Positions 1 to 64,000 of a DNA stretch of 64,000 nt are shown here, piece after piece. Origin of the DNA: Alphaproteobacteria bacterium (lineage in GTDB: Bacteria > Pseudomonadota > Alphaproteobacteria > CALKHQ01); the NCBI GenBank assembly GCA_965227515.1, contig CBDDFZ010000002.1, forward strand, positions 1,383,930-1,447,929, given 5' to 3'. The notes beneath the pieces are model-generated. The model was not told the DNA's origin and ran no database searches. It saw only the letters and a list, made by a program, of their open reading frames with translations. Position 1 is the stretch's first letter, and the number at the start of each line of letters is the position of its first letter. Both the position numbers and the translations under genes were made by a program.

Positions 1-1434
1 TGGGGCTATGCCGGCGTGCTGAACCTGGGCCAGGGCCTGTTCTTCGGGCTCGGCGCCTACATGCTGGCGATGTCGCTGAAGCTGGCCAGTCCGACCAGCC
101 TAGCCCAAGGCTCCGACCAGCCGATCCCCGATTTCATGATGTGGACTTCGGAGCCCGGGGCGGAGCTTGACCTGTGCTGCATCACCGGCGGTTCGTTCCT
201 GTGGATCCCGTTCGAGAATCAGTGGTTCGGCGTGTTCATGGGTATCGTGCTGCCGGTGCTGGTGGCGACCCTGGTCGGCTATGTGCTGTTCCGGCTGCGC
301 ATCTCCGGCGTGTTCATCGCAATCATCACCCTGGCGCTGGTGCTGCTGGTCCGGCTGATCGTCATCGACGCCCAGCCGGTCACCAACGGCTTCAACGGCC
401 TGACCGACCTTGGCTGGTTCACGGTCAACGATTTCGAGCTCGACCCCTATTTCGTCGAGACCTACTACGTCATCGCCGTCGTGACGGCGCTGGTGCTGAT
501 CTTTGCGCGATGGCTGGTCAGCACGCGCGCGGGCCTGATCCTGCAGTCGATCCGCGACGACGCCAACCGCGCTCGCTTCCTGGGCTTCAACGTCGCCCAC
601 TACCAGACCTTTTTCTTCGCGGTCTCGGCCGGCATCGCGGGGCTGGCCGGCATGCTGTTCGTGATGGCATCCGAGTTCGCGTCGCCCACGTTCATGGACC
701 TGGCCTTCTCCATCACCATGGTGGTTTGGGCCGCGGTCGGCGGGCGCCATTCGCTGCTGGGCGCGTGCATCGGCGCCTTCCTGGTCAACTTCATCGAGGA
801 CACGGTCAGCGAGACCGACGCGCTGGTGGAGGCGTGGAAAGCGATCATCGGCTTGCTGTTCGTGCTGGTGGTGCTGTTCCTGCCGCGCGGGCTGGCCGGC
901 TTCGCCAACGATGTGGTCGACCGGTACTTGCGGTTCGTACGCACGCCTCATGCGGCGCGGCGCCTGCCCTATCCGCGCGTGGCCGCGCTCATCTGCATGG
1001 CCTTCGTGGTGACCATGCTGCTGCCGTGGATGTCATTGAACGAGGAGGCGAACTCGATGTTCGATGCCGCGTTCCTCGGCTTCCCCGGAGGCGGATGGTT
1101 CGGCCTGGCGATGCAGATCGCGATCATCCTGGCCATCCTGATCGGCATCTTCGGCGCCATCATCATGGCGTCGGAAAAGACCCTGCGCAGGGCGGCCGCC
1201 ATAGCACCGGGCGTGTACATGCTGGCCGTGGTGCTGGTGTTCGCCATCGTTCTGTTTGCTGCCGTGCTGGCCGTTGAAGGCATGCAAGCGGAGTACGGTT
1301 TCTTCCTCGGTGCGGCAGTGGCCATAGGGCTGATCGCTTACGGATTGCTGGCACCCGCCCAGCCGCATGCAGTCACCGAAACGCAGCAAGACGCCGGCCC
1401 GGCAATCTCTGACGAGAGCAAGGCTGATGCGTGA
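1..1434 (+). CDS. urtC: Urea/short-chain amide ABC transporter permease UrtC-like; 5'-truncated by the window edge, with an extra hydrophobic C-terminal extension
   Basis: Frame is open from base 1 (WGYAGVLNLGQG, a typical UrtC motif). Contains the LivM-type motifs 'TNGFNGL', 'SIRDD..RARFLG' and 'WAAVGGR.SLLGA'. Followed by two ABC ATPases. Confidence 0.8.
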   Translation, partial: WGYAGVLNLGQGLFFGLGAYMLAMSLKLASPTSLAQGSDQPIPDFMMWTSEPGAELDLCCITGGSFLWIPFENQWFGVFMGIVLPVLVATLVGYVLFRLRISGVFIAIITLALVLLVRLIVIDAQPVTNGFNGLTDLGWFTVNDFELDPYFVETYYVIAVVTALVLIFARWLVSTRAGLILQSIRDDANRARFLGFNVAHYQTFFFAVSAGIAGLAGMLFVMASEFASPTFMDLAFSITMVVWAAVGGRHSLLGACIGAFLVNFIEDTVSETDALVEAWKAIIGLLFVLVVLFLPRGLAGFANDVVDRYLRFVRTPHAARRLPYPRVAALICMAFVVTMLLPWMSLNEEANSMFDAAFLGFPGGGWFGLAMQIAIILAILIGIFGAIIMASEKTLRRAAAIAPGVYMLAVVLVFAIVLFAAVLAVEGMQAEYGFFLGAAVAIGLIAYGLLAPAQPHAVTETQQDAGPAISDESKADA

Positions 1435-1476
1435 TCCGGGAACATTTGCGCGGGCGATGAACCCGGGGGTGCGGTC

Positions 1477-2259
1477 ATGAGCGACACGTCCGGCATGACG
1501 GGCGGCACGACGGGCGGCACGGCGCTGAAGGTCGACCAGCTCGAACTCGACTACGGCGGGTTCAAGGCGGTCGACGGCTTCTCCATGGAGGTGGCCGAGG
1601 GCGAGCTTCGCGTCCTGATCGGCGCCAATGGTGCCGGCAAGACCACGCTGATGGACCTGATCAGCGGCAAGACCAAGTCGACCGCCGGCAAGGTCTTTCT
1701 GCACGGCACCGACATCACCAACCGGCAGGAGCACCAGATTGCGCGCGCCGGTGTCGGCCGCAAGTTCCAGATCCCGAGCGTGTTCCGCGACCTGTCTGTG
1801 CGCCAGAATTTGAGCGTCGCCGCGACCGAGAGCAAGAGCGTGCTCGGCAATATCGGCCTTGGCCTGCGCCGCGCGCGCCGCGACGAGGTCGACCGCATCC
1901 TGGGCCTGATCGAGCTGCGCGAAAAGGCCGACGATGCCGCCAGCACCCTGTCGCATGGCGAGACCCAGTGGCTGGAACTCGGCATGCTGATGATCCAGGA
2001 CCCGAAGATCATCCTGCTCGACGAGCCGACCGCCGGCATGACCCATGCGGAGACCCTGAAGACGTCGCGCATCGTCAACGCCATGAAGGGCGAGCACACC
2101 ATCCTGGTCGTCGAGCACGACATGAGCTTCGTCAAGGAGATCGCCAACACCATCACCGTCATGCACCTGGGCAAGCGGCTGGCGGAAGGCACCGTCGACG
2201 AGATCGAGAACGATGCGGCCGTGAAGCAGGCCTATCTGGGCAGCGGGGGCATCCACTGA
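1477..2259 (+). CDS. urtD: ABC ATP-binding protein UrtD-like
   Basis: Walker [10 protein letters not shown], 'GRKFQIP', [10 protein letters not shown] signature, LLDEP, and C-terminal 'YLG'. Confidence 0.82.
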
Positions 2260-2951
2260 TGCTGTCGCTGGACCACGTCAACAGCTTCTACGGGCGCAGC
2301 CAGATCCTGCACGATCTGTCGCTGGAGGCGCGCGAGGGCGAGATCGTCGCCATTCTGGGCCGCAATGGCGTCGGCAAGACCACCTTGATGAAAACCATCA
2401 TGGGGCTGACCGACCGCATCGAAGGCACGATCCGGCTGCAGGACGTCGACCTGAGCCGGCGGTCGACGTTCGACCGGGCCCGCGCCGGCATCGCCTATGT
2501 GCCCCAGGGGCGCGAGATCATTCCCGATTTCACGGTGCGCGAGAACATCCTGATGGGGTGCTTCGCCCGCCCCGGCGAGCCCCGGCGGGTGCCCGACCTG
2601 GCGATGGAGCTGTTCCCCTATCTGCGCGAGAACATGGGCAAGCCCGGCGGTCTGCTGTCGGGCGGCCAGCAGCAGCAACTGGCCATTGCGCGCGCGTTGG
2701 CGGCGAAGCCGACCGTGCTGTTGCTCGACGAGCCGACCGAGGGCATCCAGCCCAACATCGTCGAGCTGATCGAGGGCGCGATCCAGACACTGAACCAGAC
2801 CCTGGGGCTCACGATCTTGTTGGTGGAGCAGAACGTTGCCTTTGCCCGGTCGGCGGCGCATCATTTCGCGATGATGGTCAAGGGCAGCGTGGTGGCGGCG
2901 GGGTCCGTCGCGGAACTGACCGATGCAGTGGTCGCGGAGCACATGATCTAG
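2259..2951 (+). CDS. urtE: ABC ATP-binding protein UrtE-like
   Basis: ATG overlaps the urtD stop (TGATG). Motifs [32 protein letters not shown] and [10 protein letters not shown]. Confidence 0.85.
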
Positions 2952-3046
2952 CCTGTCCCGGCAGGTGCGGCTGCGCGCTGCGAACAACAACGGCCCGCCG
3001 ATGGCGCAAAACGGCGCGGGCCGATCATCTAGAGAGGAGAGGCGTC

Positions 3047-4087
3047 ATGTATCACGGTGACATTTCCAGCAGTAACGACACGGTCGGCGTGGCCGTCGTC
3101 AACTACAAGATGCCGCGCATGCACACCAAGGACGAGGTGCTGGCCAATGCGCGCAACATCGCCTCGATGATGGAAGGCATGAAGATCGGCCTGCCCGGCA
3201 TGGATCTGTGCATATTCCCGGAATATTCGACCCACGGCATCATGTACGACGAGAAGGAGATGTACGAGACCGCCTCGTCGGTGCCGGGCGAGGAGACCGA
3301 GATTTTCGCGGCCGCCTGCCGGAAGACCAAGTGCTGGGGCGTGTTCTCGCTGACAGGCGAGCGCCATGAGGAGCACCCGAACAAGGCGCCGTACAACACC
3401 CTGATCCTGATGAACGACCAGGGCGAGATCGTGCAGAAGTACCGCAAGATCATGCCGTGGGTGCCGATCGAGGGCTGGTATCCGGGCAACTGCACCTACG
3501 TGACCGAGGGTCCGAAGGGCATGAAGGTCAGCCTGATCATCTGCGATGACGGCAACTATCCGGAAATCTGGCGCGACTGCGCGATGAAGGGCGCCGAACT
3601 GATCGTGCGCTGCCAGGGCTACATGTACCCGGCGAAGGACCAGCAGGTGGTGATGGCCAAGGCGATGGCGTGGGCCAACAACACCTATGTGGCGGTCGCC
3701 AACGCGTCGGGCTTCGACGGCGTCTACTCGTACTTCGGCCACTCCGCCATCGTCGGCTTCGACGGCCGCACGCTGGGCGAGTGCGCGGAGGAGGAGAACG
3801 GCATCCAGTACGCGCAGCTTTCCGTCAGCGCCATCCGTGACGCGCGGGCCAACATGCAGTCGCAGAACCACCTGTTCAAGCTGCTGCACCGTGGCTACAC
3901 CGGCATGATCAATTCCGGCGACGGCGACCGTGGCCTGGCCGAGTGCCCCTACGATTTCTACAAGAACTGGATCACCGATCCGGAGGGCACCCGCGAGGCG
4001 GTCGAGGCAATCACCCGCAAGACCGTGGGCACCGAGGAATGCCCGATGGACGGCATTCCGAACCAGAAAACGGCGACCCACCGCTAG
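3047..4087 (+). CDS. amiE: Aliphatic amidase (nitrilase superfamily)
   Basis: N-terminus [24 protein letters not shown] matches AmiE. Catalytic E-K-C motifs FPEYS, YRKIMPW and [16 protein letters not shown] ribosome-binding site upstream. Confidence 0.93.
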
Positions 4088-4158
4088 GGCGAGTTGGATC
4101 GCCGAAGGTCTTCGGCGGGTTGTTTCATCGACTCGCCGAAGTTTCTCTTCTAGCTCAA

Positions 4159-4267
4159 CGTCATGGCCGGGCTTGACCCGGCCATCCACGTAGATGCAGC
4201 GAGACGGTGGCCGCGCCGAAGTATGGCAACTGCCGCGTGGATGCGCGGATCAAGTCCGCGCATGACG
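4159..4267. repeat. Alphaproteobacterial REP/MITE-like palindromic element, copy 1
   Basis: CGTCATGGCCGGGCTTGACCCGGCCATCCACG ... CGTGGATGCGCGGATCAAGTCCGCGCATGACG: two hairpins in inverted arrangement. Related copies at 16151 and 61961. Confidence 0.8.
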
Positions 4268-4335
4268 AAGGAAATCGAAGGGCAAGGTAGCGTCGGCGTG
4301 TGCGGCTGACGCGCTATTCTGGCCACGGAAACTGT

Positions 4336-5133
4336 ATGTCGATCGAGCAATATCTGATCGCCGAGGAGCCCTACTACCGGCCCATCGGCAACGAAGTGGC
4401 GCTGTTCGAGGCCGCCTACAGGCAGCGCATGCCGATGATGCTGAAGGGCCCCACCGGCTGCGGCAAGACCCGGTTCATCGAGCACATGGCCTGGCGGCTG
4501 AAGAAGCCGCTGATCACCGTCTCCTGCCACGAGGACATGACGGCATCTGACCTGGTCGGCCGCTTTCTGCTGGAGGCCGACGGCACGGTGTGGCGCGACG
4601 GTCCGCTGACCACGGCGGTGCGCGAGGGCGCGATCTGCTATCTCGACGAGATCGTGGAGGCGCGGCAGGACACCACGGTGGTGATCCACTCGCTGACCGA
4701 CGAGCGCCGCGTGCTGCCGCTGGAAAAGAAGAACGAGCTGGTGCGCGCGCACCCCGACTTCCAGCTCGTCATCTCTTACAACCCCGGCTACCAGAGCGTG
4801 CTGAAGGACCTGAAGGAGTCGACCAAGCAGCGCTTCGGCGCCATCGAATTCGGCTATCCCGACGCCGCCATCGAGGCCGAGATCGTCGCCCACGAGGCCG
4901 AGGTCGACAAGGACCTGTCGCAGCGCCTGATCACCATTGCCGAGCGGTCGCGCAACCTGAAGGGCCACGGCCTGGAAGAGGGGGCATCGACCCGCATGCT
5001 GGTCCACGCCGCGCAACTGACGGCGGAGGGCGTGCCCCTGGGCGAGGCCTGCCAGGTGGCCCTGGTGCTGCCGATCACCGACGACGAGGACATGCGCGAC
5101 GCGTTGTCCTCCGCCATCTCGGCATGCACCTAA
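4336..5133 (+). CDS. CbbQ/NirQ/NorQ family MoxR AAA+ ATPase
   Basis: Walker A GPTGCGKT, '[15 protein letters not shown]', 'DGPLT', Walker [13 protein letters not shown], 'SYNPGYQ', 'LKESTKQRF' and 'STRML'. Confidence 0.9.
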
Positions 5134-5159
5134 ACCGTCGCCCCAGCAGGTGCTGAACG

Positions 5160-7433
5160 ATGGCGGACGCGCACCCGGCATTCCTGCGCGTCGTGGGCGC
5201 TGAAGACGCCGCACCTACGCCGGACCCGCAGCTCGCGCAGGCTTTTCCCGGAGACGCCACCGCCCGTTGGTTGCGCGCGGTGCGCAAGCTCGACGGCGCC
5301 GGCTACGGCAAGGCGGTCGTCGCCGCCTATGAACGGCAATCGCCAAAGATCGCGCTCGTCATCGGGCCGGATGGCGCCATCGAGCTGGCCGATACCGTGT
5401 CCGCGGTGGCGATCAAGGCAGGCGTCGCGGCGGCGGCGATGCTGCCCGCGGCCGCCCTGACCGTCGCCGAGCGGCTGGACGACCTCGCGCGCTACCGCTC
5501 CTGGCTCAGCCTGATGCAGCGTTTCACGGCGCTGGCGCCTGAGTCCGTCGGCGTGGTGCTGGAGCGGATGGACCAGTTGATCCGCGCGCTCAACGTCTCT
5601 CGGCTGGAGGCGTGGCTGCTGGCCGGCATCCGCGCCGCCGGCAGCGACCGCCAGCGCCGACTAAGCTTCTTCTCCATGGAGGACCCGGAGGCCGAGCGCT
5701 GGTTGCAGCGCGAAACCGGCGACGTGCTGTTCAGCGACGTCGAGCGCCGGATGAAGGCGTTCCTGACCGCCATGTGGCAGGTGCGGGTGCCGATCCGCGA
5801 GCCCAGCCTGAGCGCGCCGGCGCCGATGCGCCGCCGGCCCGGCTTCGGGCCTGGCATCATCCGCATGCCGGCGACGTTCCCGGGCTTCCGTGGCCGCAAG
5901 GCAGAGGACCTTTTCCGTGCCGCGCTGGCCCACATCGGCGCGCACTATCACTATTCGACCACCAAATTCCCCATCGGCCAGCTGAAGCCGATGCAGGTCG
6001 CCCTTGTCTCGCTGATCGAGGACGCGCGGGTCGAGCACCTGGCGATGCGCGCCTTTCCCGGCCTGAAGCGGCTGTGGTTCCCGTTCCACATCGCCCAGTC
6101 CAGCGGGTCGACCACGGCACCCAGCCTGATGGCGCGGCTGTCGCGCGCGCTGATCGACGCCGACTTCGAGGACGTCGATGCCTGGGTCAACAAGGGCCGG
6201 CACATGTTCTACGCGGTCGAGGAGCATTGGCACGATCCGGCCATCAGCCGGCACATCGGCAACTTGCTCGGTAACGATTTGGGCCAGCTCCGCATCCAGT
6301 TCAACGCCAAGGTCTACGTGCCCGAGCCGCCCTACCGCGACGACAACATGGGGCTGTGGGATTTCGGCGACGATGCCGCCCACATCGAGGAGACCGAGAT
6401 CGTGCTCGACAGCGTCCGCCTGCTGGAGCAGGAGGAGGACGACCCCGACCCGCCCGACCGCGACCGGGACGAGGGGACCGAGGAAGAGACGCCCAATGTC
6501 GCCAACGTGTCGCCGGAGGACGCGGTAGAGGATGGCATCCCGGTCGCGCGCTATCCGGAGTACGACTACGCCACCGGGCGCGAGCGCGCCGAGTGGACCA
6601 CACTGGTGGAATACCGTCCGACGCCGGGTCCGCTCGACAGGGCGCAGGAGATCCTGGACCGGCACCATGGCCTCGTCACCCGCATCTCCAACCTCATCCG
6701 GTCGGCCCGGGTCAGCCGGCCGATGCGCCTGAAGCGCCAGCCGGAGGGCGATCAGCTCGACATCGACGCCTGCATTGCCGCCGCGGTCAGTCGGCGCGCC
6801 GGCGACACGCCCGACCCGCGCGTCTATCAGACCACCGAGCGGCGCAATCGCGACCTCTCGGTGCTGCTGCTGCTCGATGTCTCCGAATCGACCCGCGACC
6901 GGCTGCGCGACGGCTTCGCCAGCGTGCTGCAGGTAGAGCGCGAGGCGACCCTGATGCTGGCCCACGCCATGGACGGTCTCGGCGATCCGTTCGCCATCGC
7001 TGCCTTCTCGTCGAACGGTCGCGAGGACGTGCGTTACCAGCGCATCAAGGATTTCGGCCAGCCCTACGACGCGATGGCGCAGCGCCATCTGTCGGGTTTG
7101 GAGAGCGGGCTGTCGACCCGGCTGGGGGCTGCCATGCGCCATGCCGGCGCCGACCTGGAGCGCCAGCTCACCCATCGCCGCCTGCTGCTGGTGGTGACCG
7201 ACGGCGAGCCGTCCGACATCGACGTCGACGACCGGCAGTATCTGGTGGAGGACGCGCGCCGCGCCGTCATCAACCTCGCCGACAAGGGCATCGACACCTT
7301 CTGCGTCGGGCTCGACAGCGGCGGCGACAGCTACCTCAGCCGCATCTTCGGCCGCCGCAACGCGATCCAGATCGACCGGCTGGAACGGTTGCCGGAGAAA
7401 CTGCCGATGCTCTACTTCCGCCTGACAGCCTGA
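5160..7433 (+). CDS. CbbO/NorD-like von Willebrand A domain protein
   Basis: 757 aa. 'IEDARVE', 'YRDDN' and 'YPEYDY' motifs, an acidic linker, and a C-terminal VWA with MIDAS residues (LLLDVSEST, STRLG, VTDGEP). Directly follows the CbbQ-like ATPase. Confidence 0.88.
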   Translation: MADAHPAFLRVVGAEDAAPTPDPQLAQAFPGDATARWLRAVRKLDGAGYGKAVVAAYERQSPKIALVIGPDGAIELADTVSAVAIKAGVAAAAMLPAAALTVAERLDDLARYRSWLSLMQRFTALAPESVGVVLERMDQLIRALNVSRLEAWLLAGIRAAGSDRQRRLSFFSMEDPEAERWLQRETGDVLFSDVERRMKAFLTAMWQVRVPIREPSLSAPAPMRRRPGFGPGIIRMPATFPGFRGRKAEDLFRAALAHIGAHYHYSTTKFPIGQLKPMQVALVSLIEDARVEHLAMRAFPGLKRLWFPFHIAQSSGSTTAPSLMARLSRALIDADFEDVDAWVNKGRHMFYAVEEHWHDPAISRHIGNLLGNDLGQLRIQFNAKVYVPEPPYRDDNMGLWDFGDDAAHIEETEIVLDSVRLLEQEEDDPDPPDRDRDEGTEEETPNVANVSPEDAVEDGIPVARYPEYDYATGRERAEWTTLVEYRPTPGPLDRAQEILDRHHGLVTRISNLIRSARVSRPMRLKRQPEGDQLDIDACIAAAVSRRAGDTPDPRVYQTTERRNRDLSVLLLLDVSESTRDRLRDGFASVLQVEREATLMLAHAMDGLGDPFAIAAFSSNGREDVRYQRIKDFGQPYDAMAQRHLSGLESGLSTRLGAAMRHAGADLERQLTHRRLLLVVTDGEPSDIDVDDRQYLVEDARRAVINLADKGIDTFCVGLDSGGDSYLSRIFGRRNAIQIDRLERLPEKLPMLYFRLTA

Positions 7434-7478
7434 ACTGAGAACCAGCGCAAGACGCGCGCCAAAGAGGGGGACCCCACG

Positions 7479-9002
7479 ATGACCTTGCGCCGCCCATCCA
7501 TCGACGACCTGATCACCATCGGCGAACGCGCCCACATCAACCTCAACGACGACGAGTTGGAGGTGCTGCCCGCCATCGTCGACGCCGTGCTTGAGGGCTA
7601 CGACGCGCTGGACCAGTACCCCGACCCGGTGCGCAAGGTGACGCCAGCGGTGCGCGTGCCCGGCCCCCGGCCAACGCCGGAGGAAGACCCGCTGAACGGC
7701 ATCGTGCGGACCTGCAGCGTGCAGGCGGTGCCGGAGGTGAACAACGGCCCGCTGTCGGGCAAGTCCATCGGGGTCAAGGACACCATTGCCGTCGCCGGCA
7801 TCCCGATGACCTGCGCGTCGCGGCTGCTCTACGACTACACGCCGGATATCGACGCCACCATCGTGGAGCGGATGCTGAAGGCCGGTGCCCACATCACCGC
7901 CGTGCTGAACACCTGTGACTTCGCGTTCTCCGGCGGCGGCCACACCTCCACCTACGGGCCGGGGTGCAATCCGGCCGCGCCTGACCATGCCGCCGGCGGC
8001 TCGTCCTGCGGTTCGGCGATCGCGCCGGCGGAGGGCGTCGTCGATATCGCGCTCGGCGGCGACCAGGGCGGCTCGATCCGCATTCCGGCGTCGTGGTCAG
8101 GTGTTGTCGGCCACAAGCCGACCCATGGCCTGGTGCCCTATACCGGCATCGTCGGCTTCGACCAGACCATCGACCACATCGGCCCGATGGCGATGACGGT
8201 GGAGGACTGCGCCCTCTTGATGGGCGTGATCGCCGGCAAGGACGAGAGCGCCATCGACCCGCGCCAGCCCGACACTATCGACGTGCCGGACTATGTCGGC
8301 GGGCTGACCGGCGACATAAGCGGCCTGAAGATCGCAGTGGTTCAGGAAGGCTTCGGCGGGCCGGAGGCGATGGCCCAGGTCGACGAGGCGGTGCGCGCGG
8401 CAGCGTCTAAGCTCGGCGGGATGGGCGCCACCGTGGAAGAGGTCTCGGTGCCGCAGCACATGATGGGCGTGCCGTTGTGGAACTGCATCGCCATCGAGGG
8501 CGGGGTCGACAGCTTCTATCACGGCCACACCAACTACGGCACCAAGGGCTGGTACAACCCGCGCCTGATCTCGGCGATGTCGCGGGCGATCAAGACCAAT
8601 GGCGGCGACTTCTCGCCCACGGCCAAGCTGGGCGTGCTGGTCTACCACTACATGAAGGACCAGTATCACGGCGTGTTCTACGGCCGGGCGCAGAACCTCG
8701 CCCGCCAGCTCACCAAGGCCTATGACGAAGTGTTCGCCGACTTCGACCTGGTGCTGATGCCGACAACGCCGCAGACGGCGCACAAGATGCCGGCGATGCC
8801 GGAGGAGGACCGCGCCGAGCATATCGGCCAGGCGCTCAACATGGTGCGCAACACCTGCGTGTTCGACATGACCGGCCACCCGTCGATCTCGGTACCGGTG
8901 AAGGGCGCGGGCGACCTGCCGATCGGCCTGATGCTGACCGGCCGCCAGTTCGACGACGCGACCGTGCTGCGCGCCGCCCACGCCTACGAGCAGGGGGCTT
9001 AG
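7479..9002 (+). CDS. Amidase-signature family amidase
   Basis: GVKD (catalytic Lys), GGSSCGS, GGDQGGSIRIPASW (Ser-cisSer-Lys triad) and GHKPTHGLVP. Confidence 0.9.
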   Translation: MTLRRPSIDDLITIGERAHINLNDDELEVLPAIVDAVLEGYDALDQYPDPVRKVTPAVRVPGPRPTPEEDPLNGIVRTCSVQAVPEVNNGPLSGKSIGVKDTIAVAGIPMTCASRLLYDYTPDIDATIVERMLKAGAHITAVLNTCDFAFSGGGHTSTYGPGCNPAAPDHAAGGSSCGSAIAPAEGVVDIALGGDQGGSIRIPASWSGVVGHKPTHGLVPYTGIVGFDQTIDHIGPMAMTVEDCALLMGVIAGKDESAIDPRQPDTIDVPDYVGGLTGDISGLKIAVVQEGFGGPEAMAQVDEAVRAAASKLGGMGATVEEVSVPQHMMGVPLWNCIAIEGGVDSFYHGHTNYGTKGWYNPRLISAMSRAIKTNGGDFSPTAKLGVLVYHYMKDQYHGVFYGRAQNLARQLTKAYDEVFADFDLVLMPTTPQTAHKMPAMPEEDRAEHIGQALNMVRNTCVFDMTGHPSISVPVKGAGDLPIGLMLTGRQFDDATVLRAAHAYEQGA

Positions 9003-9016
9003 AGGCAGAGCCCAAC

Positions 9017-9222
9017 CCCTCACCCTCCCGCATACCTCCGGTTCGCGGGTCCCTCCCTCTCCCAGAGGGAGAGGGGTTAATGAGTAGCGCCGGCCACTAC
9101 CCCTCTCCCTCTGGGAGAGGGGCCATTTCACCCTCTCCCTCAGGGAGAGGGAGGGACCCAAACCTGTCCTTGGGCCGGCCTTGAGCCGGTCCCGAGGGCC
9201 GGCAGGTTTGGGAGGGTGAGGG
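9017..9222. repeat. BoxC-like composite palindromic repeat
   Basis: Outer inverted pair CCCTCACCCTCCC / GGGAGGGTGAGGG enclosing three CCCTCTCCC-N(2-3)-GGGAGAGGG hairpins, between convergent genes. Confidence 0.75.
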
Positions 9223-9231
9223 TGTACCGAG

Positions 9232-10038
9232 TCAGCCCACATTCGCTGCGGTGAGGTCGACCATGTTCGTGTTGCGGCCGGAGACGTCGCGGCCGTGGAC
9301 CAGGAAGATCGGGCGCGCGCCGAAGTCGGGTGCCGAGGTACCCTTGGCGCCCTCCACCGTCGGCAGGTCGCGCTCGAACACCGACGTCGCCGGCATGTAG
9401 CGCAGCGCAACCCCGGCCCGCCTGCGGCCGGAGGTGTTCGGGTTCGACCCGTGGATCAGGTTGACGTCGTGCATCGACATCTGGCCCGGCGCCAGCACCA
9501 CGTCGGCTGCCTCGCCGGGGTCGAACGTGCCCTCGTCCAGGGCCTGGTTGAGGGCGAGGCCCGCGTCGTCGTCGGGATGGTGCGCGCGTAGCCCGCCATG
9601 ATGCGAGCCGGGGATGACGCGCATGCAGGCGTTGTCGGGCCCGCACTGGTCCAGCGCCACCCACACCGTGCACGTGGCCAGCGGGCGGATCGGCCAGTAG
9701 CGGCCGTCCTGGTGCCAGGGCACTTCCAGCCCGGTGCCCGCCGGCTTGCAGAACAGCGCGCAGCCCCACAGAATCAGGTCGGAGCCGATCAGGTCGGCAA
9801 CCCGCTCGACGATGTCGGCGTTGGTGGCGAGGTCGAGGAACGCCTGGTCGCCGCGCACGCCCTCCGGGCTGTCGGCCATGTGGACGTTCATCAGGTTCTC
9901 GGGCCGCTTGCCCGGATTGGCGGCCAGAACGCGCTCCAAGGCGTCGCGCAACCGCTCGACGGTCGCTGCCGGCAGCGTCAGGTCCGGCCGGATCCAGCCC
10001 GCCTGTTCGTATTCCGCGATTTCCTGTGTGCTCAGCAT
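9232..10038 (-). CDS. Phytanoyl-CoA dioxygenase (PhyH) family Fe(II)/2OG dioxygenase
   Basis: Start MLSTQEIAEYEQAGW. HxD motif WHQDG, 'TVWVALD', 'VIPGSH' and 'IHGS.PN.S..RR'. Confidence 0.85.
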   Translation of the reverse strand: MLSTQEIAEYEQAGWIRPDLTLPAATVERLRDALERVLAANPGKRPENLMNVHMADSPEGVRGDQAFLDLATNADIVERVADLIGSDLILWGCALFCKPAGTGLEVPWHQDGRYWPIRPLATCTVWVALDQCGPDNACMRVIPGSHHGGLRAHHPDDDAGLALNQALDEGTFDPGEAADVVLAPGQMSMHDVNLIHGSNPNTSGRRRAGVALRYMPATSVFERDLPTVEGAKGTSAPDFGARPIFLVHGRDVSGRNTNMVDLTAANVG

Positions 10039-10061
10039 TGCCCCGTCCGAAGCTGATCCCG

Positions 10062-12176
10062 CTATCCCGACAACAGATACCGCACCGCGGCGTCGCGTTC
10101 GAACAGATAGAGCAGCACCCGCAGCGCCTGGCCGCGCGGGCCGGTCAGCTCCGGGTCGCGCTCCATCACCAGCCGTGAGTCGTCGTGTGCGACCGCCAGC
10201 AGGTCGCGGTGCTCGTCCAGGTCGGCGACGCGGAACTGCGGCAGGCCGCTCTGGCGGGTGCCCAGCACCTCGCCGCTGCCCCTGATCCTGAGGTCTTCCT
10301 CGGCGATGCGGAAACCGTCGTCGGTCTCGCGCAGGATGCGCAGCCGTGCGCGCGCCGACTCCCCGATGCCGGCCGAGTAGAGCAGCAGGCAGGTGCCGCC
10401 GGCGAGCCCGCGCCCGACCCGGCCGCGCAACTGGTGGAGCTGGGCAAGCCCGAAGCGCTCGGCCTGCTCCACCACCATCACCGTCGCCTCGGGCACGTTG
10501 ACCCCGACCTCGATCACCGTGGTCGCGACCAGCAGGTCGACCGGGGTGTCGGCGGCCGTCAGCAGGTCGTTGTCGCGGCCGGAAAACCGCGCCATCACCC
10601 GGTCCTTGTCCGGGCCGGCCATCCGCCCGTGCACCAGCGCCACCTTGTCGCCGAAGCGTTTCTTCAGGCTGTCGTAGCGGTCGGTGGCGGCGACCAGGTC
10701 GATCTCCTCGGACTCCTCGACCGCCGGGCAGACCCAATAGACCTTGGCGCCCTTGTCCATGGCGCGCGCGACCCCGCCGATCACGTCCTCCAGCCGGTCG
10801 AGCGGCATAGCGCGGGTGTCGACCGGAATGCGCCCCGGCGGCTTCTCGTCCAGGATCGACTGGTCCAGGTCGCCATAGGCCGCCATCGCCAGGGTGCGCG
10901 GGATCGGGGTCGCGGTCATCACCAGCACGTCGGCGTGGCGCCCCTTCTGCGACAGCAGCATGCGCTGGTGGACGCCGAAGCGGTGCTGCTCGTCCACCAC
11001 CACCAGGCCCAGGTCGGCGAAGTCGACGCCCTCCTGGAACAGTGCGTGGGTGCCGATGGCGATGCCGATGCGCCCGGCGGCGAGGTCGGCCAGGGCGGCG
11101 TCGCGCGCCTTGCCCCGGTCGCGCCCGGTCAGCAGCAGCAGCGGCACCCCCAGCGCCTCCGCCCACGGCGTCAGCGTTTCCAGGTGCTGGCGGGCGAGCA
11201 GTTCGGTCGGCGCCATCAGGGCCGCCTGCGCGCCCGACTCAAGAGCGTTCAGCATCGCGCACATGGCGACCACGGTCTTGCCGCTGCCGACATCGCCCTG
11301 CAGCAGCCGCAGCATGCGGCGCGGTGCGGCCATGTCGTTGTCGATCTCGCCGAGCACGCGGAGCTGGGCGCCGGTCAGCGGGAAGGGCAGGGCGCCGAGC
11401 AGTTTCTCGCGCATCGGCCCTCCCACCTTGTAGACGCGGCCGGCGCGGCTGCGCTCCCGCGCCCGGATGATGGAGAGCGCGAGCTGGCTCGCCAGCAGCT
11501 CGTCATATGCCAGCCGGGTGCGCGCCGGGCCGGTGGGCGACAGGTCCTCGGTATCCTGGGGGCGGTGGACGGTGGCCAGCGCGTCGCGCCAACCCGGCCA
11601 GCCGCGCTGGCGCATCAGGCCGGTGTCGTTCCACTCCGGCAGTTCCGGCGCGCGGCGCACCGCCTCGCCGACCGCCTTGGCCAAGGTCTTCGGCGACAGC
11701 CCCTCGGTCATCGGATAGACCGGCTCCAGCACCGCCAGCTCGTCCATCTCGTCGGGGCGGGCGATGAAGTCAGGGTGTGCCATCTGCAAGCGGTCGTTGA
11801 ACGCCTCCACCTTGCCGGAGACGACACGCTGCTCGCCCACCGGCAGCACCCGCTCCAGATAGTCGCCACGGGCGCGGAAGAACACCAGGCTCAGGAAGCC
11901 GGTGTCGTCCTGGCCGACGACGACATAGGGGCGGCGCCGGTTCGGCGGCGGGCGGTGCTCCACCACCGTCAGTTCTATGGTGGCCACCGCGCCGATCACC
12001 GCATGGGCGATCTTCGGGCGCTTGCGCCGGTCGATGGCGCCGGTCGGCATGTGCCACAGCGCGTCGATCACCCGTGTGATGCCCAGCTTTTCCAGCAGCT
12101 TGGCGACACGCGGGCCGACCCCCTCCACCCTTTCGATGGGGGCGAACAACGGTTGCAGGACATCGGGTCGCGTCAT
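10062..12176 (-). CDS. recG: ATP-dependent DNA helicase RecG
   Basis: LQGDVGSGKT, DEQHRFGV, MTATPIPRTL, ATTVIEVGVNVP, AERFGLAQLHQLRGRVGRG and 'DLRIRG.GE.LG.RQSG'. Confidence 0.96.
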   Translation of the reverse strand: MTRPDVLQPLFAPIERVEGVGPRVAKLLEKLGITRVIDALWHMPTGAIDRRKRPKIAHAVIGAVATIELTVVEHRPPPNRRRPYVVVGQDDTGFLSLVFFRARGDYLERVLPVGEQRVVSGKVEAFNDRLQMAHPDFIARPDEMDELAVLEPVYPMTEGLSPKTLAKAVGEAVRRAPELPEWNDTGLMRQRGWPGWRDALATVHRPQDTEDLSPTGPARTRLAYDELLASQLALSIIRARERSRAGRVYKVGGPMREKLLGALPFPLTGAQLRVLGEIDNDMAAPRRMLRLLQGDVGSGKTVVAMCAMLNALESGAQAALMAPTELLARQHLETLTPWAEALGVPLLLLTGRDRGKARDAALADLAAGRIGIAIGTHALFQEGVDFADLGLVVVDEQHRFGVHQRMLLSQKGRHADVLVMTATPIPRTLAMAAYGDLDQSILDEKPPGRIPVDTRAMPLDRLEDVIGGVARAMDKGAKVYWVCPAVEESEEIDLVAATDRYDSLKKRFGDKVALVHGRMAGPDKDRVMARFSGRDNDLLTAADTPVDLLVATTVIEVGVNVPEATVMVVEQAERFGLAQLHQLRGRVGRGLAGGTCLLLYSAGIGESARARLRILRETDDGFRIAEEDLRIRGSGEVLGTRQSGLPQFRVADLDEHRDLLAVAHDDSRLVMERDPELTGPRGQALRVLLYLFERDAAVRYLLSG

Positions 12177-12299
12177 CGGCGGGCGGATTCGGTTGGACAG
12201 GCGGGCGGGCACGCGATATCGCATGCGCCCACGCACTTCCCATAACCAAATCCGAATGGCGCGGCAGGTCAACGCCGCTTGCCGCAAGAGTCTTCGCCC

Positions 12300-12578
12300 A
12301 TGCCGGACCCGACCGACCTGGAATATCGGCGCAAGCGCCTGATCTACCGCAGCCACCACACTGGCACCCACGAGACCGACCTGTTGCTGGGCCGGTTCGC
12401 CGATGCCCATGTGCCTGGCATGACCGCGCGCGACCTGGACGACTACGAGGCGCTGATCGACAACGCCGACCCGGACCTGTGGAACTGGATCAGCGGCCGG
12501 GTGGCGGTGCCGGCGGCCTACGACACCCCGGTGTTCCGCAGCCTGTGCGCCATGTCCTTCACGCCGAACGACTATTGA
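12300..12578 (+). CDS. sdhE: Succinate dehydrogenase assembly factor 2 (FAD assembly factor SdhE)
   Basis: 'RKRLIYRSHHTGTHETDLLLGRFA' resembles the RGxxE motif, plus 'DPDLWNW'. Conserved position between recG and mfd. Confidence 0.85.
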   Translation: MPDPTDLEYRRKRLIYRSHHTGTHETDLLLGRFADAHVPGMTARDLDDYEALIDNADPDLWNWISGRVAVPAAYDTPVFRSLCAMSFTPNDY

Positions 12579-12588
12579 ACGACCTTCG

Positions 12589-15500
12589 ATGATCCAGCTC
12601 GAACACAGCCTGAAGGCGCCGGGGCGCATGCTGGTCGGCGGGGTGCCGGACGGTGCCGATGCCCTGCTGATCGCACGCTACCTAGCCGGCGATGCCAGCC
12701 GCTCGCTGCTGCACGTCGCCCGGGACGATGCCCGGATGGCGCGGATGGCGGCGGTCGTGCGCTATCACGCGCCGGACGTGCGGGTGCTGGAGTTCCCGGC
12801 GTGGGACTGCCTGCCCTATGACCGGGTGGGGCCGAACGCACAGATCGTCGCCCGCCGGCTGGAGGGGCTGACCGCCCTGGCCAATGGCTTTGTGGGCGGG
12901 CTGGTGGTGACCACGGTCAACGCGCTCGCCCAGCGGGTGCCGCCGCCGTCGGCGCTGGCCGACGCGAGCTTCACCGCCGAGGTCGGCGACACCCTGGACC
13001 GCGAGGCGCTGACCGCGTTCCTGGAGCGCAATGGCTACCACCACACCTCCACCGTGCGCGAGCCGGGCGAGTACGCGGTGCGCGGCGGCATCATCGACGT
13101 GTTCCCGACCGGCGCCGAGCGGCCCTGCCGCGTCGACCTGTTCGGCGACGATATCGAGACCATCCGCGCGTTCGATCCGGTTGACCAGCGCAGCACCGGC
13201 CAGGACGTGGCGCTGGTCATCAAGCCGGTCAGCGAGGTGGCGCTGTCGGAGGACAACATCCGCAGTTTCCGCAGCGGCTATCGCGCGCTGTTCGGCACCA
13301 ATGTCAGCACCGATCCGCTGTACGAGGCGGTCAGCGCCGGCCGCCGCATCGCCGGCATGGAGCACTGGCTGCCGCTGTTCTACGAGCGGCTGGCCGCACT
13401 GCCGGACTATCTGCCCGGCACGCCGGTGACGCTAGACGCCCAGGCGGCGGAAGTGCGCGACGCGCGCCTGGAGACCATCGCCGACACCTACCAGACTCGC
13501 GCCACCGGCAGCGCGCTGGCGGAGGGGGCCACACCCTATCGCCCGCTGCCGCCAGAACGCCTCTACCTCGGCAGCGACGAGTGGGACGCGGCCCTGGCCG
13601 ACCGGCCCGTCGTTCAGTTCTCGCCGTTCGATGCGCCGCCCGGCGACAAGCAGGGACGCTCCGCCGGGGTCGAAGGCCCGCTGTCGTTCGCGGAGGCGCG
13701 CGCCGACCGGCAGGCGGCTCTGTTCGACGCAGCGGTCGCGGCCATTGCCGCCGAGCAGGCTGCCGGCCGCCGGGCGGTGGTGACCGGCTTCACGACGGGC
13801 TCGCGCGACCGGCTGATGGCGTTGCTGGGCGAGCATGGCTTGGGCACCGCGCTGGCAGTGGAAAGCTGGGCCGAGGCGATGAAGGCGCCGAAGGGCGTCG
13901 TCGTGCTGCCCGTCCTGCCGCTGGAAACCGGCTACCGCACCCGCGACCTCGCGGTCATCACCGAGCAGGACATCCTGGGCGAGCGGATGGCGCGCGCGCC
14001 GCGCCGCCAGCGCAAGGCCGACAACATCATCGCCGAGGCGAACAGCCTGGCCGAAGGCGACCTGGTGGTGCACCGCGAGCACGGCATCGGCCGCTATGAC
14101 GGGCTGATCGCGATCGAGGTGGCCGGCGCGCCCCACGACTGCCTGCGCGTGCTCTACGCCGACGACGACAAGCTGTTCCTGCCGGTGGAGAACATCGAGG
14201 TGCTGTCGCGCTTCGGCCCCGGCACCGACGGCGTGGTGCTCGACCGGCTGGGCGGGGTCGCCTGGCAGGCGCGCAAGGCCAAGGTCAAGAAGCGCATCCG
14301 CGAAATCGCCGATCAGTTGATCCGCATCGCCGCCGAGCGGGTGGTGCGCACCGGCGAGACCGTGGAGGCGCCGGACGGCGTCTATGACGAGTTCGCCGCG
14401 CGCTTCCCGTATCCGGAGACCGACGACCAGCTCCGCGCCATCGAGCAGACCATTACCGATCTGGCGTCCGGCAAGCCGATGGACCGGCTGATCTGCGGCG
14501 ACGTCGGCTTCGGCAAGACCGAGGTGGCCCTGCGCGCCGCGTTCATCGCCGCCATGTCGGGCGGGCAGGTGGCGGTGGTGGTGCCGACGACGCTGCTCTG
14601 CCGGCAGCACTTCGCCACCTTCAAGGAGCGGTTCCAGGGCCTGCCGGTTCGCATCGAGCAGCTCTCGCGCCTGGTGACGCAGAAAGACGCGACCGCCACC
14701 CGCAAGGCGCTGGCCGAGGGCCAGGTCGACATCGTCGTCGGCACCCACGCGCTCCTCTCCAAGTCGATCAAGTTCAAGCACCTGTCGCTGCTGATCGTCG
14801 ACGAGGAGCAGCATTTCGGCGTCGCGCAGAAGGAGCGGCTGAAGCAGCTCAAGTCCAACGTCCACGTGCTGACGCTAACCGCGACGCCGATCCCGCGCAC
14901 CTTGCAACTGGCACTGTCGGGCGTGCGTGACATGAGCATGATCGCGACCCCGCCGGTCGACCGGCTGGCGGTGCGCACCTTCGTGCTGCCGTTCGACCCG
15001 GTGGTGATCCGCGAGGCGCTGCTGCGCGAGCACTATCGCGGCGGCCAGACCTTCTATGTCTGCCCGCGCGTCAGCGACCTGGCCCGCGTCGAGGAGCGGA
15101 TCGCGGAACTGGTGCCCGAGGTGAAGATGCGGGTCGCCCACGGCCAGATGGCGCCGAGCGCGCTGGAAGAGGTGATGACCGCGTTCTACGACCGCCAGTT
15201 CGATGTGCTGCTGTCGACCCAGATCGTGGAGTCCGGGCTCGACCTGCCGGCGGCCAACACCATCATCATCCACCGTGCCGATATGTTCGGGCTTGCCCAG
15301 CTCTATCAGCTGCGCGGGCGGGTCGGGCGCGGCAAGGTGCGCGCCTATGCCTATCTCACGGTGTCGCCGGGCAAGGTGCTGACCGGCGGCGCGCAGCAGC
15401 GCCTGCAGGTGATGCAGACGCTCGACACCCTGGGCGCCGGCTTCACGCTCGCCAGCCACGATCTGGACATTCGCGGTGCCGGCAATTTGCTGGGCGAGGA

Positions 15501-16065
15501 GCAGTCCGGCCAGATCAAGGAAGTGGGCGTCGAGCTTTACCAGCAGCTTCTGGAGGAGGCGGTCGCGGCGGCCCGCTCCGAGGGCGATCTGGACGAGGCG
15601 GAAACCGCATGGTCGCCGCAGATCACCATCGGCGTGCCGGTGCTGATCCCCGACGACTATGTCGCTGATCTCGGCCTCCGGCTATCGTTGTACCGGCGTG
15701 CCGCCGACCTGGATTCGGCCCAGGCGGTGGAGGGTTTCGCCGCCGAGCTGATCGACCGGTTCGGGCCGCTGCCCTCGGAAGTCGAGAACCTGCTGGAGAT
15801 CGTGCAGATCAAGGCCCTGTGCCGTACGGTCGGGGTGGAGAAGCTGGACGCCGGGCCGAAGGGTGCGGTGCTGGCGTTCCACAACGACCAGTTCGCCAAC
15901 CCCGCGGGCCTGGTCGAGTTCATCGCCACCCAGGTCGGCCGGGTGAAGCTCAGGCCCGACCACAGGCTGGTCTATCGCCGCGACTGGACCAAGGTGGCCG
16001 ACCGGCTGCGCGGCGCGCGCGACATGCTGCGGCAGTTGGAGCGCGTGGTGGAAGAGAGCGCTTAG
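12589..16065 (+). CDS. mfd: Transcription-repair coupling factor
   Basis: FPAWDCLPYD, VRGGIIDVF, CarD-like VHREHGIGRY, CGDVGFGKTEVA, DEEQHFGV and QLRGRVGR. 1158 aa. Confidence 0.97.
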   Translation: MIQLEHSLKAPGRMLVGGVPDGADALLIARYLAGDASRSLLHVARDDARMARMAAVVRYHAPDVRVLEFPAWDCLPYDRVGPNAQIVARRLEGLTALANGFVGGLVVTTVNALAQRVPPPSALADASFTAEVGDTLDREALTAFLERNGYHHTSTVREPGEYAVRGGIIDVFPTGAERPCRVDLFGDDIETIRAFDPVDQRSTGQDVALVIKPVSEVALSEDNIRSFRSGYRALFGTNVSTDPLYEAVSAGRRIAGMEHWLPLFYERLAALPDYLPGTPVTLDAQAAEVRDARLETIADTYQTRATGSALAEGATPYRPLPPERLYLGSDEWDAALADRPVVQFSPFDAPPGDKQGRSAGVEGPLSFAEARADRQAALFDAAVAAIAAEQAAGRRAVVTGFTTGSRDRLMALLGEHGLGTALAVESWAEAMKAPKGVVVLPVLPLETGYRTRDLAVITEQDILGERMARAPRRQRKADNIIAEANSLAEGDLVVHREHGIGRYDGLIAIEVAGAPHDCLRVLYADDDKLFLPVENIEVLSRFGPGTDGVVLDRLGGVAWQARKAKVKKRIREIADQLIRIAAERVVRTGETVEAPDGVYDEFAARFPYPETDDQLRAIEQTITDLASGKPMDRLICGDVGFGKTEVALRAAFIAAMSGGQVAVVVPTTLLCRQHFATFKERFQGLPVRIEQLSRLVTQKDATATRKALAEGQVDIVVGTHALLSKSIKFKHLSLLIVDEEQHFGVAQKERLKQLKSNVHVLTLTATPIPRTLQLALSGVRDMSMIATPPVDRLAVRTFVLPFDPVVIREALLREHYRGGQTFYVCPRVSDLARVEERIAELVPEVKMRVAHGQMAPSALEEVMTAFYDRQFDVLLSTQIVESGLDLPAANTIIIHRADMFGLAQLYQLRGRVGRGKVRAYAYLTVSPGKVLTGGAQQRLQVMQTLDTLGAGFTLASHDLDIRGAGNLLGEEQSGQIKEVGVELYQQLLEEAVAAARSEGDLDEAETAWSPQITIGVPVLIPDDYVADLGLRLSLYRRAADLDSAQAVEGFAAELIDRFGPLPSEVENLLEIVQIKALCRTVGVEKLDAGPKGAVLAFHNDQFANPAGLVEFIATQVGRVKLRPDHRLVYRRDWTKVADRLRGARDMLRQLERVVEESA

Positions 16066-16150
16066 GCAGGTCAACAGCCTTACGCTGCTCAGTCGACAGC
16101 TCGTGACTTCACGACGTCATCCACACAGTAGAACGGGGTCCAGCCTCCCG

Positions 16151-16237
16151 CGTCATGCCCGCACTTGTTGCGGGCATCCACGTCTTGGCATCGTTAGAAG
16201 AAAGTCGTGGATGGTCGGGACAAGCCCGACCATGACG
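16151..16237. repeat. REP/MITE-like palindromic element, copy 2
   Basis: CGTCATGCCCGCACTTGTTGCGGGCATCCACG ... CGTGGATGGTCGGGACAAGCCCGACCATGACG. Same architecture as 4159-4267. Confidence 0.8.
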
Positions 16238-16347
16238 ATAGTGTATGACTTGAGCGCCGCTGGTATTAAGGTTTGGTTCGTCCAGCGCGGGCATAAAGAC
16301 AGTCCGTTTGTCTTTTGCTGCCCCACCCCTGCCCGAGGACCCACGCC

Positions 16348-17007
16348 ATGCCGATGACCGCCTACAGTCATGAATTTCCCGGTATCTATATCGATGCCGA
16401 GAACGCCGACGCGAACTTCTTCGGCAGGGTCAAGGCCTGCCTGAACATCCTGCGCTCGCGCGATGTCGGCAAGCGCCTGCTGGATGCGATCACCGGCGCG
16501 GTCGAGGTGCCGAACAAGGTGGTGGTGATCGAGGAGGCGCCGGGAGGCGCCAATGGCCTTGCGACCGCCGTGCCGACGCTCGACACCAGCGACGGGTTTC
16601 GCGCGCGGCTGCGCGCGCCGGGCGAGGGACGTCTGCTCGCCGCCCCGGCCTTCGATCGCATTGTGCGCGGCGGCGAAGGCGCCAGCGGCATTGTGCGCTG
16701 GAACCCGGCCAACGCGATCCCGTTCATCGGCACGCCGCGCCCGGCGTACCTCAGCCTTGGCCACGAGCTGATCCACTGCCTGCACTACATCACCGCCGAT
16801 TGCTATCGCAAGATCAACGACGTGGTGACGCTGGATGCCGGCGTCGACTCAGGCCTGGCCGAAGAGGAGGCCCGCACCGTGGGCCTGGGCCCCTATGCCG
16901 ACGAGGCGATGTCGGAGAACGCGATCCGCGAGGCGTTCGAGCAGCCGAAGCGCACCGAATACAACAACGGCAACGACCTCAGCCACGTCAAGGCGACCCC
17001 GCACTGA
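16348..17007 (+). CDS. NleD/HopH1-like zinc metallopeptidase (M91 family)
   Basis: HExxH in LGHELIHCLH. C-terminal 'EEEARTVGLGPY...SENAIREAFEQPKRTEY' resembles the NleD-family tail. GAGGA ribosome-binding site upstream of the ATG. Confidence 0.72.
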   Translation: MPMTAYSHEFPGIYIDAENADANFFGRVKACLNILRSRDVGKRLLDAITGAVEVPNKVVVIEEAPGGANGLATAVPTLDTSDGFRARLRAPGEGRLLAAPAFDRIVRGGEGASGIVRWNPANAIPFIGTPRPAYLSLGHELIHCLHYITADCYRKINDVVTLDAGVDSGLAEEEARTVGLGPYADEAMSENAIREAFEQPKRTEYNNGNDLSHVKATPH

Positions 17008-17029
17008 CGACGGGCCCGCTGCGTCGCCG

Positions 17030-17707
17030 TTACTCGGCGGCGGCGCGCTCCGCCACCGCGCGGTCCAGCACTTCCAGCAGCACGGCGGCCGGCTGCGCGC
17101 CCGAGACGGCATAGCGCTGGTCGATGATGAAGCAGGGCACGCCCTGCACGCCGCTGGACCGCGCCACCCGATCCTCGCCCAGCACTTCCTGGCGCTTGGC
17201 GTCGTCCTGCCACTGGGCGATGGCCTCGGCCGGCATGTTCGCCTCTTCGGCCACCGCCGCCAGCACCGTCGGGTCGCCGATGTTGCGGCCGTCCAGGAAA
17301 TACGCCTTGAACAGCGCCTCCACCACGGCGTCCTGGCAGTCGTGCTCGCCGGCGATGGCGATCAGGCGGTGGGCGTTGACCGTGTTGGGCGTGTGCTGGA
17401 TCGCCTCGAAATCGAAGCCGATGCCGGCGTTGGCGCCGGCCTGGCGCACCCGGTCGTACATCTGACCGCCGGCCGCGTCGCCGAACTTGGCGCGCATATA
17501 CTCGTCGCGCGACATGCCTTCGGCCGGCATGTCGGGGTTGAGCTGGAACGTGCGCCAGTGGATGTCCAGGTTCAGGTCCGGGCGCTCGGCCGCCGCCTGC
17601 TCCAGATGCCGCTTGCCGATGAAGCACCATGGGCAAATGACGTCGGACACGATGTCCAGCCGCACAGGCGCGTCCGCTGCCGTGCGCTCTTGGGTGTCGT
17701 CCGCCAT
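17030..17707 (-). CDS. DsbA-family (FrnE-like) oxidoreductase
   Basis: SDVICPWCFIGKR (CxxC), FQLNPDMP, 'PNT..AHRL', GVPCF and SGAQP. Confidence 0.88.
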   Translation of the reverse strand: MADDTQERTAADAPVRLDIVSDVICPWCFIGKRHLEQAAAERPDLNLDIHWRTFQLNPDMPAEGMSRDEYMRAKFGDAAGGQMYDRVRQAGANAGIGFDFEAIQHTPNTVNAHRLIAIAGEHDCQDAVVEALFKAYFLDGRNIGDPTVLAAVAEEANMPAEAIAQWQDDAKRQEVLGEDRVARSSGVQGVPCFIIDQRYAVSGAQPAAVLLEVLDRAVAERAAAE

Positions 17708-17906
17708 CGTTGCCTCCTTCGAATTGCCTCGCCTTGATGTGGCGCAGCGCGTCCGTCCGGTCAATCCACACGATCTCACCGTTCCGGCATGGCCGGCTGA
17801 TTGCAGCACCCACCGGCAACGCCTATAAGGGCGCCTGCAAAATGACGGGCGGCGGCAGACGGGCAAGCTCATGCCGCATGCGCCTACACGGTGGGAGCGA
17901 GTGAAT

Positions 17907-19403
17907 ATGCGGGCGGTACAACACTACATCGGCGGCAAGCGGCACACGTCCGACAGCGGGCGTGTGGGCGATGTGTTTAACCCGGCGACCGGTGAAGTGC
18001 AGGCCCAGGTGTCCATGGGCACGCCGGCCGATGTGGATGCCGCCGTTGCCTCGGCAATGGAGGCGTTTCCGGGCTGGGCGGCGACCCCGCCGCTGCGGCG
18101 CGCGCGGGTCATGTTCAAGTTCAAGGAACTGATCGAGGCCCACAGCGAGGAGATCGCCGCCTGCCTGACGTCGGAGCACGGCAAGGTGCTGTCCGACGCG
18201 CGCGGTGAGGTGACGCGCGGCCTGGAGGTGGTGGAGTTCGCCTGCGGCATTCCGCACCTGCTGAAGGGCGAGTTCTCCGAGAACGTGGGCACCAACGTCG
18301 ATAGCTGGTCGACCCGCCAGCCGCTGGGCGTGGTTGCCGGCGTGACCCCATTCAACTTCCCGGCCATGGTGCCGATGTGGATGTTCCCGGTGGCGCTGGC
18401 CTGCGGCAACTGCTTCATCCTGAAGCCGTCGGAGCGCGATCCCTCCGCGTCGCTGCTGCTCGCCGACCTGCTGAAGGAGGCAGGCCTGCCGGACGGCGTG
18501 TTCAACGTGGTGCACGGCGACAAGGAAGTGGTGGACGCGATCCTGGTCCACCCGAACATCCAGGCGGTCAGCTTCGTCGGCTCGACCCCGATCGCGCAGT
18601 ACATCTACCAGACCGGCACCGCCCACGGGAAACGGGTGCAGGCGCTGGGCGGGGCGAAGAACCACATGGTGGTGATGCCCGATGCCGACATGGAGCAGGC
18701 GACCGACGCGCTGATGGGCGCCGCCTATGGCGCGGCCGGCGAGCGCTGCATGGCAATCTCGGTCGCGGTCGCGGTGGGCGACAAGGTCGGCGACGACCTG
18801 ATCGAGCGCCTGAAGCCGCGGGTGCAGACGCTCAAGGTCGGCGTCGGCACCGATTCGGAATCGGAGATGGGGCCGCTGGTCACCAAGCAGCACATGGACA
18901 AGGTGCGCGGCTACATCGACCTCGGTGTCGAGGAGGGCGCCGACCTGGTGGTCGACGGCCGCGACATCAGCCTGCAGGGCTATGAGAACGGGTTCTTCCT
19001 GGGCGGCTCGCTGTTCGACCGGGTCACAACCGACATGCGTATCTACAAGGAAGAGATCTTCGGGCCAGTGCTCTCGGTCGTGCGCGCCAACGACTATGCC
19101 GAGGCGGTCGACATGGTGAACAAGCACGAGTTCGGCAATGGCGCTGCCATCTTCACCCGCGACGGCGATGCCGCGCGCGAGTTCGCCTCGACCGCGCAGA
19201 TCGGCATGATCGGCGTAAACGTGCCGATCCCGGTGCCGATGGCGTTCCACAGCTTTGGCGGCTGGAAGGCATCGCTGTTCGGCGACCAGCACATGCACGG
19301 CCCGGAAGGGGTGCGCTTCTACACCAAGCTGAAGACCATCACGTCGCGCTGGCCGACCGGCCTGAAGGAAGGCGCGCAATTCGTGATGCCGACGATGAAG
19401 TGA
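17907..19403 (+). CDS. mmsA: CoA-acylating methylmalonate-semialdehyde dehydrogenase
   Basis: [43 protein letters not shown] and EEIFGPVL. Confidence 0.92.
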
Positions 19404-20461
19404 TGCCGCGCCGCGCCGCACACGCACTTGCCGGCGCAGCCCTGCTGGGGCTGGCGTCGCTGCCGGCTACGGAGGTTCTGGCGCAGAGCCAGAACACGTT
19501 CGTATCAGGGGTGTGGAGCGGCCAGGCGTTCTTCTCGTCCGAGGACGCCACGTTCAGCCATTGCCTGATGGTCGCGGAATTCGACCGCGAGATCACGCTG
19601 ATCTTCGCCCTCGACCGTTCCGGCGCGCTGTCGTTCGGCGTCAGGAACCCGCGCTGGGACCTGCCGGTGCAGTCCAGCCCCGACCTGACCATGACGCTGG
19701 ATCATGGCTGGACCGGCACGCCGGCGATCGAAGCGCTGGAGCCCAATCTCATTCTGGGGCCGATCGGTTTGGCGGAGGACGTGCTGGCGCCGTTTGCCCG
19801 CGCATCGTTCGTGTCCATCGATGTCGGCGTACAGCGGTTCGACTTCGCGCTGATCGGCGCGGAGGCCGCGTTCCGGGCGCTGGCGGCGTGTGCCGACGAG
19901 GCTGGCGCGCCGGTGGCGGTGGCCGGCCAGCCGGTCTCCATCGACATTTCCGCCGCTGACAGCATTTCCGAGCAGGTCGACCTGGTCGCGGTCGATCCGA
20001 ACATCCTGGCCACAACCATGGCGCAGAGCCTGCTGCAGTCTGCTGGCCTGGGCCACTTCGAGCTGATGCCGCGCGAGGGCAGCGACATCTTCCTGGCCAA
20101 TGCGCGCGCCGTGTGGACCGATGGCGCCATCTACGGCGCCCTGTTCACGGTCGCCGAGCGCGCGCGCGGCGCCGATGCGGCCATTGCCGAGGTGATCGAG
20201 AGCATTTCCGCCGGCTGCCAGGGCGTGTTCGAGGAATACGACATCGAGCTTGCCGACCCGTTGCCCTTCGGCATGGCGCGGCGGGGCGCGCGTTGCCGCG
20301 AGGGCGACGTCATCATCGCCATGCGCGCGGTGGCCATCGTGCAGGCCAGCGGCACCATGGTGATCGTCCATGCCGGTCTGCGCGAGGACCTGAGCGTGCT
20401 CGCCGACAGCGACGACCGGATCGCCGAGGCGCTGGCCGAAAACCTTGGCGGGCTGCGCTGA
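19403..20461 (+). CDS. Exported hypothetical protein
   Basis: Signal peptide-like N-terminus (RR, hydrophobic stretch, VLA-Q). Start overlaps the mmsA stop. Codon usage is host-like. Confidence 0.6.
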   Translation: MPRRAAHALAGAALLGLASLPATEVLAQSQNTFVSGVWSGQAFFSSEDATFSHCLMVAEFDREITLIFALDRSGALSFGVRNPRWDLPVQSSPDLTMTLDHGWTGTPAIEALEPNLILGPIGLAEDVLAPFARASFVSIDVGVQRFDFALIGAEAAFRALAACADEAGAPVAVAGQPVSIDISAADSISEQVDLVAVDPNILATTMAQSLLQSAGLGHFELMPREGSDIFLANARAVWTDGAIYGALFTVAERARGADAAIAEVIESISAGCQGVFEEYDIELADPLPFGMARRGARCREGDVIIAMRAVAIVQASGTMVIVHAGLREDLSVLADSDDRIAEALAENLGGLR

Positions 20462-20491
20462 CCCGCACCGCCGCACACGTGTGACGGACCG

Positions 20492-22015
20492 TTGATCGCA
20501 GATCTGAAAGATGCGCCTGAGTTGATCTCGGTCGCCGAGATGTACGCCGCCGACAAGGCAGCGATGGCGGCCGGCGTGCCCGGTGTCGACCTGATGGCGG
20601 CGGCCGGCCGCGCCGTCGCCGATGCAGTGAGCCTGGAGCGGGCGGGCGGAGGGGTCGTCGTGCTCTGCGGTCCCGGCAACAATGGCGGCGATGGGTTCGT
20701 CGCGGCGCGGGTGCTGGCGGGTCGCGGCTGGTCGGTGCGGGTGGCGTTGCTGGGCGACCGGGCGCGCCTGAAGGGCGATGCCGCCCACCATGCCGCTTTG
20801 TGGGACGGCCCCGTTGAGCCGCTGGCGCCCGGTGCGGTCGTTGGCGCGACGGTCGTCATCGATGCCGTGTTCGGCGCCGGCCTGACCCGCGACGTCGATG
20901 GCGTCGTCGCCGAGACGCTGGACGCCATTCCCGGCGATGCCTTTGTCGTCGCGGTCGACGTGCCGTCGGGCGTGTGCGGCGACACCGGCACGGTACGCGG
21001 CACCGCGCGCCGGGCTGACCGCACCGTCACCTTCTTCCGCGCCAAGCCGGGGCACTGGCTCTATCGGAGCCGGGGTCTGGTGGGTGCGCTGACGGTGGCG
21101 GACATCGGCATCCCGGAGGCGGTGCTGGGAGCCATCGCACCGCAATGCCTCTTGGCCGGCCCGCGCACCTTCGCGGATGACTGGCCGCACCCCTCGGCCA
21201 CCGGCCACAAATACGACCGCGGCCATGTGCTGGCGATTGCCGGCCCCGAGATGAGCGGCGCTGCGCGGCTGGTCGCGCATGGGGCGCAGGCGACAGGGGC
21301 CGGGCTGGTGACGGTGGCGGCACCCCCGGCCGCCGTGCCGGTGATCCAGGCGGGTGCCGCCAGCCTGATCGTGCTGCCGCTCGGCATGGGCGGCGATATC
21401 GACGACGTGCTGGCCGATCCGCGCCGCAACGCCATCGTCATAGGGCCGGGCCTCGGCCAGTCGGCGGCCGCGGCCGACCGGGTGCTCGCCTGCCTGTCGA
21501 CGGGGCGGACCGTGGTGGCCGACGCCGACGCGCTGTCGTGCTTCGCCGGCCGCGCCGCGGAATTCGCTGAGGCCGTCCAGGGGCCGTGCATCGTGACGCC
21601 CCACGACGGCGAGTTCGCGCGCCTGTTCCCAGATCTGGAAGGCAGCCGACTGGAGAAGGCAAGGGCGGCGGCACGCGCGTTGGGCGCGGTCGTTCTGTTG
21701 AAAGGGGCCGACACCGTGGTCGCCGATCCGGAGGGCCGCGCGGTGATCAATCGCGGCGCCCCACCCTGGCTCGCCACCGCCGGTGCGGGCGATGTGCTGG
21801 CCGGTACGGTGGCGGGGTTCGCCGCCCAGGGCATGCCCGCGTTCCGGGCCGCCGCGATGGCCGCCTGGGTGCATGGCCGCGCCGCCGCCGGACTGCCGCC
21901 AACCATGTCGGCGGACGACCTGGCCGGGGCCATCGGCCCGGTAGTGGCCGGGCGCGGCACGAACCCGCACCGAGGCTGTGCCGCATCCTTGACCCGGATA
22001 CGGCAGTTCCTATAG
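20492..22015 (+). CDS. nnr: Bifunctional NAD(P)H-hydrate epimerase/dehydratase
   Basis: CGPGNNGGDG, DAVFGAG, VDVPSG, HKYDRG, IGPGLG, DADAL, TPHDGEF and AGAGDVLAG. Confidence 0.9.
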   Translation: MIADLKDAPELISVAEMYAADKAAMAAGVPGVDLMAAAGRAVADAVSLERAGGGVVVLCGPGNNGGDGFVAARVLAGRGWSVRVALLGDRARLKGDAAHHAALWDGPVEPLAPGAVVGATVVIDAVFGAGLTRDVDGVVAETLDAIPGDAFVVAVDVPSGVCGDTGTVRGTARRADRTVTFFRAKPGHWLYRSRGLVGALTVADIGIPEAVLGAIAPQCLLAGPRTFADDWPHPSATGHKYDRGHVLAIAGPEMSGAARLVAHGAQATGAGLVTVAAPPAAVPVIQAGAASLIVLPLGMGGDIDDVLADPRRNAIVIGPGLGQSAAAADRVLACLSTGRTVVADADALSCFAGRAAEFAEAVQGPCIVTPHDGEFARLFPDLEGSRLEKARAAARALGAVVLLKGADTVVADPEGRAVINRGAPPWLATAGAGDVLAGTVAGFAAQGMPAFRAAAMAAWVHGRAAAGLPPTMSADDLAGAIGPVVAGRGTNPHRGCAASLTRIRQFL

Positions 22016-22105
22016 ACATCCGGGCTTGTTGCATGAACGGCGATGGGCCGCGCCGCACTCTTGACCCGCACATTACGTTGACGATTTGGGTCGCGTCGAT
22101 CGGAT

Positions 22106-22190
<85 letters not shown>

Positions 22191-22265
22191 CCGCCGTCAA
22201 TATGCTGCCGTTTGCTCGCTGCTGGTTGCGCGCTGCCACCGGCCAGTGTTTGGAGAGAAGCCCGG

Positions 22266-23684
22266 ATGCAGGTTACCGAGACGCTCAACGAGGGGTTGAA
22301 GCGCGAGTTCAAGATCGTTCTCACCGCGGCCGAGGTCGGCGAGCGCATTGACGCGCGCCTGGACGAGATGGCCAAGACGTCCCACTTGCCCGGCTTTCGC
22401 AAGGGCAAGGCGCCGAAATCGCTGCTGAAGCGGCGGTTCGGCCAGGCGCTCTATGCGGAAGAGGTGCAGAAGGCCGTCGGCAGCAGCATCGACGAGACCA
22501 TCTCCGATCGCGGCATCCGCCCGGCGACGCAGCCCAAGGTCGACGTGCAGTCGATCGAGCCGGACAAGGACGTCGAGTTCACCGTGGCGCTGGAGCAGCT
22601 GCCTGAGATCGAAACAGGCGAGTTCGGTGACATCGAGCTGGAGCGGCTGACCGCGGAAGTGACCGACCAGGCCGTCTCCGACGCGCTGAAGAACATCGCC
22701 GACAACCAGAACCGGACCGAGACGGTGGAAGAGGCGCGCCCTGCGGCCACCGGCGACACGGTGGTGGTCGACTATGTCGGCACCATCGACGGCACGCCCT
22801 TCGAGGGTGCGACGGCCGAAGGCGCCTTCATCGAGCTCGGCAACAATCAGTTGCTGCCCGAGTTCGACGAGAACCTGGCCGGCGTGAAGGTGGGCGAGGA
22901 AAAGACGTTCGACCTGAAGTTCCCGGACGATTACGGCAGCAAGGAGCTGGCCGGCGTCACCGCGCAGTTCAAGGTGAACGTGAAGGAGCTGCGCCAGAAG
23001 GTCGAGACCGCCATCGACGACGATTTCGCGAAGTCGCTGGGCGCGGAGAGCCTGGACGCGCTGACCAACACGGTGCGCGACCAGATCGGCCAGGAATACC
23101 GCAAGATGGGGCGCGCCAAGGTGAAGCGCGACCTGCTTGACAAGCTGGCGGACCGCTACAATTTCCAGGTGCCGGAGAGCATGGTCGACCTTGAATTCGA
23201 CCAGATCTGGCAACAAGTGGAGCATGCGCGCGAGCACGGCCACCCGGATGCCGAGGACGAGGGCAAGTCCGACGATGAGCTGAAGGCCGAGTACCGCACG
23301 ATCGCGGAGCGCCGGGTTCGGCTCGGCCTGTTGCTGTCGGAGGTCGGCCAGCAGAACAACATCGAGGTATCGCAGGAAGAGCTGACCCGCGCGCTGATCG
23401 ACCTGGTGCGCCGCTACCCGGGCCAGGAGCAGGCCGTCTACGACCACTATCAGAAGAACCCGGAAGCCATGCAGTCTCTGCGCGGCCCGATCTTCGAGGA
23501 CAAGGTGGTGGACTACGTGCTGGAACTGGCCAGCGTCAGCGAGCGCGAAGTCGACGTCGACGAGCTGGTCAAGGCCGCGTCGGGCAACGATGGGGACGGT
23601 GGCCACGATCATGACCACGACCATGATCATGACCATGACCATGACCACGATCATGGGGACGACGCCGAGAAGGGCGAGAAGTAG
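22266..23684 (+). CDS. tig: Trigger factor with a C-terminal (His-Asp) repeat tail
   Basis: MQVTETLNEGLKRE, ribosome-binding loop GFRKGKAP, an FKBP domain, and 'IAERRVRLGLLL'. Lies upstream of clpP. Confidence 0.95.
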   Translation: MQVTETLNEGLKREFKIVLTAAEVGERIDARLDEMAKTSHLPGFRKGKAPKSLLKRRFGQALYAEEVQKAVGSSIDETISDRGIRPATQPKVDVQSIEPDKDVEFTVALEQLPEIETGEFGDIELERLTAEVTDQAVSDALKNIADNQNRTETVEEARPAATGDTVVVDYVGTIDGTPFEGATAEGAFIELGNNQLLPEFDENLAGVKVGEEKTFDLKFPDDYGSKELAGVTAQFKVNVKELRQKVETAIDDDFAKSLGAESLDALTNTVRDQIGQEYRKMGRAKVKRDLLDKLADRYNFQVPESMVDLEFDQIWQQVEHAREHGHPDAEDEGKSDDELKAEYRTIAERRVRLGLLLSEVGQQNNIEVSQEELTRALIDLVRRYPGQEQAVYDHYQKNPEAMQSLRGPIFEDKVVDYVLELASVSEREVDVDELVKAASGNDGDGGHDHDHDHDHDHDHDHDHGDDAEKGEK

Positions 23685-23821
23685 GGGGGCGGCCGGCGGC
23701 AAGGACGTCTGACGGCGCGGCGTGCCCGGTGTGATGCCGGTGCCGCGGTCACAGGAGCCTGGAGCGATCCCAGAGCATTAAATCCAGCCGGTCGCGGACC
23801 GGCGGCAAGGAAGAGTCCGAC

Positions 23822-24454
23822 ATGCAGATGAACACCCTGGTTCCGATGGTGGTCGAACAGACCAGCCGTGGCGAGCGCGCCTTCGATATCTATTCGCGCC
23901 TGTTGAAGGAGCGCATCATTTTCATCACCGACGGCATCAACGACGCGGTGGCGAGCCTGGTGTGCGCGCAGTTGCTGTTCCTGGAGGCCGACAACCCCAG
24001 CAAGGACATCTCGCTCTACATCAACTCGCCGGGCGGCATCGTGACCTCGGGCCTGGCGATCTACGACACCATGCAATATGTCCGCCCGCCGATCTCCACC
24101 GTGTGTATCGGCCAGGCGGCGTCGATGGGGTCGTTGCTGCTGACCGCCGGTGCGACCGGCAAGCGCTTCGCGCTGCCCAATGCGCGCATCATGGTCCACC
24201 AGCCCTCGGGCGGCTTCCAGGGCCAGGCAACCGACATCGAGATTCACGCCAAGGAAATCCTTGCCGTTCGCGAGCGGTTGAACAACATCTATGTTCACCA
24301 CACCGGCCAGGCGTTGGAAAATATTGCCGACGCCATGGAGCGCGACCGCTTCTTCACGGCGGAGGACGCGCGCGACTTCGGCCTGATCGACGAGGTGGTG
24401 ACCGAGCGCCCGTCGGCCGAGGACGCCGGCGACAAGGACGAGAAGAAGTCCTGA
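23822..24454 (+). CDS. clpP: ATP-dependent Clp protease proteolytic subunit
   Basis: [26 protein letters not shown] and MVHQP. Confidence 0.97.
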
Positions 24455-24669
24455 CACGAAAATTGCATGGCATAGGGCACGGCACGGCGGCTCGGCGCGG
24501 TTTAACGCGATATTGATAGCGGTCGTGTAGTTTACGGGTTTGGGGCGTGGCATACGCCGGCCGGCAGCGGTTACGTTCTGTTGCGCGTTGCGGCTTGGAT
24601 TGTGTAACGCTACGCCTTAGGTTACTGACGCATTAAGACGCGTCGCGACGCAGTTGAATTGGAGCGGAC

Positions 24670-25935
24670 ATGACGAAGTCCAACGGCGGGGACACCAAGA
24701 ACACGCTGTACTGCTCGTTCTGTGGCAAGAGCCAGCACGAGGTACGCAAGCTGATCGCGGGTCCCACGGTGTTCATCTGCGACGAGTGCGTCGAACTGTG
24801 CATGGACATCATCCGCGAGGAGAGCAAGACCACCCTGGTCAAGTCACGCGATGGCGTGCCGACTCCCGCGGAGATCAACGAGGTCCTGAACGACTACGTC
24901 ATCGGCCAGGGGCATGCCAAGCGCGTGCTGTCGGTGGCGGTGCACAACCACTACAAACGGCTGGCCCACGGCACGAAGTCCAACGACGTCGAGCTTGGCA
25001 AGTCCAACATCCTGCTGATCGGCCCCACCGGTTGCGGCAAGACCTTGCTGGCCCAGACCTTGGCCAGAATCCTGGACGTGCCGTTCACCATGGCGGACGC
25101 GACCACGCTGACCGAGGCCGGCTACGTCGGCGAGGATGTCGAGAACATCATCCTGAAGCTGCTGCAGTCTGCCGACTACAACGTCGAGCGGGCGCAGCGC
25201 GGCATCGTCTATATCGACGAGGTCGACAAGATCAGCCGCAAGTCCGACAACCCGTCGATCACTCGCGACGTCTCGGGCGAGGGCGTGCAGCAGGCGCTTC
25301 TGAAGATCATGGAAGGCACCGTTGCCAGCGTGCCGCCCCAGGGTGGCCGCAAGCATCCGCAGCAGGAGTTCCTGCAGGTCGACACGACCAACATCCTGTT
25401 CATCTGCGGTGGCGCGTTCGCCGGCCTGGAAAAGATCATCTCCCAGCGCAATCAGGGAACGTCCATCGGCTTCGGCGCCAACGTGCGCGGTCCCGACGAC
25501 CGCAAGACCGGCGAGTTGCTGGCGGAAGTGGAGCCCGAGGATCTGCTGCAGTTCGGCCTGATCCCGGAGTTCATCGGCCGTATGCCGGTGATCGCCACGC
25601 TGCGTGACCTGGATACCGCCGCGCTGATGGACATTCTGACCAAGCCGAAGAACGCCCTGGTCAAGCAGTACCAGCGCATGTTCGAGATGGAAGGCGTGAA
25701 GCTGACCTTCACCGACGACGCGATGATGGCGGTGGCGCAGAAGGCCATTGCCCGCAAGACCGGCGCACGTGGCTTGCGCAGCATCATGGAGGGCATTCTG
25801 CTCGATTCCATGTACGAGCTGCCGGGGCTGGAGAGCGTCGAGGAGATCGTGGTCAACGGCGAAGTGGTCGAGGGCCGCGCACAGCCGCTGTACGCCTATT
25901 CCGACGCAGCCAAGGACCAGGGCGCGACCGCCTGA
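24670..25935 (+). CDS. clpX: ATP-dependent Clp protease ATP-binding subunit
   Basis: Zinc finger CSFCGK...[26 protein letters not shown] loop and IGF loop. Confidence 0.97.
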
Positions 25936-25969
25936 TTGGGCGCGCGCCCGGTGCCGGGTGCGGGCCGGG

Positions 25970-25998
25970 CTTGATTAAGTCCTCGGCCGGAACCATCT
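25970..25998 (+). promoter_or_regulatory. Putative RpoH (sigma32) promoter of lon
   Basis: CTTGAT-N15-AACCATCT resembles the heat-shock promoter consensus and lies upstream of a typical RpoH target. Confidence 0.4.
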
Positions 25999-26140
25999 CT
26001 GCTTGGTAGCGCAGGCGTCAGAACGGCCCCGCGCCCTATCGATTGGCCGGCAGCTTCGTGCGGCGAAAGCCCATGGCACGGCGCCAGCCAGCCGTCTCCG
26101 GCTCCCGGATTGACGGAAACCCCAGCCAGGGATCACTGCA

Positions 26141-28543
<2,403 letters not shown>

Positions 28544-28871
28544 CAATTCGACTGGTGTGCCGGCTGCCGAATACGGTGGCCGGCACGACCGTTTCATGGC
28601 CGGGTCGGCTCCCAACCGCTTGAAATCGTTTGCAACCCTGCCCGTCTCGGTGCAGCATGATTGCGGGATGCGCGTCGTGACTCGGTCGCCAGCGCATGGC
28701 AGCGCCAGTTCTGAAGCCCGCTTGCCAGAGTGTCGCGCAATCGAAAAATTGTTGTAACACCGTGGTGACGGAATTGACGCTCAATAACCCCGGCAGTACA
28801 CTCTGCGCCCTGAATCCCACGGATTTCCTCGATTCTCTCCGCCAATCACAAATAGAAGGGGGACCCCCGAA

Positions 28872-29144
28872 GTGAACAAAAACGAACTCGTCGCTGCCGT
28901 TGCTGACCAATCCGGCCTTTCCCGCGCTGACGCAGGTCGCGCGGTTGATTCTGTGTTCGACGCGATCACGGATGCGTTGAAGAAGGGCGATGAGGTGCGA
29001 TTGGTTGGCTTCGGGTCCTTCGCGGTCAGCCGCCGTGCGGCCAGCAAGGGGCGCAACCCGCGCACCGGCCAGCCGATCGACATTCCGGCGTCCAATCAGC
29101 CGAAGTTCAAGGCTGGCAAGGGCCTGAAGGACTCCTTGAACTAG
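28872..29144 (+). CDS. hup: HU family DNA-binding protein
   Basis: MNKNELV..., VRLVGFGSF, GRNPRTG and PKFKAGKGLKD. Follows lon. Confidence 0.95.
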   Translation: MNKNELVAAVADQSGLSRADAGRAVDSVFDAITDALKKGDEVRLVGFGSFAVSRRAASKGRNPRTGQPIDIPASNQPKFKAGKGLKDSLN

Positions 29145-29464
29145 GTCAGCATATTGCGCGCTGGCCACTCCGCAGGAGCGGCCGGCCGCCTCGTTAGTAT
29201 ATTGCAAGACGGTTGTTTCGCCGGCTCGCACCGTCGCCAGGATCGGATACCGATCGGGTGAAGGGCGGGCCGGTTTCGATTCGTGCGGCCGCCGGTTGCC
29301 GCCCGCTGTCGCCAGTCCATTCCCGCGCGCAGTTCCAGCATGGAACGCCACCTGATCTATGTTGTTGAAGAAAGGCCCTGCCAGGGCCTTGCCGGAGCGC
29401 CGCGCCACCGATCGTGGCACGAACCGCACTCGGTCCCAGGGCGTTGCATAGCGAGGGCGCGCGC

Positions 29465-30370
29465 ATGGACACGGTGATCGAGAAGCTGGACTCGTTCTGG
29501 GTCGGCTTCCTCAAGCTGCTGCCGCAATTCGGTATCGCGCTGGCGATCCTGGTTCTGACGTGGCTGTTGTCGGTGTTCGTCAGCAAGGCGATCGGTCGCC
29601 TGTTCGCCACCAGCATGCGCCATTCCCTGCGCGACCTGCTCGACCGGCTGATCACGGTGGCGCTGTGGTTTGCCGGCATTCTGGTTGCCGCGACAGTGGC
29701 CTTTCCGTCGCTGTCGCCGGAGGAGTTGCTCGCCACCATCGGCATCGGCTCCATCGCGGTCGGCTTCGCGTTCCAGGACATCTTCGAGAACTTCTTCGCC
29801 GGCATCCTGATCCTGTTCCGCGAGCCCTTCCGGATCGGCGACTACGTGGAATGCAACGACATCGACGGCTGGGTGCAGCGCATCACCATTCGTGACACGC
29901 ACCTGCGCAAGACCACCGGCGAGCGGGTGGTGATGCCGAACGCCATGTTGTTCAAGAACCCGGTGCACGTGATCACCGACCAGCCGATCCGGCGCACGAC
30001 GGTGATCTGCGGCGTGGCCTATGGCGAGGATGTGGACGCCTCGCGCGACGTCATCCGCCAGGCGGTGGAGGCCTGCGAGAGCGTGGAGACGGAGAAGCCG
30101 ATCCAGATCTTCGCCCACGGCTTCGCCTCCAGCAGCATAGACTTCGAGGTGACGTGGTGGACCGGTTCGGCGCCGGTCGATATCCGCCGCTCCCGCGACG
30201 AGGTGGTGGCCGCGGTCAAGCGCGCCCTCGACGCGGCCGGTATCGAGATCCCGTTCCCGTACCGCACGCTCACCTTCAAGCAGCCGCTGGAAGTGCAACG
30301 GGCGGAAGCCGGCGGTGGCAGCGGCTCGGCTACGGCCTCGGCGCGCGACGTTCCGGCCGACGACCGGTAG
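29465..30370 (+). CDS. Small-conductance mechanosensitive channel (MscS family)
   Basis: Three TM segments, 'GIGSIAVGFAFQDIFENFFAG', 'PFRIGD', 'V.MPN' and 'GIEIPFP'. Confidence 0.88.
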   Translation: MDTVIEKLDSFWVGFLKLLPQFGIALAILVLTWLLSVFVSKAIGRLFATSMRHSLRDLLDRLITVALWFAGILVAATVAFPSLSPEELLATIGIGSIAVGFAFQDIFENFFAGILILFREPFRIGDYVECNDIDGWVQRITIRDTHLRKTTGERVVMPNAMLFKNPVHVITDQPIRRTTVICGVAYGEDVDASRDVIRQAVEACESVETEKPIQIFAHGFASSSIDFEVTWWTGSAPVDIRRSRDEVVAAVKRALDAAGIEIPFPYRTLTFKQPLEVQRAEAGGGSGSATASARDVPADDR

Positions 30371-30457
30371 ACAGCCGCGTGCTTGCGCGCTGCGTTGCAT
30401 TCGCGCACGCATTGTGGCATTGCCACCGTTCCGACGACCGGTAGCCCGGGTCGGATT

Positions 30458-30533
30458 GGGCGGTTAGCTCAGCTGGAAGAGCATCTCGTTTACACCGAGA
30501 GGGTCGGCGGTTCGAGCCCGTCACCGCCCACCA
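30458..30533 (+). tRNA. tRNA-Val (anticodon TAC)
   Basis: GGGCGGTTAGCTCAG..., anticodon arm TCTCG-TTTACAC-CGAGA, GGTTCGAGCCC T-arm, and 3' CCA. Confidence 0.96.
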
Positions 30534-30587
30534 CTTACCTGATTGATTTTGCGTTGTTTTTTGATTTCAGCCTGAACGCGGCCAGAG

Positions 30588-30735
30588 CGCCTTGCGTTTG
30601 ATCCGCACCAGTCCGCTCCCATTTCCATGCGGTCGTGCATTCGCACAGCCTGTCTGGCACCCGGCCGCCCAGCGATCGTATCCGGTCTGGGCGGCCAGGT
30701 GGGGGTGCGGGGCTGGTGCCGACTCAGCGCAAGCG
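30588..30735. repeat. Long imperfect hairpin element, left copy (pairs with 42857-42956)
   Basis: Core CACCCGGCCGCCCA-16 nt-TGGGCGGCCAGGTG with outer arms GCACCAG / CTGGTGC. Homologous to the element just after the giant TpsA-like gene. Confidence 0.75.
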
Positions 30736-30775
30736 AACCGCGATCCAGAGTCCAGTTGCTCGGTGAGGTCGTGGA

Positions 30776-31690
30776 TCAGACACCGTTGGCAATGAACTTG
30801 TCGTCTAGGAACTTCTTTGCCCGCGGAATATCGGATTCGTCGAGGTGCTCGATGATCACCGCGATGTTCGGATGTTTTTCCGACAAACGCTGCAGATAGA
30901 GATCGTAGTTCAGTTCGCCCAAACCCGGGGCCGGCAACTCGATCTCGCCAACACCGCGGAACGTGTGACTCTCCAGCGCATCGTCATCGCCGATGTCGGC
31001 GTGTTTCTCGGACTTGTCGTCGCCGGAACGTTTGACGTCCTTGGCGTGGGCGATGTGAATGTGGTGCCACAGCGTATCGAACATTTGGTTCAGGATCTCG
31101 TCCATACGGTCGATATTGTGAGACTCGAAATAGTTCGTTGGGTCCATCAACAGGCCGAGGCCCGGATGGTCGACCTGGGCGAACAGCTTCACCGTCTCTT
31201 CGACTGAGCCGACCACGTTATTGACGTAGGTTTCCAACAGGAAGATGGCGCCATGGTCGTAGGCGGTTTGGGCCAAGTCGGCGATCACGTCGCGGCAGTC
31301 CTCAAATCCCTCTTCTGTCTTGTTCTTGGGGTGGTGCACCCAGTCGGACTCGGTGTCGAACGTGCCGGTTTCCGAAATCACGTACGGCGTGCCGAAGTGG
31401 CGGGCATTGCGGATGATTTCCTTCAGGTATCCAACGCGCCTTGCACGCTCCGCCGGATCGGGATGGACGATGTTGGTATAACCGGAAATGCAGCAGATCG
31501 GCGCATTGTGGGCGCGGAATGTGTCGCGCACCTTTTTTGCCTTTTCCTCGGTGATCTGCCCCGCAGACAGATCCAGATCCTTGAAGTGAAGATCGAGCTG
31601 AGCGGTGGTGAAGCCCTGCGCGGCGATTTTGGACGCCGTCTCTTCAAGGCCATATGGATAGTAGCCGGTGAAAATGCCAGCGTGCATCAT
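30776..31690 (-). CDS. Sugar phosphate isomerase/epimerase (xylose isomerase-like TIM barrel)
   Basis: Metal-ligand pattern 'FLLET', 'MDPTN', 'HAKD' and 'IIEH', plus 'PGLGELNY'. Confidence 0.8.
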   Translation of the reverse strand: MMHAGIFTGYYPYGLEETASKIAAQGFTTAQLDLHFKDLDLSAGQITEEKAKKVRDTFRAHNAPICCISGYTNIVHPDPAERARRVGYLKEIIRNARHFGTPYVISETGTFDTESDWVHHPKNKTEEGFEDCRDVIADLAQTAYDHGAIFLLETYVNNVVGSVEETVKLFAQVDHPGLGLLMDPTNYFESHNIDRMDEILNQMFDTLWHHIHIAHAKDVKRSGDDKSEKHADIGDDDALESHTFRGVGEIELPAPGLGELNYDLYLQRLSEKHPNIAVIIEHLDESDIPRAKKFLDDKFIANGV

Positions 31691-31709
31691 GCGTTGGGTC
31701 CTCCCTTAG

Positions 31710-32798
31710 TTACGCTGTTCTGATTTCGTCGAGCTTCACCGTTCGCCTCTCCGCGATGGAGCGGTAACCGGCTTCGATCAGCTCAACTGTTTTGACGTTG
31801 TCAGCCACCGACAATGCCGGCGGCTCGCCCGAAGCCACGGCATGTTGCAGTTGCTCCATCACCCCAATGAAGGCATGTGGAAACCACATCGTTTCCCAGC
31901 TGGGTGACACCCAATTGCCTCCGGTGGTCGTCCGCGAGGCATAGCTCAGAGTGGATGCAACTCCCGTCGGCCAGCCGATTGTGCCCTTGGCGACCCCGTC
32001 GGTGCCGTCCACACGAAATGTGATGTGCTGGTCGTCCTCGTAGCCTTCTTCGCGCGGCCCCGACCAAACATCCTCCAGGCTGACCGCCAGCACCCCATTC
32101 TCGAACCGCAGCGTGGAAACGCAGATGCCATCTGTATGGTCGAATTCGGTGCGTGGGTCCTGGCGAACCACCGTGGTGATCTCGGTCGGCTCACCAAACA
32201 GGAAGCGCAGTACGTCCAGGTGATGCACGCTCATATTCGACAGCGTCAGCCGATTGTACGCTCTCAGAAAATCCTGCCAGTGCGGAATGGCGTGCATGTC
32301 GATCTGCGCGAACACGATCGCGCCGAGTTCCTGTCGATCCAGGATCTGCTTCAGCACCTGCATCGACTGATCGTAACGCATGTTCTGATTTACCGAGAGA
32401 ATCTTGCCGGCCGCTGCCGCTTCATCCCGCAGCGCGCGTGCCTCTTGCAGGGACAGTGCAAGCGGCTTCTGGGCCAAAATCGCCTTCACATGAGGCTGGG
32501 CCAGCGCAGCGCGGATCAGAGCCGGCTGCTGGTCGGGAGGATAGGCGATGTCGACGATCTCGACCTCAGGGTCGGCGATCAAGTCCTCTGGCGTGTCGTG
32601 CACGCGGCTGATGTTCCATCGTTCAGCAACGGCCTGTGCCCGGGTCTTCGTGCGACTGGCGATCGCGACCACAGGAAAGCCGGCTTCGGCATACGCAGCG
32701 AGGTGACATTCGGCCATGATCATGCCTGCGCCAATTGCGCCGATCTTGGCGCTCCGGCTGCGCACGGCCACGTCAGGGCGGTAGGATAGGCTAGTCAT
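31710..32798 (-). CDS. Gfo/Idh/MocA family NAD(P)-dependent oxidoreductase
   Basis: Rossmann motif IGAIGAGMI, QKPLA, NQNMRY and 'SVHHLD'. Confidence 0.85.
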   Translation of the reverse strand: MTSLSYRPDVAVRSRSAKIGAIGAGMIMAECHLAAYAEAGFPVVAIASRTKTRAQAVAERWNISRVHDTPEDLIADPEVEIVDIAYPPDQQPALIRAALAQPHVKAILAQKPLALSLQEARALRDEAAAAGKILSVNQNMRYDQSMQVLKQILDRQELGAIVFAQIDMHAIPHWQDFLRAYNRLTLSNMSVHHLDVLRFLFGEPTEITTVVRQDPRTEFDHTDGICVSTLRFENGVLAVSLEDVWSGPREEGYEDDQHITFRVDGTDGVAKGTIGWPTGVASTLSYASRTTTGGNWVSPSWETMWFPHAFIGVMEQLQHAVASGEPPALSVADNVKTVELIEAGYRSIAERRTVKLDEIRTA

Positions 32799-33438
32799 TT
32801 CTCGTCACTCCGCTGTCACTCCGCAGTCGCTCGCCCAGGCAGCGTCGACGTCGGATTGAGGCGGGCGGGACCGAATGACAACCACCGCAAGATTTTCGTC
32901 GACATCCAAAAGGGGCCGCGCGAGACGGCCCACTTCGCCAGGTGGCAGCATGTGGTCGCTGGTTCCATTTGCCCGCACGACGCCATCCTAGCGTGGAACA
33001 GTTCGTTGCCATTCATAAAATGCGGTCCAACCCGGACTGACAAACACCTTCGATACATGCCAGAGCCTTTTTTCGCTCAGGCGCCGCCAGTTCTGTTTCC
33101 GGTCCGGCGCGGCGTTCCGCCAACAGCAGACCGATATTTCGGCGCCTTGTGCGACAGGCGTGGCAGGCGTTCGCGCAAATGTAGGCTCAAGTTGCTGTGC
33201 TGCACGCGCGTGACGAGTTTATGACGGTGGACAGATCGGTATAGTAATTGGTACATCAATTTGGCGATTGGTCCCGCAGCGATCGGGGGTTTGTCGTCAA
33301 GCACCAGTGCTGCCGCGATGTTTTGGGGTATGCGGGCTAGTCTGGAAATAGAAACGCGTCGAGGCGTTGCCTCGCCCATTGCTGGACCCTTTTCTCGGTT
33401 CGGCAACGCACCTCTTTTCGCCTGAGTTCGCAGCGGCG

Positions 33439-34467
33439 ATGACACAGCCGTCGACCCTCGACCGTGTCGGTTTGGATTTGGACGGCGTGTCGGCCGAGCA
33501 GCGGTCCGATATGTGGGCGGACCTGGTGCGGCCCATCTTCGATGTGTCGGCGCTGAACCCTGCCGAAATGCCCATCGAGCGCGTGGACGCTTGGTTGTTG
33601 GACAACCTGATGCTGACTCGGGTCGCGTTCGGCAGCCATGTCTTCGATCGCAAGCCAAAGCACGTGAAAGCGGACATTGCCGATTGCCTGCTGGTCGAGC
33701 TCTACCTCAGTGGCGGCCTCAAGGGCGATATGGACGGCCAGGAATTCAGGATCGAACCCGGCGACCTGCACATCGTGGATTTTTCACGCCCATTCACATC
33801 CCGGGCGACGTCGGCAAAACTGGTGAGCTTCCTCGTTTCGCACGATGCGGTCGGCTACGACAGGAGCCGCCACCCGCCGACCATGGCAATTCGACGGGAC
33901 AGCGTCTTTGGCCGGATCATGCGAGATGCCGTCGTCAACATCTTCCGGCAGATCGACACGATCACCAAGGCCGAGCAGTCGGCGGTCGCGGGCGGCTTGG
34001 TCGGCCTGTTGCGCGGGGCATTCCACGCGCCGACGAGCCAGTCGGTCAGACCCGCGTTTGCCGCCGCGCGCGGACAGGCGATACGCGACTTCATCGCGCA
34101 AAATTTGCGGTCGGAGAATTTGACCGCCGATGCCATTTGCGGCGAGTTCGGCCTGTCGCGCGCCACCCTCTACAGGGAGTTCGAGGCCGATGGCGGGCTG
34201 AAGCACTACATCACCTCGCGGCGCCTGAATGCCGCGCTGACGTCGCTGGCCTTCGCGGACACGCCGCGCGGCGCTGTCAGCCGCGCTGCCGAAACGTGGG
34301 GTTTTTCGTCGACGAGCCACTTCAGCCGCGAGTTCCGGCGGATGTTCGGCTTCGGGCCTGGCAGCATTGTGGGAACGCAGCCGCGGCCTGCGCCGACCGG
34401 CGACGGTCAGTCGACGCCCGGGGCGCCGGCCGGTTCCGTCCTGTTGCCTCTGCTGAGAAAGCTCTGA
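33439..34467 (+). CDS. AraC family transcriptional regulator
   Basis: C-terminal double HTH ('ICGEFGLSRATLYREF', 'AETWGFSSTSHFSREFRRMFGFGP'). Alternative TTG start at 33367. Confidence 0.88.
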   Translation: MTQPSTLDRVGLDLDGVSAEQRSDMWADLVRPIFDVSALNPAEMPIERVDAWLLDNLMLTRVAFGSHVFDRKPKHVKADIADCLLVELYLSGGLKGDMDGQEFRIEPGDLHIVDFSRPFTSRATSAKLVSFLVSHDAVGYDRSRHPPTMAIRRDSVFGRIMRDAVVNIFRQIDTITKAEQSAVAGGLVGLLRGAFHAPTSQSVRPAFAAARGQAIRDFIAQNLRSENLTADAICGEFGLSRATLYREFEADGGLKHYITSRRLNAALTSLAFADTPRGAVSRAAETWGFSSTSHFSREFRRMFGFGPGSIVGTQPRPAPTGDGQSTPGAPAGSVLLPLLRKL

Positions 34468-35001
34468 GCTGAGCGGCAACGCCGCCATCGGTGCGCTTGG
34501 CGCCTGAGGGTCCAAGCCGCTCCCCGCACAACTTCACTTTCCTTGCCGATGCCTCCCCGCTCGGCTGCCCCCGGCACGCGCGGAATGGCGCACTTCCAGG
34601 GCGGTCCGGTCTGTCCGTGATACGTAAGTGCAACGAACTTGAGACTCCTGGATCATGATCTTTTCCGGGTTTACCGATAATTAACCTCCGCGCTGATGGG
34701 CGCAATAAAGCCAGCAATAGAGCACCGTGCAATAGGGTCCAGCTCTGTTTGAGGTTGGCGATAACTTGGATCGATTGGGGAGATCCGTCGCTTACACATC
34801 ATCGATTCTAGCTTTCCGAATATTGCCCGGGCTGGGTGTTCCCCCACGTCGCGGCGGCACACGCACCAACACTGTCTGTCACGACCGCCCAGCCCGGATA
34901 TAGCCAGAAGGCAACAATCCCCAACACTGCCCCCCGCACGGTCGTCAAACACGAAATGCGCCCATCGCAGGTAGCAACGAAGCATTGACAGGGAGAGCCA
35001 G

Positions 35002-38000
35002 ATGTCGAACCGCCAAAGCACCAAGACTGTGCGGCGCACATCGGCGATGCAGGTGCTCGGTCGTCTGAATGCGACCTCGGCACTGACAAGCGCGGCGTTC
35101 GCGTGCTCGGCGGTGTTTGCAGGCCACGCACTTGCGTTGCCGCAGGACGGCAACGTGGTCGAAGGCCAGGCCGAGATCGTCTACGGCGCTAACTCGGTCG
35201 AGATCGTCCAGGGCTCCGACCGGGTGATCATCGAGTGGTCCTCCTTCGACGTCGGCGTCGACGAGAGCGTCAACTTCGTCCAGCCCTCGCAGCTTGCCTC
35301 GGCGCTGAACCGGGTGCTGTCGGGCCAGTCCTCCGCGATCCTCGGCTCGCTGACCGGCAATGGTCAGATCACCATCGTCAACCCGGCCGGCATCCACTTC
35401 GGGGCGACGGCGAATGTCGACGTGGCGGCGATCACCGCGACGACCATCGACATCATCAACGCCAATTTCATGGCCAACAATCTGGCCTTCGACCAGTTCA
35501 ACGACGAATTCGCGAACGCCACCGTCACCAACGACGGGTCGATCACGGTGCAGGACAGCGGCCTTGCCGCCCTGGTGGCGCCGGGTGTGGCTAACAACGG
35601 CATCATCGCCGCGCGCACCGGTGCGGTTGTGCTGGCCTCTGGCACCGCATTCACCGTCGACCCCTATGGCGACGGCCTGATCCAGTTCGCGGTGAATGCG
35701 CCGACGACCGAGGCGCCTGAGGGCATGGATGCCCTCGTCAGCAACTCGGGTGAGATCTATGCCGACGGCGGCACGGTGATCCTGACGGCTGAAGCCGTAT
35801 CGGGCATTGTCGACAGCGTCGTGAACATGGACGGCGTGATCCAGGCGCAGACGATCGAGGGCCGCAATGGCCAGATCGCTCTCGTGGGCGGGTCCGGCGC
35901 CGGTGCGGTCAATGTGGCCGGCACCCTCGACGCCAGCGGCAACGACGCCGGCGAGGCTGGCGGCACGGTGCACGTGCTGGGCGACCAGGTGGCGCTGAAC
36001 GTCGGCGCGAACGTCGACGTCTCGGGTGCGGCCGGCGGCGGCGAGGCGCTGATCGGCGGTGCCTATCAGGGTGGTGCGCAGGCGGCCGGGGCCGCGCTGC
36101 AGTACCAGCAGACCGCCTCTGGCCTCAACATCATCAGCGACACGGCCTTCGAGACCGACGGCTACACGCCCACCTCCGATGTCACCCTGTTCGACGCGGG
36201 CGCGACCGCCAATGCGTCGGCCACCGACAACGGCGACGGTGGTGATGTCGTGGTCTGGGGCAATGACGAGGCGACCTTCTATGGCACGATCGCGGCCACA
36301 GGCGGCAACCAGGGCGGCAATGGCGGCCAAGTCGAACTATCGGGACAGCGGGTCACGGTCGCGGGTGACGTTGATCTTGGTGCGACGGTGGGCCAAGCCG
36401 GACATATGTTGATCGACCCGACCAATCTGTGCGCTGCCAATAGCCCTCTCAGCTGCTCTGCCTTCCCATTTCTTGTCACTACCGCAACCATCGTCTCGGC
36501 GCTGGAGTCCGGCGCCGACGTCACATTGGACACCAGCAATCCACCTGGTGGTGGCGATGCCGGTCAGGCCGGCAATATCGAGATCGTCCATGCAATAACG
36601 GTGGACTTCGCCAACAACGCCAGCGCCGACGACACCGCCATCTTCACCCTGCTGGCCGATGGCGGCATCGTGCAGGATGGCGCGGTCACAGGCATTAATG
36701 GTTCCCTGGGCATCAACTATCAGGCCAAGGGCGGCGAGATTGACATCAACGCGGCTGTCACGGTGGGCGGTGCCGCCGACGTAACGATGCTGTCGCAGTT
36801 CAACATTCGCGTTGACGCCAGCATCCAGAACGGCGGCACTGGCGCGACCAGCCTGGTCGCCGGCTGGGACGGCGCCACAACGGACATCGCCACGATCCTG
36901 GCGACGCCATCGGCGTACGGCGTGGGTGGTGGCGCGCTGTTCATCGGTGACGGAACGCAGACATCGGGCATCCATGTCGGCTCGCAACTGGGCGACACCA
37001 GTTTCGCCGGTGCGGCGATGACACTGCAAGGCAGCGCCGCGACATTCAACGCGTTTGCCATGGCCGGTTTCATCGGCGATTCATTCGGCTCTTACGACAT
37101 GGACGGCGACATCTTCATCGCTTTGAGCGACGAGAGTGGGACCGGCGGTGCGCTGACGCTGAATGCTGGCGGCGCGACTAACACGTTCGCCCAGGTCGGT
37201 CACGGCGGCGAAACGCGCGCTGGCAACAGCACGGGCGACATCATCGTCCTGCTGGCAGGCGACGTCACCCTCACCGCTGACGAAAGCTATGCTCAAATCG
37301 GCCACGGCGGCAATGAGTCGGGCGGCAACCGCACCGGCGATATCACGCTGTTCCAGGTTGGCAACGTGTCTCTATTCGGCGCCGGGTTTTATGCCCAGAT
37401 TGGCCATGGCGGCGTCGATGCCGGGGGCGGCCGCGCTGGCGATATCACGATTGTCGAGGCCAGCAATCTGACGATGGTCGGCGGCGGGGCCAGCCAGTAC
37501 GCCCAAGTCGGCCACGGCCAGGCGGACGAGTTTCCGGGCGCACTTTTCTTCGACAGCGGCACCGCCGAAGGCAGCATCGACCTCACCATCACCGGGGAAA
37601 CCAGCCTGGTCAACGGCGGGGGCGCTCCGTGGTACATCGGCCACCGGGCCACAACGGTGACCGACACCGCGCTCAGCTTGGTTAGCGGCACCCTCGACTT
37701 CGACGACACCGCAACTACCGGCGCATTCGCCATCACCGACGATGCCGCCGGAATGGATTTCGCGGCGAAGATGGCCGCCAACCTGGCGTTCGGCGACGTC
37801 ACGCTCGGCGCCACCAACGGCACCGCGGGCGCCACCGGCGGCATGACGGTCGGCTCGTCGTTCATCTATGACAGCGCCAACGACCTCAACCTGTTCTCGA
37901 CCACCGACATCCGGTTCGACGCCAGCGTACAGAACAACGGTGCCGGCAATGTGAGTGTGGTCGCCGGCTGGGACGCGGTCACGTTCGACATCGCGGACAT

Positions 38001-41000
38001 CCTGTCAGATGTCACCACCTATGGCATCAGCAGCGGCATCTTCATCGGTGACGGCACGCAGGTCGAGGGCATCGCGGTCGGCGCGCGCTTCGGCGACAGC
38101 AACTTCGCTGGCGCGGAGATGATTTTGCAAGGCAGCGATCAGCAGAATTTCACCTTTGCACAGGCCGGCTTCAGGAACCCAGGTGAACTCGATTTCGACA
38201 TCGACGGCGCGATCAATATCGCATTGAGCGACGGCACCGGCACGCCCGGCGACCTGATTGCGACGGCGGGGACTAAACTCTCAAGCTACGTTCAGGTTGG
38301 CCACGGTGGATCAGACTATTCCCTCGTTACCGGGAACGATGGCGACGTGGCCGGCGACATCACCATCCTGCTGGCCAACGATGTGATCTTCACGGCCGTC
38401 GGGCAAAGTGCCCACGCCCATCTCGGTCACGGAGGGCTTACCCTCGACGGCGCCTTTAGCGGTGACATCGTCATCGCGCAGGCCAACGATCTGACTTTTG
38501 CCGGTGGTGGCCCAAACGCCTACGCTCAACTTGGCCACGGCGGATTGTCATCCACCGGCAGCAAGACCGGTGACATCATCATCGACCTGGCCGGCAGCTT
38601 GGCATTCGCTGGCAGTTCCAAGACCCAGTCGTTTGCTCTGCTCGGCCACGGTGGAGCCCATGCAATCGGTAGCGCGAGTGGAGACATCGCGATCTCGCAG
38701 GCCGGCGACCTTATGCTCACTGCCGGCACCGGCTGGGTGTCATTTGCGCAGATCGGACACGGAGGATCCAATATTGGCGGCGGTGCCAGTGGTGCCATCA
38801 CGATCACCGGAGCCGACAACCTGATACTCACCAGTAACAGGGGGCGTATCTCGTACACGCAGATCGGCCACGGAGGTTTCCGCTACGATGGTGCTGCCAG
38901 CGGCGCGATTTCGATCGACGTCCTCCAGGATTTGAACCTCAAGGGCGGTGACCTGGAAAGCGATGCGTACGCCCAGATCGGCCACGGGGCCGTTTCGACG
39001 TCGTCCACGGGATTGCGCAGCGGCGATATCGACCTGGACGTCGCCGGCGAGACAAGCCTGGTCAACGGGGCCGGAACGAATGCTGACTGGATGATCGGTC
39101 ATCGCTCTGGGACGATTGTCGAAGTATCCGATGCCGACATCACCCTGATCACTGGCACTCTGGACTTCGACGACACGAACAGCAGCACCAGCTTCGGCAT
39201 TACCGACGATGCGGCGGGCACCGACTTCGCGGCGAAGATGGCGACCAACCTGCTCGTCGGCAATGTCACGCTGGGTGCCACAAACGGCAGGACTGGTGCG
39301 AACGGCGGGATGGCTGTGAACGCGCCTTTCATCTATGCCAGCGCCACCGATTTCAGCCTGTTCTCCGCCACCAATATCCGGTTCGGTGCCAGCGTGCAGA
39401 ACAGCAGCACAGGCAACGTCAACGTGGTCGCCGGCTGGGACCAGACGACGTTCGACATCGCCACCATCCTGGGCGATGTCACGACCTACGGCCTGAGCAG
39501 CGGCATCTTCATCGGCGACGGCTCTCAGATCGAAGGCATCGCCGTTGGCTCCCGATTCGGCGGCAGCAACTTCGCCGCCCATTCCATGACGCTGCAGGGC
39601 AGCGACACGACCGACTTTGGCTTCGCCATGGCCGGCTTCCGAGACACCGGCGCGGACGATGCAGACGGCGCGATCAGTATCGCGCTCAGCGACGGCACCG
39701 GCGCCGCCGGCGACCTGGAGGCCGCGGGCGGCAGTGCGGTCTTGGCATATGCCCAGGTGGGCCACGGCGGCTGGAATATGAGCGGGTCAAGCGGCAGCTA
39801 CGCTGGCGATATCACGATCATTCTGGCCAACGACCTGATCTTCAGCGCCAATGGCTCGGGATCCTATGGCCAGCTTGGCCATGGCGGCATCACCGCCCAG
39901 GGCAGCCACAGCGGCGCGATCAGCGTCCTCCAGGCGCGCGACATCACCTTCACCGGCGGCAGCGGCGATGAAGGGTCGTCATATGTGCAGTTTGGCCACG
40001 GCGGCTTCGGCGCCGATGGCGACCACAGCGGCCAGATCACAATCGCCGAGGCGCGCAATGTGAGCTTCACAAGCGCCACCACACAGAACGGCTATGCACA
40101 ATTGGGCCACGGCGGCCGCATCGCCGACGGTGACATTAGTGGCGACATCACCATCACCCAGGCCGCCACGCTGAGCCTTTCCAGTGTCGGTCAAATCGGC
40201 TCCTATGCGCAGCTTGGCCACGGCGGCTACGACATGGACGGTACCCTTAGCGGCGCCATCGACATTACGGTGGTTTCGGCACTGACACTGACCGGCCAGG
40301 ACGTTGCCACCATCCTTGGCCAGTATGCTGTTCTGGGGCACGGCAACGAGTTCGGTAGCTTCGACAGCGACGCCGGCCAAGGGGTCAGCGGCGATGTAAT
40401 GGTCCGTGTCGGCGGCGCTGCGACGCTGACCGACGCGTTCATCGGCCACATGACCGATGACGACACGCTGTACACCAGCGGCAACACGTTCGTCGGTGTC
40501 GGCGCCCTGCTGACGACCGATGCGGCGAGTGCTCTCAATAGCGCGGCGTCAGGCGAATTGCGGATCTATCTGGGGTCGGTGGCCGCCGATGCGGTGGACC
40601 CGGCGGCGCTGCTGAACGGCGTCGCGCACGAGGCCGCCCAGGCCCCCAACAACCAGGGCGCGTTCGCCTTCGGCTCCGGACCCTACGCGCCGGACTTGAC
40701 GCGCGGCAACTTCGCCTACTACACGCTGGACGGCGTGTGGAACTACTTCGTCGAAACCGCGCACGCCGCCAACATCGTGGCTGAACTGGAGGGGGGCAAC
40801 GCGGTCTCGCTGGACACCACGCAAGGCTTCACCCAGTTCGGCGCGGTCTTCGATTGGGACGGCGCGCCGTCGTTTATCGAGGTGAACGCGCCCGTCGTCT
40901 ATACGTCCGACAATCCGCTGAACTTGCTGGCGACCGGCGGCGTGACGTTCAACGCCAGCGTGCAGAACAGTGGCGCTGGCAGTGTGAATGTGGTCGCCGG

Positions 41001-42828
41001 CTGGGACGCGGTGACGACAGACATTGCGACCATCCTGTCCGATGTCACCACCTATGGCATCAGCAGCGGCATCTTCATTGGCGACGGCACCCAGGCCGAT
41101 GGCATCGCGGTTGGCGCGCGCTTCGGCGAATCCGTGTTCGCTGCCCATTCCCTGACGCTGACGGGCAGCAATACGACGGCCGATGCGTTCGCCCAAGCCG
41201 GGTTCAGCAATCCAGCAGGCCGCAACTTCGAAATCAATGGCGCCATTACGGTCGCATTGAGCGATGGCACCGGCACGCCCGGCGATCTGACCGCAACGGC
41301 CGGTTCGCAGTCCGGCAGCCATGTTCAGGTCGGCCACGGCGGCGGTCCCGGCACCACCGGCAACAATCCCAGTGGCCGTTACAATGGCGCCATCACGATC
41401 CTGCTCGCCAATGACCTGTCCTTCAGCGCCAGCACCGGCGGATTGGCCTCATATGCGCAGCTCGGCCATGGCGGTGCCGACGTTCAAGGCGTTCATGGCG
41501 GCGCTATCGAGATCGTTCAGGCCCGCGACCTCAGCTTCGCCGGCGGTAACGATGATTACACCTACGCCCAGCTTGGCCACGGTGGCTATAACTCAGACAG
41601 AGATCATCGCGGCAGGATCACGATAACCGAGGCCCGCGACCTCTCGTTCACCGGTGGCGCGGGCGACGATGCCTATGCACAGCTCGGCCATGGCGGCGCG
41701 CTGTCCGGCGCGGGCGGCGGCAGGATCATATTCGACCTCGTCCGCGATCTGCTCTTCATGGGCGGGACAGGCGAGAGAGCCTACAGCCAGCTCGGCCACG
41801 GGGGGCATGGGGCAAACGCAAAGCTCCAGGCCGGGATCACGATCGGCGCTGCTGGCGATTTGACCGTGGCCGCCGGTGCCGGTGACGAGGCATACGCACA
41901 GCTTGGCAATGGCGGCTTTTTCTCCTTCGGTGCGTTCACGGGCAAGATCGATGTGACGGTGCTGGGGAACTTGGCCCTGACGGGCGTGGACCCGATCGAG
42001 CGATACGCCGTGATCGGACATGGCGGCCTGGAGAGCAAGGTTGTTGTCGACGGCGACGTGTTCGTAAAGGTCGGCGAGGCAGCGACGCTGACCAACGCGG
42101 GGATCGGGCACTTGTTCGATGACCCCAACTCCATCCGCTTCGGGACGACATTCGTCGGTGTCGACGGCGTGTTGACCGCCGACGCAACCAGTTGGTTTGT
42201 CAGCGCGCCATCCGGGAGACTGGGCGAATTGCGCATCTATCTGACGTCCGCCGCCTACGATGCGGTCGACCCGGCGGCGTTGCTGAACCGGGTTGCACAC
42301 GGGGCCGACCAGGGACCCAACGACCAGGGGCCGTTCGATTTCGCCGATGGGCCTTACGATCCTGGCACGTCGCTTGTCGGCGGCCCGGTGATCGACGGCA
42401 ACTTCAACTACTACATCCAGTTACGGCCGACGACCACGGCGGGGACCGACCCGGTGACGTTCGTCGCCACGGCCCTGCTGGTGAACATCGGCGGGCAGTC
42501 CAATCCGGAGCAGGGGCCCACCGATGCCCTGGCCGGCCGCAGCGCCCCGGACTCCGGCAACACCATCGACGACGTGTTCGCCGATCCGTTCAGCCTGCTT
42601 GGCGGCGATCCGTCACAGGGCGGCGATCTCTCGCAGATCGCACCGGCGGCGGGTGGCCAGACGTGTCAGGTGGTGCCGGGCGAGGGCGGCGGGACGTTGA
42701 CCTGTAGCGTCGACGAGGCGGGCGCCCCGAGCGACCTGTCGCCAGCCGGCGGCGGCGCGGGTCCGTTGGGCGCGTTCACGCTGGACCCGCAAGTCGACTT
42801 GGACAGCCTGTTCAACGTCTGGCAGTAG
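35002..42828 (+). CDS. Giant TpsA-like exoprotein (filamentous haemagglutinin N-terminal domain) with GHGG repeats
   Basis: Signal peptide ending ALA-LPQDGNVV. TPS domain motifs 'IIEWSSFDVG', 'F.QP...ALNRV' and 'NPAGIHFG'. Gly/Asp/Thr-rich beta-solenoid-type repeats. 2608 aa. Confidence 0.88.
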   Translation: MSNRQSTKTVRRTSAMQVLGRLNATSALTSAAFACSAVFAGHALALPQDGNVVEGQAEIVYGANSVEIVQGSDRVIIEWSSFDVGVDESVNFVQPSQLASALNRVLSGQSSAILGSLTGNGQITIVNPAGIHFGATANVDVAAITATTIDIINANFMANNLAFDQFNDEFANATVTNDGSITVQDSGLAALVAPGVANNGIIAARTGAVVLASGTAFTVDPYGDGLIQFAVNAPTTEAPEGMDALVSNSGEIYADGGTVILTAEAVSGIVDSVVNMDGVIQAQTIEGRNGQIALVGGSGAGAVNVAGTLDASGNDAGEAGGTVHVLGDQVALNVGANVDVSGAAGGGEALIGGAYQGGAQAAGAALQYQQTASGLNIISDTAFETDGYTPTSDVTLFDAGATANASATDNGDGGDVVVWGNDEATFYGTIAATGGNQGGNGGQVELSGQRVTVAGDVDLGATVGQAGHMLIDPTNLCAANSPLSCSAFPFLVTTATIVSALESGADVTLDTSNPPGGGDAGQAGNIEIVHAITVDFANNASADDTAIFTLLADGGIVQDGAVTGINGSLGINYQAKGGEIDINAAVTVGGAADVTMLSQFNIRVDASIQNGGTGATSLVAGWDGATTDIATILATPSAYGVGGGALFIGDGTQTSGIHVGSQLGDTSFAGAAMTLQGSAATFNAFAMAGFIGDSFGSYDMDGDIFIALSDESGTGGALTLNAGGATNTFAQVGHGGETRAGNSTGDIIVLLAGDVTLTADESYAQIGHGGNESGGNRTGDITLFQVGNVSLFGAGFYAQIGHGGVDAGGGRAGDITIVEASNLTMVGGGASQYAQVGHGQADEFPGALFFDSGTAEGSIDLTITGETSLVNGGGAPWYIGHRATTVTDTALSLVSGTLDFDDTATTGAFAITDDAAGMDFAAKMAANLAFGDVTLGATNGTAGATGGMTVGSSFIYDSANDLNLFSTTDIRFDASVQNNGAGNVSVVAGWDAVTFDIADILSDVTTYGISSGIFIGDGTQVEGIAVGARFGDSNFAGAEMILQGSDQQNFTFAQAGFRNPGELDFDIDGAINIALSDGTGTPGDLIATAGTKLSSYVQVGHGGSDYSLVTGNDGDVAGDITILLANDVIFTAVGQSAHAHLGHGGLTLDGAFSGDIVIAQANDLTFAGGGPNAYAQLGHGGLSSTGSKTGDIIIDLAGSLAFAGSSKTQSFALLGHGGAHAIGSASGDIAISQAGDLMLTAGTGWVSFAQIGHGGSNIGGGASGAITITGADNLILTSNRGRISYTQIGHGGFRYDGAASGAISIDVLQDLNLKGGDLESDAYAQIGHGAVSTSSTGLRSGDIDLDVAGETSLVNGAGTNADWMIGHRSGTIVEVSDADITLITGTLDFDDTNSSTSFGITDDAAGTDFAAKMATNLLVGNVTLGATNGRTGANGGMAVNAPFIYASATDFSLFSATNIRFGASVQNSSTGNVNVVAGWDQTTFDIATILGDVTTYGLSSGIFIGDGSQIEGIAVGSRFGGSNFAAHSMTLQGSDTTDFGFAMAGFRDTGADDADGAISIALSDGTGAAGDLEAAGGSAVLAYAQVGHGGWNMSGSSGSYAGDITIILANDLIFSANGSGSYGQLGHGGITAQGSHSGAISVLQARDITFTGGSGDEGSSYVQFGHGGFGADGDHSGQITIAEARNVSFTSATTQNGYAQLGHGGRIADGDISGDITITQAATLSLSSVGQIGSYAQLGHGGYDMDGTLSGAIDITVVSALTLTGQDVATILGQYAVLGHGNEFGSFDSDAGQGVSGDVMVRVGGAATLTDAFIGHMTDDDTLYTSGNTFVGVGALLTTDAASALNSAASGELRIYLGSVAADAVDPAALLNGVAHEAAQAPNNQGAFAFGSGPYAPDLTRGNFAYYTLDGVWNYFVETAHAANIVAELEGGNAVSLDTTQGFTQFGAVFDWDGAPSFIEVNAPVVYTSDNPLNLLATGGVTFNASVQNSGAGSVNVVAGWDAVTTDIATILSDVTTYGISSGIFIGDGTQADGIAVGARFGESVFAAHSLTLTGSNTTADAFAQAGFSNPAGRNFEINGAITVALSDGTGTPGDLTATAGSQSGSHVQVGHGGGPGTTGNNPSGRYNGAITILLANDLSFSASTGGLASYAQLGHGGADVQGVHGGAIEIVQARDLSFAGGNDDYTYAQLGHGGYNSDRDHRGRITITEARDLSFTGGAGDDAYAQLGHGGALSGAGGGRIIFDLVRDLLFMGGTGERAYSQLGHGGHGANAKLQAGITIGAAGDLTVAAGAGDEAYAQLGNGGFFSFGAFTGKIDVTVLGNLALTGVDPIERYAVIGHGGLESKVVVDGDVFVKVGEAATLTNAGIGHLFDDPNSIRFGTTFVGVDGVLTADATSWFVSAPSGRLGELRIYLTSAAYDAVDPAALLNRVAHGADQGPNDQGPFDFADGPYDPGTSLVGGPVIDGNFNYYIQLRPTTTAGTDPVTFVATALLVNIGGQSNPEQGPTDALAGRSAPDSGNTIDDVFADPFSLLGGDPSQGGDLSQIAPAAGGQTCQVVPGEGGGTLTCSVDEAGAPSDLSPAGGGAGPLGAFTLDPQVDLDSLFNVWQ

Positions 42829-42856
42829 CGGTTTTCGCGTCGGACCAGTTTTCCAG

Positions 42857-42956
42857 TTGATCTGCACCGGCCCACACACCACCCGGCCACCCAGACAGGA
42901 TACTATCGTTGGGCGGCCGGGTGGGGGTGCGGGCCGGTGCCGGCTTCGCGTAAGCG
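42857..42956. repeat. Long imperfect hairpin element, right copy
   Basis: CACCCGGCCACCCA-16 nt-TGGGCGGCCGGGTG with outer arms GCACCGG / CCGGTGC. Lies between convergent genes. Confidence 0.75.
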
Positions 42957-42965
42957 GGAAACAAT

Positions 42966-43340
42966 CTAAGGCGCCTTGTAGGCGACGCAGTCCACCTCAA
43001 CCTTGGCATCGACCATCAGTCGCGATTCGACGCAGGCGCGGGCCGGCGGGTTCTCGACGAAGTACTGGCGGAACACGGTGTTGAACGCGTTGAAGTCGCG
43101 CGGGTCTTCCAGCCACACGCCGATGCGCAGAATGTGCGAGGCGTCGTAGCCGGCCTCTTCCAGGATCGCCAGCATGTTCTTGATCGCCTGGTGCGCCTGC
43201 GGAACGATGCCGCCGTCAACGATCTGGCCGTCGGCCATCGGCACCTGGCCGGATACGAACAGGAAGCCGGCGGCGCCGGCGGCGCGGGCGAACGGCAGGC
43301 CGGTGGCGGCACCTTCCGCGCCAATACGTGTGATCGACAT
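42966..43340 (-). CDS. RidA/YjgF family protein
   Basis: 'FLFVSGQVP', 'DFNAFN.VF', 'PPARACVE' (conserved Arg) and 'KVEVDCVA'. Confidence 0.88.
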   Translation of the reverse strand: MSITRIGAEGAATGLPFARAAGAAGFLFVSGQVPMADGQIVDGGIVPQAHQAIKNMLAILEEAGYDASHILRIGVWLEDPRDFNAFNTVFRQYFVENPPARACVESRLMVDAKVEVDCVAYKAP

Positions 43341-43461
43341 TTCAGACTCCCCAATAGCGGTGTTGCGATTGCGGGCAAGAGGGTGCGCGGCGCGGGCGAC
43401 GATTGCAAGGGTGCTGCGATCCGCCGACAATGATCGCGCAATCACGAGGGGGCCCTGCCAC

Positions 43462-44523
43462 ATGACGACCGTAGAGGCGCTGGATACACCGGCGGTGACC
43501 ATCCTGCTCGACCGGCTGGAGGCGAACATCGCGCGCATCCAGGCGCACATCACGGGCCATGGCATGGCCAACCGGCCGCACATCAAGACCCACAAGATAC
43601 CGGCCATCGGGGCGATGCAGATGGCGGCGGGCGCGGTGGGGCTGACCTGCCAGAAGCTGGGCGAGGTGGAGGCTTTCGTCGATGAGGGCGTGTGCGACGA
43701 CATCCTGCTCACCTTCAACATTGTGGGCGAGGCCAAGACCGACCGGCTGATGGCCTTGTCGGAGCGTGTCGGGCGGCTGGCGGTCGTGGCCGACAACGAA
43801 GCGGTGATCGCGGGGCTGTCGGCGGCGGGCCAGCGCCACGGCCGCGACGTGCCGCTGCTGATCGAGCTCGATGCCGGCTTCGGGCGCAACGGCGTGACGT
43901 CGCCGGAAGCGGCACGCGACCTCGCCCGGTTCGCCGCCAGCCAGCCGCGCATCCAGTTCGAGGGGGTGATGATCTATCCGAACCAGATCCCCGGCACCGC
44001 CGACTTCGTGTCGCGGACCCTCGACCTGCTGACCGAGGCGAAGATCGAGGTGCCGGTGGTCTCGGGCGGCAGCACGCCGTCGCTGCCGATCATCGAGCGC
44101 TTCCCGATGATGACCGAGCACCGCGCCGGCACCTATGTCTACAACGACGTGATGATGATGCAGTCGGGTGCCGCGGCCTGGGACGACTGCGCCATGCATG
44201 TGCGGGCCACGGTCGTCAGTACGCCGACCGCCGACCGGGTGGTTGTCGACGCAGGCTCGAAGACCCTGACCCGCGAGCAGTTCTACGTCGAGCACTTCGG
44301 GCGGGTGGTGGAGTACCCGGACGCCTTCATCGCCAACCTGTCCGAGGAACACGGCGTGATCGACGTGTCCGCCTGCGACGTCAAGCCCAGGGTGGGGGAG
44401 GCGGTCTCGCTCATCCCCAACCATTGCTGCGTCGTCTCCAACATGGTCGACGAGGTCTATGGCGTGCGCGACGGCGTGGTGGAACTCACCTGGCCGGTCG
44501 CCGCCCGCGGCGCAAGCCGGTAG
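43462..44523 (+). CDS. D-threonine aldolase / D-serine dehydratase-like PLP enzyme (fold type III)
   Basis: LDTPAV, RPHIKTHK (PLP lysine), SGGSTP, EHRAGTYVYND, DAGSK, LSEEHG and PNHCC. Confidence 0.87.
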   Translation: MTTVEALDTPAVTILLDRLEANIARIQAHITGHGMANRPHIKTHKIPAIGAMQMAAGAVGLTCQKLGEVEAFVDEGVCDDILLTFNIVGEAKTDRLMALSERVGRLAVVADNEAVIAGLSAAGQRHGRDVPLLIELDAGFGRNGVTSPEAARDLARFAASQPRIQFEGVMIYPNQIPGTADFVSRTLDLLTEAKIEVPVVSGGSTPSLPIIERFPMMTEHRAGTYVYNDVMMMQSGAAAWDDCAMHVRATVVSTPTADRVVVDAGSKTLTREQFYVEHFGRVVEYPDAFIANLSEEHGVIDVSACDVKPRVGEAVSLIPNHCCVVSNMVDEVYGVRDGVVELTWPVAARGASR

Positions 44524-45612
44524 GATTAGCCTGCGCGAGCGGTATCGTCGCCACGTGCGTGTCGATAGCGGCGACAGCGTCATGAGATAGCGGCAGGTTC
44601 GCCTTTTCCGCCTGCCAGTGCTGGTGGAAAAAAGCGACCGTCTCGTATGCAGTATCCAGCACGAACTTGCGCGCTACCTTGGCGCCGTTGGCCAAGTGGG
44701 CGACTTCGTCCTCGGTGAAGTCCTCGAACCGCTTGGATCGGCTGACATTTAGCGCGGCCTTGGTGTCGGGCGCGTAGGCAACGGTGGATACGAGATCGTA
44801 CGCTGGCGCCAGCGCGGCGCGGCGGCGGTCGGGATAGATCAGCGACCAGTTCTTCAGGTGCGCATCAGCGTTGCCGATCAGCATGTTGAAGGTCAGCCGA
44901 CGGATGAACTCGGCGATGTTGTCATCGGTGCTCTCCGCGGCAATGACGGTGGCGATGTTCCGGTAGTTGGCGTGCTGGTACTTGTCTTCTGGATAGACGC
45001 CGAACACCTGCGCGAAGTCTTCGATGTGAGTGCGCTCGCCGCCGGGCAGCCTGTCGAACCGTCGGATGGCCAGCGCCTGGCCATTCAGCCGTCCAATGCC
45101 TTCGGGCAAATTGCCGACCGATGCCGGATCGACCAGTGCGATGGGTGGTACCTCGATGCCAACCATCGCTGCCAACGTCATCATCGACCACTCGTTCTCC
45201 GACACGCCGTCGAACCGGCTGGACGGCAGCTTGACGATCCAATCGCCGCCCATCCCCTGTGCTGGGATGGTCAGGCCGCCGCTGGCCTCCATGATGGCAG
45301 AGAACTTAAGCTGCACACCGGCGAGTGAGAAACGCAGTGCGTTGTCCTTGTCGATGTCGTTCGCGGAGGTCTCGTCATCCTCCGGGGCGGAGAAGTCACC
45401 CAATGCTCGGATCGAAACTGCGCCTGCGAGGTCGCCGCCAAGAGCGCGCAGAAGTAGGTATTCCCGCATCGGTTTGATGCCAGCGCGCTCGGCCAAGTAG
45501 CTGCGCAGGTGGCCCTCAGGCAGCAGGTTAGCAAAGAATGGGAGCGCCCGGCCCTGGGTCGGGCGGAAGTCCGTCATCAGCTCGCCGAATTGATCGGTGA
45601 AATCCAGCCCTA

Positions 45613-46660
45613 GAGCGGGATCGTTTTATGCGGAAGCGTATCCTGCATTGACGATGTAGTTGTTGCATTCGTGTGGCTGGAACGCGTCGAGTAGTTTTCC
45701 GATACGCCGCCATGTGTCGTCGATGGTGCGCTCTGCGGCGCGCCTGAGCAGGTGCTTGAGCTTGGCGAACACCTGCTCGATGGGATTGAGGTCGGGGCTG
45801 TAGGGCGGCAGGAAGAGCAGCCTTGCGCCGGCTTGGCGCAGGGCGGCCCGTACGGCCTTGCCCTTGTGGCTGCCCAGGTTGTCCATGATGACGATGTCGC
45901 CGGGTTTGAGCGTCGGCACCAGGATTTGCTCGACATAGGCGAGGAAGGCCTGACCGTTAATCGGGCCGTCGAAGACGCACGGTGCGGTGAGCTGGTCGCA
46001 GCGCAGAGCAGCGAGGAAGGTCAGGGTGCGCCAGCGGCCGTGCGGTGCCTTGCCGACGAGGCGCCGGCCGCGCCGGCTCCAGCCCCGCAACGGCGCCATG
46101 TTGGTCTTGGCCCAGGTCTCGTCAATGAAGACCAGGCGGGCGGGATCAAGTTTCGCCTGATGACGCTTCCAGCGCGCGCGGCGCCGCGCCACGTCGGGAC
46201 GATCCTGCTCGCTGGCGAACGCGGTTTTTTTTGAAGCTCAATCCCTCGGCATGCACAAAGCGCCAGATCGCGCCGTAGCTCACCCGGATGCCGCGATCGG
46301 CCAACTCGCGCTGCAAGGAGCGCAAGGGAAGGTGCGGCTCGGCAGCCAAACGAGCCTGCACGAAGTCGCGATGCGGCGCCAATATGATCCGCTTGTGGCC
46401 ACCGACCTTGCCCGGCGCAACGCTCCCGGTGCGCCGATATCGCTGCGACCACTTCACAACCGCAGACACGCTCACATCGAACGCGGATGCCACAGAGCGA
46501 ACCGTCTCACCGGCCATCACCCGGGCAACAGCACGCTCACGAAGATCATTCGAATAGGGTCGACCCATCGCGCCAGCCTCCTCTCAAGACCAACACGTTG
46601 AATCAGATTGCCACCCGAGTCGGGAATCCCCTTTCGATTCTTCCAAAAAAGACCCCGCTC
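45613..46660 (-). mobile_element. IS630 family insertion sequence
   Basis: TA duplication at 45611-45612 and 46661-46662. Terminal inverted repeats GAGCGGG(A/G)TC(G/T)TTTT. Encodes a DDE transposase. Confidence 0.93.
45626..46568 (-). CDS. IS630 transposase in two ORFs, probably joined by a -1 frameshift
   Basis: orfA is an HTH (MGRPYSNDLRER). An A8 run near 46225-46232 (GLSFKK) shifts into orfB, which carries FIDET, IMDNLGSHK and LPPYSPDLNPIE. Confidence 0.88.
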
Positions 46661-46784
46661 TAGTGTTGGCCGTTCCGGGTCGGCAGCATATGTGTCGTCG
46701 AACGCGAACAACGTGCGGTCGCCGCCGACATGGGTCAGTGTTCCAACTGGCTCTCCATGCAACAGAACCTCAAGAACGGCGACG

Positions 46785-47078
46785 TCAGCCATCGTCGTCG
46801 AGGCGGTGAGATCGTTGCGGGCGATCGGGCGTAGCGCCCGACGCGATGCCACGCACTGCAGGCAGCGCGGCACGCGGTACAAGGGTCAGTTCATGACCCA
46901 GTGCGCGCGACAGTTCCACCAATGTGGATAGACGCAGATCCACCGCGCCGCTCTCGATCCGTGAGATCTGCGCCTGGGGTATTCCTGTCATTTCGGATAC
47001 GTCCCGCTGTGACAGGCCCTTGAGGCTGCGCACCGCTCTCAATTGCTGGGCGATGTCCATGGTAGGGGTAGGCATCAT
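46785..47078 (-). CDS. XRE/HipB-like HTH antitoxin
   Basis: 'LRAVRSLKGLSQRDVSEMTGIPQAQISRIESG..DLRLSTL'. Its stop overlaps the hipA start. Confidence 0.85.
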   Translation of the reverse strand: MMPTPTMDIAQQLRAVRSLKGLSQRDVSEMTGIPQAQISRIESGAVDLRLSTLVELSRALGHELTLVPRAALPAVRGIASGATPDRPQRSHRLDDDG

Positions 47079-47218
47079 ATAGAAATCTGCATCATGGTTG
47101 ATCTATGATGCAGAAAAATACATCGATTTGACGTGAAAGCAAGAGGAGTGATGCATCAAAATGCATCAACCGACATTGCTTATGTGTGAAAATGCATCAA
47201 GTCGACAGGGGGCATCGA
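47072..47218. promoter_or_regulatory. Probable autorepression operators of the hipBA-like operon
   Basis: Perfect inverted repeat TCTGCATCAT-N9-ATGATGCAGA (47086-47114), palindrome TGATGCATCA (47149-47158) and further GCATCA half-sites in an AT-rich stretch. Confidence 0.6.
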
Positions 47219-47233
47219 CTCTCAGGCATAGCC

Positions 47234-49006
47234 CTACCGCTTTCTTGGCGGCATCAGGTCGGTGATGGTGCCGTCGAACATCTCCGCGGCGAAGGCGACC
47301 GTCTCCGACAGCGTCGGATGCGGGTGGATGGTCAGCCCGATGTCCTCGGCGTCCGCGCCCATCTCGATGGCGAGCGCCACCTCCGCGATCAGGTCGCCGG
47401 CATTGACGCCGACGATGCCGGCGCCCAGCACCTGCTTGGTCTCCGGGTCGAACAGCAGCTTGGTCATGCCCTCCGACCGGTCGAGCGACAGGGCGCGGCC
47501 CGACGCGGCCCACGGGAACGCGCCCTTGCCGACCTTGATGTCCTTGTCCTTGGCCTCGTTCTCGGTCAGCCCGATCCAGGCGACCTCCGGGTCGGTGTAG
47601 GCGACCGAGGGGATTACCTTGGCGTCGAAATAGCTGTTGTGGCCGGCGGCTGCCTCGGCCGCGGTCTTGCCCTCGTGCACCGCCTTGTGGGCCAGCATCG
47701 GCTGGCCGACGATGTCGCCGATGGCGAAGATGTGGTCGACGTTGGTGCGCATCTGCTTGTCGGTGGCGATGAAGCCGCGGTCGTCGACCTCTACGCCCGC
47801 CTTGTCGGCGTCGATCAGCTTGCCGTTGGGCCTGCGGCCGACCGCGACCAGCACCTTGTCGAAGGTGTCGTTCTCCGGCGCGTCCTTGCCGTCGAAGGTG
47901 ACCTTCAGCCCCTTCTTGGTCGCCTCCACGCCGGTCACCTTGGTGCCGAGCCAGATGTTCTCGTACTGGCCCTTGATCCGCTTCATCAGCGGCGCGATCA
48001 CGTCCTTGTCGGCGCCGGGAATGATCTGGTCCATCAGCTCGACGATGGTCACCTTCGAGCCCAGCTCGTGATAGACGGTCGCCATCTCCAGCCCGATGAT
48101 ACCGCCGCCCAGCACCAGCATTCGCTTGGGGATGTCGGCTAGCTCCAGCGCACCGGTGCTGTCGATCACGCGGTCGTCGTCATGGGGAATGAAGGGCAGG
48201 GTCACCGGCTCGGAGCCGGCGGCGATCACCGCCTGGTCGAAGCTGATGGTGCGGGTATTTCCCTTGGCGTCCTCCACCGCGACCTCGTTGGCCGAGGTGA
48301 ACTTGGCGGTGCCGTGCACCACCTCCACCTTGCGTTGCTTGGCAAGCCCGGCAAGCCCGCCGACCAGGCGCGAGACGACGCCGTCCTTCCACTTCGCCAG
48401 GCTCTTGATGTCGATCTTCGGCTTGGCGAACTTGATGCCGTGGGCGCCCATCTCGCTGCTGTCGGCGATCACCTTGGCGGCGTGCAGCAGCGCCTTGGAG
48501 GGGATGCAGCCGACGTTCAGGCACACGCCGCCCAGCGTCTCCCACCGCTCGATCAGGGTGACCTTCATCCCCAGGTCGGCGGCACGGAACGCGGCCGTAT
48601 AGCCGCCGGGGCCGGCGCCCAGCACCAGCAACTCGGTGTCGTGGTCGCCCGACTTCGGCGGCGCCTTGGCGCTCTCGGCCTTCGGCGCATCGTCCTTGGC
48701 GGGCGCCGCGGCCTTCTCGTCCGCCTTCTCCTCGGCCTTTTTCGGGGCGTCGTCGCCCGCGGAGTCCCCGTCGGCACCTTCCAATGTGCCGATGACATCG
48801 CCTTCGGAGACCTTGTCGCCGACCTTGACCTTCAGGTCCTTGATCCTGCCGGCGGCGGGTGAGGGCACGTCCATCGCCGCCTTGTCGGTCTCCAGCGTGA
48901 TCAGCGGGTCCTCGGCCGCGACCGTGTCGCCGGCCTTGACGTGGACCTCCACGATCTCGACGTCGGAGAAGTCGCCGATATCGGGCACCTTGATGTCGGT
49001 AGGCAT
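47234..49006 (-). CDS. lpdA: Dihydrolipoyl dehydrogenase with an N-terminal lipoyl domain
   Basis: Lipoyl motif LETDKA, GAGPGGY, GGVCLNVGCIPSK, GGGIIGLE and HPHPTLSE. Confidence 0.93.
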   Translation of the reverse strand: MPTDIKVPDIGDFSDVEIVEVHVKAGDTVAAEDPLITLETDKAAMDVPSPAAGRIKDLKVKVGDKVSEGDVIGTLEGADGDSAGDDAPKKAEEKADEKAAAPAKDDAPKAESAKAPPKSGDHDTELLVLGAGPGGYTAAFRAADLGMKVTLIERWETLGGVCLNVGCIPSKALLHAAKVIADSSEMGAHGIKFAKPKIDIKSLAKWKDGVVSRLVGGLAGLAKQRKVEVVHGTAKFTSANEVAVEDAKGNTRTISFDQAVIAAGSEPVTLPFIPHDDDRVIDSTGALELADIPKRMLVLGGGIIGLEMATVYHELGSKVTIVELMDQIIPGADKDVIAPLMKRIKGQYENIWLGTKVTGVEATKKGLKVTFDGKDAPENDTFDKVLVAVGRRPNGKLIDADKAGVEVDDRGFIATDKQMRTNVDHIFAIGDIVGQPMLAHKAVHEGKTAAEAAAGHNSYFDAKVIPSVAYTDPEVAWIGLTENEAKDKDIKVGKGAFPWAASGRALSLDRSEGMTKLLFDPETKQVLGAGIVGVNAGDLIAEVALAIEMGADAEDIGLTIHPHPTLSETVAFAAEMFDGTITDLMPPRKR

Positions 49007-49051
49007 TGGGTTCTCCTGCCGGATGTGCGGGGCGGGCGTGAGGCGGCCGGA

Positions 49052-50359
49052 CTACAGCACCAGCCGGCGTACGTCCTCCAGCACATGGCACAAATGGCGG
49101 GTGAAGCGGGCGGCGAGCGCGCCGTCGATCACCCGATGGTCGTAGGACAGGCACACCGGCAACATGTTGCGCGGCTTGAAGGCCTTGCCGTCCCAAACCG
49201 GGCTGATCTTGGAGCGCACCACGCCCAGGATCGCCACCTCGGGCGCGTTGACGATGGGCGAGAAGTGGGTACCACCGATGCCGCCCAGGCTGGAGATGGT
49301 GAAGCTGGCGCCCTGCATGTCGGCCGCCGACAGCTTGCCGTCGCGGGCGCGTTGGCTGACCTCGCCAAGCTCCTTGCTGATCTGGTCGACGCCCTTGCGG
49401 TCGACGTCGCGGATCACCGGCACCACCAGCCCGTCCGGCGTGTCGACGGCGATGCCGATGTGGACGTACTTCTTCAGGATCAGGCTGTCCTTCTCGGCAT
49501 TCAGCGAGCTGTTGACGGTGGGGAACTGGCGCAGCGCCGACACCGACGCCTTCATCAGGAACGACAGCAGGGTGACGCGGTAGCCCTTTTCCTTCGCCGC
49601 CGTGTCCAGCTCCTTGCGATAGCCGTCGGTCTCGGTGATGTCGGCCTCGTCGGCGTGGGTGACCGCCGGCACGTTCAGCCAGGCGCGATGCAGGTGCGGG
49701 CCGCTGATCTTCTTGATGCGCGGCAGCGCCACGGTCTCGACCTCGCCGAACTGGGTGAAGTCGGGCACCGGCACTTCCGGAATGCCGGCACCGCCCGTGG
49801 CCGCCGCGGCTGGAGCGCCACCGCCGCCGGACAGGTGCGCTTTCACGTCGTCCTTGGTGATGCGGCCCTTGTCGCCGGAGCCCTTCACCTTGGTCAGGTC
49901 GACGTCGAGCTCGCGGGCCAGGCGGCGGACCGAGGGGCTAGCATTGACGTTGCCGAAGTCGATGCCGGCGGGCGGCGGCAGGCCGCTGTCGACGGTGGCG
50001 GGGCGCGGCGCGTCATCGCCCGATGCGCTGCTGGCCTTTGCCGGCTCTTCCGCCTTGCTGGCCTCGGCAGTGTCGTGCGCCTCCGGCTCCTCGGCGGCGT
50101 GCTTCGGGCCGTCACCGTCCTCGGCACCTTCCAGCACCAGGATCGACGAACCTTCGGAGACGCGGTCGCCAACCTTCACCTTGAGCTGCTTGACCGTGCC
50201 GCTCATCGGCGAGGGCACCTCCATCGAGGCCTTGTCGGTCTCCAGGGTGATCAGCGGGTCGTCGAAATGCACGCTGTCGCCCTCGGCCACCAGCACCTCC
50301 ACGATCTCCACATCCGTGAAGTCGCCGATATCCGGCACCTTTACGTCTTCGCTCGCCAT
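49052..50359 (-). CDS. aceF: Pyruvate dehydrogenase E2 (dihydrolipoamide acetyltransferase)
   Basis: Single lipoyl domain ETDKAS, E3-binding 'ASPSVRRLARE..GRITKDD', and catalytic DHRVIDG. Confidence 0.92.
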   Translation of the reverse strand: MASEDVKVPDIGDFTDVEIVEVLVAEGDSVHFDDPLITLETDKASMEVPSPMSGTVKQLKVKVGDRVSEGSSILVLEGAEDGDGPKHAAEEPEAHDTAEASKAEEPAKASSASGDDAPRPATVDSGLPPPAGIDFGNVNASPSVRRLARELDVDLTKVKGSGDKGRITKDDVKAHLSGGGGAPAAAATGGAGIPEVPVPDFTQFGEVETVALPRIKKISGPHLHRAWLNVPAVTHADEADITETDGYRKELDTAAKEKGYRVTLLSFLMKASVSALRQFPTVNSSLNAEKDSLILKKYVHIGIAVDTPDGLVVPVIRDVDRKGVDQISKELGEVSQRARDGKLSAADMQGASFTISSLGGIGGTHFSPIVNAPEVAILGVVRSKISPVWDGKAFKPRNMLPVCLSYDHRVIDGALAARFTRHLCHVLEDVRRLVL

Positions 50360-50391
50360 GAAAGTCTCCCTCCCCAGTGCTGCCCGCGCCG

Positions 50392-53061
<2,670 letters not shown>

Positions 53062-53158
53062 GTTGCTCACCTGGTGGTTGGGCTGGCGCCGGCACGGGTT
53101 CTAATGATGGTAGCCGTTCCTTGGCAGGCAAGGAAACCCGGGTGTTGGTTGGTAGTTC

Positions 53159-53246
53159 GGTTTCGGGGACAGTTTACTAAATTCAGGGAGTTAGAGCCCG
53201 GCCGTGCAGAATGGCGAATGGAATTTAGTAAACTGTCCCCGAAACC
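53159..53246. repeat. Perfect 26-bp inverted repeat with a 36-nt spacer (MITE/REPIN-like)
   Basis: GGTTTCGGGGACAGTTTACTAAATTC (53159-53184) is the exact reverse complement of 53221-53246. Confidence 0.8.
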
Positions 53247-53248
53247 TT

Positions 53249-55543
53249 TCACTCCGCGTCGCTGCTCTGCAATTGTGCCTCGACCACCGCGATGGCGGCC
53301 AGGTTCAGCAGCCCGCGTGTGGTCAGCGAGCGGGTCGCAATGTGGATCGGCTTTGCCGCGCCGAGCAGGATGGGGCCGACCGAAACGCCGCCGCCAAGCT
53401 GTTTCAACAGGTTGAAGGCGATGTTGGCCGCATCCAGGTTGGGCATGATCCAGAGGTTGGCCTCACCGGCCAATGTGGCGCGGGGAAACTCGCGCTGCCG
53501 CAGCGCTTCCGACAGCGCCACGTCGCCGTGCATCTCACCATCGACCATCAGGTCCGGCTGCTCGGCCTTCAGCAGGGCGACCGCGGCGCGCACCCGCTTG
53601 GCGCCGGGCGTGTTCCGGCTGCCGAAGTTCGAGGCCGACAGGAAGGCGATCCGCGGCTCGATGCCGAACCGGCGCACCTCCTCGGCGGCGAGCCGCCCGA
53701 GCTCGGCCAGTTCCTGCGCCGTCGGCTCGTCGGACACATAGGTGTCGCACACGAAGTAGGTGCCCGATGGCAGGATCAGCGCATTCAAGGTGGAGAGGTC
53801 GCGCACGCCGCGCGCCCGGCCGATGATGCGCTCAACCGTGCGCAACTCGCCGTAGAAGCGCGGCACCGGGCCGACGATGGCGGCATCGACGTCGCCGCAT
53901 TCCAGCAGGATGCAGGAGAGCGCCGTGGCGTCGGTTTGCAGCATCGGCAGCGGATCGCTGGGCGACATGCCCTGGCGCCAGTGGCGCTCGTACAGGCGCT
54001 CGACAAGCTCTGAGTCGGCGGCAATCGTGGCGGGGTCGATGATCTCGATCTCCGCGCCCAAAGGCAGCTTCAGTCCCACCGACCGCGCCTTCTCGGCAAT
54101 GGCGTCCGGGTTGCCGAGCAGCACCGGACGGGCGATCCGCTCGGCCAGCACCTGCTGAACGGTGTAGAGCACACGCTCGCTGTCGCCGCGCGCGAACAGC
54201 AGGCGCCGCGGATTGCTCTGTGCCGCCTCGAAGATCGGCCGCATCAGGTTGCCCGAGCGGAACACGAACCGGCTGAGCTTCTGGTCGTAGGCTTCGAAAT
54301 CCTCGATCGGCCGCCGGGCGACACCGCTCTCCATCGCGGCTTTCGCCACGGCTGGCGCGACTTCCAGGATCAGTCGGTCGTCGAACGGCTTCGGCAGGAT
54401 GTAGTCGCGCCCGAACCGCAGCGGCGCGCCGGAGTAGGCGTTCGCCACCATCTCGGAGACACCGGCGCGGGCCAGGGCCGCGATGGCGCGCACACATGCG
54501 TGCTTCATCGGCTCGTTGATCGTGGTGGCACCGACGTCGAGCGCGCCACGGAAGATGAACGGGAAGCACAGAACGTTGTTGACCTGGTTCGGAAAGTCCG
54601 ACCGGCCGGTGCAGATGATGGCGTCGGGGCGGGCCTCGCGGGCCAGCTCCGGCCGGATCTCCGGGTCGGGGTTCGCCATTGCCAGGATCAACGGGTCGCG
54701 CGCCATGGTCTTCACCATTGCGGGCTTCAGCACGTTGGCGGCGGAAAGCCCCAGGAAGACGTCGGCACCGTCGACCGCGTCGGCCAGCGTGCGGTCCGGC
54801 GTGTCGACCGCGTATCGCGCCTTGTAGGGGTCCATCTGCTCGGTGCGGCCCTCGAAGACCACGCCGACGATGTCGCAGACGGTGATGTTGGCCTTGGTGA
54901 GCCCCAGGCTGACCAGCAGGTCGAGGCAGGCGAGTGCGGCGGCGCCGGCACCGCACGCGACCAGCCGCACGTCCTCGATCTTCTTGTCGACCAGCTCCAG
55001 CGCGTTGAGGATGGCGGCGGACGCGACAATCGCAGTGCCGTGCTGGTCGTCGTGGAAGACCGGGATCTTCATCCGCTCGCGCAGGCGCGCCTCGACCTCG
55101 AAGCACTCGGGCGCCTTGATGTCTTCCAGGTTGATGCCGCCGAAGGTGGGCTCCAGCCGGGCAATGGTCTCGATCAGCATCCCCGGATCGTTCTCGTCGA
55201 TCTCGATGTCGAAGACGTCGATGCCGGCGAACTTCTTGAACAGGGCGGCCTTGCCTTCCATCACCGGCTTGCCGGCCAGCGCCCCGATGTTGCCGAGGCC
55301 GAGCACCGCGGTGCCGTTGGAAATGACCGCGACCAGATTGCCGCGCGAGGTCAGCTCCAGGTTGGTGTCGGGCTCGTCGCGGATCGCCAGGCACGCGGCT
55401 GCGACGCCGGGCGAGTACGCCAGCGAAAGGTCGCGCTGGGTCGCCAGCGGCTTGGTTGGCTGGATGGCGAGCTTGCCGGGCGGATCGGCCCGGTGATAGG
55501 CCAGTGCCGCCTTGTCGAGTTCGTGGTCTGGATCGTCGGTCAT
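53249..55543 (-). CDS. maeB: NADP-dependent malic enzyme with a PTA-like domain
   Basis: [36 protein letters not shown] and [12 protein letters not shown]-terminal '[16 protein letters not shown]'. Confidence 0.93.
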
Positions 55544-55559
55544 TTGGGGGTAGAGGCGC

Positions 55560-57092
55560 TCAATCCGGTTCTGCCTGTTCCTGCTTCGCTTCCTCGACCA
55601 GCCGCCTCGGGCGCAGGAATTTGCCGATGAACAGCGGGGCCACGAATCCCAGTATGGCCGCTATCCACAGCCCAATCGAGATCGGACTGTCAATCAGCGA
55701 AAACCAGTCGCCACGATTTGCCGCCAGCGCATCGCGCAGGTGCCCCTCCATGTGCTTGCCGAGCAGGATGCCCAGGATGATCGGCACGGTCGGGATATCG
55801 AGCTTGCGGCAAAGATAGCCGATGACGCCGAACGCGATCATCGTCATCAGGTCGAACACCGACCCGGATATGGAATAGATGCTGACCGAGGCGATCATGG
55901 CGACCGCCGGCATCAGGATGTAGGACGGCACCGACAACAGGCGCACGAACAGGCCGACCAGCGGAATGTTCAGGATCAGCAGCATGAAATTGCCGATGAA
56001 CAGGGCCGCGATCAAACCCCAGACCACGTCCGGGTTCTGCTCGAACAACTGCGGGCCGGGCGTGATGTTGAGGGTCAGCAGGATCGCCAGCAGCACCGCG
56101 GTGGTGCCGCTGCCCGGCACGCCCAGGGTCAGCATCGGCACCAGCGCGCCGCCGGCGGCCGCATTGTTGCCGGCTTCCGGTGCCGCGACACCGCGCGGAT
56201 CGCCCGTGCCGAAGGTCTTCTTCTTGTCGGAGATCTTCTTCTCGGTGGTGTAGGCGACGAAGCTGCCCAACGATGCGCCGGCCCCGGGCAGGATGCCGCA
56301 CAGAAAGCCGATCACCGTGCTACGCGCCATCGTCCAGCCGGTGTGCGCCAGGGTCTTCAACGGCACGGTGATGCGCCCGACCTTGGCGCCGATGGCCGAG
56401 TCCTTGCCCTGGTGTTCCAGGAACAGGAAGACCTCGGCAATCGCGAACAGGCCGACGATGGCGACCAGGAAGTCGATGCCGTCCATCAGGTGCATGTCGT
56501 TGAAGGTGAAGCGCGCGGTGGTGCCGCCGTCGTCAAGGCCGATGGTGGCGATGGCGAGGCCGAAGGCGGCCGCCATGGCGGCCTTGGCCTGGTTGCGGTT
56601 GGCGATGCCCCCCAGCGTCGCGAACGCCAGCGCATAGAGTGCGAAATACTCGGCCGAGCCGAACTGCTTGGCCACCTCCTTCAACACAGGCGCCAGCAGC
56701 ACCAAGCCGACGGTGGCGAAGAAGCCGCCGACAAACGATGCCACGCCCGACAGCACCAACGCTTCGCCCGCCTTGCCCTGCTTGGCCATGGGATAGCCGT
56801 CCAGCGTGGTCATCAAGGCGGGCTCGTCGCCGGGAATATTGAGCAGGATCGAGGAGATGCGGCCCCCGTACATGGCGCCGTAGTAGACCGAAGTCAGCAG
56901 GATCAGCGCCGCGGTGGCGTCCAAGTCCAACGCGAACGCCAGCGGGATCAGAATCGCCACGCCGTTGGACGGCCCCAGGCCGGGCAACGCACCGATGATG
57001 GTGCCCAGAAAGCAGCCCAGCAGCGCGAAACCCAGATTCTCGAGCGTGAGAGCGACCGCGAAGCCGTCAGCGAGATAGTTGAGAGTTTCCAA
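55560..57092 (-). CDS. tctA: Tripartite tricarboxylate transporter large subunit TctA
   Basis: GALPGLGP, YYGAMYGG, ILLNIPG, TTLDGYPMA, EAGNNA and LTLGVPGS. Confidence 0.9.
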   Translation of the reverse strand: METLNYLADGFAVALTLENLGFALLGCFLGTIIGALPGLGPSNGVAILIPLAFALDLDATAALILLTSVYYGAMYGGRISSILLNIPGDEPALMTTLDGYPMAKQGKAGEALVLSGVASFVGGFFATVGLVLLAPVLKEVAKQFGSAEYFALYALAFATLGGIANRNQAKAAMAAAFGLAIATIGLDDGGTTARFTFNDMHLMDGIDFLVAIVGLFAIAEVFLFLEHQGKDSAIGAKVGRITVPLKTLAHTGWTMARSTVIGFLCGILPGAGASLGSFVAYTTEKKISDKKKTFGTGDPRGVAAPEAGNNAAAGGALVPMLTLGVPGSGTTAVLLAILLTLNITPGPQLFEQNPDVVWGLIAALFIGNFMLLILNIPLVGLFVRLLSVPSYILMPAVAMIASVSIYSISGSVFDLMTMIAFGVIGYLCRKLDIPTVPIILGILLGKHMEGHLRDALAANRGDWFSLIDSPISIGLWIAAILGFVAPLFIGKFLRPRRLVEEAKQEQAEPD

Positions 57093-57527
57093 TCAAAACC
57101 CCCAGGGTCCCTCGGCCAGCGACAGCTTCAGGACCAGGTGGAAGACGAGATAGGTGCCGACCCCGACGCCGAGGCCAACGATGCCGGCCACCCAGGGCCG
57201 CGCGCCGAGCCGCCAGCTGATGACCCCTGCCGCCAAAGACGTGGCGGCGACATAGCCGATGGTGGTGAGGATCTGCGCATAGACGATCAGCACCACCAGG
57301 ACGATGCCGATTTCCAGCAGACGGCGCTTCGGCGGCCAATTCGGGTCCGGGTCCGGCCGGATGATCGGAAAGATGGCCGAAACCGCCAGAATGCAGCCGA
57401 TGATGATCGGGAAGGTGCGCGGGCCGACCGGCTCGAAAATCAGTCCAGATGTCTTGATTTGAGTGGCGCCCACGACAAACGCGAGCGCCACGATCAGGAC
57501 AATACCGCCCAGCAGGCGGTCGGACAT
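57093..57527 (-). CDS. tctB: Tripartite tricarboxylate transporter small subunit TctB
   Basis: Four TM segments, 'EPVGPRTFP', located between tctC and tctA. Confidence 0.82.
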   Translation of the reverse strand: MSDRLLGGIVLIVALAFVVGATQIKTSGLIFEPVGPRTFPIIIGCILAVSAIFPIIRPDPDPNWPPKRRLLEIGIVLVVLIVYAQILTTIGYVAATSLAAGVISWRLGARPWVAGIVGLGVGVGTYLVFHLVLKLSLAEGPWGF

Positions 57528-58501
57528 TATTCGATGACTCCGATCTCTCGGCTGAGGTCGGCGATGGCGGAAATCTGCTCGTCGACGAAGGTCTGGAAGT
57601 CGGGCCCGACCTTGTAGAACGGCATCAGGCCGTTCTCGGCCATGATCTGCTTCCACTCGTCGGACTCATAGACCGTCGACATGGCGTCGGCCCAGAAGTC
57701 GAACGCCTCGTCGCCGGCATCCAACGGGATATAGAAGCCGCGCCAGTTCGGGGCGACCACGTTATAGCCCTGCTCGACGGCTGTAGGGATGTCGGCGAAA
57801 TCGCCCGGCAGGCGCTCCTCCGACAGCACCGCCAGGATGCGGATGTCCTCCATGAAGGGCACCGTCTCGGTGATGTCGCCGGTCATGGCGCCAAGGTGCC
57901 CGCCGGTCACCTGCAGAATGGCGTCCGCACCGCCGTCGAGCGCGACGTAAGGCACGGCCGTGATGTCGGTGAAGCCGGCGGCCTGCAGAACCTGCAGCAC
58001 CTTGATGTGGTCGAACCCGCCGACCGCACTGCCGCCGCCGAAGGCAACGCTGCCCGGGTCGGCGATGATCGCGTTCACCAGGTCGTCCAGGTTCTGGTAG
58101 GGCGAGTCCGCGGAAACGACGATGACGCCGTAGTCGGCGCCGAGCGAGCCGACGAAGCGAACCTGATCCGACGTCAGGCCGACATAGAGGTTCTGGGCCA
58201 GCCGGGTCGCGGTGGCCGTCGACGCGGCAACCAGCAGGTTGGCGTCGTCGCCACGGTCGGCCACGACATAGGCGTAGGCCACACCGCCGCCGGCGCCGGC
58301 CATGTTCGTCACCTGAATGTTGCCGTCGACGATGCCGAGGTCGGTCAGGGTCTTGCCGACCTGCCGGCAGGTGAAGTCCCAGCCGCCGCCGGGGTTTGCG
58401 GGTGCAATGCACTCTACCGATTCAGGTTCGAAGGCCTGGGCGCTGAAAGTCACGCCGGTTGCGAGTGCGAACGCGCCAAGCGCGCGGATAGCGATCGTCA
58501 C
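57527..58501 (-). CDS. tctC: Tripartite tricarboxylate transporter substrate-binding protein TctC (Bug family)
   Basis: Signal peptide, 'CIAPANPGGGWDFTCR', 'NMAGAGG' and 'NWRGFY'. Confidence 0.88.
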   Translation of the reverse strand: MTIAIRALGAFALATGVTFSAQAFEPESVECIAPANPGGGWDFTCRQVGKTLTDLGIVDGNIQVTNMAGAGGGVAYAYVVADRGDDANLLVAASTATATRLAQNLYVGLTSDQVRFVGSLGADYGVIVVSADSPYQNLDDLVNAIIADPGSVAFGGGSAVGGFDHIKVLQVLQAAGFTDITAVPYVALDGGADAILQVTGGHLGAMTGDITETVPFMEDIRILAVLSEERLPGDFADIPTAVEQGYNVVAPNWRGFYIPLDAGDEAFDFWADAMSTVYESDEWKQIMAENGLMPFYKVGPDFQTFVDEQISAIADLSREIGVIE

Positions 58502-58602
58502 ATTATCCTCCCGTACTGGTTTACACAGCCGGTCTTGATGCCAGCCGTCATGTCCGTGTCACACGTACCCGAGGGTAGGCCGCGATGCCAGTGCAAACTC
58601 GC

Positions 58603-59676
58603 CTATGGCAGGCCGCTGCCGAACCGGACCAGCAGTGTGGCGCCATCGGCGGCGGACGGCTCGGCCGCGACGGTCCAGCCGTGGCGCGCGCAGATCACCC
58701 GCGCGATGGCCAGCCCCAGGCCGCTGCCGGGCGCCTCAACCTGCTTCAGCCGGACGAACGGTTCGAAAATCCGCTCCGCGCCCCGCTCGTCGAGGCCGAT
58801 GCCATTGTCACGCACGCGCATGAACGCGCCGTCGGGCTCGTGTCCGATAGCGACCGTCACGTCCGGCTGGCGGTCGGGTGGAACATAGGCGACGGCGTTG
58901 GAGACCAGGATACGGATCAACTGGTTGGTCTGTGCCGGATCGCCCTGCACGACGACACCATCTCCATCCCGTCGAACGTCGGCGCCGCGGCTTTCGGGGC
59001 GCTGCCCGATCTCGGCCGCCGTGGCATCGATGATGTCGATCAGGGCAATCGATTGCCGGTCGAGCGGGGTGTAGGCCGCGCGCACATAGGTGCGGATGTC
59101 CTCGATCAGGGCCAGAAGCTGGGCACCGGCGCCACGCGCGATGTCCATCCATTCCGCCGCTTCTTCCGGCAACGGACCTTCGATCTCCTCCTCGATGATC
59201 GACAGCGCCGTGGTGACGTGGCGCAGCGGCGCCTTCAGGTCGTGCGCCGCGCGGGATGTCAGCGCAATGATATCGGTGGCGTCAGGCAGGTCCGCCGGCC
59301 CCGCGGACTGGCAGATCTGGAAGACATTGCCTTCGGGGTCGCGGCCGTCGCACAGCGGCGGCGCGGTCGGCGAGAACCGCTTGATCTCGCCCAGCCTGAC
59401 GTCCATGTCGAGAAGCCGCTCGCGCAGCGCTTCCAGGTCCTCGTCGACCGTGATCACCAGCTTGACGTTGGTGTCGCCGAGCCAATCCTTGGCGTCGTCA
59501 CGCCGGTATTCCGGCCCAACGCGGTGCAGCGCCAGTTCGGTCCCGCCGGCATTCAGCACCATCCAGTCCGCGCCGTCCTGCTCCACGATCGAGAACCCGA
59601 ACACCGAACGGTAGAAGAGGGCCAGCCCCGCGACGTCCTGTGCGAACAGAATGATACGGCCGAGGTTTGCGCGCAT
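58603..59676 (-). CDS. VOC (glyoxalase-like) domain fused to a histidine kinase (HisKA + HATPase_c)
   Basis: About aa 1-125 form a VOC domain ('IILFAQDV..LALFY..VFGF', 'RDPEGNVFQI'). Then H-box AHDLKAPLR, N-box LVSNAV, DNGIG, IFEPF and GSGLGLAI. Confidence 0.8.
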   Translation of the reverse strand: MRANLGRIILFAQDVAGLALFYRSVFGFSIVEQDGADWMVLNAGGTELALHRVGPEYRRDDAKDWLGDTNVKLVITVDEDLEALRERLLDMDVRLGEIKRFSPTAPPLCDGRDPEGNVFQICQSAGPADLPDATDIIALTSRAAHDLKAPLRHVTTALSIIEEEIEGPLPEEAAEWMDIARGAGAQLLALIEDIRTYVRAAYTPLDRQSIALIDIIDATAAEIGQRPESRGADVRRDGDGVVVQGDPAQTNQLIRILVSNAVAYVPPDRQPDVTVAIGHEPDGAFMRVRDNGIGLDERGAERIFEPFVRLKQVEAPGSGLGLAIARVICARHGWTVAAEPSAADGATLLVRFGSGLP

Positions 59677-59708
59677 CGGCTCGTGTCTCCCAAGGTGGCC
59701 ATTAGTGG

Positions 59709-60446
59709 CTATGCGGCGGGGCGGTTTTGCTTCTCGCCGCGGGCCAGCGAGCGTTCCTCCCCGTCCCGGCACCTTGGATAGACCGCCAGCGCGCTCAGTT
59801 TCAACCATTCCGGGAACGCGCGGACGTGCGCCGATGGGCCGTCGACCCTGATCCTGCCCGAGGCGATCTCCGCGCGCAGCGGGCGGAAGCCGCGCCATGC
59901 CTCGATAAAGCGTCTGAGGTCGGCGCTCACCGCGACATCGACCTCGAAGCCCGGATGCTTCAGGCACATATCGACGTTGCCGTCGGTGTTGACCAGCCAG
60001 AACCGGCTGAACTCGGCGACGTGGCCGGAAAAGGTGAACTCGATGACGGTGCGACCGGCCGGCATGGCGTCGGTATTCAGCCGTTCGTGCATGCTCCAGG
60101 CCAGAAAGGCGGGGTCCAGGTCCTCGCTCACCATGTCGCGCGCCCAGTGCTGGCCCCAGATCGCCAGGTCCATGATGATCGGCTCCAGGGCGCGGCCCGC
60201 CTCGGTCAGGATGTATTCATGGCCGCGGCCATTGGGCAGCGGCTCGCGTACCACGATGCCGGCGTGCTCCAACTGCGCCAACCGCTGGGTCAGCAGCGTG
60301 GCGGAAATGCGCGGCACCCCGCGATGGATTTCGTTGAACCGGCGGCAGCCGTCGATCAGCCGGCTGACCACCAGGATGGACCAGCGCTCGCCGAGGAACT
60401 CGGCTGCCAACGCCAGCGGGCAATATTGGCCGTATCCGCGTGTCAT
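59709..60446 (-). CDS. HxlR family winged-helix regulator with an SCP2-like C-terminal domain
   Basis: YGQYCPLA.A.E.LGERW, RFNEIHRGVPRIS..LL.QRL and EY.LT.AG. Confidence 0.85.
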   Translation of the reverse strand: MTRGYGQYCPLALAAEFLGERWSILVVSRLIDGCRRFNEIHRGVPRISATLLTQRLAQLEHAGIVVREPLPNGRGHEYILTEAGRALEPIIMDLAIWGQHWARDMVSEDLDPAFLAWSMHERLNTDAMPAGRTVIEFTFSGHVAEFSRFWLVNTDGNVDMCLKHPGFEVDVAVSADLRRFIEAWRGFRPLRAEIASGRIRVDGPSAHVRAFPEWLKLSALAVYPRCRDGEERSLARGEKQNRPAA

Positions 60447-60573
60447 GGCGGCAGGGTGGCGGAGCGGGTGGCGTGCGACAACTCAATAATCTGTAGTGCT
60501 CCAGATTTGTCAGTTTCCTTGGCCCGGCCTTTGCCCACAATGGGCGCGATCACTCGAAGCAAGCGAGGTCGCC

Positions 60574-61950
60574 ATGGCCACCAGCACGAACGTCCAGGAC
60601 CTGCGGGCCGCATTGCGCGGTGAGGTGATCGCGCCGGACGATGCCGGATACGACGCGGCCCGCGCGGTGTGGAACGCGATGATCGACCGGCGGCCCGCCG
60701 CCATCGCGGCATGCGCGGATGCCGCGGACGTCGCACGAGCGGTCGGCTTCGCGCGCGACAACGGCCTGTTGCTCTCCGTACGGGGCGGTGGCCACAACGT
60801 CTCCGGCACCGCGGTCTGCGATGGCGGCCTCATGATCGACCTGTCGGCGATGAACGACGTGACCGTCGATCCCGAGCGCCGCACGGCAAGGGTGGGCGGC
60901 GGTGCCACGCTGGCGGAGATGGACCGGGCGACCCAGGCGCACGGGCTGGCCGCACCCGGCGGTGTCGTGGGGTCGACCGGCGTCGGCGGGCTGACGCTCG
61001 GCGGCGGGTTCGGCTGGCTGTCGCGGCTGCATGGGCTCGCGGTCGACAACCTGATCGAGGTCGAGATCGTGTTGGCCGATGGCCGCATCGTGGCCGCGAA
61101 CGAGACCGACCATGCCGACCTATTCTGGGGCGTGCGCGGCGGTGGCGGCAATTTCGGCGTGGCCACGGCCTTCACCTTCCGGCTGCACCCGGTGGGACCG
61201 GACGTGCTGTTCGGCCCCACGGTCTACCGGCTGGAGGACGCGGCCGACGTGCTGCGCCACTATCGCGCGTTCACCGCGACCGCGCCGCGTGCGTGCTGCG
61301 TGTGGGCCGATCTGCTGACCGCGCCCCCGTTTCCGTTCCTGCCGCCGGAAGCGCACGGCACCAAGGTTCTGTCCCTGCTGCAGTGCTTTGCCGGCGACAT
61401 CGAGGAGGGCGAACGTGTGTTGGCGCCATTAAGTGGCTACGGCAATCCGTTAGGCGATGCGGTGATGGCGCGGCCGTTCGTGGAGGCGCAGGCGCTGCTC
61501 GACGAGGTGTATGCCAAGGGCATGCGCAACTACTGGGCGTCGGCGAACTGCCATGACCTGAGCGATACGGTGATCGACGCGCTGGTCGCGCGCGCCGCGA
61601 CCATGCCGACGCCGCAGTCGGACATGCTGATCTGCCAGCTCGGTGGTGCCATCGGCGATGTGGCCGACGACGCCACCGCCTATCCGCACCGTGACGTGTC
61701 CTATGCCCTGACGCCTGGCGCGCGCTGGGCCGATGCGGCTGACGACGATGCGTGCGTCGCCTGGACCCGCGAGACCGGCGCCATCCTGCGCCGCGTCGCC
61801 GAGGCAGGCGCGTACGTCAACTTCATCGCCGAAGGGTCGGGGCGGGAACGCGATGCCTACGGCGCCAACTATGAACGCCTGGCCCGCATCAAGCGCGCTT
61901 ACGATCCGTCGAACCTATTCCGCATGAACCAGAATGTGGAGCCGGCATAA
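60574..61950 (+). CDS. FAD-linked oxidoreductase (VAO/BBE family)
   Basis: RGGGHN (His for covalent FAD), TGVGGLTLGGGFG, DLFWGVRGGGGNFGV, YVNF and YDP.NLFR.NQN. Confidence 0.88.
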   Translation: MATSTNVQDLRAALRGEVIAPDDAGYDAARAVWNAMIDRRPAAIAACADAADVARAVGFARDNGLLLSVRGGGHNVSGTAVCDGGLMIDLSAMNDVTVDPERRTARVGGGATLAEMDRATQAHGLAAPGGVVGSTGVGGLTLGGGFGWLSRLHGLAVDNLIEVEIVLADGRIVAANETDHADLFWGVRGGGGNFGVATAFTFRLHPVGPDVLFGPTVYRLEDAADVLRHYRAFTATAPRACCVWADLLTAPPFPFLPPEAHGTKVLSLLQCFAGDIEEGERVLAPLSGYGNPLGDAVMARPFVEAQALLDEVYAKGMRNYWASANCHDLSDTVIDALVARAATMPTPQSDMLICQLGGAIGDVADDATAYPHRDVSYALTPGARWADAADDDACVAWTRETGAILRRVAEAGAYVNFIAEGSGRERDAYGANYERLARIKRAYDPSNLFRMNQNVEPA

Positions 61951-61960
61951 TACCCCCAAT

Positions 61961-62138
61961 CGTCATCCTCGGGCTTGTCCCGAGGATCCATTTTTGTCCA
62001 ACGGATCAATACTCTATGTGGTTCACTCTGGCCGGAGTGGAGGTCGCACTGAAGGCTTGGCTGCATTGGCATGGAGCAAAATGCAGCCACAACAACCCTC
62101 GCACTACGATGGGCCCTCGGCACAAGGCCGAGGGCGAC
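61961..62138. repeat. REP/MITE-like palindromic element, copy 3 (longer spacer)
   Basis: CGTCATCCTCGGGCTTGTCCCGAGGATCCA ... TGGGCCCTCGGCACAAGGCCGAGGGCGAC. Confidence 0.72.
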
Positions 62139-62219
62139 AGCTTTGTTTGTTGTCTGGATCGAGAATTCGGGCTGTGTGAGGTCCACGAATCGCTGGACCC
62201 CGCCCGAACGCCGCCATCC

Positions 62220-62585
62220 TCACGCAGGGCGTGACCGGCCGCGCTCCTCCAGCCACAGGTATTTGTGGGTCAGGAAGATGATGTAGATCAGGCTCAGAAT
62301 GAACTTCCAGCCGGCCAGCGACGATCCGCAGGCCAGCTCGACGGTCTCGCCCTCGCCGATCTGTACTGGCAGGCGATTGCTGCGGCACCAGTCGATCTTC
62401 ATCATCACTTCGTGCGTCCCGGGCGCCACCCGGATGTCCATCGTCTCCTTCGCCTTGATCGAGCCCTCGACCTGGCCGTCGACCAGGATCTTGTAGGCGC
62501 GCAGGCGGTCGGCATAGGACGTCGCGCGGCTGACGCGCAACACCGTGGGCGCCGGCCTTGCCGTCGCCCCTGGGCTGTCGGACAT
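62220..62585 (-). CDS. Hypothetical protein with a small beta domain and a C-terminal TM segment
   Basis: 'YADRLRAYKILVDG...PGTHEV..KIDWCRS' followed by a hydrophobic helix. High-GC3 codon usage. Confidence 0.65.
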   Translation of the reverse strand: MSDSPGATARPAPTVLRVSRATSYADRLRAYKILVDGQVEGSIKAKETMDIRVAPGTHEVMMKIDWCRSNRLPVQIGEGETVELACGSSLAGWKFILSLIYIIFLTHKYLWLEERGRSRPA

Positions 62586-62624
62586 TTCGGTTCCCCCAAA
62601 TAAGCGATCCGTTGCGATCGCCAG

Positions 62625-63530
62625 TCAGACACCTTCCAACCGGTCGAGCAAGTCCTTCCGCCATGCGCCGGCGCGCGCGATGCCGCCGAACGGGAAGACA
62701 TGCAACCGGGCGAGGTTGGGGTGCTGGCCGGCAGCACGTACCAGATCGGTGACGATGCGGTCCGAGCCCTGATGGCCGATCAGCCGGCCGAACAGGCCGC
62801 CCTGCCGGCGCAGCACACGGGCCGAGCGGCCCACACCGCAGCGCAGCGCGAATGTCGCCAGCGTCTTCAGTTCCGCCGGGCCGGCAAGCCCGACGGCGAC
62901 CGGGGCATCGATGCCCAATTGGCGCAGGCGCGCCAGGTAGTCGACGATCGGCTTGGTGCGGAAGCAGAACTGGGTGGTCACGAACGGCGCCATCCCGGCC
63001 TGCCGAGCCAGCGCGACCTTTTCGACCATGGCCTTTTCCAGCACGTCGCGCGCCACCACCGGATGCTCTTCCGGATGGCCGGCGAAGCCAACGGAGGCGA
63101 TGCCGTGGCGCTGCAGCAACTCGCTGCGCATGAGGTCGCTCACCGACGTAAACGGTCCCGCCGCATCGTCGACATCGCCGCCGACCGCCAGCACCTGCGT
63201 GACGCCGGCTTCCTGCACCAGCCCGGCGATCAGGTCCGCCACCTCCGCCACGCTGCCAACGCTGCGCGCGGCGATGTGCGGCACCGGCTCGAAGCCGGCG
63301 GCGCGCGCCCGCTTGGCAGCCGCGAGCGTCACCTCGCTCGGCTGGTGCGGCAGGTGGGTGATGTAGGTCAGCGTGCCGGGCGGGAAGTTGTCCGCCAGCG
63401 CCGCGATCGCGCGCTCGTGGGTGGCGCCGACCTCCAGTGAAGCGCCGCCGATCAGGCGGGTTGCCGCATCGGACCGTGCGGCTTCCCGTGAATCGTCCAT
63501 CATGACCGCACTTGTGGGGGCAGCGCTCAT
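62625..63530 (-). CDS. Methylenetetrahydrofolate reductase (MetF)-like protein
   Basis: PVPHIAAR, LAVGGD, AGHPEEHP, TQFCF, GLAGPA and HVFPFGG. Confidence 0.78.
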   Translation of the reverse strand: MSAAPTSAVMMDDSREAARSDAATRLIGGASLEVGATHERAIAALADNFPPGTLTYITHLPHQPSEVTLAAAKRARAAGFEPVPHIAARSVGSVAEVADLIAGLVQEAGVTQVLAVGGDVDDAAGPFTSVSDLMRSELLQRHGIASVGFAGHPEEHPVVARDVLEKAMVEKVALARQAGMAPFVTTQFCFRTKPIVDYLARLRQLGIDAPVAVGLAGPAELKTLATFALRCGVGRSARVLRRQGGLFGRLIGHQGSDRIVTDLVRAAGQHPNLARLHVFPFGGIARAGAWRKDLLDRLEGV

Positions 63531-64000
63531 GGGCGCCTCCGCGAGATGACGTAGGTCTCGTCGTTGAACCAGAGCCCGCCGTGCTTGCGCAGCACGTCGG
63601 CGGTGGCGTCGATGTAGCTGCCGTCCTTGACGACGTCGCTGAGGCGCTCGTCCTCGATCTGCGCGACGTAGATCGCCGCGTTCCATGCCGCGAACAGGGT
63701 CGAGGTGCCGATGGTGCCCGAAAGCTCGTTGGGCAGGGTGTGCATGTCGTAGCGGAAGATCGAGCGGTTATCGGCGTAGGCGTTGTACTTCAGGTCACGC
63801 TGCGCGCTGCCCATCTCCGCCTTCACCGCCTTCAGGATGTCGTGGCGGTCGGTGGCGAACGGCTGCTCGCCGGGCCAGATCTTCTGCACGATCTCCAGGC
63901 CCGGGTCGTTGCCATGGGAATGGATGCCGACCAACCGGCCGCCGGGCCCGAGCGCGCGCGCCAGCGGCGCCACCACCTTGCGCGCCTTGAACTCGGCCGA
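63527..64000 (-). CDS. Hypothetical protein (3' part only; possibly a methyltransferase-like fold)
   Basis: Frame is open to the window edge, 'LARALGPGGRL', and its stop overlaps the MetF-like start (ATGA). Confidence 0.6.
   Translation of the reverse strand, partial: SAEFKARKVVAPLARALGPGGRLVGIHSHGNDPGLEIVQKIWPGEQPFATDRHDILKAVKAEMGSAQRDLKYNAYADNRSIFRYDMHTLPNELSGTIGTSTLFAAWNAAIYVAQIEDERLSDVVKDGSYIDATADVLRKHGGLWFNDETYVISRRRP

Follow-up and report, generated by a model that had tools for sequence, protein, structure and literature searches.

MoxR-type AAA+ ATPases that work with a VWA-domain partner act on Rubisco, nitric oxide reductase, cobaltochelatase and fumarate reductase, as far as the clients of such machines are named in the accessible parts of the literature (including PMC13036017 and PMC9976466). 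Two of these systems are the reference points for the present locus: CbbQ/CbbO, the Rubisco activase of chemoautotrophic bacteria, and NorQ/NorD, the iron-insertion chaperone of nitric oxide reductase. The linkage of a pair of this kind to amiE, the gene of an aliphatic amidase, is already known from a mention in passing. The plasmid-borne ami operon of Pseudomonas veronii Yu15 holds amiE, amiC and amiR together with a protein matching AAA (PF07728) and PF08406 and with a NorD-like protein, and the authors guess that the latter two serve amidase assembly or activation (2026, PMC13209695). The accessible text of that paper covers this single operon, whose gene set is the same as that of the loci described below, in one paragraph and includes neither a survey nor a tree or experiment; we describe below the recurrence of the linkage in many bacteria. 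Our literature search agreed with the initial annotation of the locus that no amidase client has been characterised for the CbbQ/CbbO family, although both the gene linkage and the same guess already stand in PMC13209695. The Pseudomonas-type amiEBCRS operon carries a different ATPase gene, amiB, and the available part of a review calls its product poorly described, with a suspected chaperone role that was never resolved (PMC12591593).

The window analysed here is a stretch of 64,000 nucleotides of an alphaproteobacterial genome. On its + strand urtCDE and amiE are followed by Q, an AAA+ gene of the CbbQ type, then by O, a VWA gene of the CbbO type, and by an amidase-signature gene; profile matches to Pfam and NCBIfam found the last four at the positions given by the initial annotation, all co-oriented. 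The Urt-type urea/short-amide ABC transporter is represented by the permease gene urtC (1–1434, with its 5′ end outside the window; TIGR03408 UrtC, 330.2 bits against a cut-off of 296.2) and by the ATPase genes urtD (1477–2259; TIGR03411, 322.9 bits against 304.1) and urtE (2256–2951; TIGR03410, 300.5 bits against 285.8). Each product exceeds its equivalog cut-off, which bears out the placement of the pair downstream of Urt-like genes. UrtA and UrtB are encoded just 5′ of the window start (locus L047), and urease genes lie divergently, immediately 5′ of the operon, in a cluster with UreG- and UreE-type accessory genes. The amiE gene (3047–4087, + strand) encodes a nitrilase-superfamily aliphatic amidase of 346 residues (CN_hydrolase, E = 8.3e-48), which is the proposed client of Q and O. 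It scored 716.3 bits against the NCBIfam aliphatic amidase model NF009802 (equivalog cut-off 427), and its closest solved relatives are the aliphatic amidases 2plq (659 bits) and 2uxy (639 bits). Residues E59, K134 and C166, which we take to be the catalytic Glu-Lys-Cys residues, are invariant in all 62 aligned sequences. The last gene of the set (7479–9002, + strand) encodes an amidase-signature enzyme of 507 residues (Amidase PF01425, E = 2.6e-87; PRK07235, 589.7 bits against a cut-off of 545). Searches with tblastn for Rubisco and NorB found no match within the window, as the initial annotation had stated for Rubisco and nor genes. The same held for the host genome, which is 99.67% complete: RuBisCO_large had no match in it and NorB was absent, the only two COX1-family genes being those for CcoN and CtaD. 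CbbQ_C and O-like genes each occur just once in the genome, which makes this the sole Q/O pair.

Q (4336–5133, + strand) encodes a CbbQ/NorQ-type MoxR AAA+ ATPase of 265 residues, with matches to AAA_5 (E = 7.5e-35) and CbbQ_C (PF08406, E = 8.5e-32), the latter spanning positions 1–84 of the 85 in the model. We place its start at the ATG at 4336; the list of open reading frames begins instead at a GTG at 4300. The best solved relatives of Q are the CbbQ structures 5c3c (417 bits) and 6l1q (393 bits), a likeness to the Rubisco activase, with NorQ (9qh4, 321 bits) behind them. The Walker A motif (G38-P-T-G-x-G-K-T45) and the Walker B motif (D104-E105) do not vary across the 52 sequences compared.

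O (5160–7433, + strand) begins 27 bases 3′ of Q and encodes a CbbO-type adaptor of 757 residues (VWA, 31.1 bits against a cut-off of 23.8). Its domain plan comprises a helical-repeat N-domain, a middle domain with an HxxxH...ED.R motif, an acidic disordered linker, a beta-hairpin 'finger' and a MIDAS-bearing VWA domain. The model of the full-length protein (pLDDT 81.9) puts the linker at residues 405–456, the hairpin at 460–485 and the VWA domain at 490–757. The MIDAS was described as intact at the outset, and all of its residues are indeed present (D573-x-S575-x-S577, T653 and D681); they are invariant in 28 of 28 O sequences and likewise across the amiE-linked and Rubisco-linked groups. O and Rubisco CbbO align over their full length, have the HxxxH...ED.R motif and the MIDAS in common and are alike in size (about 745–775 residues for O, against a median of 764). 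Matches of O in Rubisco-linked loci (tblastn) had 31–38% identity over most of the protein, and 57 columns, including H258, H262, E287, D288 and R290, are invariant in amiE-linked O and Rubisco-linked CbbO alike; under the criterion used there were no fixed differences between the two groups. Identity to Rubisco CbbO is 48% in the VWA domain of O and drops to just 21% over the first 230 residues of the protein.

The likeness to NorD is confined to the C-terminal part. Residues 440–732 of O match NorD (E = 8.3e-66), and the VWA part matched NorD 9qh6_G as a VWA-with-finger fold (Foldseek, E = 1.6e-20, TM 0.73), whereas the N-terminal 440 residues have no NorD match and NorD is shorter (median 636 residues). 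Matches of O in nor loci (tblastn) were likewise limited to about the last 300 residues. The plan of N-domain, disordered linker, finger and VWA agrees with that given for NorD in the accessible sections of PMC9976466 and PMC13036017. For the N-terminal half of O, Foldseek returned nothing at E ≤ 0.001. VIA-align related residues 20–190 to designed helical repeats, with Z up to 11.2, which is below the value of about 13 needed for helical repeats, and residues 190–370 showed a weak likeness to zincin peptidases (Z 6.0 and 5.9); we treat both of these predicted likenesses as leads only. An Atlas search with residues 1–404 gave unnamed clusters and a lead to CobT at 0.92.

Phylogenies were built for both proteins, with a CbbQ_C sampling that took in all but 82 of the 182 sampled matches. 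A representative search with Q was excluded from tree building; its best 150 matches were mostly fragments and midasin-like giants. In the O tree a branch with an SH-aLRT of 89 sets 52 amiE-linked rows apart on one side, among them a core of 49 rows supported at 99. Rubisco CbbO (37 rows, support 99) is sister to them, and the joint clade is supported at 100. The O of the window falls outside the Rubisco-linked CbbO clade, in its sister clade, and NorD stands apart from the joint clade. In the Q tree the core amiE-linked clade (52 rows at 98) adjoins Rubisco CbbQ, with NorQ in another clade. Six amiE-linked rows lie outside this core, a result that counts against AmiE as the client. A tree constrained to unite all 31 amiE-linked rows was rejected, though mildly (p-AU 0.023), for a group that was named post hoc and includes long branches. 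On these trees the amiE-linked Q/O resolves as a sister lineage of Rubisco CbbQ/CbbO. Like NorQ and NorD it combines a MoxR AAA+ ATPase with a VWA partner; unlike them, it has no norCB linkage and, in the window's host, sits in a genome without NorB. It differs from the Rubisco pair in forming a separate clade, in the lack of Rubisco both in this genome and in 124 amiE-type loci, none of which encodes RbcL, and in its presumed client, a metal-free thiol hydrolase.

Linkage to amiE was surveyed with O as the seed, AmiE itself not being used. This search gave 44 loci, five of which end at a contig edge upstream. The order amiE-Q-O was present in all 39 loci whose upstream sequence reaches far enough, and among the 37 with at least 7 kb upstream both AmiE and Q were found in every one. 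Other neighbours in those 37 were AmiC-like (29), Urt (26), AmiR (21) and the amidase-signature gene (8). A second search, seeded with AmiE, covered the 80 best loci, which are the AmiE loci closest to that of the window; 71 of them have Q and/or O, adjacent to amiE in 47, with intervening genes in 13 and on the opposite strand in 11. Since several gene orders occur among these loci, the linkage survives rearrangement. The initial annotation had asked whether amiE-linked copies form their own clade with conserved synteny, and the answer is affirmative for one of its two amidases, AmiE. In one locus (L139) Rubisco stands beside AmiE; we considered shared use of one pair there and rejected it, as L139 has its own AmiB-like gene, and we treat the adjacency as chance.

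The company that AmiE keeps was also sampled across the phylum. AmiE is present in 29 of the 401 genomes in this sample. The pair lies next to amiE in eight of the 29 and an AmiB-like AAA+ gene directly follows amiE in another eight; the other 13 have neither ATPase within 7 kb, and in two of them AmiE has an in-frame stop. The Q/O pair is thus not beside amiE in 21 of the 29, and a CbbQ_C gene is absent genome-wide in 16. Because AmiE so often occurs without Q/O in this sample, the pair is accessory and not obligatory. The AmiB-like genes confirm the initial statement that the Pseudomonas ami operon carries AmiB in place of such a pair: they occupy the same slot directly after amiE, and they belong to another AAA+ clade, with an AAA_2 plus ClpB_D2-small architecture against the AAA_5 plus CbbQ_C of Q and with no VWA partner. 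This Pfam assignment also ruled out AmiB as a member of the CbbX family. The two systems were never found together (AmiB-like genes in 0 of 124 Q/O-type loci), and AmiB-linked AmiE forms its own clade (11 rows, support 100). Seven fixed differences separate Q/O-linked from AmiB-linked AmiE; they track the split in the tree and prove nothing about client specificity.

The reading we prefer, at a probability of about 60% and on genomic evidence, is that Q and O form a dedicated MoxR-type AAA+/VWA machine that remodels or reactivates AmiE. Physical contact of the pair with AmiE, and its effect on the enzyme, are what we infer. The linkage in 39 of 39 loci and its persistence through rearrangement, the genome without Rubisco and NorB, the trees, the convergence with AmiB-like genes and the invariant ATPase and MIDAS motifs together suggest AmiE as the client. 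By analogy with CbbQO and NorQD, a single O would dock on a hexamer of Q and insert its beta-hairpin finger into the pore, AmiE would be held by the MIDAS face and the N-terminal helical domain of O, and ATP hydrolysis by Q, transmitted through O, would loosen it. The likeliest purpose would be maintenance and not folding, namely the reopening of AmiE hexamers in a dead-end or inhibited state, in the way that the sister lineage acts on Rubisco. Alternatively, Q/O may tune AmiE assembly or activity. AmiE output from the operon would be high and that of Q/O low. The initial annotation put forward the release of an inhibited acyl-enzyme or of bound urea as a mode of action, which would likewise be a form of reactivation; a literature search on the inhibition of AmiE by urea gave nothing usable.

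Several observations count against AmiE as the client. AmiE is a metal-free thiol hydrolase, whereas metal insertion is the commonest task of MoxR-VWA pairs, and AmiE produced recombinantly is active with no partner of this kind. With 13 of 29 genomes having neither ATPase beside amiE, the pair is dispensable for AmiE in many bacteria. Lysate amidase activity was still present in a strain with no ATPase gene listed in its amiE operon, according to the available text of PMC13209695. Complex prediction of the VWA domain with the amidase, which the initial annotation had proposed, scored above its controls for AmiE, with a weak value and no interface returned. AmiE with O residues 460–757 and Mg scored 0.32 (runs 0.32, 0.00 and 0.39; best of three controls 0.00), using our own alignments and a riding Mg, unlike the calibration set. 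In that set 58 of the 80 solved complexes reach the mark, as do 2 of the 110 mismatched pairs; at scores of 0.60 or below, only seven of the 80 do so, along with both passing mismatches. Contact agreement between runs was at least 0% and partner pLDDT at least 77. The prediction gives weak backing to a possible contact.

The same data can be read without any physical tie, the pair serving another client in trans or acting as a general nitrogen-starvation chaperone that co-travels with amiE in a co-regulated, mobile amide/urea-scavenging island. The 21 of 29 AmiE genomes without the pair beside amiE and the weak prediction fit this account, as does evidence of mobility: 90 plasmid records match O, 22 of them covering at least 80% of it, and the module also occurs in metagenome-assembled genomes labelled as distant phyla. 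We nevertheless consider it unlikely. AmiE is the sole constant neighbour besides Q (present in all 37 loci, while no further gene exceeds 29), the linkage is kept across at least four gene orders, and hitch-hiking leaves unexplained why an unrelated AAA+ gene fills the slot after amiE elsewhere. Nor do the regulators and the transporter make a convincing target. Splitting of an AmiC-AmiR complex or assembly of the ABC importer would suit the frequency of AmiC-like (29), AmiR-like (21) and Urt (26) genes in the 37 loci, and an old idea ties AmiB to transport (PMC12591593, in its accessible part). Such a role is very improbable, given that six of the 37 loci have amiE-Q-O with no Urt, AmiC or AmiR within 7–8 kb upstream and that the window itself gave no match to AmiR or AmiC.

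Metal enzymes of the island deserve separate mention, with urease as the main candidate and nickel as the metal that the pair would help to insert, in the manner of NorQD or CobST. Metal insertion is the best-known task of MoxR-VWA pairs (PMC13036017, in the text available), urease genes lie divergently just upstream of the window's operon, Pfam-confirmed ure genes lie between amiE and Q in L082, and UreC follows amiE and precedes Q or O in L075, L081, L105, L111, L113, L121 and L127. Across the survey, however, UreC was within the fetched flanks of just 3 of 44 O-seeded and 14 of 80 AmiE-seeded loci. Accessory genes are already there, UreG/UreE-type in the window's upstream cluster and UreF, UreG and UreD in L082, and the sister Rubisco pair is described in the accessible part of PMC9976466 as a remover of inhibitors and no metal inserter. 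Together these points make a urease client quite improbable. The amidase-signature enzyme, alone or together with AmiE, is scarcely credible as the client. Its gene starts 46 bases after O and directly follows O in the Kiloniellales-labelled relatives L006 and L007, so the initial description of a pair between two amidases is true of the window; the arrangement is specific to this lineage. Of the 37 loci, only 8 have the gene near O, and these are all close relatives; it lies upstream of amiE in L008 and 1–2 kb away in L004, L005 and L037. Judged by this distribution it is a lineage-specific passenger of the operon and no conserved partner of the pair.

If remodelling of AmiE by Q/O is correct, a small metal-free thiol hydrolase would join the clients and MoxR-VWA machines would have a wider remit. 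As the nearest relative of the CbbQO Rubisco activase, the amiE-linked lineage offers a natural outgroup for the origin of the activase and for the parts of CbbO that choose the client. The presence of two unrelated AAA+ systems in the slot after amiE provides a testable idea for the role of AmiB. A further-reaching version, possible and in our view doubtful, is that AmiE is the second enzyme after Rubisco to have independently recruited unrelated AAA+ 'activases', one CbbQ/CbbO-type and one the Clp-type AmiB, both rescuing dead-end amidase hexamers, and the 30-year-old AmiB puzzle would be answered likewise. In that version reactivation of an inhibited enzyme, and not metal insertion, would be the ancestral job of the CbbQ/CbbO clade, because the amiE-linked pair is sister to the Rubisco pair. 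Aliphatic amidases serve as biocatalysts, and a dedicated reactivating partner could affect their lifetime. The Q/O-amiE module is found on plasmids of cultured rhizobia, which opens it to ordinary genetics; tractable carriers include Rhizobium etli 8C-3, where the operon is on a plasmid, and isolates of Pelagibius and Thioclava.

The noncoding parts of the locus were also scanned. A consensus scan of the region found no sigma-70-like promoter sites, and Rfam over positions 1–10000 gave no leader RNA family; its sole match, to a miRNA at 29.3 bits against a gathering score of 100, is taken as chance. A terminator-like hairpin with a T-rich tail lies directly 3′ of amiE (4099–4141, + strand), with a 13-pair stem at 4110–4141 and an 8-pair stem at 4099–4118; it comes from a consensus scan that gave four such sites in the region against 2.1 expected, which makes it weak alone. 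The amiE-Q spacer also contains a dispersed REP-like repeat (4165–4190, + strand), which matches a second copy at 16206–16231 on the − strand with three mismatches, a match that 0 of 100 shuffles reproduced.

The first 9002 bases of the window hold a closely packed row of genes on the + strand, running from urtC to the amidase-signature gene. The urtC (1–1434, its 5′ end beyond the window), urtD (1477–2259) and urtE (2256–2951) genes all score above their NCBIfam equivalog cut-offs. They are followed by the aliphatic amidase gene amiE (3047–4087; NF009802, 716.3 bits against a cut-off of 427), the CbbQ-type AAA+ gene, here called Q (4336–5133; AAA_5, E = 7.5e-35; CbbQ_C, E = 8.5e-32), the CbbO-type VWA gene O (5160–7433, 757 aa; VWA, 31.1 bits against 23.8; no match among NCBIfam families), and the amidase-signature gene (7479–9002; PF01425, E = 2.6e-87; PRK07235, 589.7 bits against 545). 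These domain and family matches agree in every point with the gene content and layout given in the initial annotation. Directly upstream of the window are urtA and urtB, preceded by a divergent urease cluster (UreE-like gene, fused gamma/beta subunit gene, ureC and UreG-type GTPase gene; locus L047, G000:C2:1372000-1384200), so that the whole region is a urea/amide nitrogen-scavenging island. Downstream, a PhyH-domain gene (−), recG (−) and mfd (+) at 9232–16065 are housekeeping genes unrelated to the operon, which therefore ends at 9002. The 248-base spacer 3′ of amiE contains a terminator-like hairpin (4099–4141, +) and a GC-rich, palindromic repeat of 26 bases (4165–4190, +), whose second copy, with three mismatches, lies at 16206–16231 (−). 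A match of this kind occurred in 0 of 100 shuffles, and the repeat is probably a REP-like dispersed element.

We searched the rest of the genome, which is 99.67% complete, for Rubisco and cNOR, the usual clients. RuBisCO_large had no match in the whole genome. Haem-copper oxidases are represented by just two genes, CcoN (745.5 bits, cut-off 583) and CtaD (712 bits, cut-off 671), and NorB is therefore absent. CbbQ_C and O-like genes occur once each in the genome.

The feature is real and its linkage to amiE is conserved. Seeding with O only yielded 44 loci in one-genome-per-species contigs; in 39 of them O was immediately preceded by amiE and then Q, as in the window, and the remaining five end less than 700 bases from O, with the end of Q still visible in two. 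Where 7 kb or more of upstream sequence was available (37 loci), AmiE and Q were each present in all 37, AmiC-like genes in 29, Urt genes in 26 and AmiR in 21, and six contained no Urt, AmiC or AmiR gene. The pair had initially been described as lying between two amidases, but the amidase-signature gene was found at 8 of these 37 loci as opposed to all 37 for AmiE; it is no constant partner but a passenger found in close relatives only. Seeding with AmiE gave at least 587 relatives, of which we kept the 80 best (84–88% identity). Within 7 kb, Q and/or O were present in 71 of these best 80 loci, both in 60 and neither in nine. Q was adjacent on the same strand in 47 and separated on the same strand by 1–7 kb of other genes in 13 (a permease and an alpha/beta hydrolase in Bradyrhizobium-labelled loci, a urease cluster in Burkholderiales-labelled loci); it lay downstream on the opposite strand in six, and in five O alone was seen, on the opposite strand at the locus edge. 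That the linkage survives such rearrangements argues for a functional tie to amiE. UreC fell inside the fetched flanks of 3 of the 44 O-seeded and 14 of the 80 AmiE-seeded loci, and RbcL, NorB or an AmiB-like gene (the Clp-type ATPase gene of the Pseudomonas-type ami operon) in none of the 124.

To place the pair in its family, 401 genomes of the phylum were searched for CbbQ_C, giving 182 matches in 150 genomes. We fetched 100 loci (all 29 listed from the window's class, 43 listed from outside family f40, and 28 from f40, which is over-represented), clustered the neighbours and named cluster representatives by Pfam. The contexts of 103 Q genes, which are not frequencies because 82 of the 182 matches were left out, were norCB (48), Rubisco (27), amiE (4), Rubisco plus amiE (1) and none of these (23). 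In a quick LG+G4 tree of 157 rows, the window's Q belongs to a clade of 52 rows, every one amiE-linked (SH-aLRT 98); a mixture model on 68 rows again gave this core a support of 98. The Rubisco CbbQ clade (37 rows) neighbours the core, and NorQ stands apart. Six amiE-linked rows lie outside it, L082 and L113 adjoining the Rubisco clade and L070, L126, L195 and L196 basal in the joint clade. Forcing all 31 amiE-linked rows of the 68 together cost 21.4 log-likelihood units (p-AU 0.023), for a group that was chosen after the tree was seen and that has two long branches. The O tree (145 rows, 741 columns; L070, L082 and L113, without a full-length O in the locus, are absent) placed 52 of 52 amiE-linked rows on one side of a branch with support 89 (49-row core, 99). 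These rows are sister to Rubisco CbbO (37 rows, 99) in a joint clade with support 100, and the other side holds NorD and a clade of unknown context. The amiE-linked copies thus form a lineage of their own, a point that the initial annotation had put forward for testing, in full for O and as the 52-row core for Q.

The CbbQ/CbbO affinity of the pair is further backed by comparison with solved structures, by size and by shared invariant columns. Solved CbbQ structures give Q scores of 417 and 393 bits, solved NorQ structures 321 and 302 bits. O is about 745–775 aa long, whereas the median is 764 for Rubisco-linked CbbO and 636 for NorD; Rubisco CbbO has 57 invariant columns in common with O over its whole length, whereas NorD matches only residues 440–732. 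Identity between Rubisco CbbO and O ranges from 21% over the first 230 residues, the least similar part, to 48% in the VWA domain, the most similar. According to parts of PMC9976466, the N-domains of NorD and CbbO are unrelated, and that of NorD is proposed as a target binder giving specificity. Thirteen further Q genes (L164, L166, L172, L174–L176, L179, L182–L185, L198, L201) form a separate clade; every one is accompanied by an O-like protein of about 700 aa, and no Rubisco, nor or amiE gene is among their neighbours. This clade is positioned differently in the Q and O trees, and its neighbours vary (APS-reductase beta and an FAD protein in L198, a NIR_SIR sulfite/nitrite reductase-like gene in L183).

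Structure models of O (mean pLDDT 81.9 at full length, 90.5 for the N-half) predict a helical-repeat domain (residues 22–206), a middle domain (220–400) with an invariant A-H258-x-x-A-H262 helix followed by E287-D288-x-R290, an acidic disordered linker (405–456), a long beta-hairpin (460–485) and the VWA domain (490–757). Hairpin and VWA domain together match the solved NorD VWA domain 9qh6_G (E = 1.6e-20, TM 0.73); in NorQD structures a finger lies inside the NorQ pore and the linker is remodelled (parts of PMC13036017). The MIDAS residues are unchanged in 28 of 28 O sequences and Walker A and B in 52 of 52 Q sequences, so the machine looks functional from its motifs. H258-x-x-x-H262 and, about 25 residues past this helix, E287-D288-x-R290 (window 5928–6029, O residues 257–290; model m756fdb8ec870) are common to amiE-linked O and Rubisco CbbO. 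A weak resemblance to zincin peptidases (ZMPSTE24, Z 6.0; 3cmn, Z 5.9) is seen in the middle domain, which lacks the Glu of HExxH; it may be a degenerate zincin-like metal site, with Z values too low for a fold claim.

AmiE occurs in 29 of the 401 sampled genomes (77–100% identity). Q is directly beside it in eight (G000, the window's own, G064, G260, G265, G271, G239, G301, G363), an AmiB-like gene is directly downstream instead in another eight (G059, G083, G136, G217, G241, G255, G263, G379), and 13 have neither type within 7 kb; in 16 of the 29 carriers no CbbQ_C gene was found anywhere in the genome. In the classic amiE-amiB-amiC-amiR order the AmiB-like gene is AAA_2 plus ClpB_D2-small (Pfam); this module is of the Clp/Hsp100 type and has no relation to MoxR. 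A FastTree phylogeny of AmiE (133 rows) groups the proteins followed by an AmiB-like gene in a single clade of 11 rows (support 100); the Q/O-linked ones fill the other side, and ATPase-less copies are scattered, requiring at least nine changes. Q/O is missing from some other members of the genus of G239, so the presence of the pair varies even within a genus. Two of the 13 copies without an ATPase neighbour carry an in-frame stop (one TAG, one TGA; L256 in G285, L257 in G235) and may be pseudogenes or sequencing errors.

The Q/O pair is therefore an accessory for AmiE. An obligatory role in folding or assembly is disfavoured because AmiE works without the pair in many bacteria; lysate amidase activity is described, in a part of PMC13209695, for a strain with no ATPase gene listed in its amiE operon. 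Mere hitch-hiking accounts poorly for the neighbourhood pattern: in 16 of the 29 genomes, more than half, one or the other of two unrelated types of AAA+ ATPase gene stands after amiE, never both, as expected if AmiE profits from ATP-driven remodelling. We infer, with a probability of about 0.6, that AmiE is the client of Q/O. A single complex prediction of AmiE with O residues 460–757 and Mg, made with a separate alignment per protein, scored 0.32 (runs 0.32, 0.00 and 0.39) against 0.00 for the best of three controls, weak support that raises the odds of the contact proposed in the initial annotation a little and no more; no interface was returned. Contact agreement between runs was at least 0% and partner pLDDT at least 77. 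In calibration, 58 of 80 solved complexes reached the mark, as did 2 of 110 mismatched pairs, and at scores up to 0.60 only 7 of those 80 did so, along with both passing mismatches; the own alignments and the riding Mg depart from this calibration.

By analogy with CbbQO and NorQD (parts of PMC9976466 and PMC13036017), one O would sit on a Q hexamer with its finger inside the pore, the client would be gripped by the MIDAS face and N-domain of O, and ATP hydrolysis by Q would be relayed through O, loosening the client. We favour maintenance, the reactivation of inhibited or trapped AmiE, over assembly, because the pair is dispensable, because the sister lineage works on an inhibited, already assembled enzyme (parts of PMC9976466), and because the hairpin 3′ of amiE suggests that the enzyme is made in large and the chaperone in small amounts. 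In Pseudomonas, amiB transcript levels are below those of amiE (from a part of PMC12591593). The inhibitor may be urea, which would fit the Urt transporter and the neighbouring urease. This idea rests on a slow inactivation of the Pseudomonas amidase by urea, for which our literature search found no paper.

The bare amiE-Q-O linkage is already in print: one paragraph of PMC13209695 (2026) mentions Q- and O-type genes in a plasmid ami operon and on Burkholderiales chromosomes. Our search of the literature on CbbQ, NorQ, MoxR, CbbO or NorD with amidase found no survey, phylogeny or experiment. In public annotation Q-type genes are named 'CbbQ/NirQ/NorQ/GpvN family protein' and O-type genes 'VWA domain-containing protein'. 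The present analysis adds how widespread the linkage is, how the pair relates as a sister lineage to the activase of Rubisco, that neither the amidase-signature enzyme nor urease is a constant partner, and that an AmiB-type ATPase is a mutually exclusive alternative to the pair.

Several loci deserve separate mention. Across classes AmiE shows unusually high conservation (62 aligned sequences; column identity 89% on average; 78–90% to the window's copy), and at the same loci identity to the window's copy is 65–82% for Q and 45–66% for O. A urease set lies between amiE and Q/O in L082 (8350–13342: UreF, gamma/beta fusion, UreC, UreG, UreD) and in L075, L081, L105, L111, L113, L121 and L127, among loci labelled Burkholderiales, Bradyrhizobium and Rhodopseudomonas. 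Near-identical amiE-Q(-O) modules in MAGs labelled Mycobacterium, Verrucomicrobia and Acidobacteriaceae (L012, L090, L102) point to horizontal transfer or mis-binning. At many AmiE loci that lack Q/O, a formamidase gene of the FmdA_AmdA family stands immediately ahead of amiE or close to it, past the urt genes; formamidase-bearing loci are L245–L250, L253–L264, L241 and L242, and G239 (L264) has the order urtCDE, hydrolase gene, fmdA, amiE, Q, O. In L139 (G136:C10:136751-151002), urtDE, amiE, an AmiB-like AAA_2 gene, a LysR gene on the other strand, rbcL, rbcS, cbbQ and cbbO bring two kinds of AAA+ system within 9 kb; we read the closeness of amiE and Rubisco as chance, since this Q sits in the Rubisco clade. 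On a conjugative Rhizobium etli plasmid (L244, NZ_CP017242.1 315483–331663), an acetate-CoA ligase gene directly 3′ of O is the last of the operon, which fits acetamide as substrate (acetamide to acetate to acetyl-CoA).
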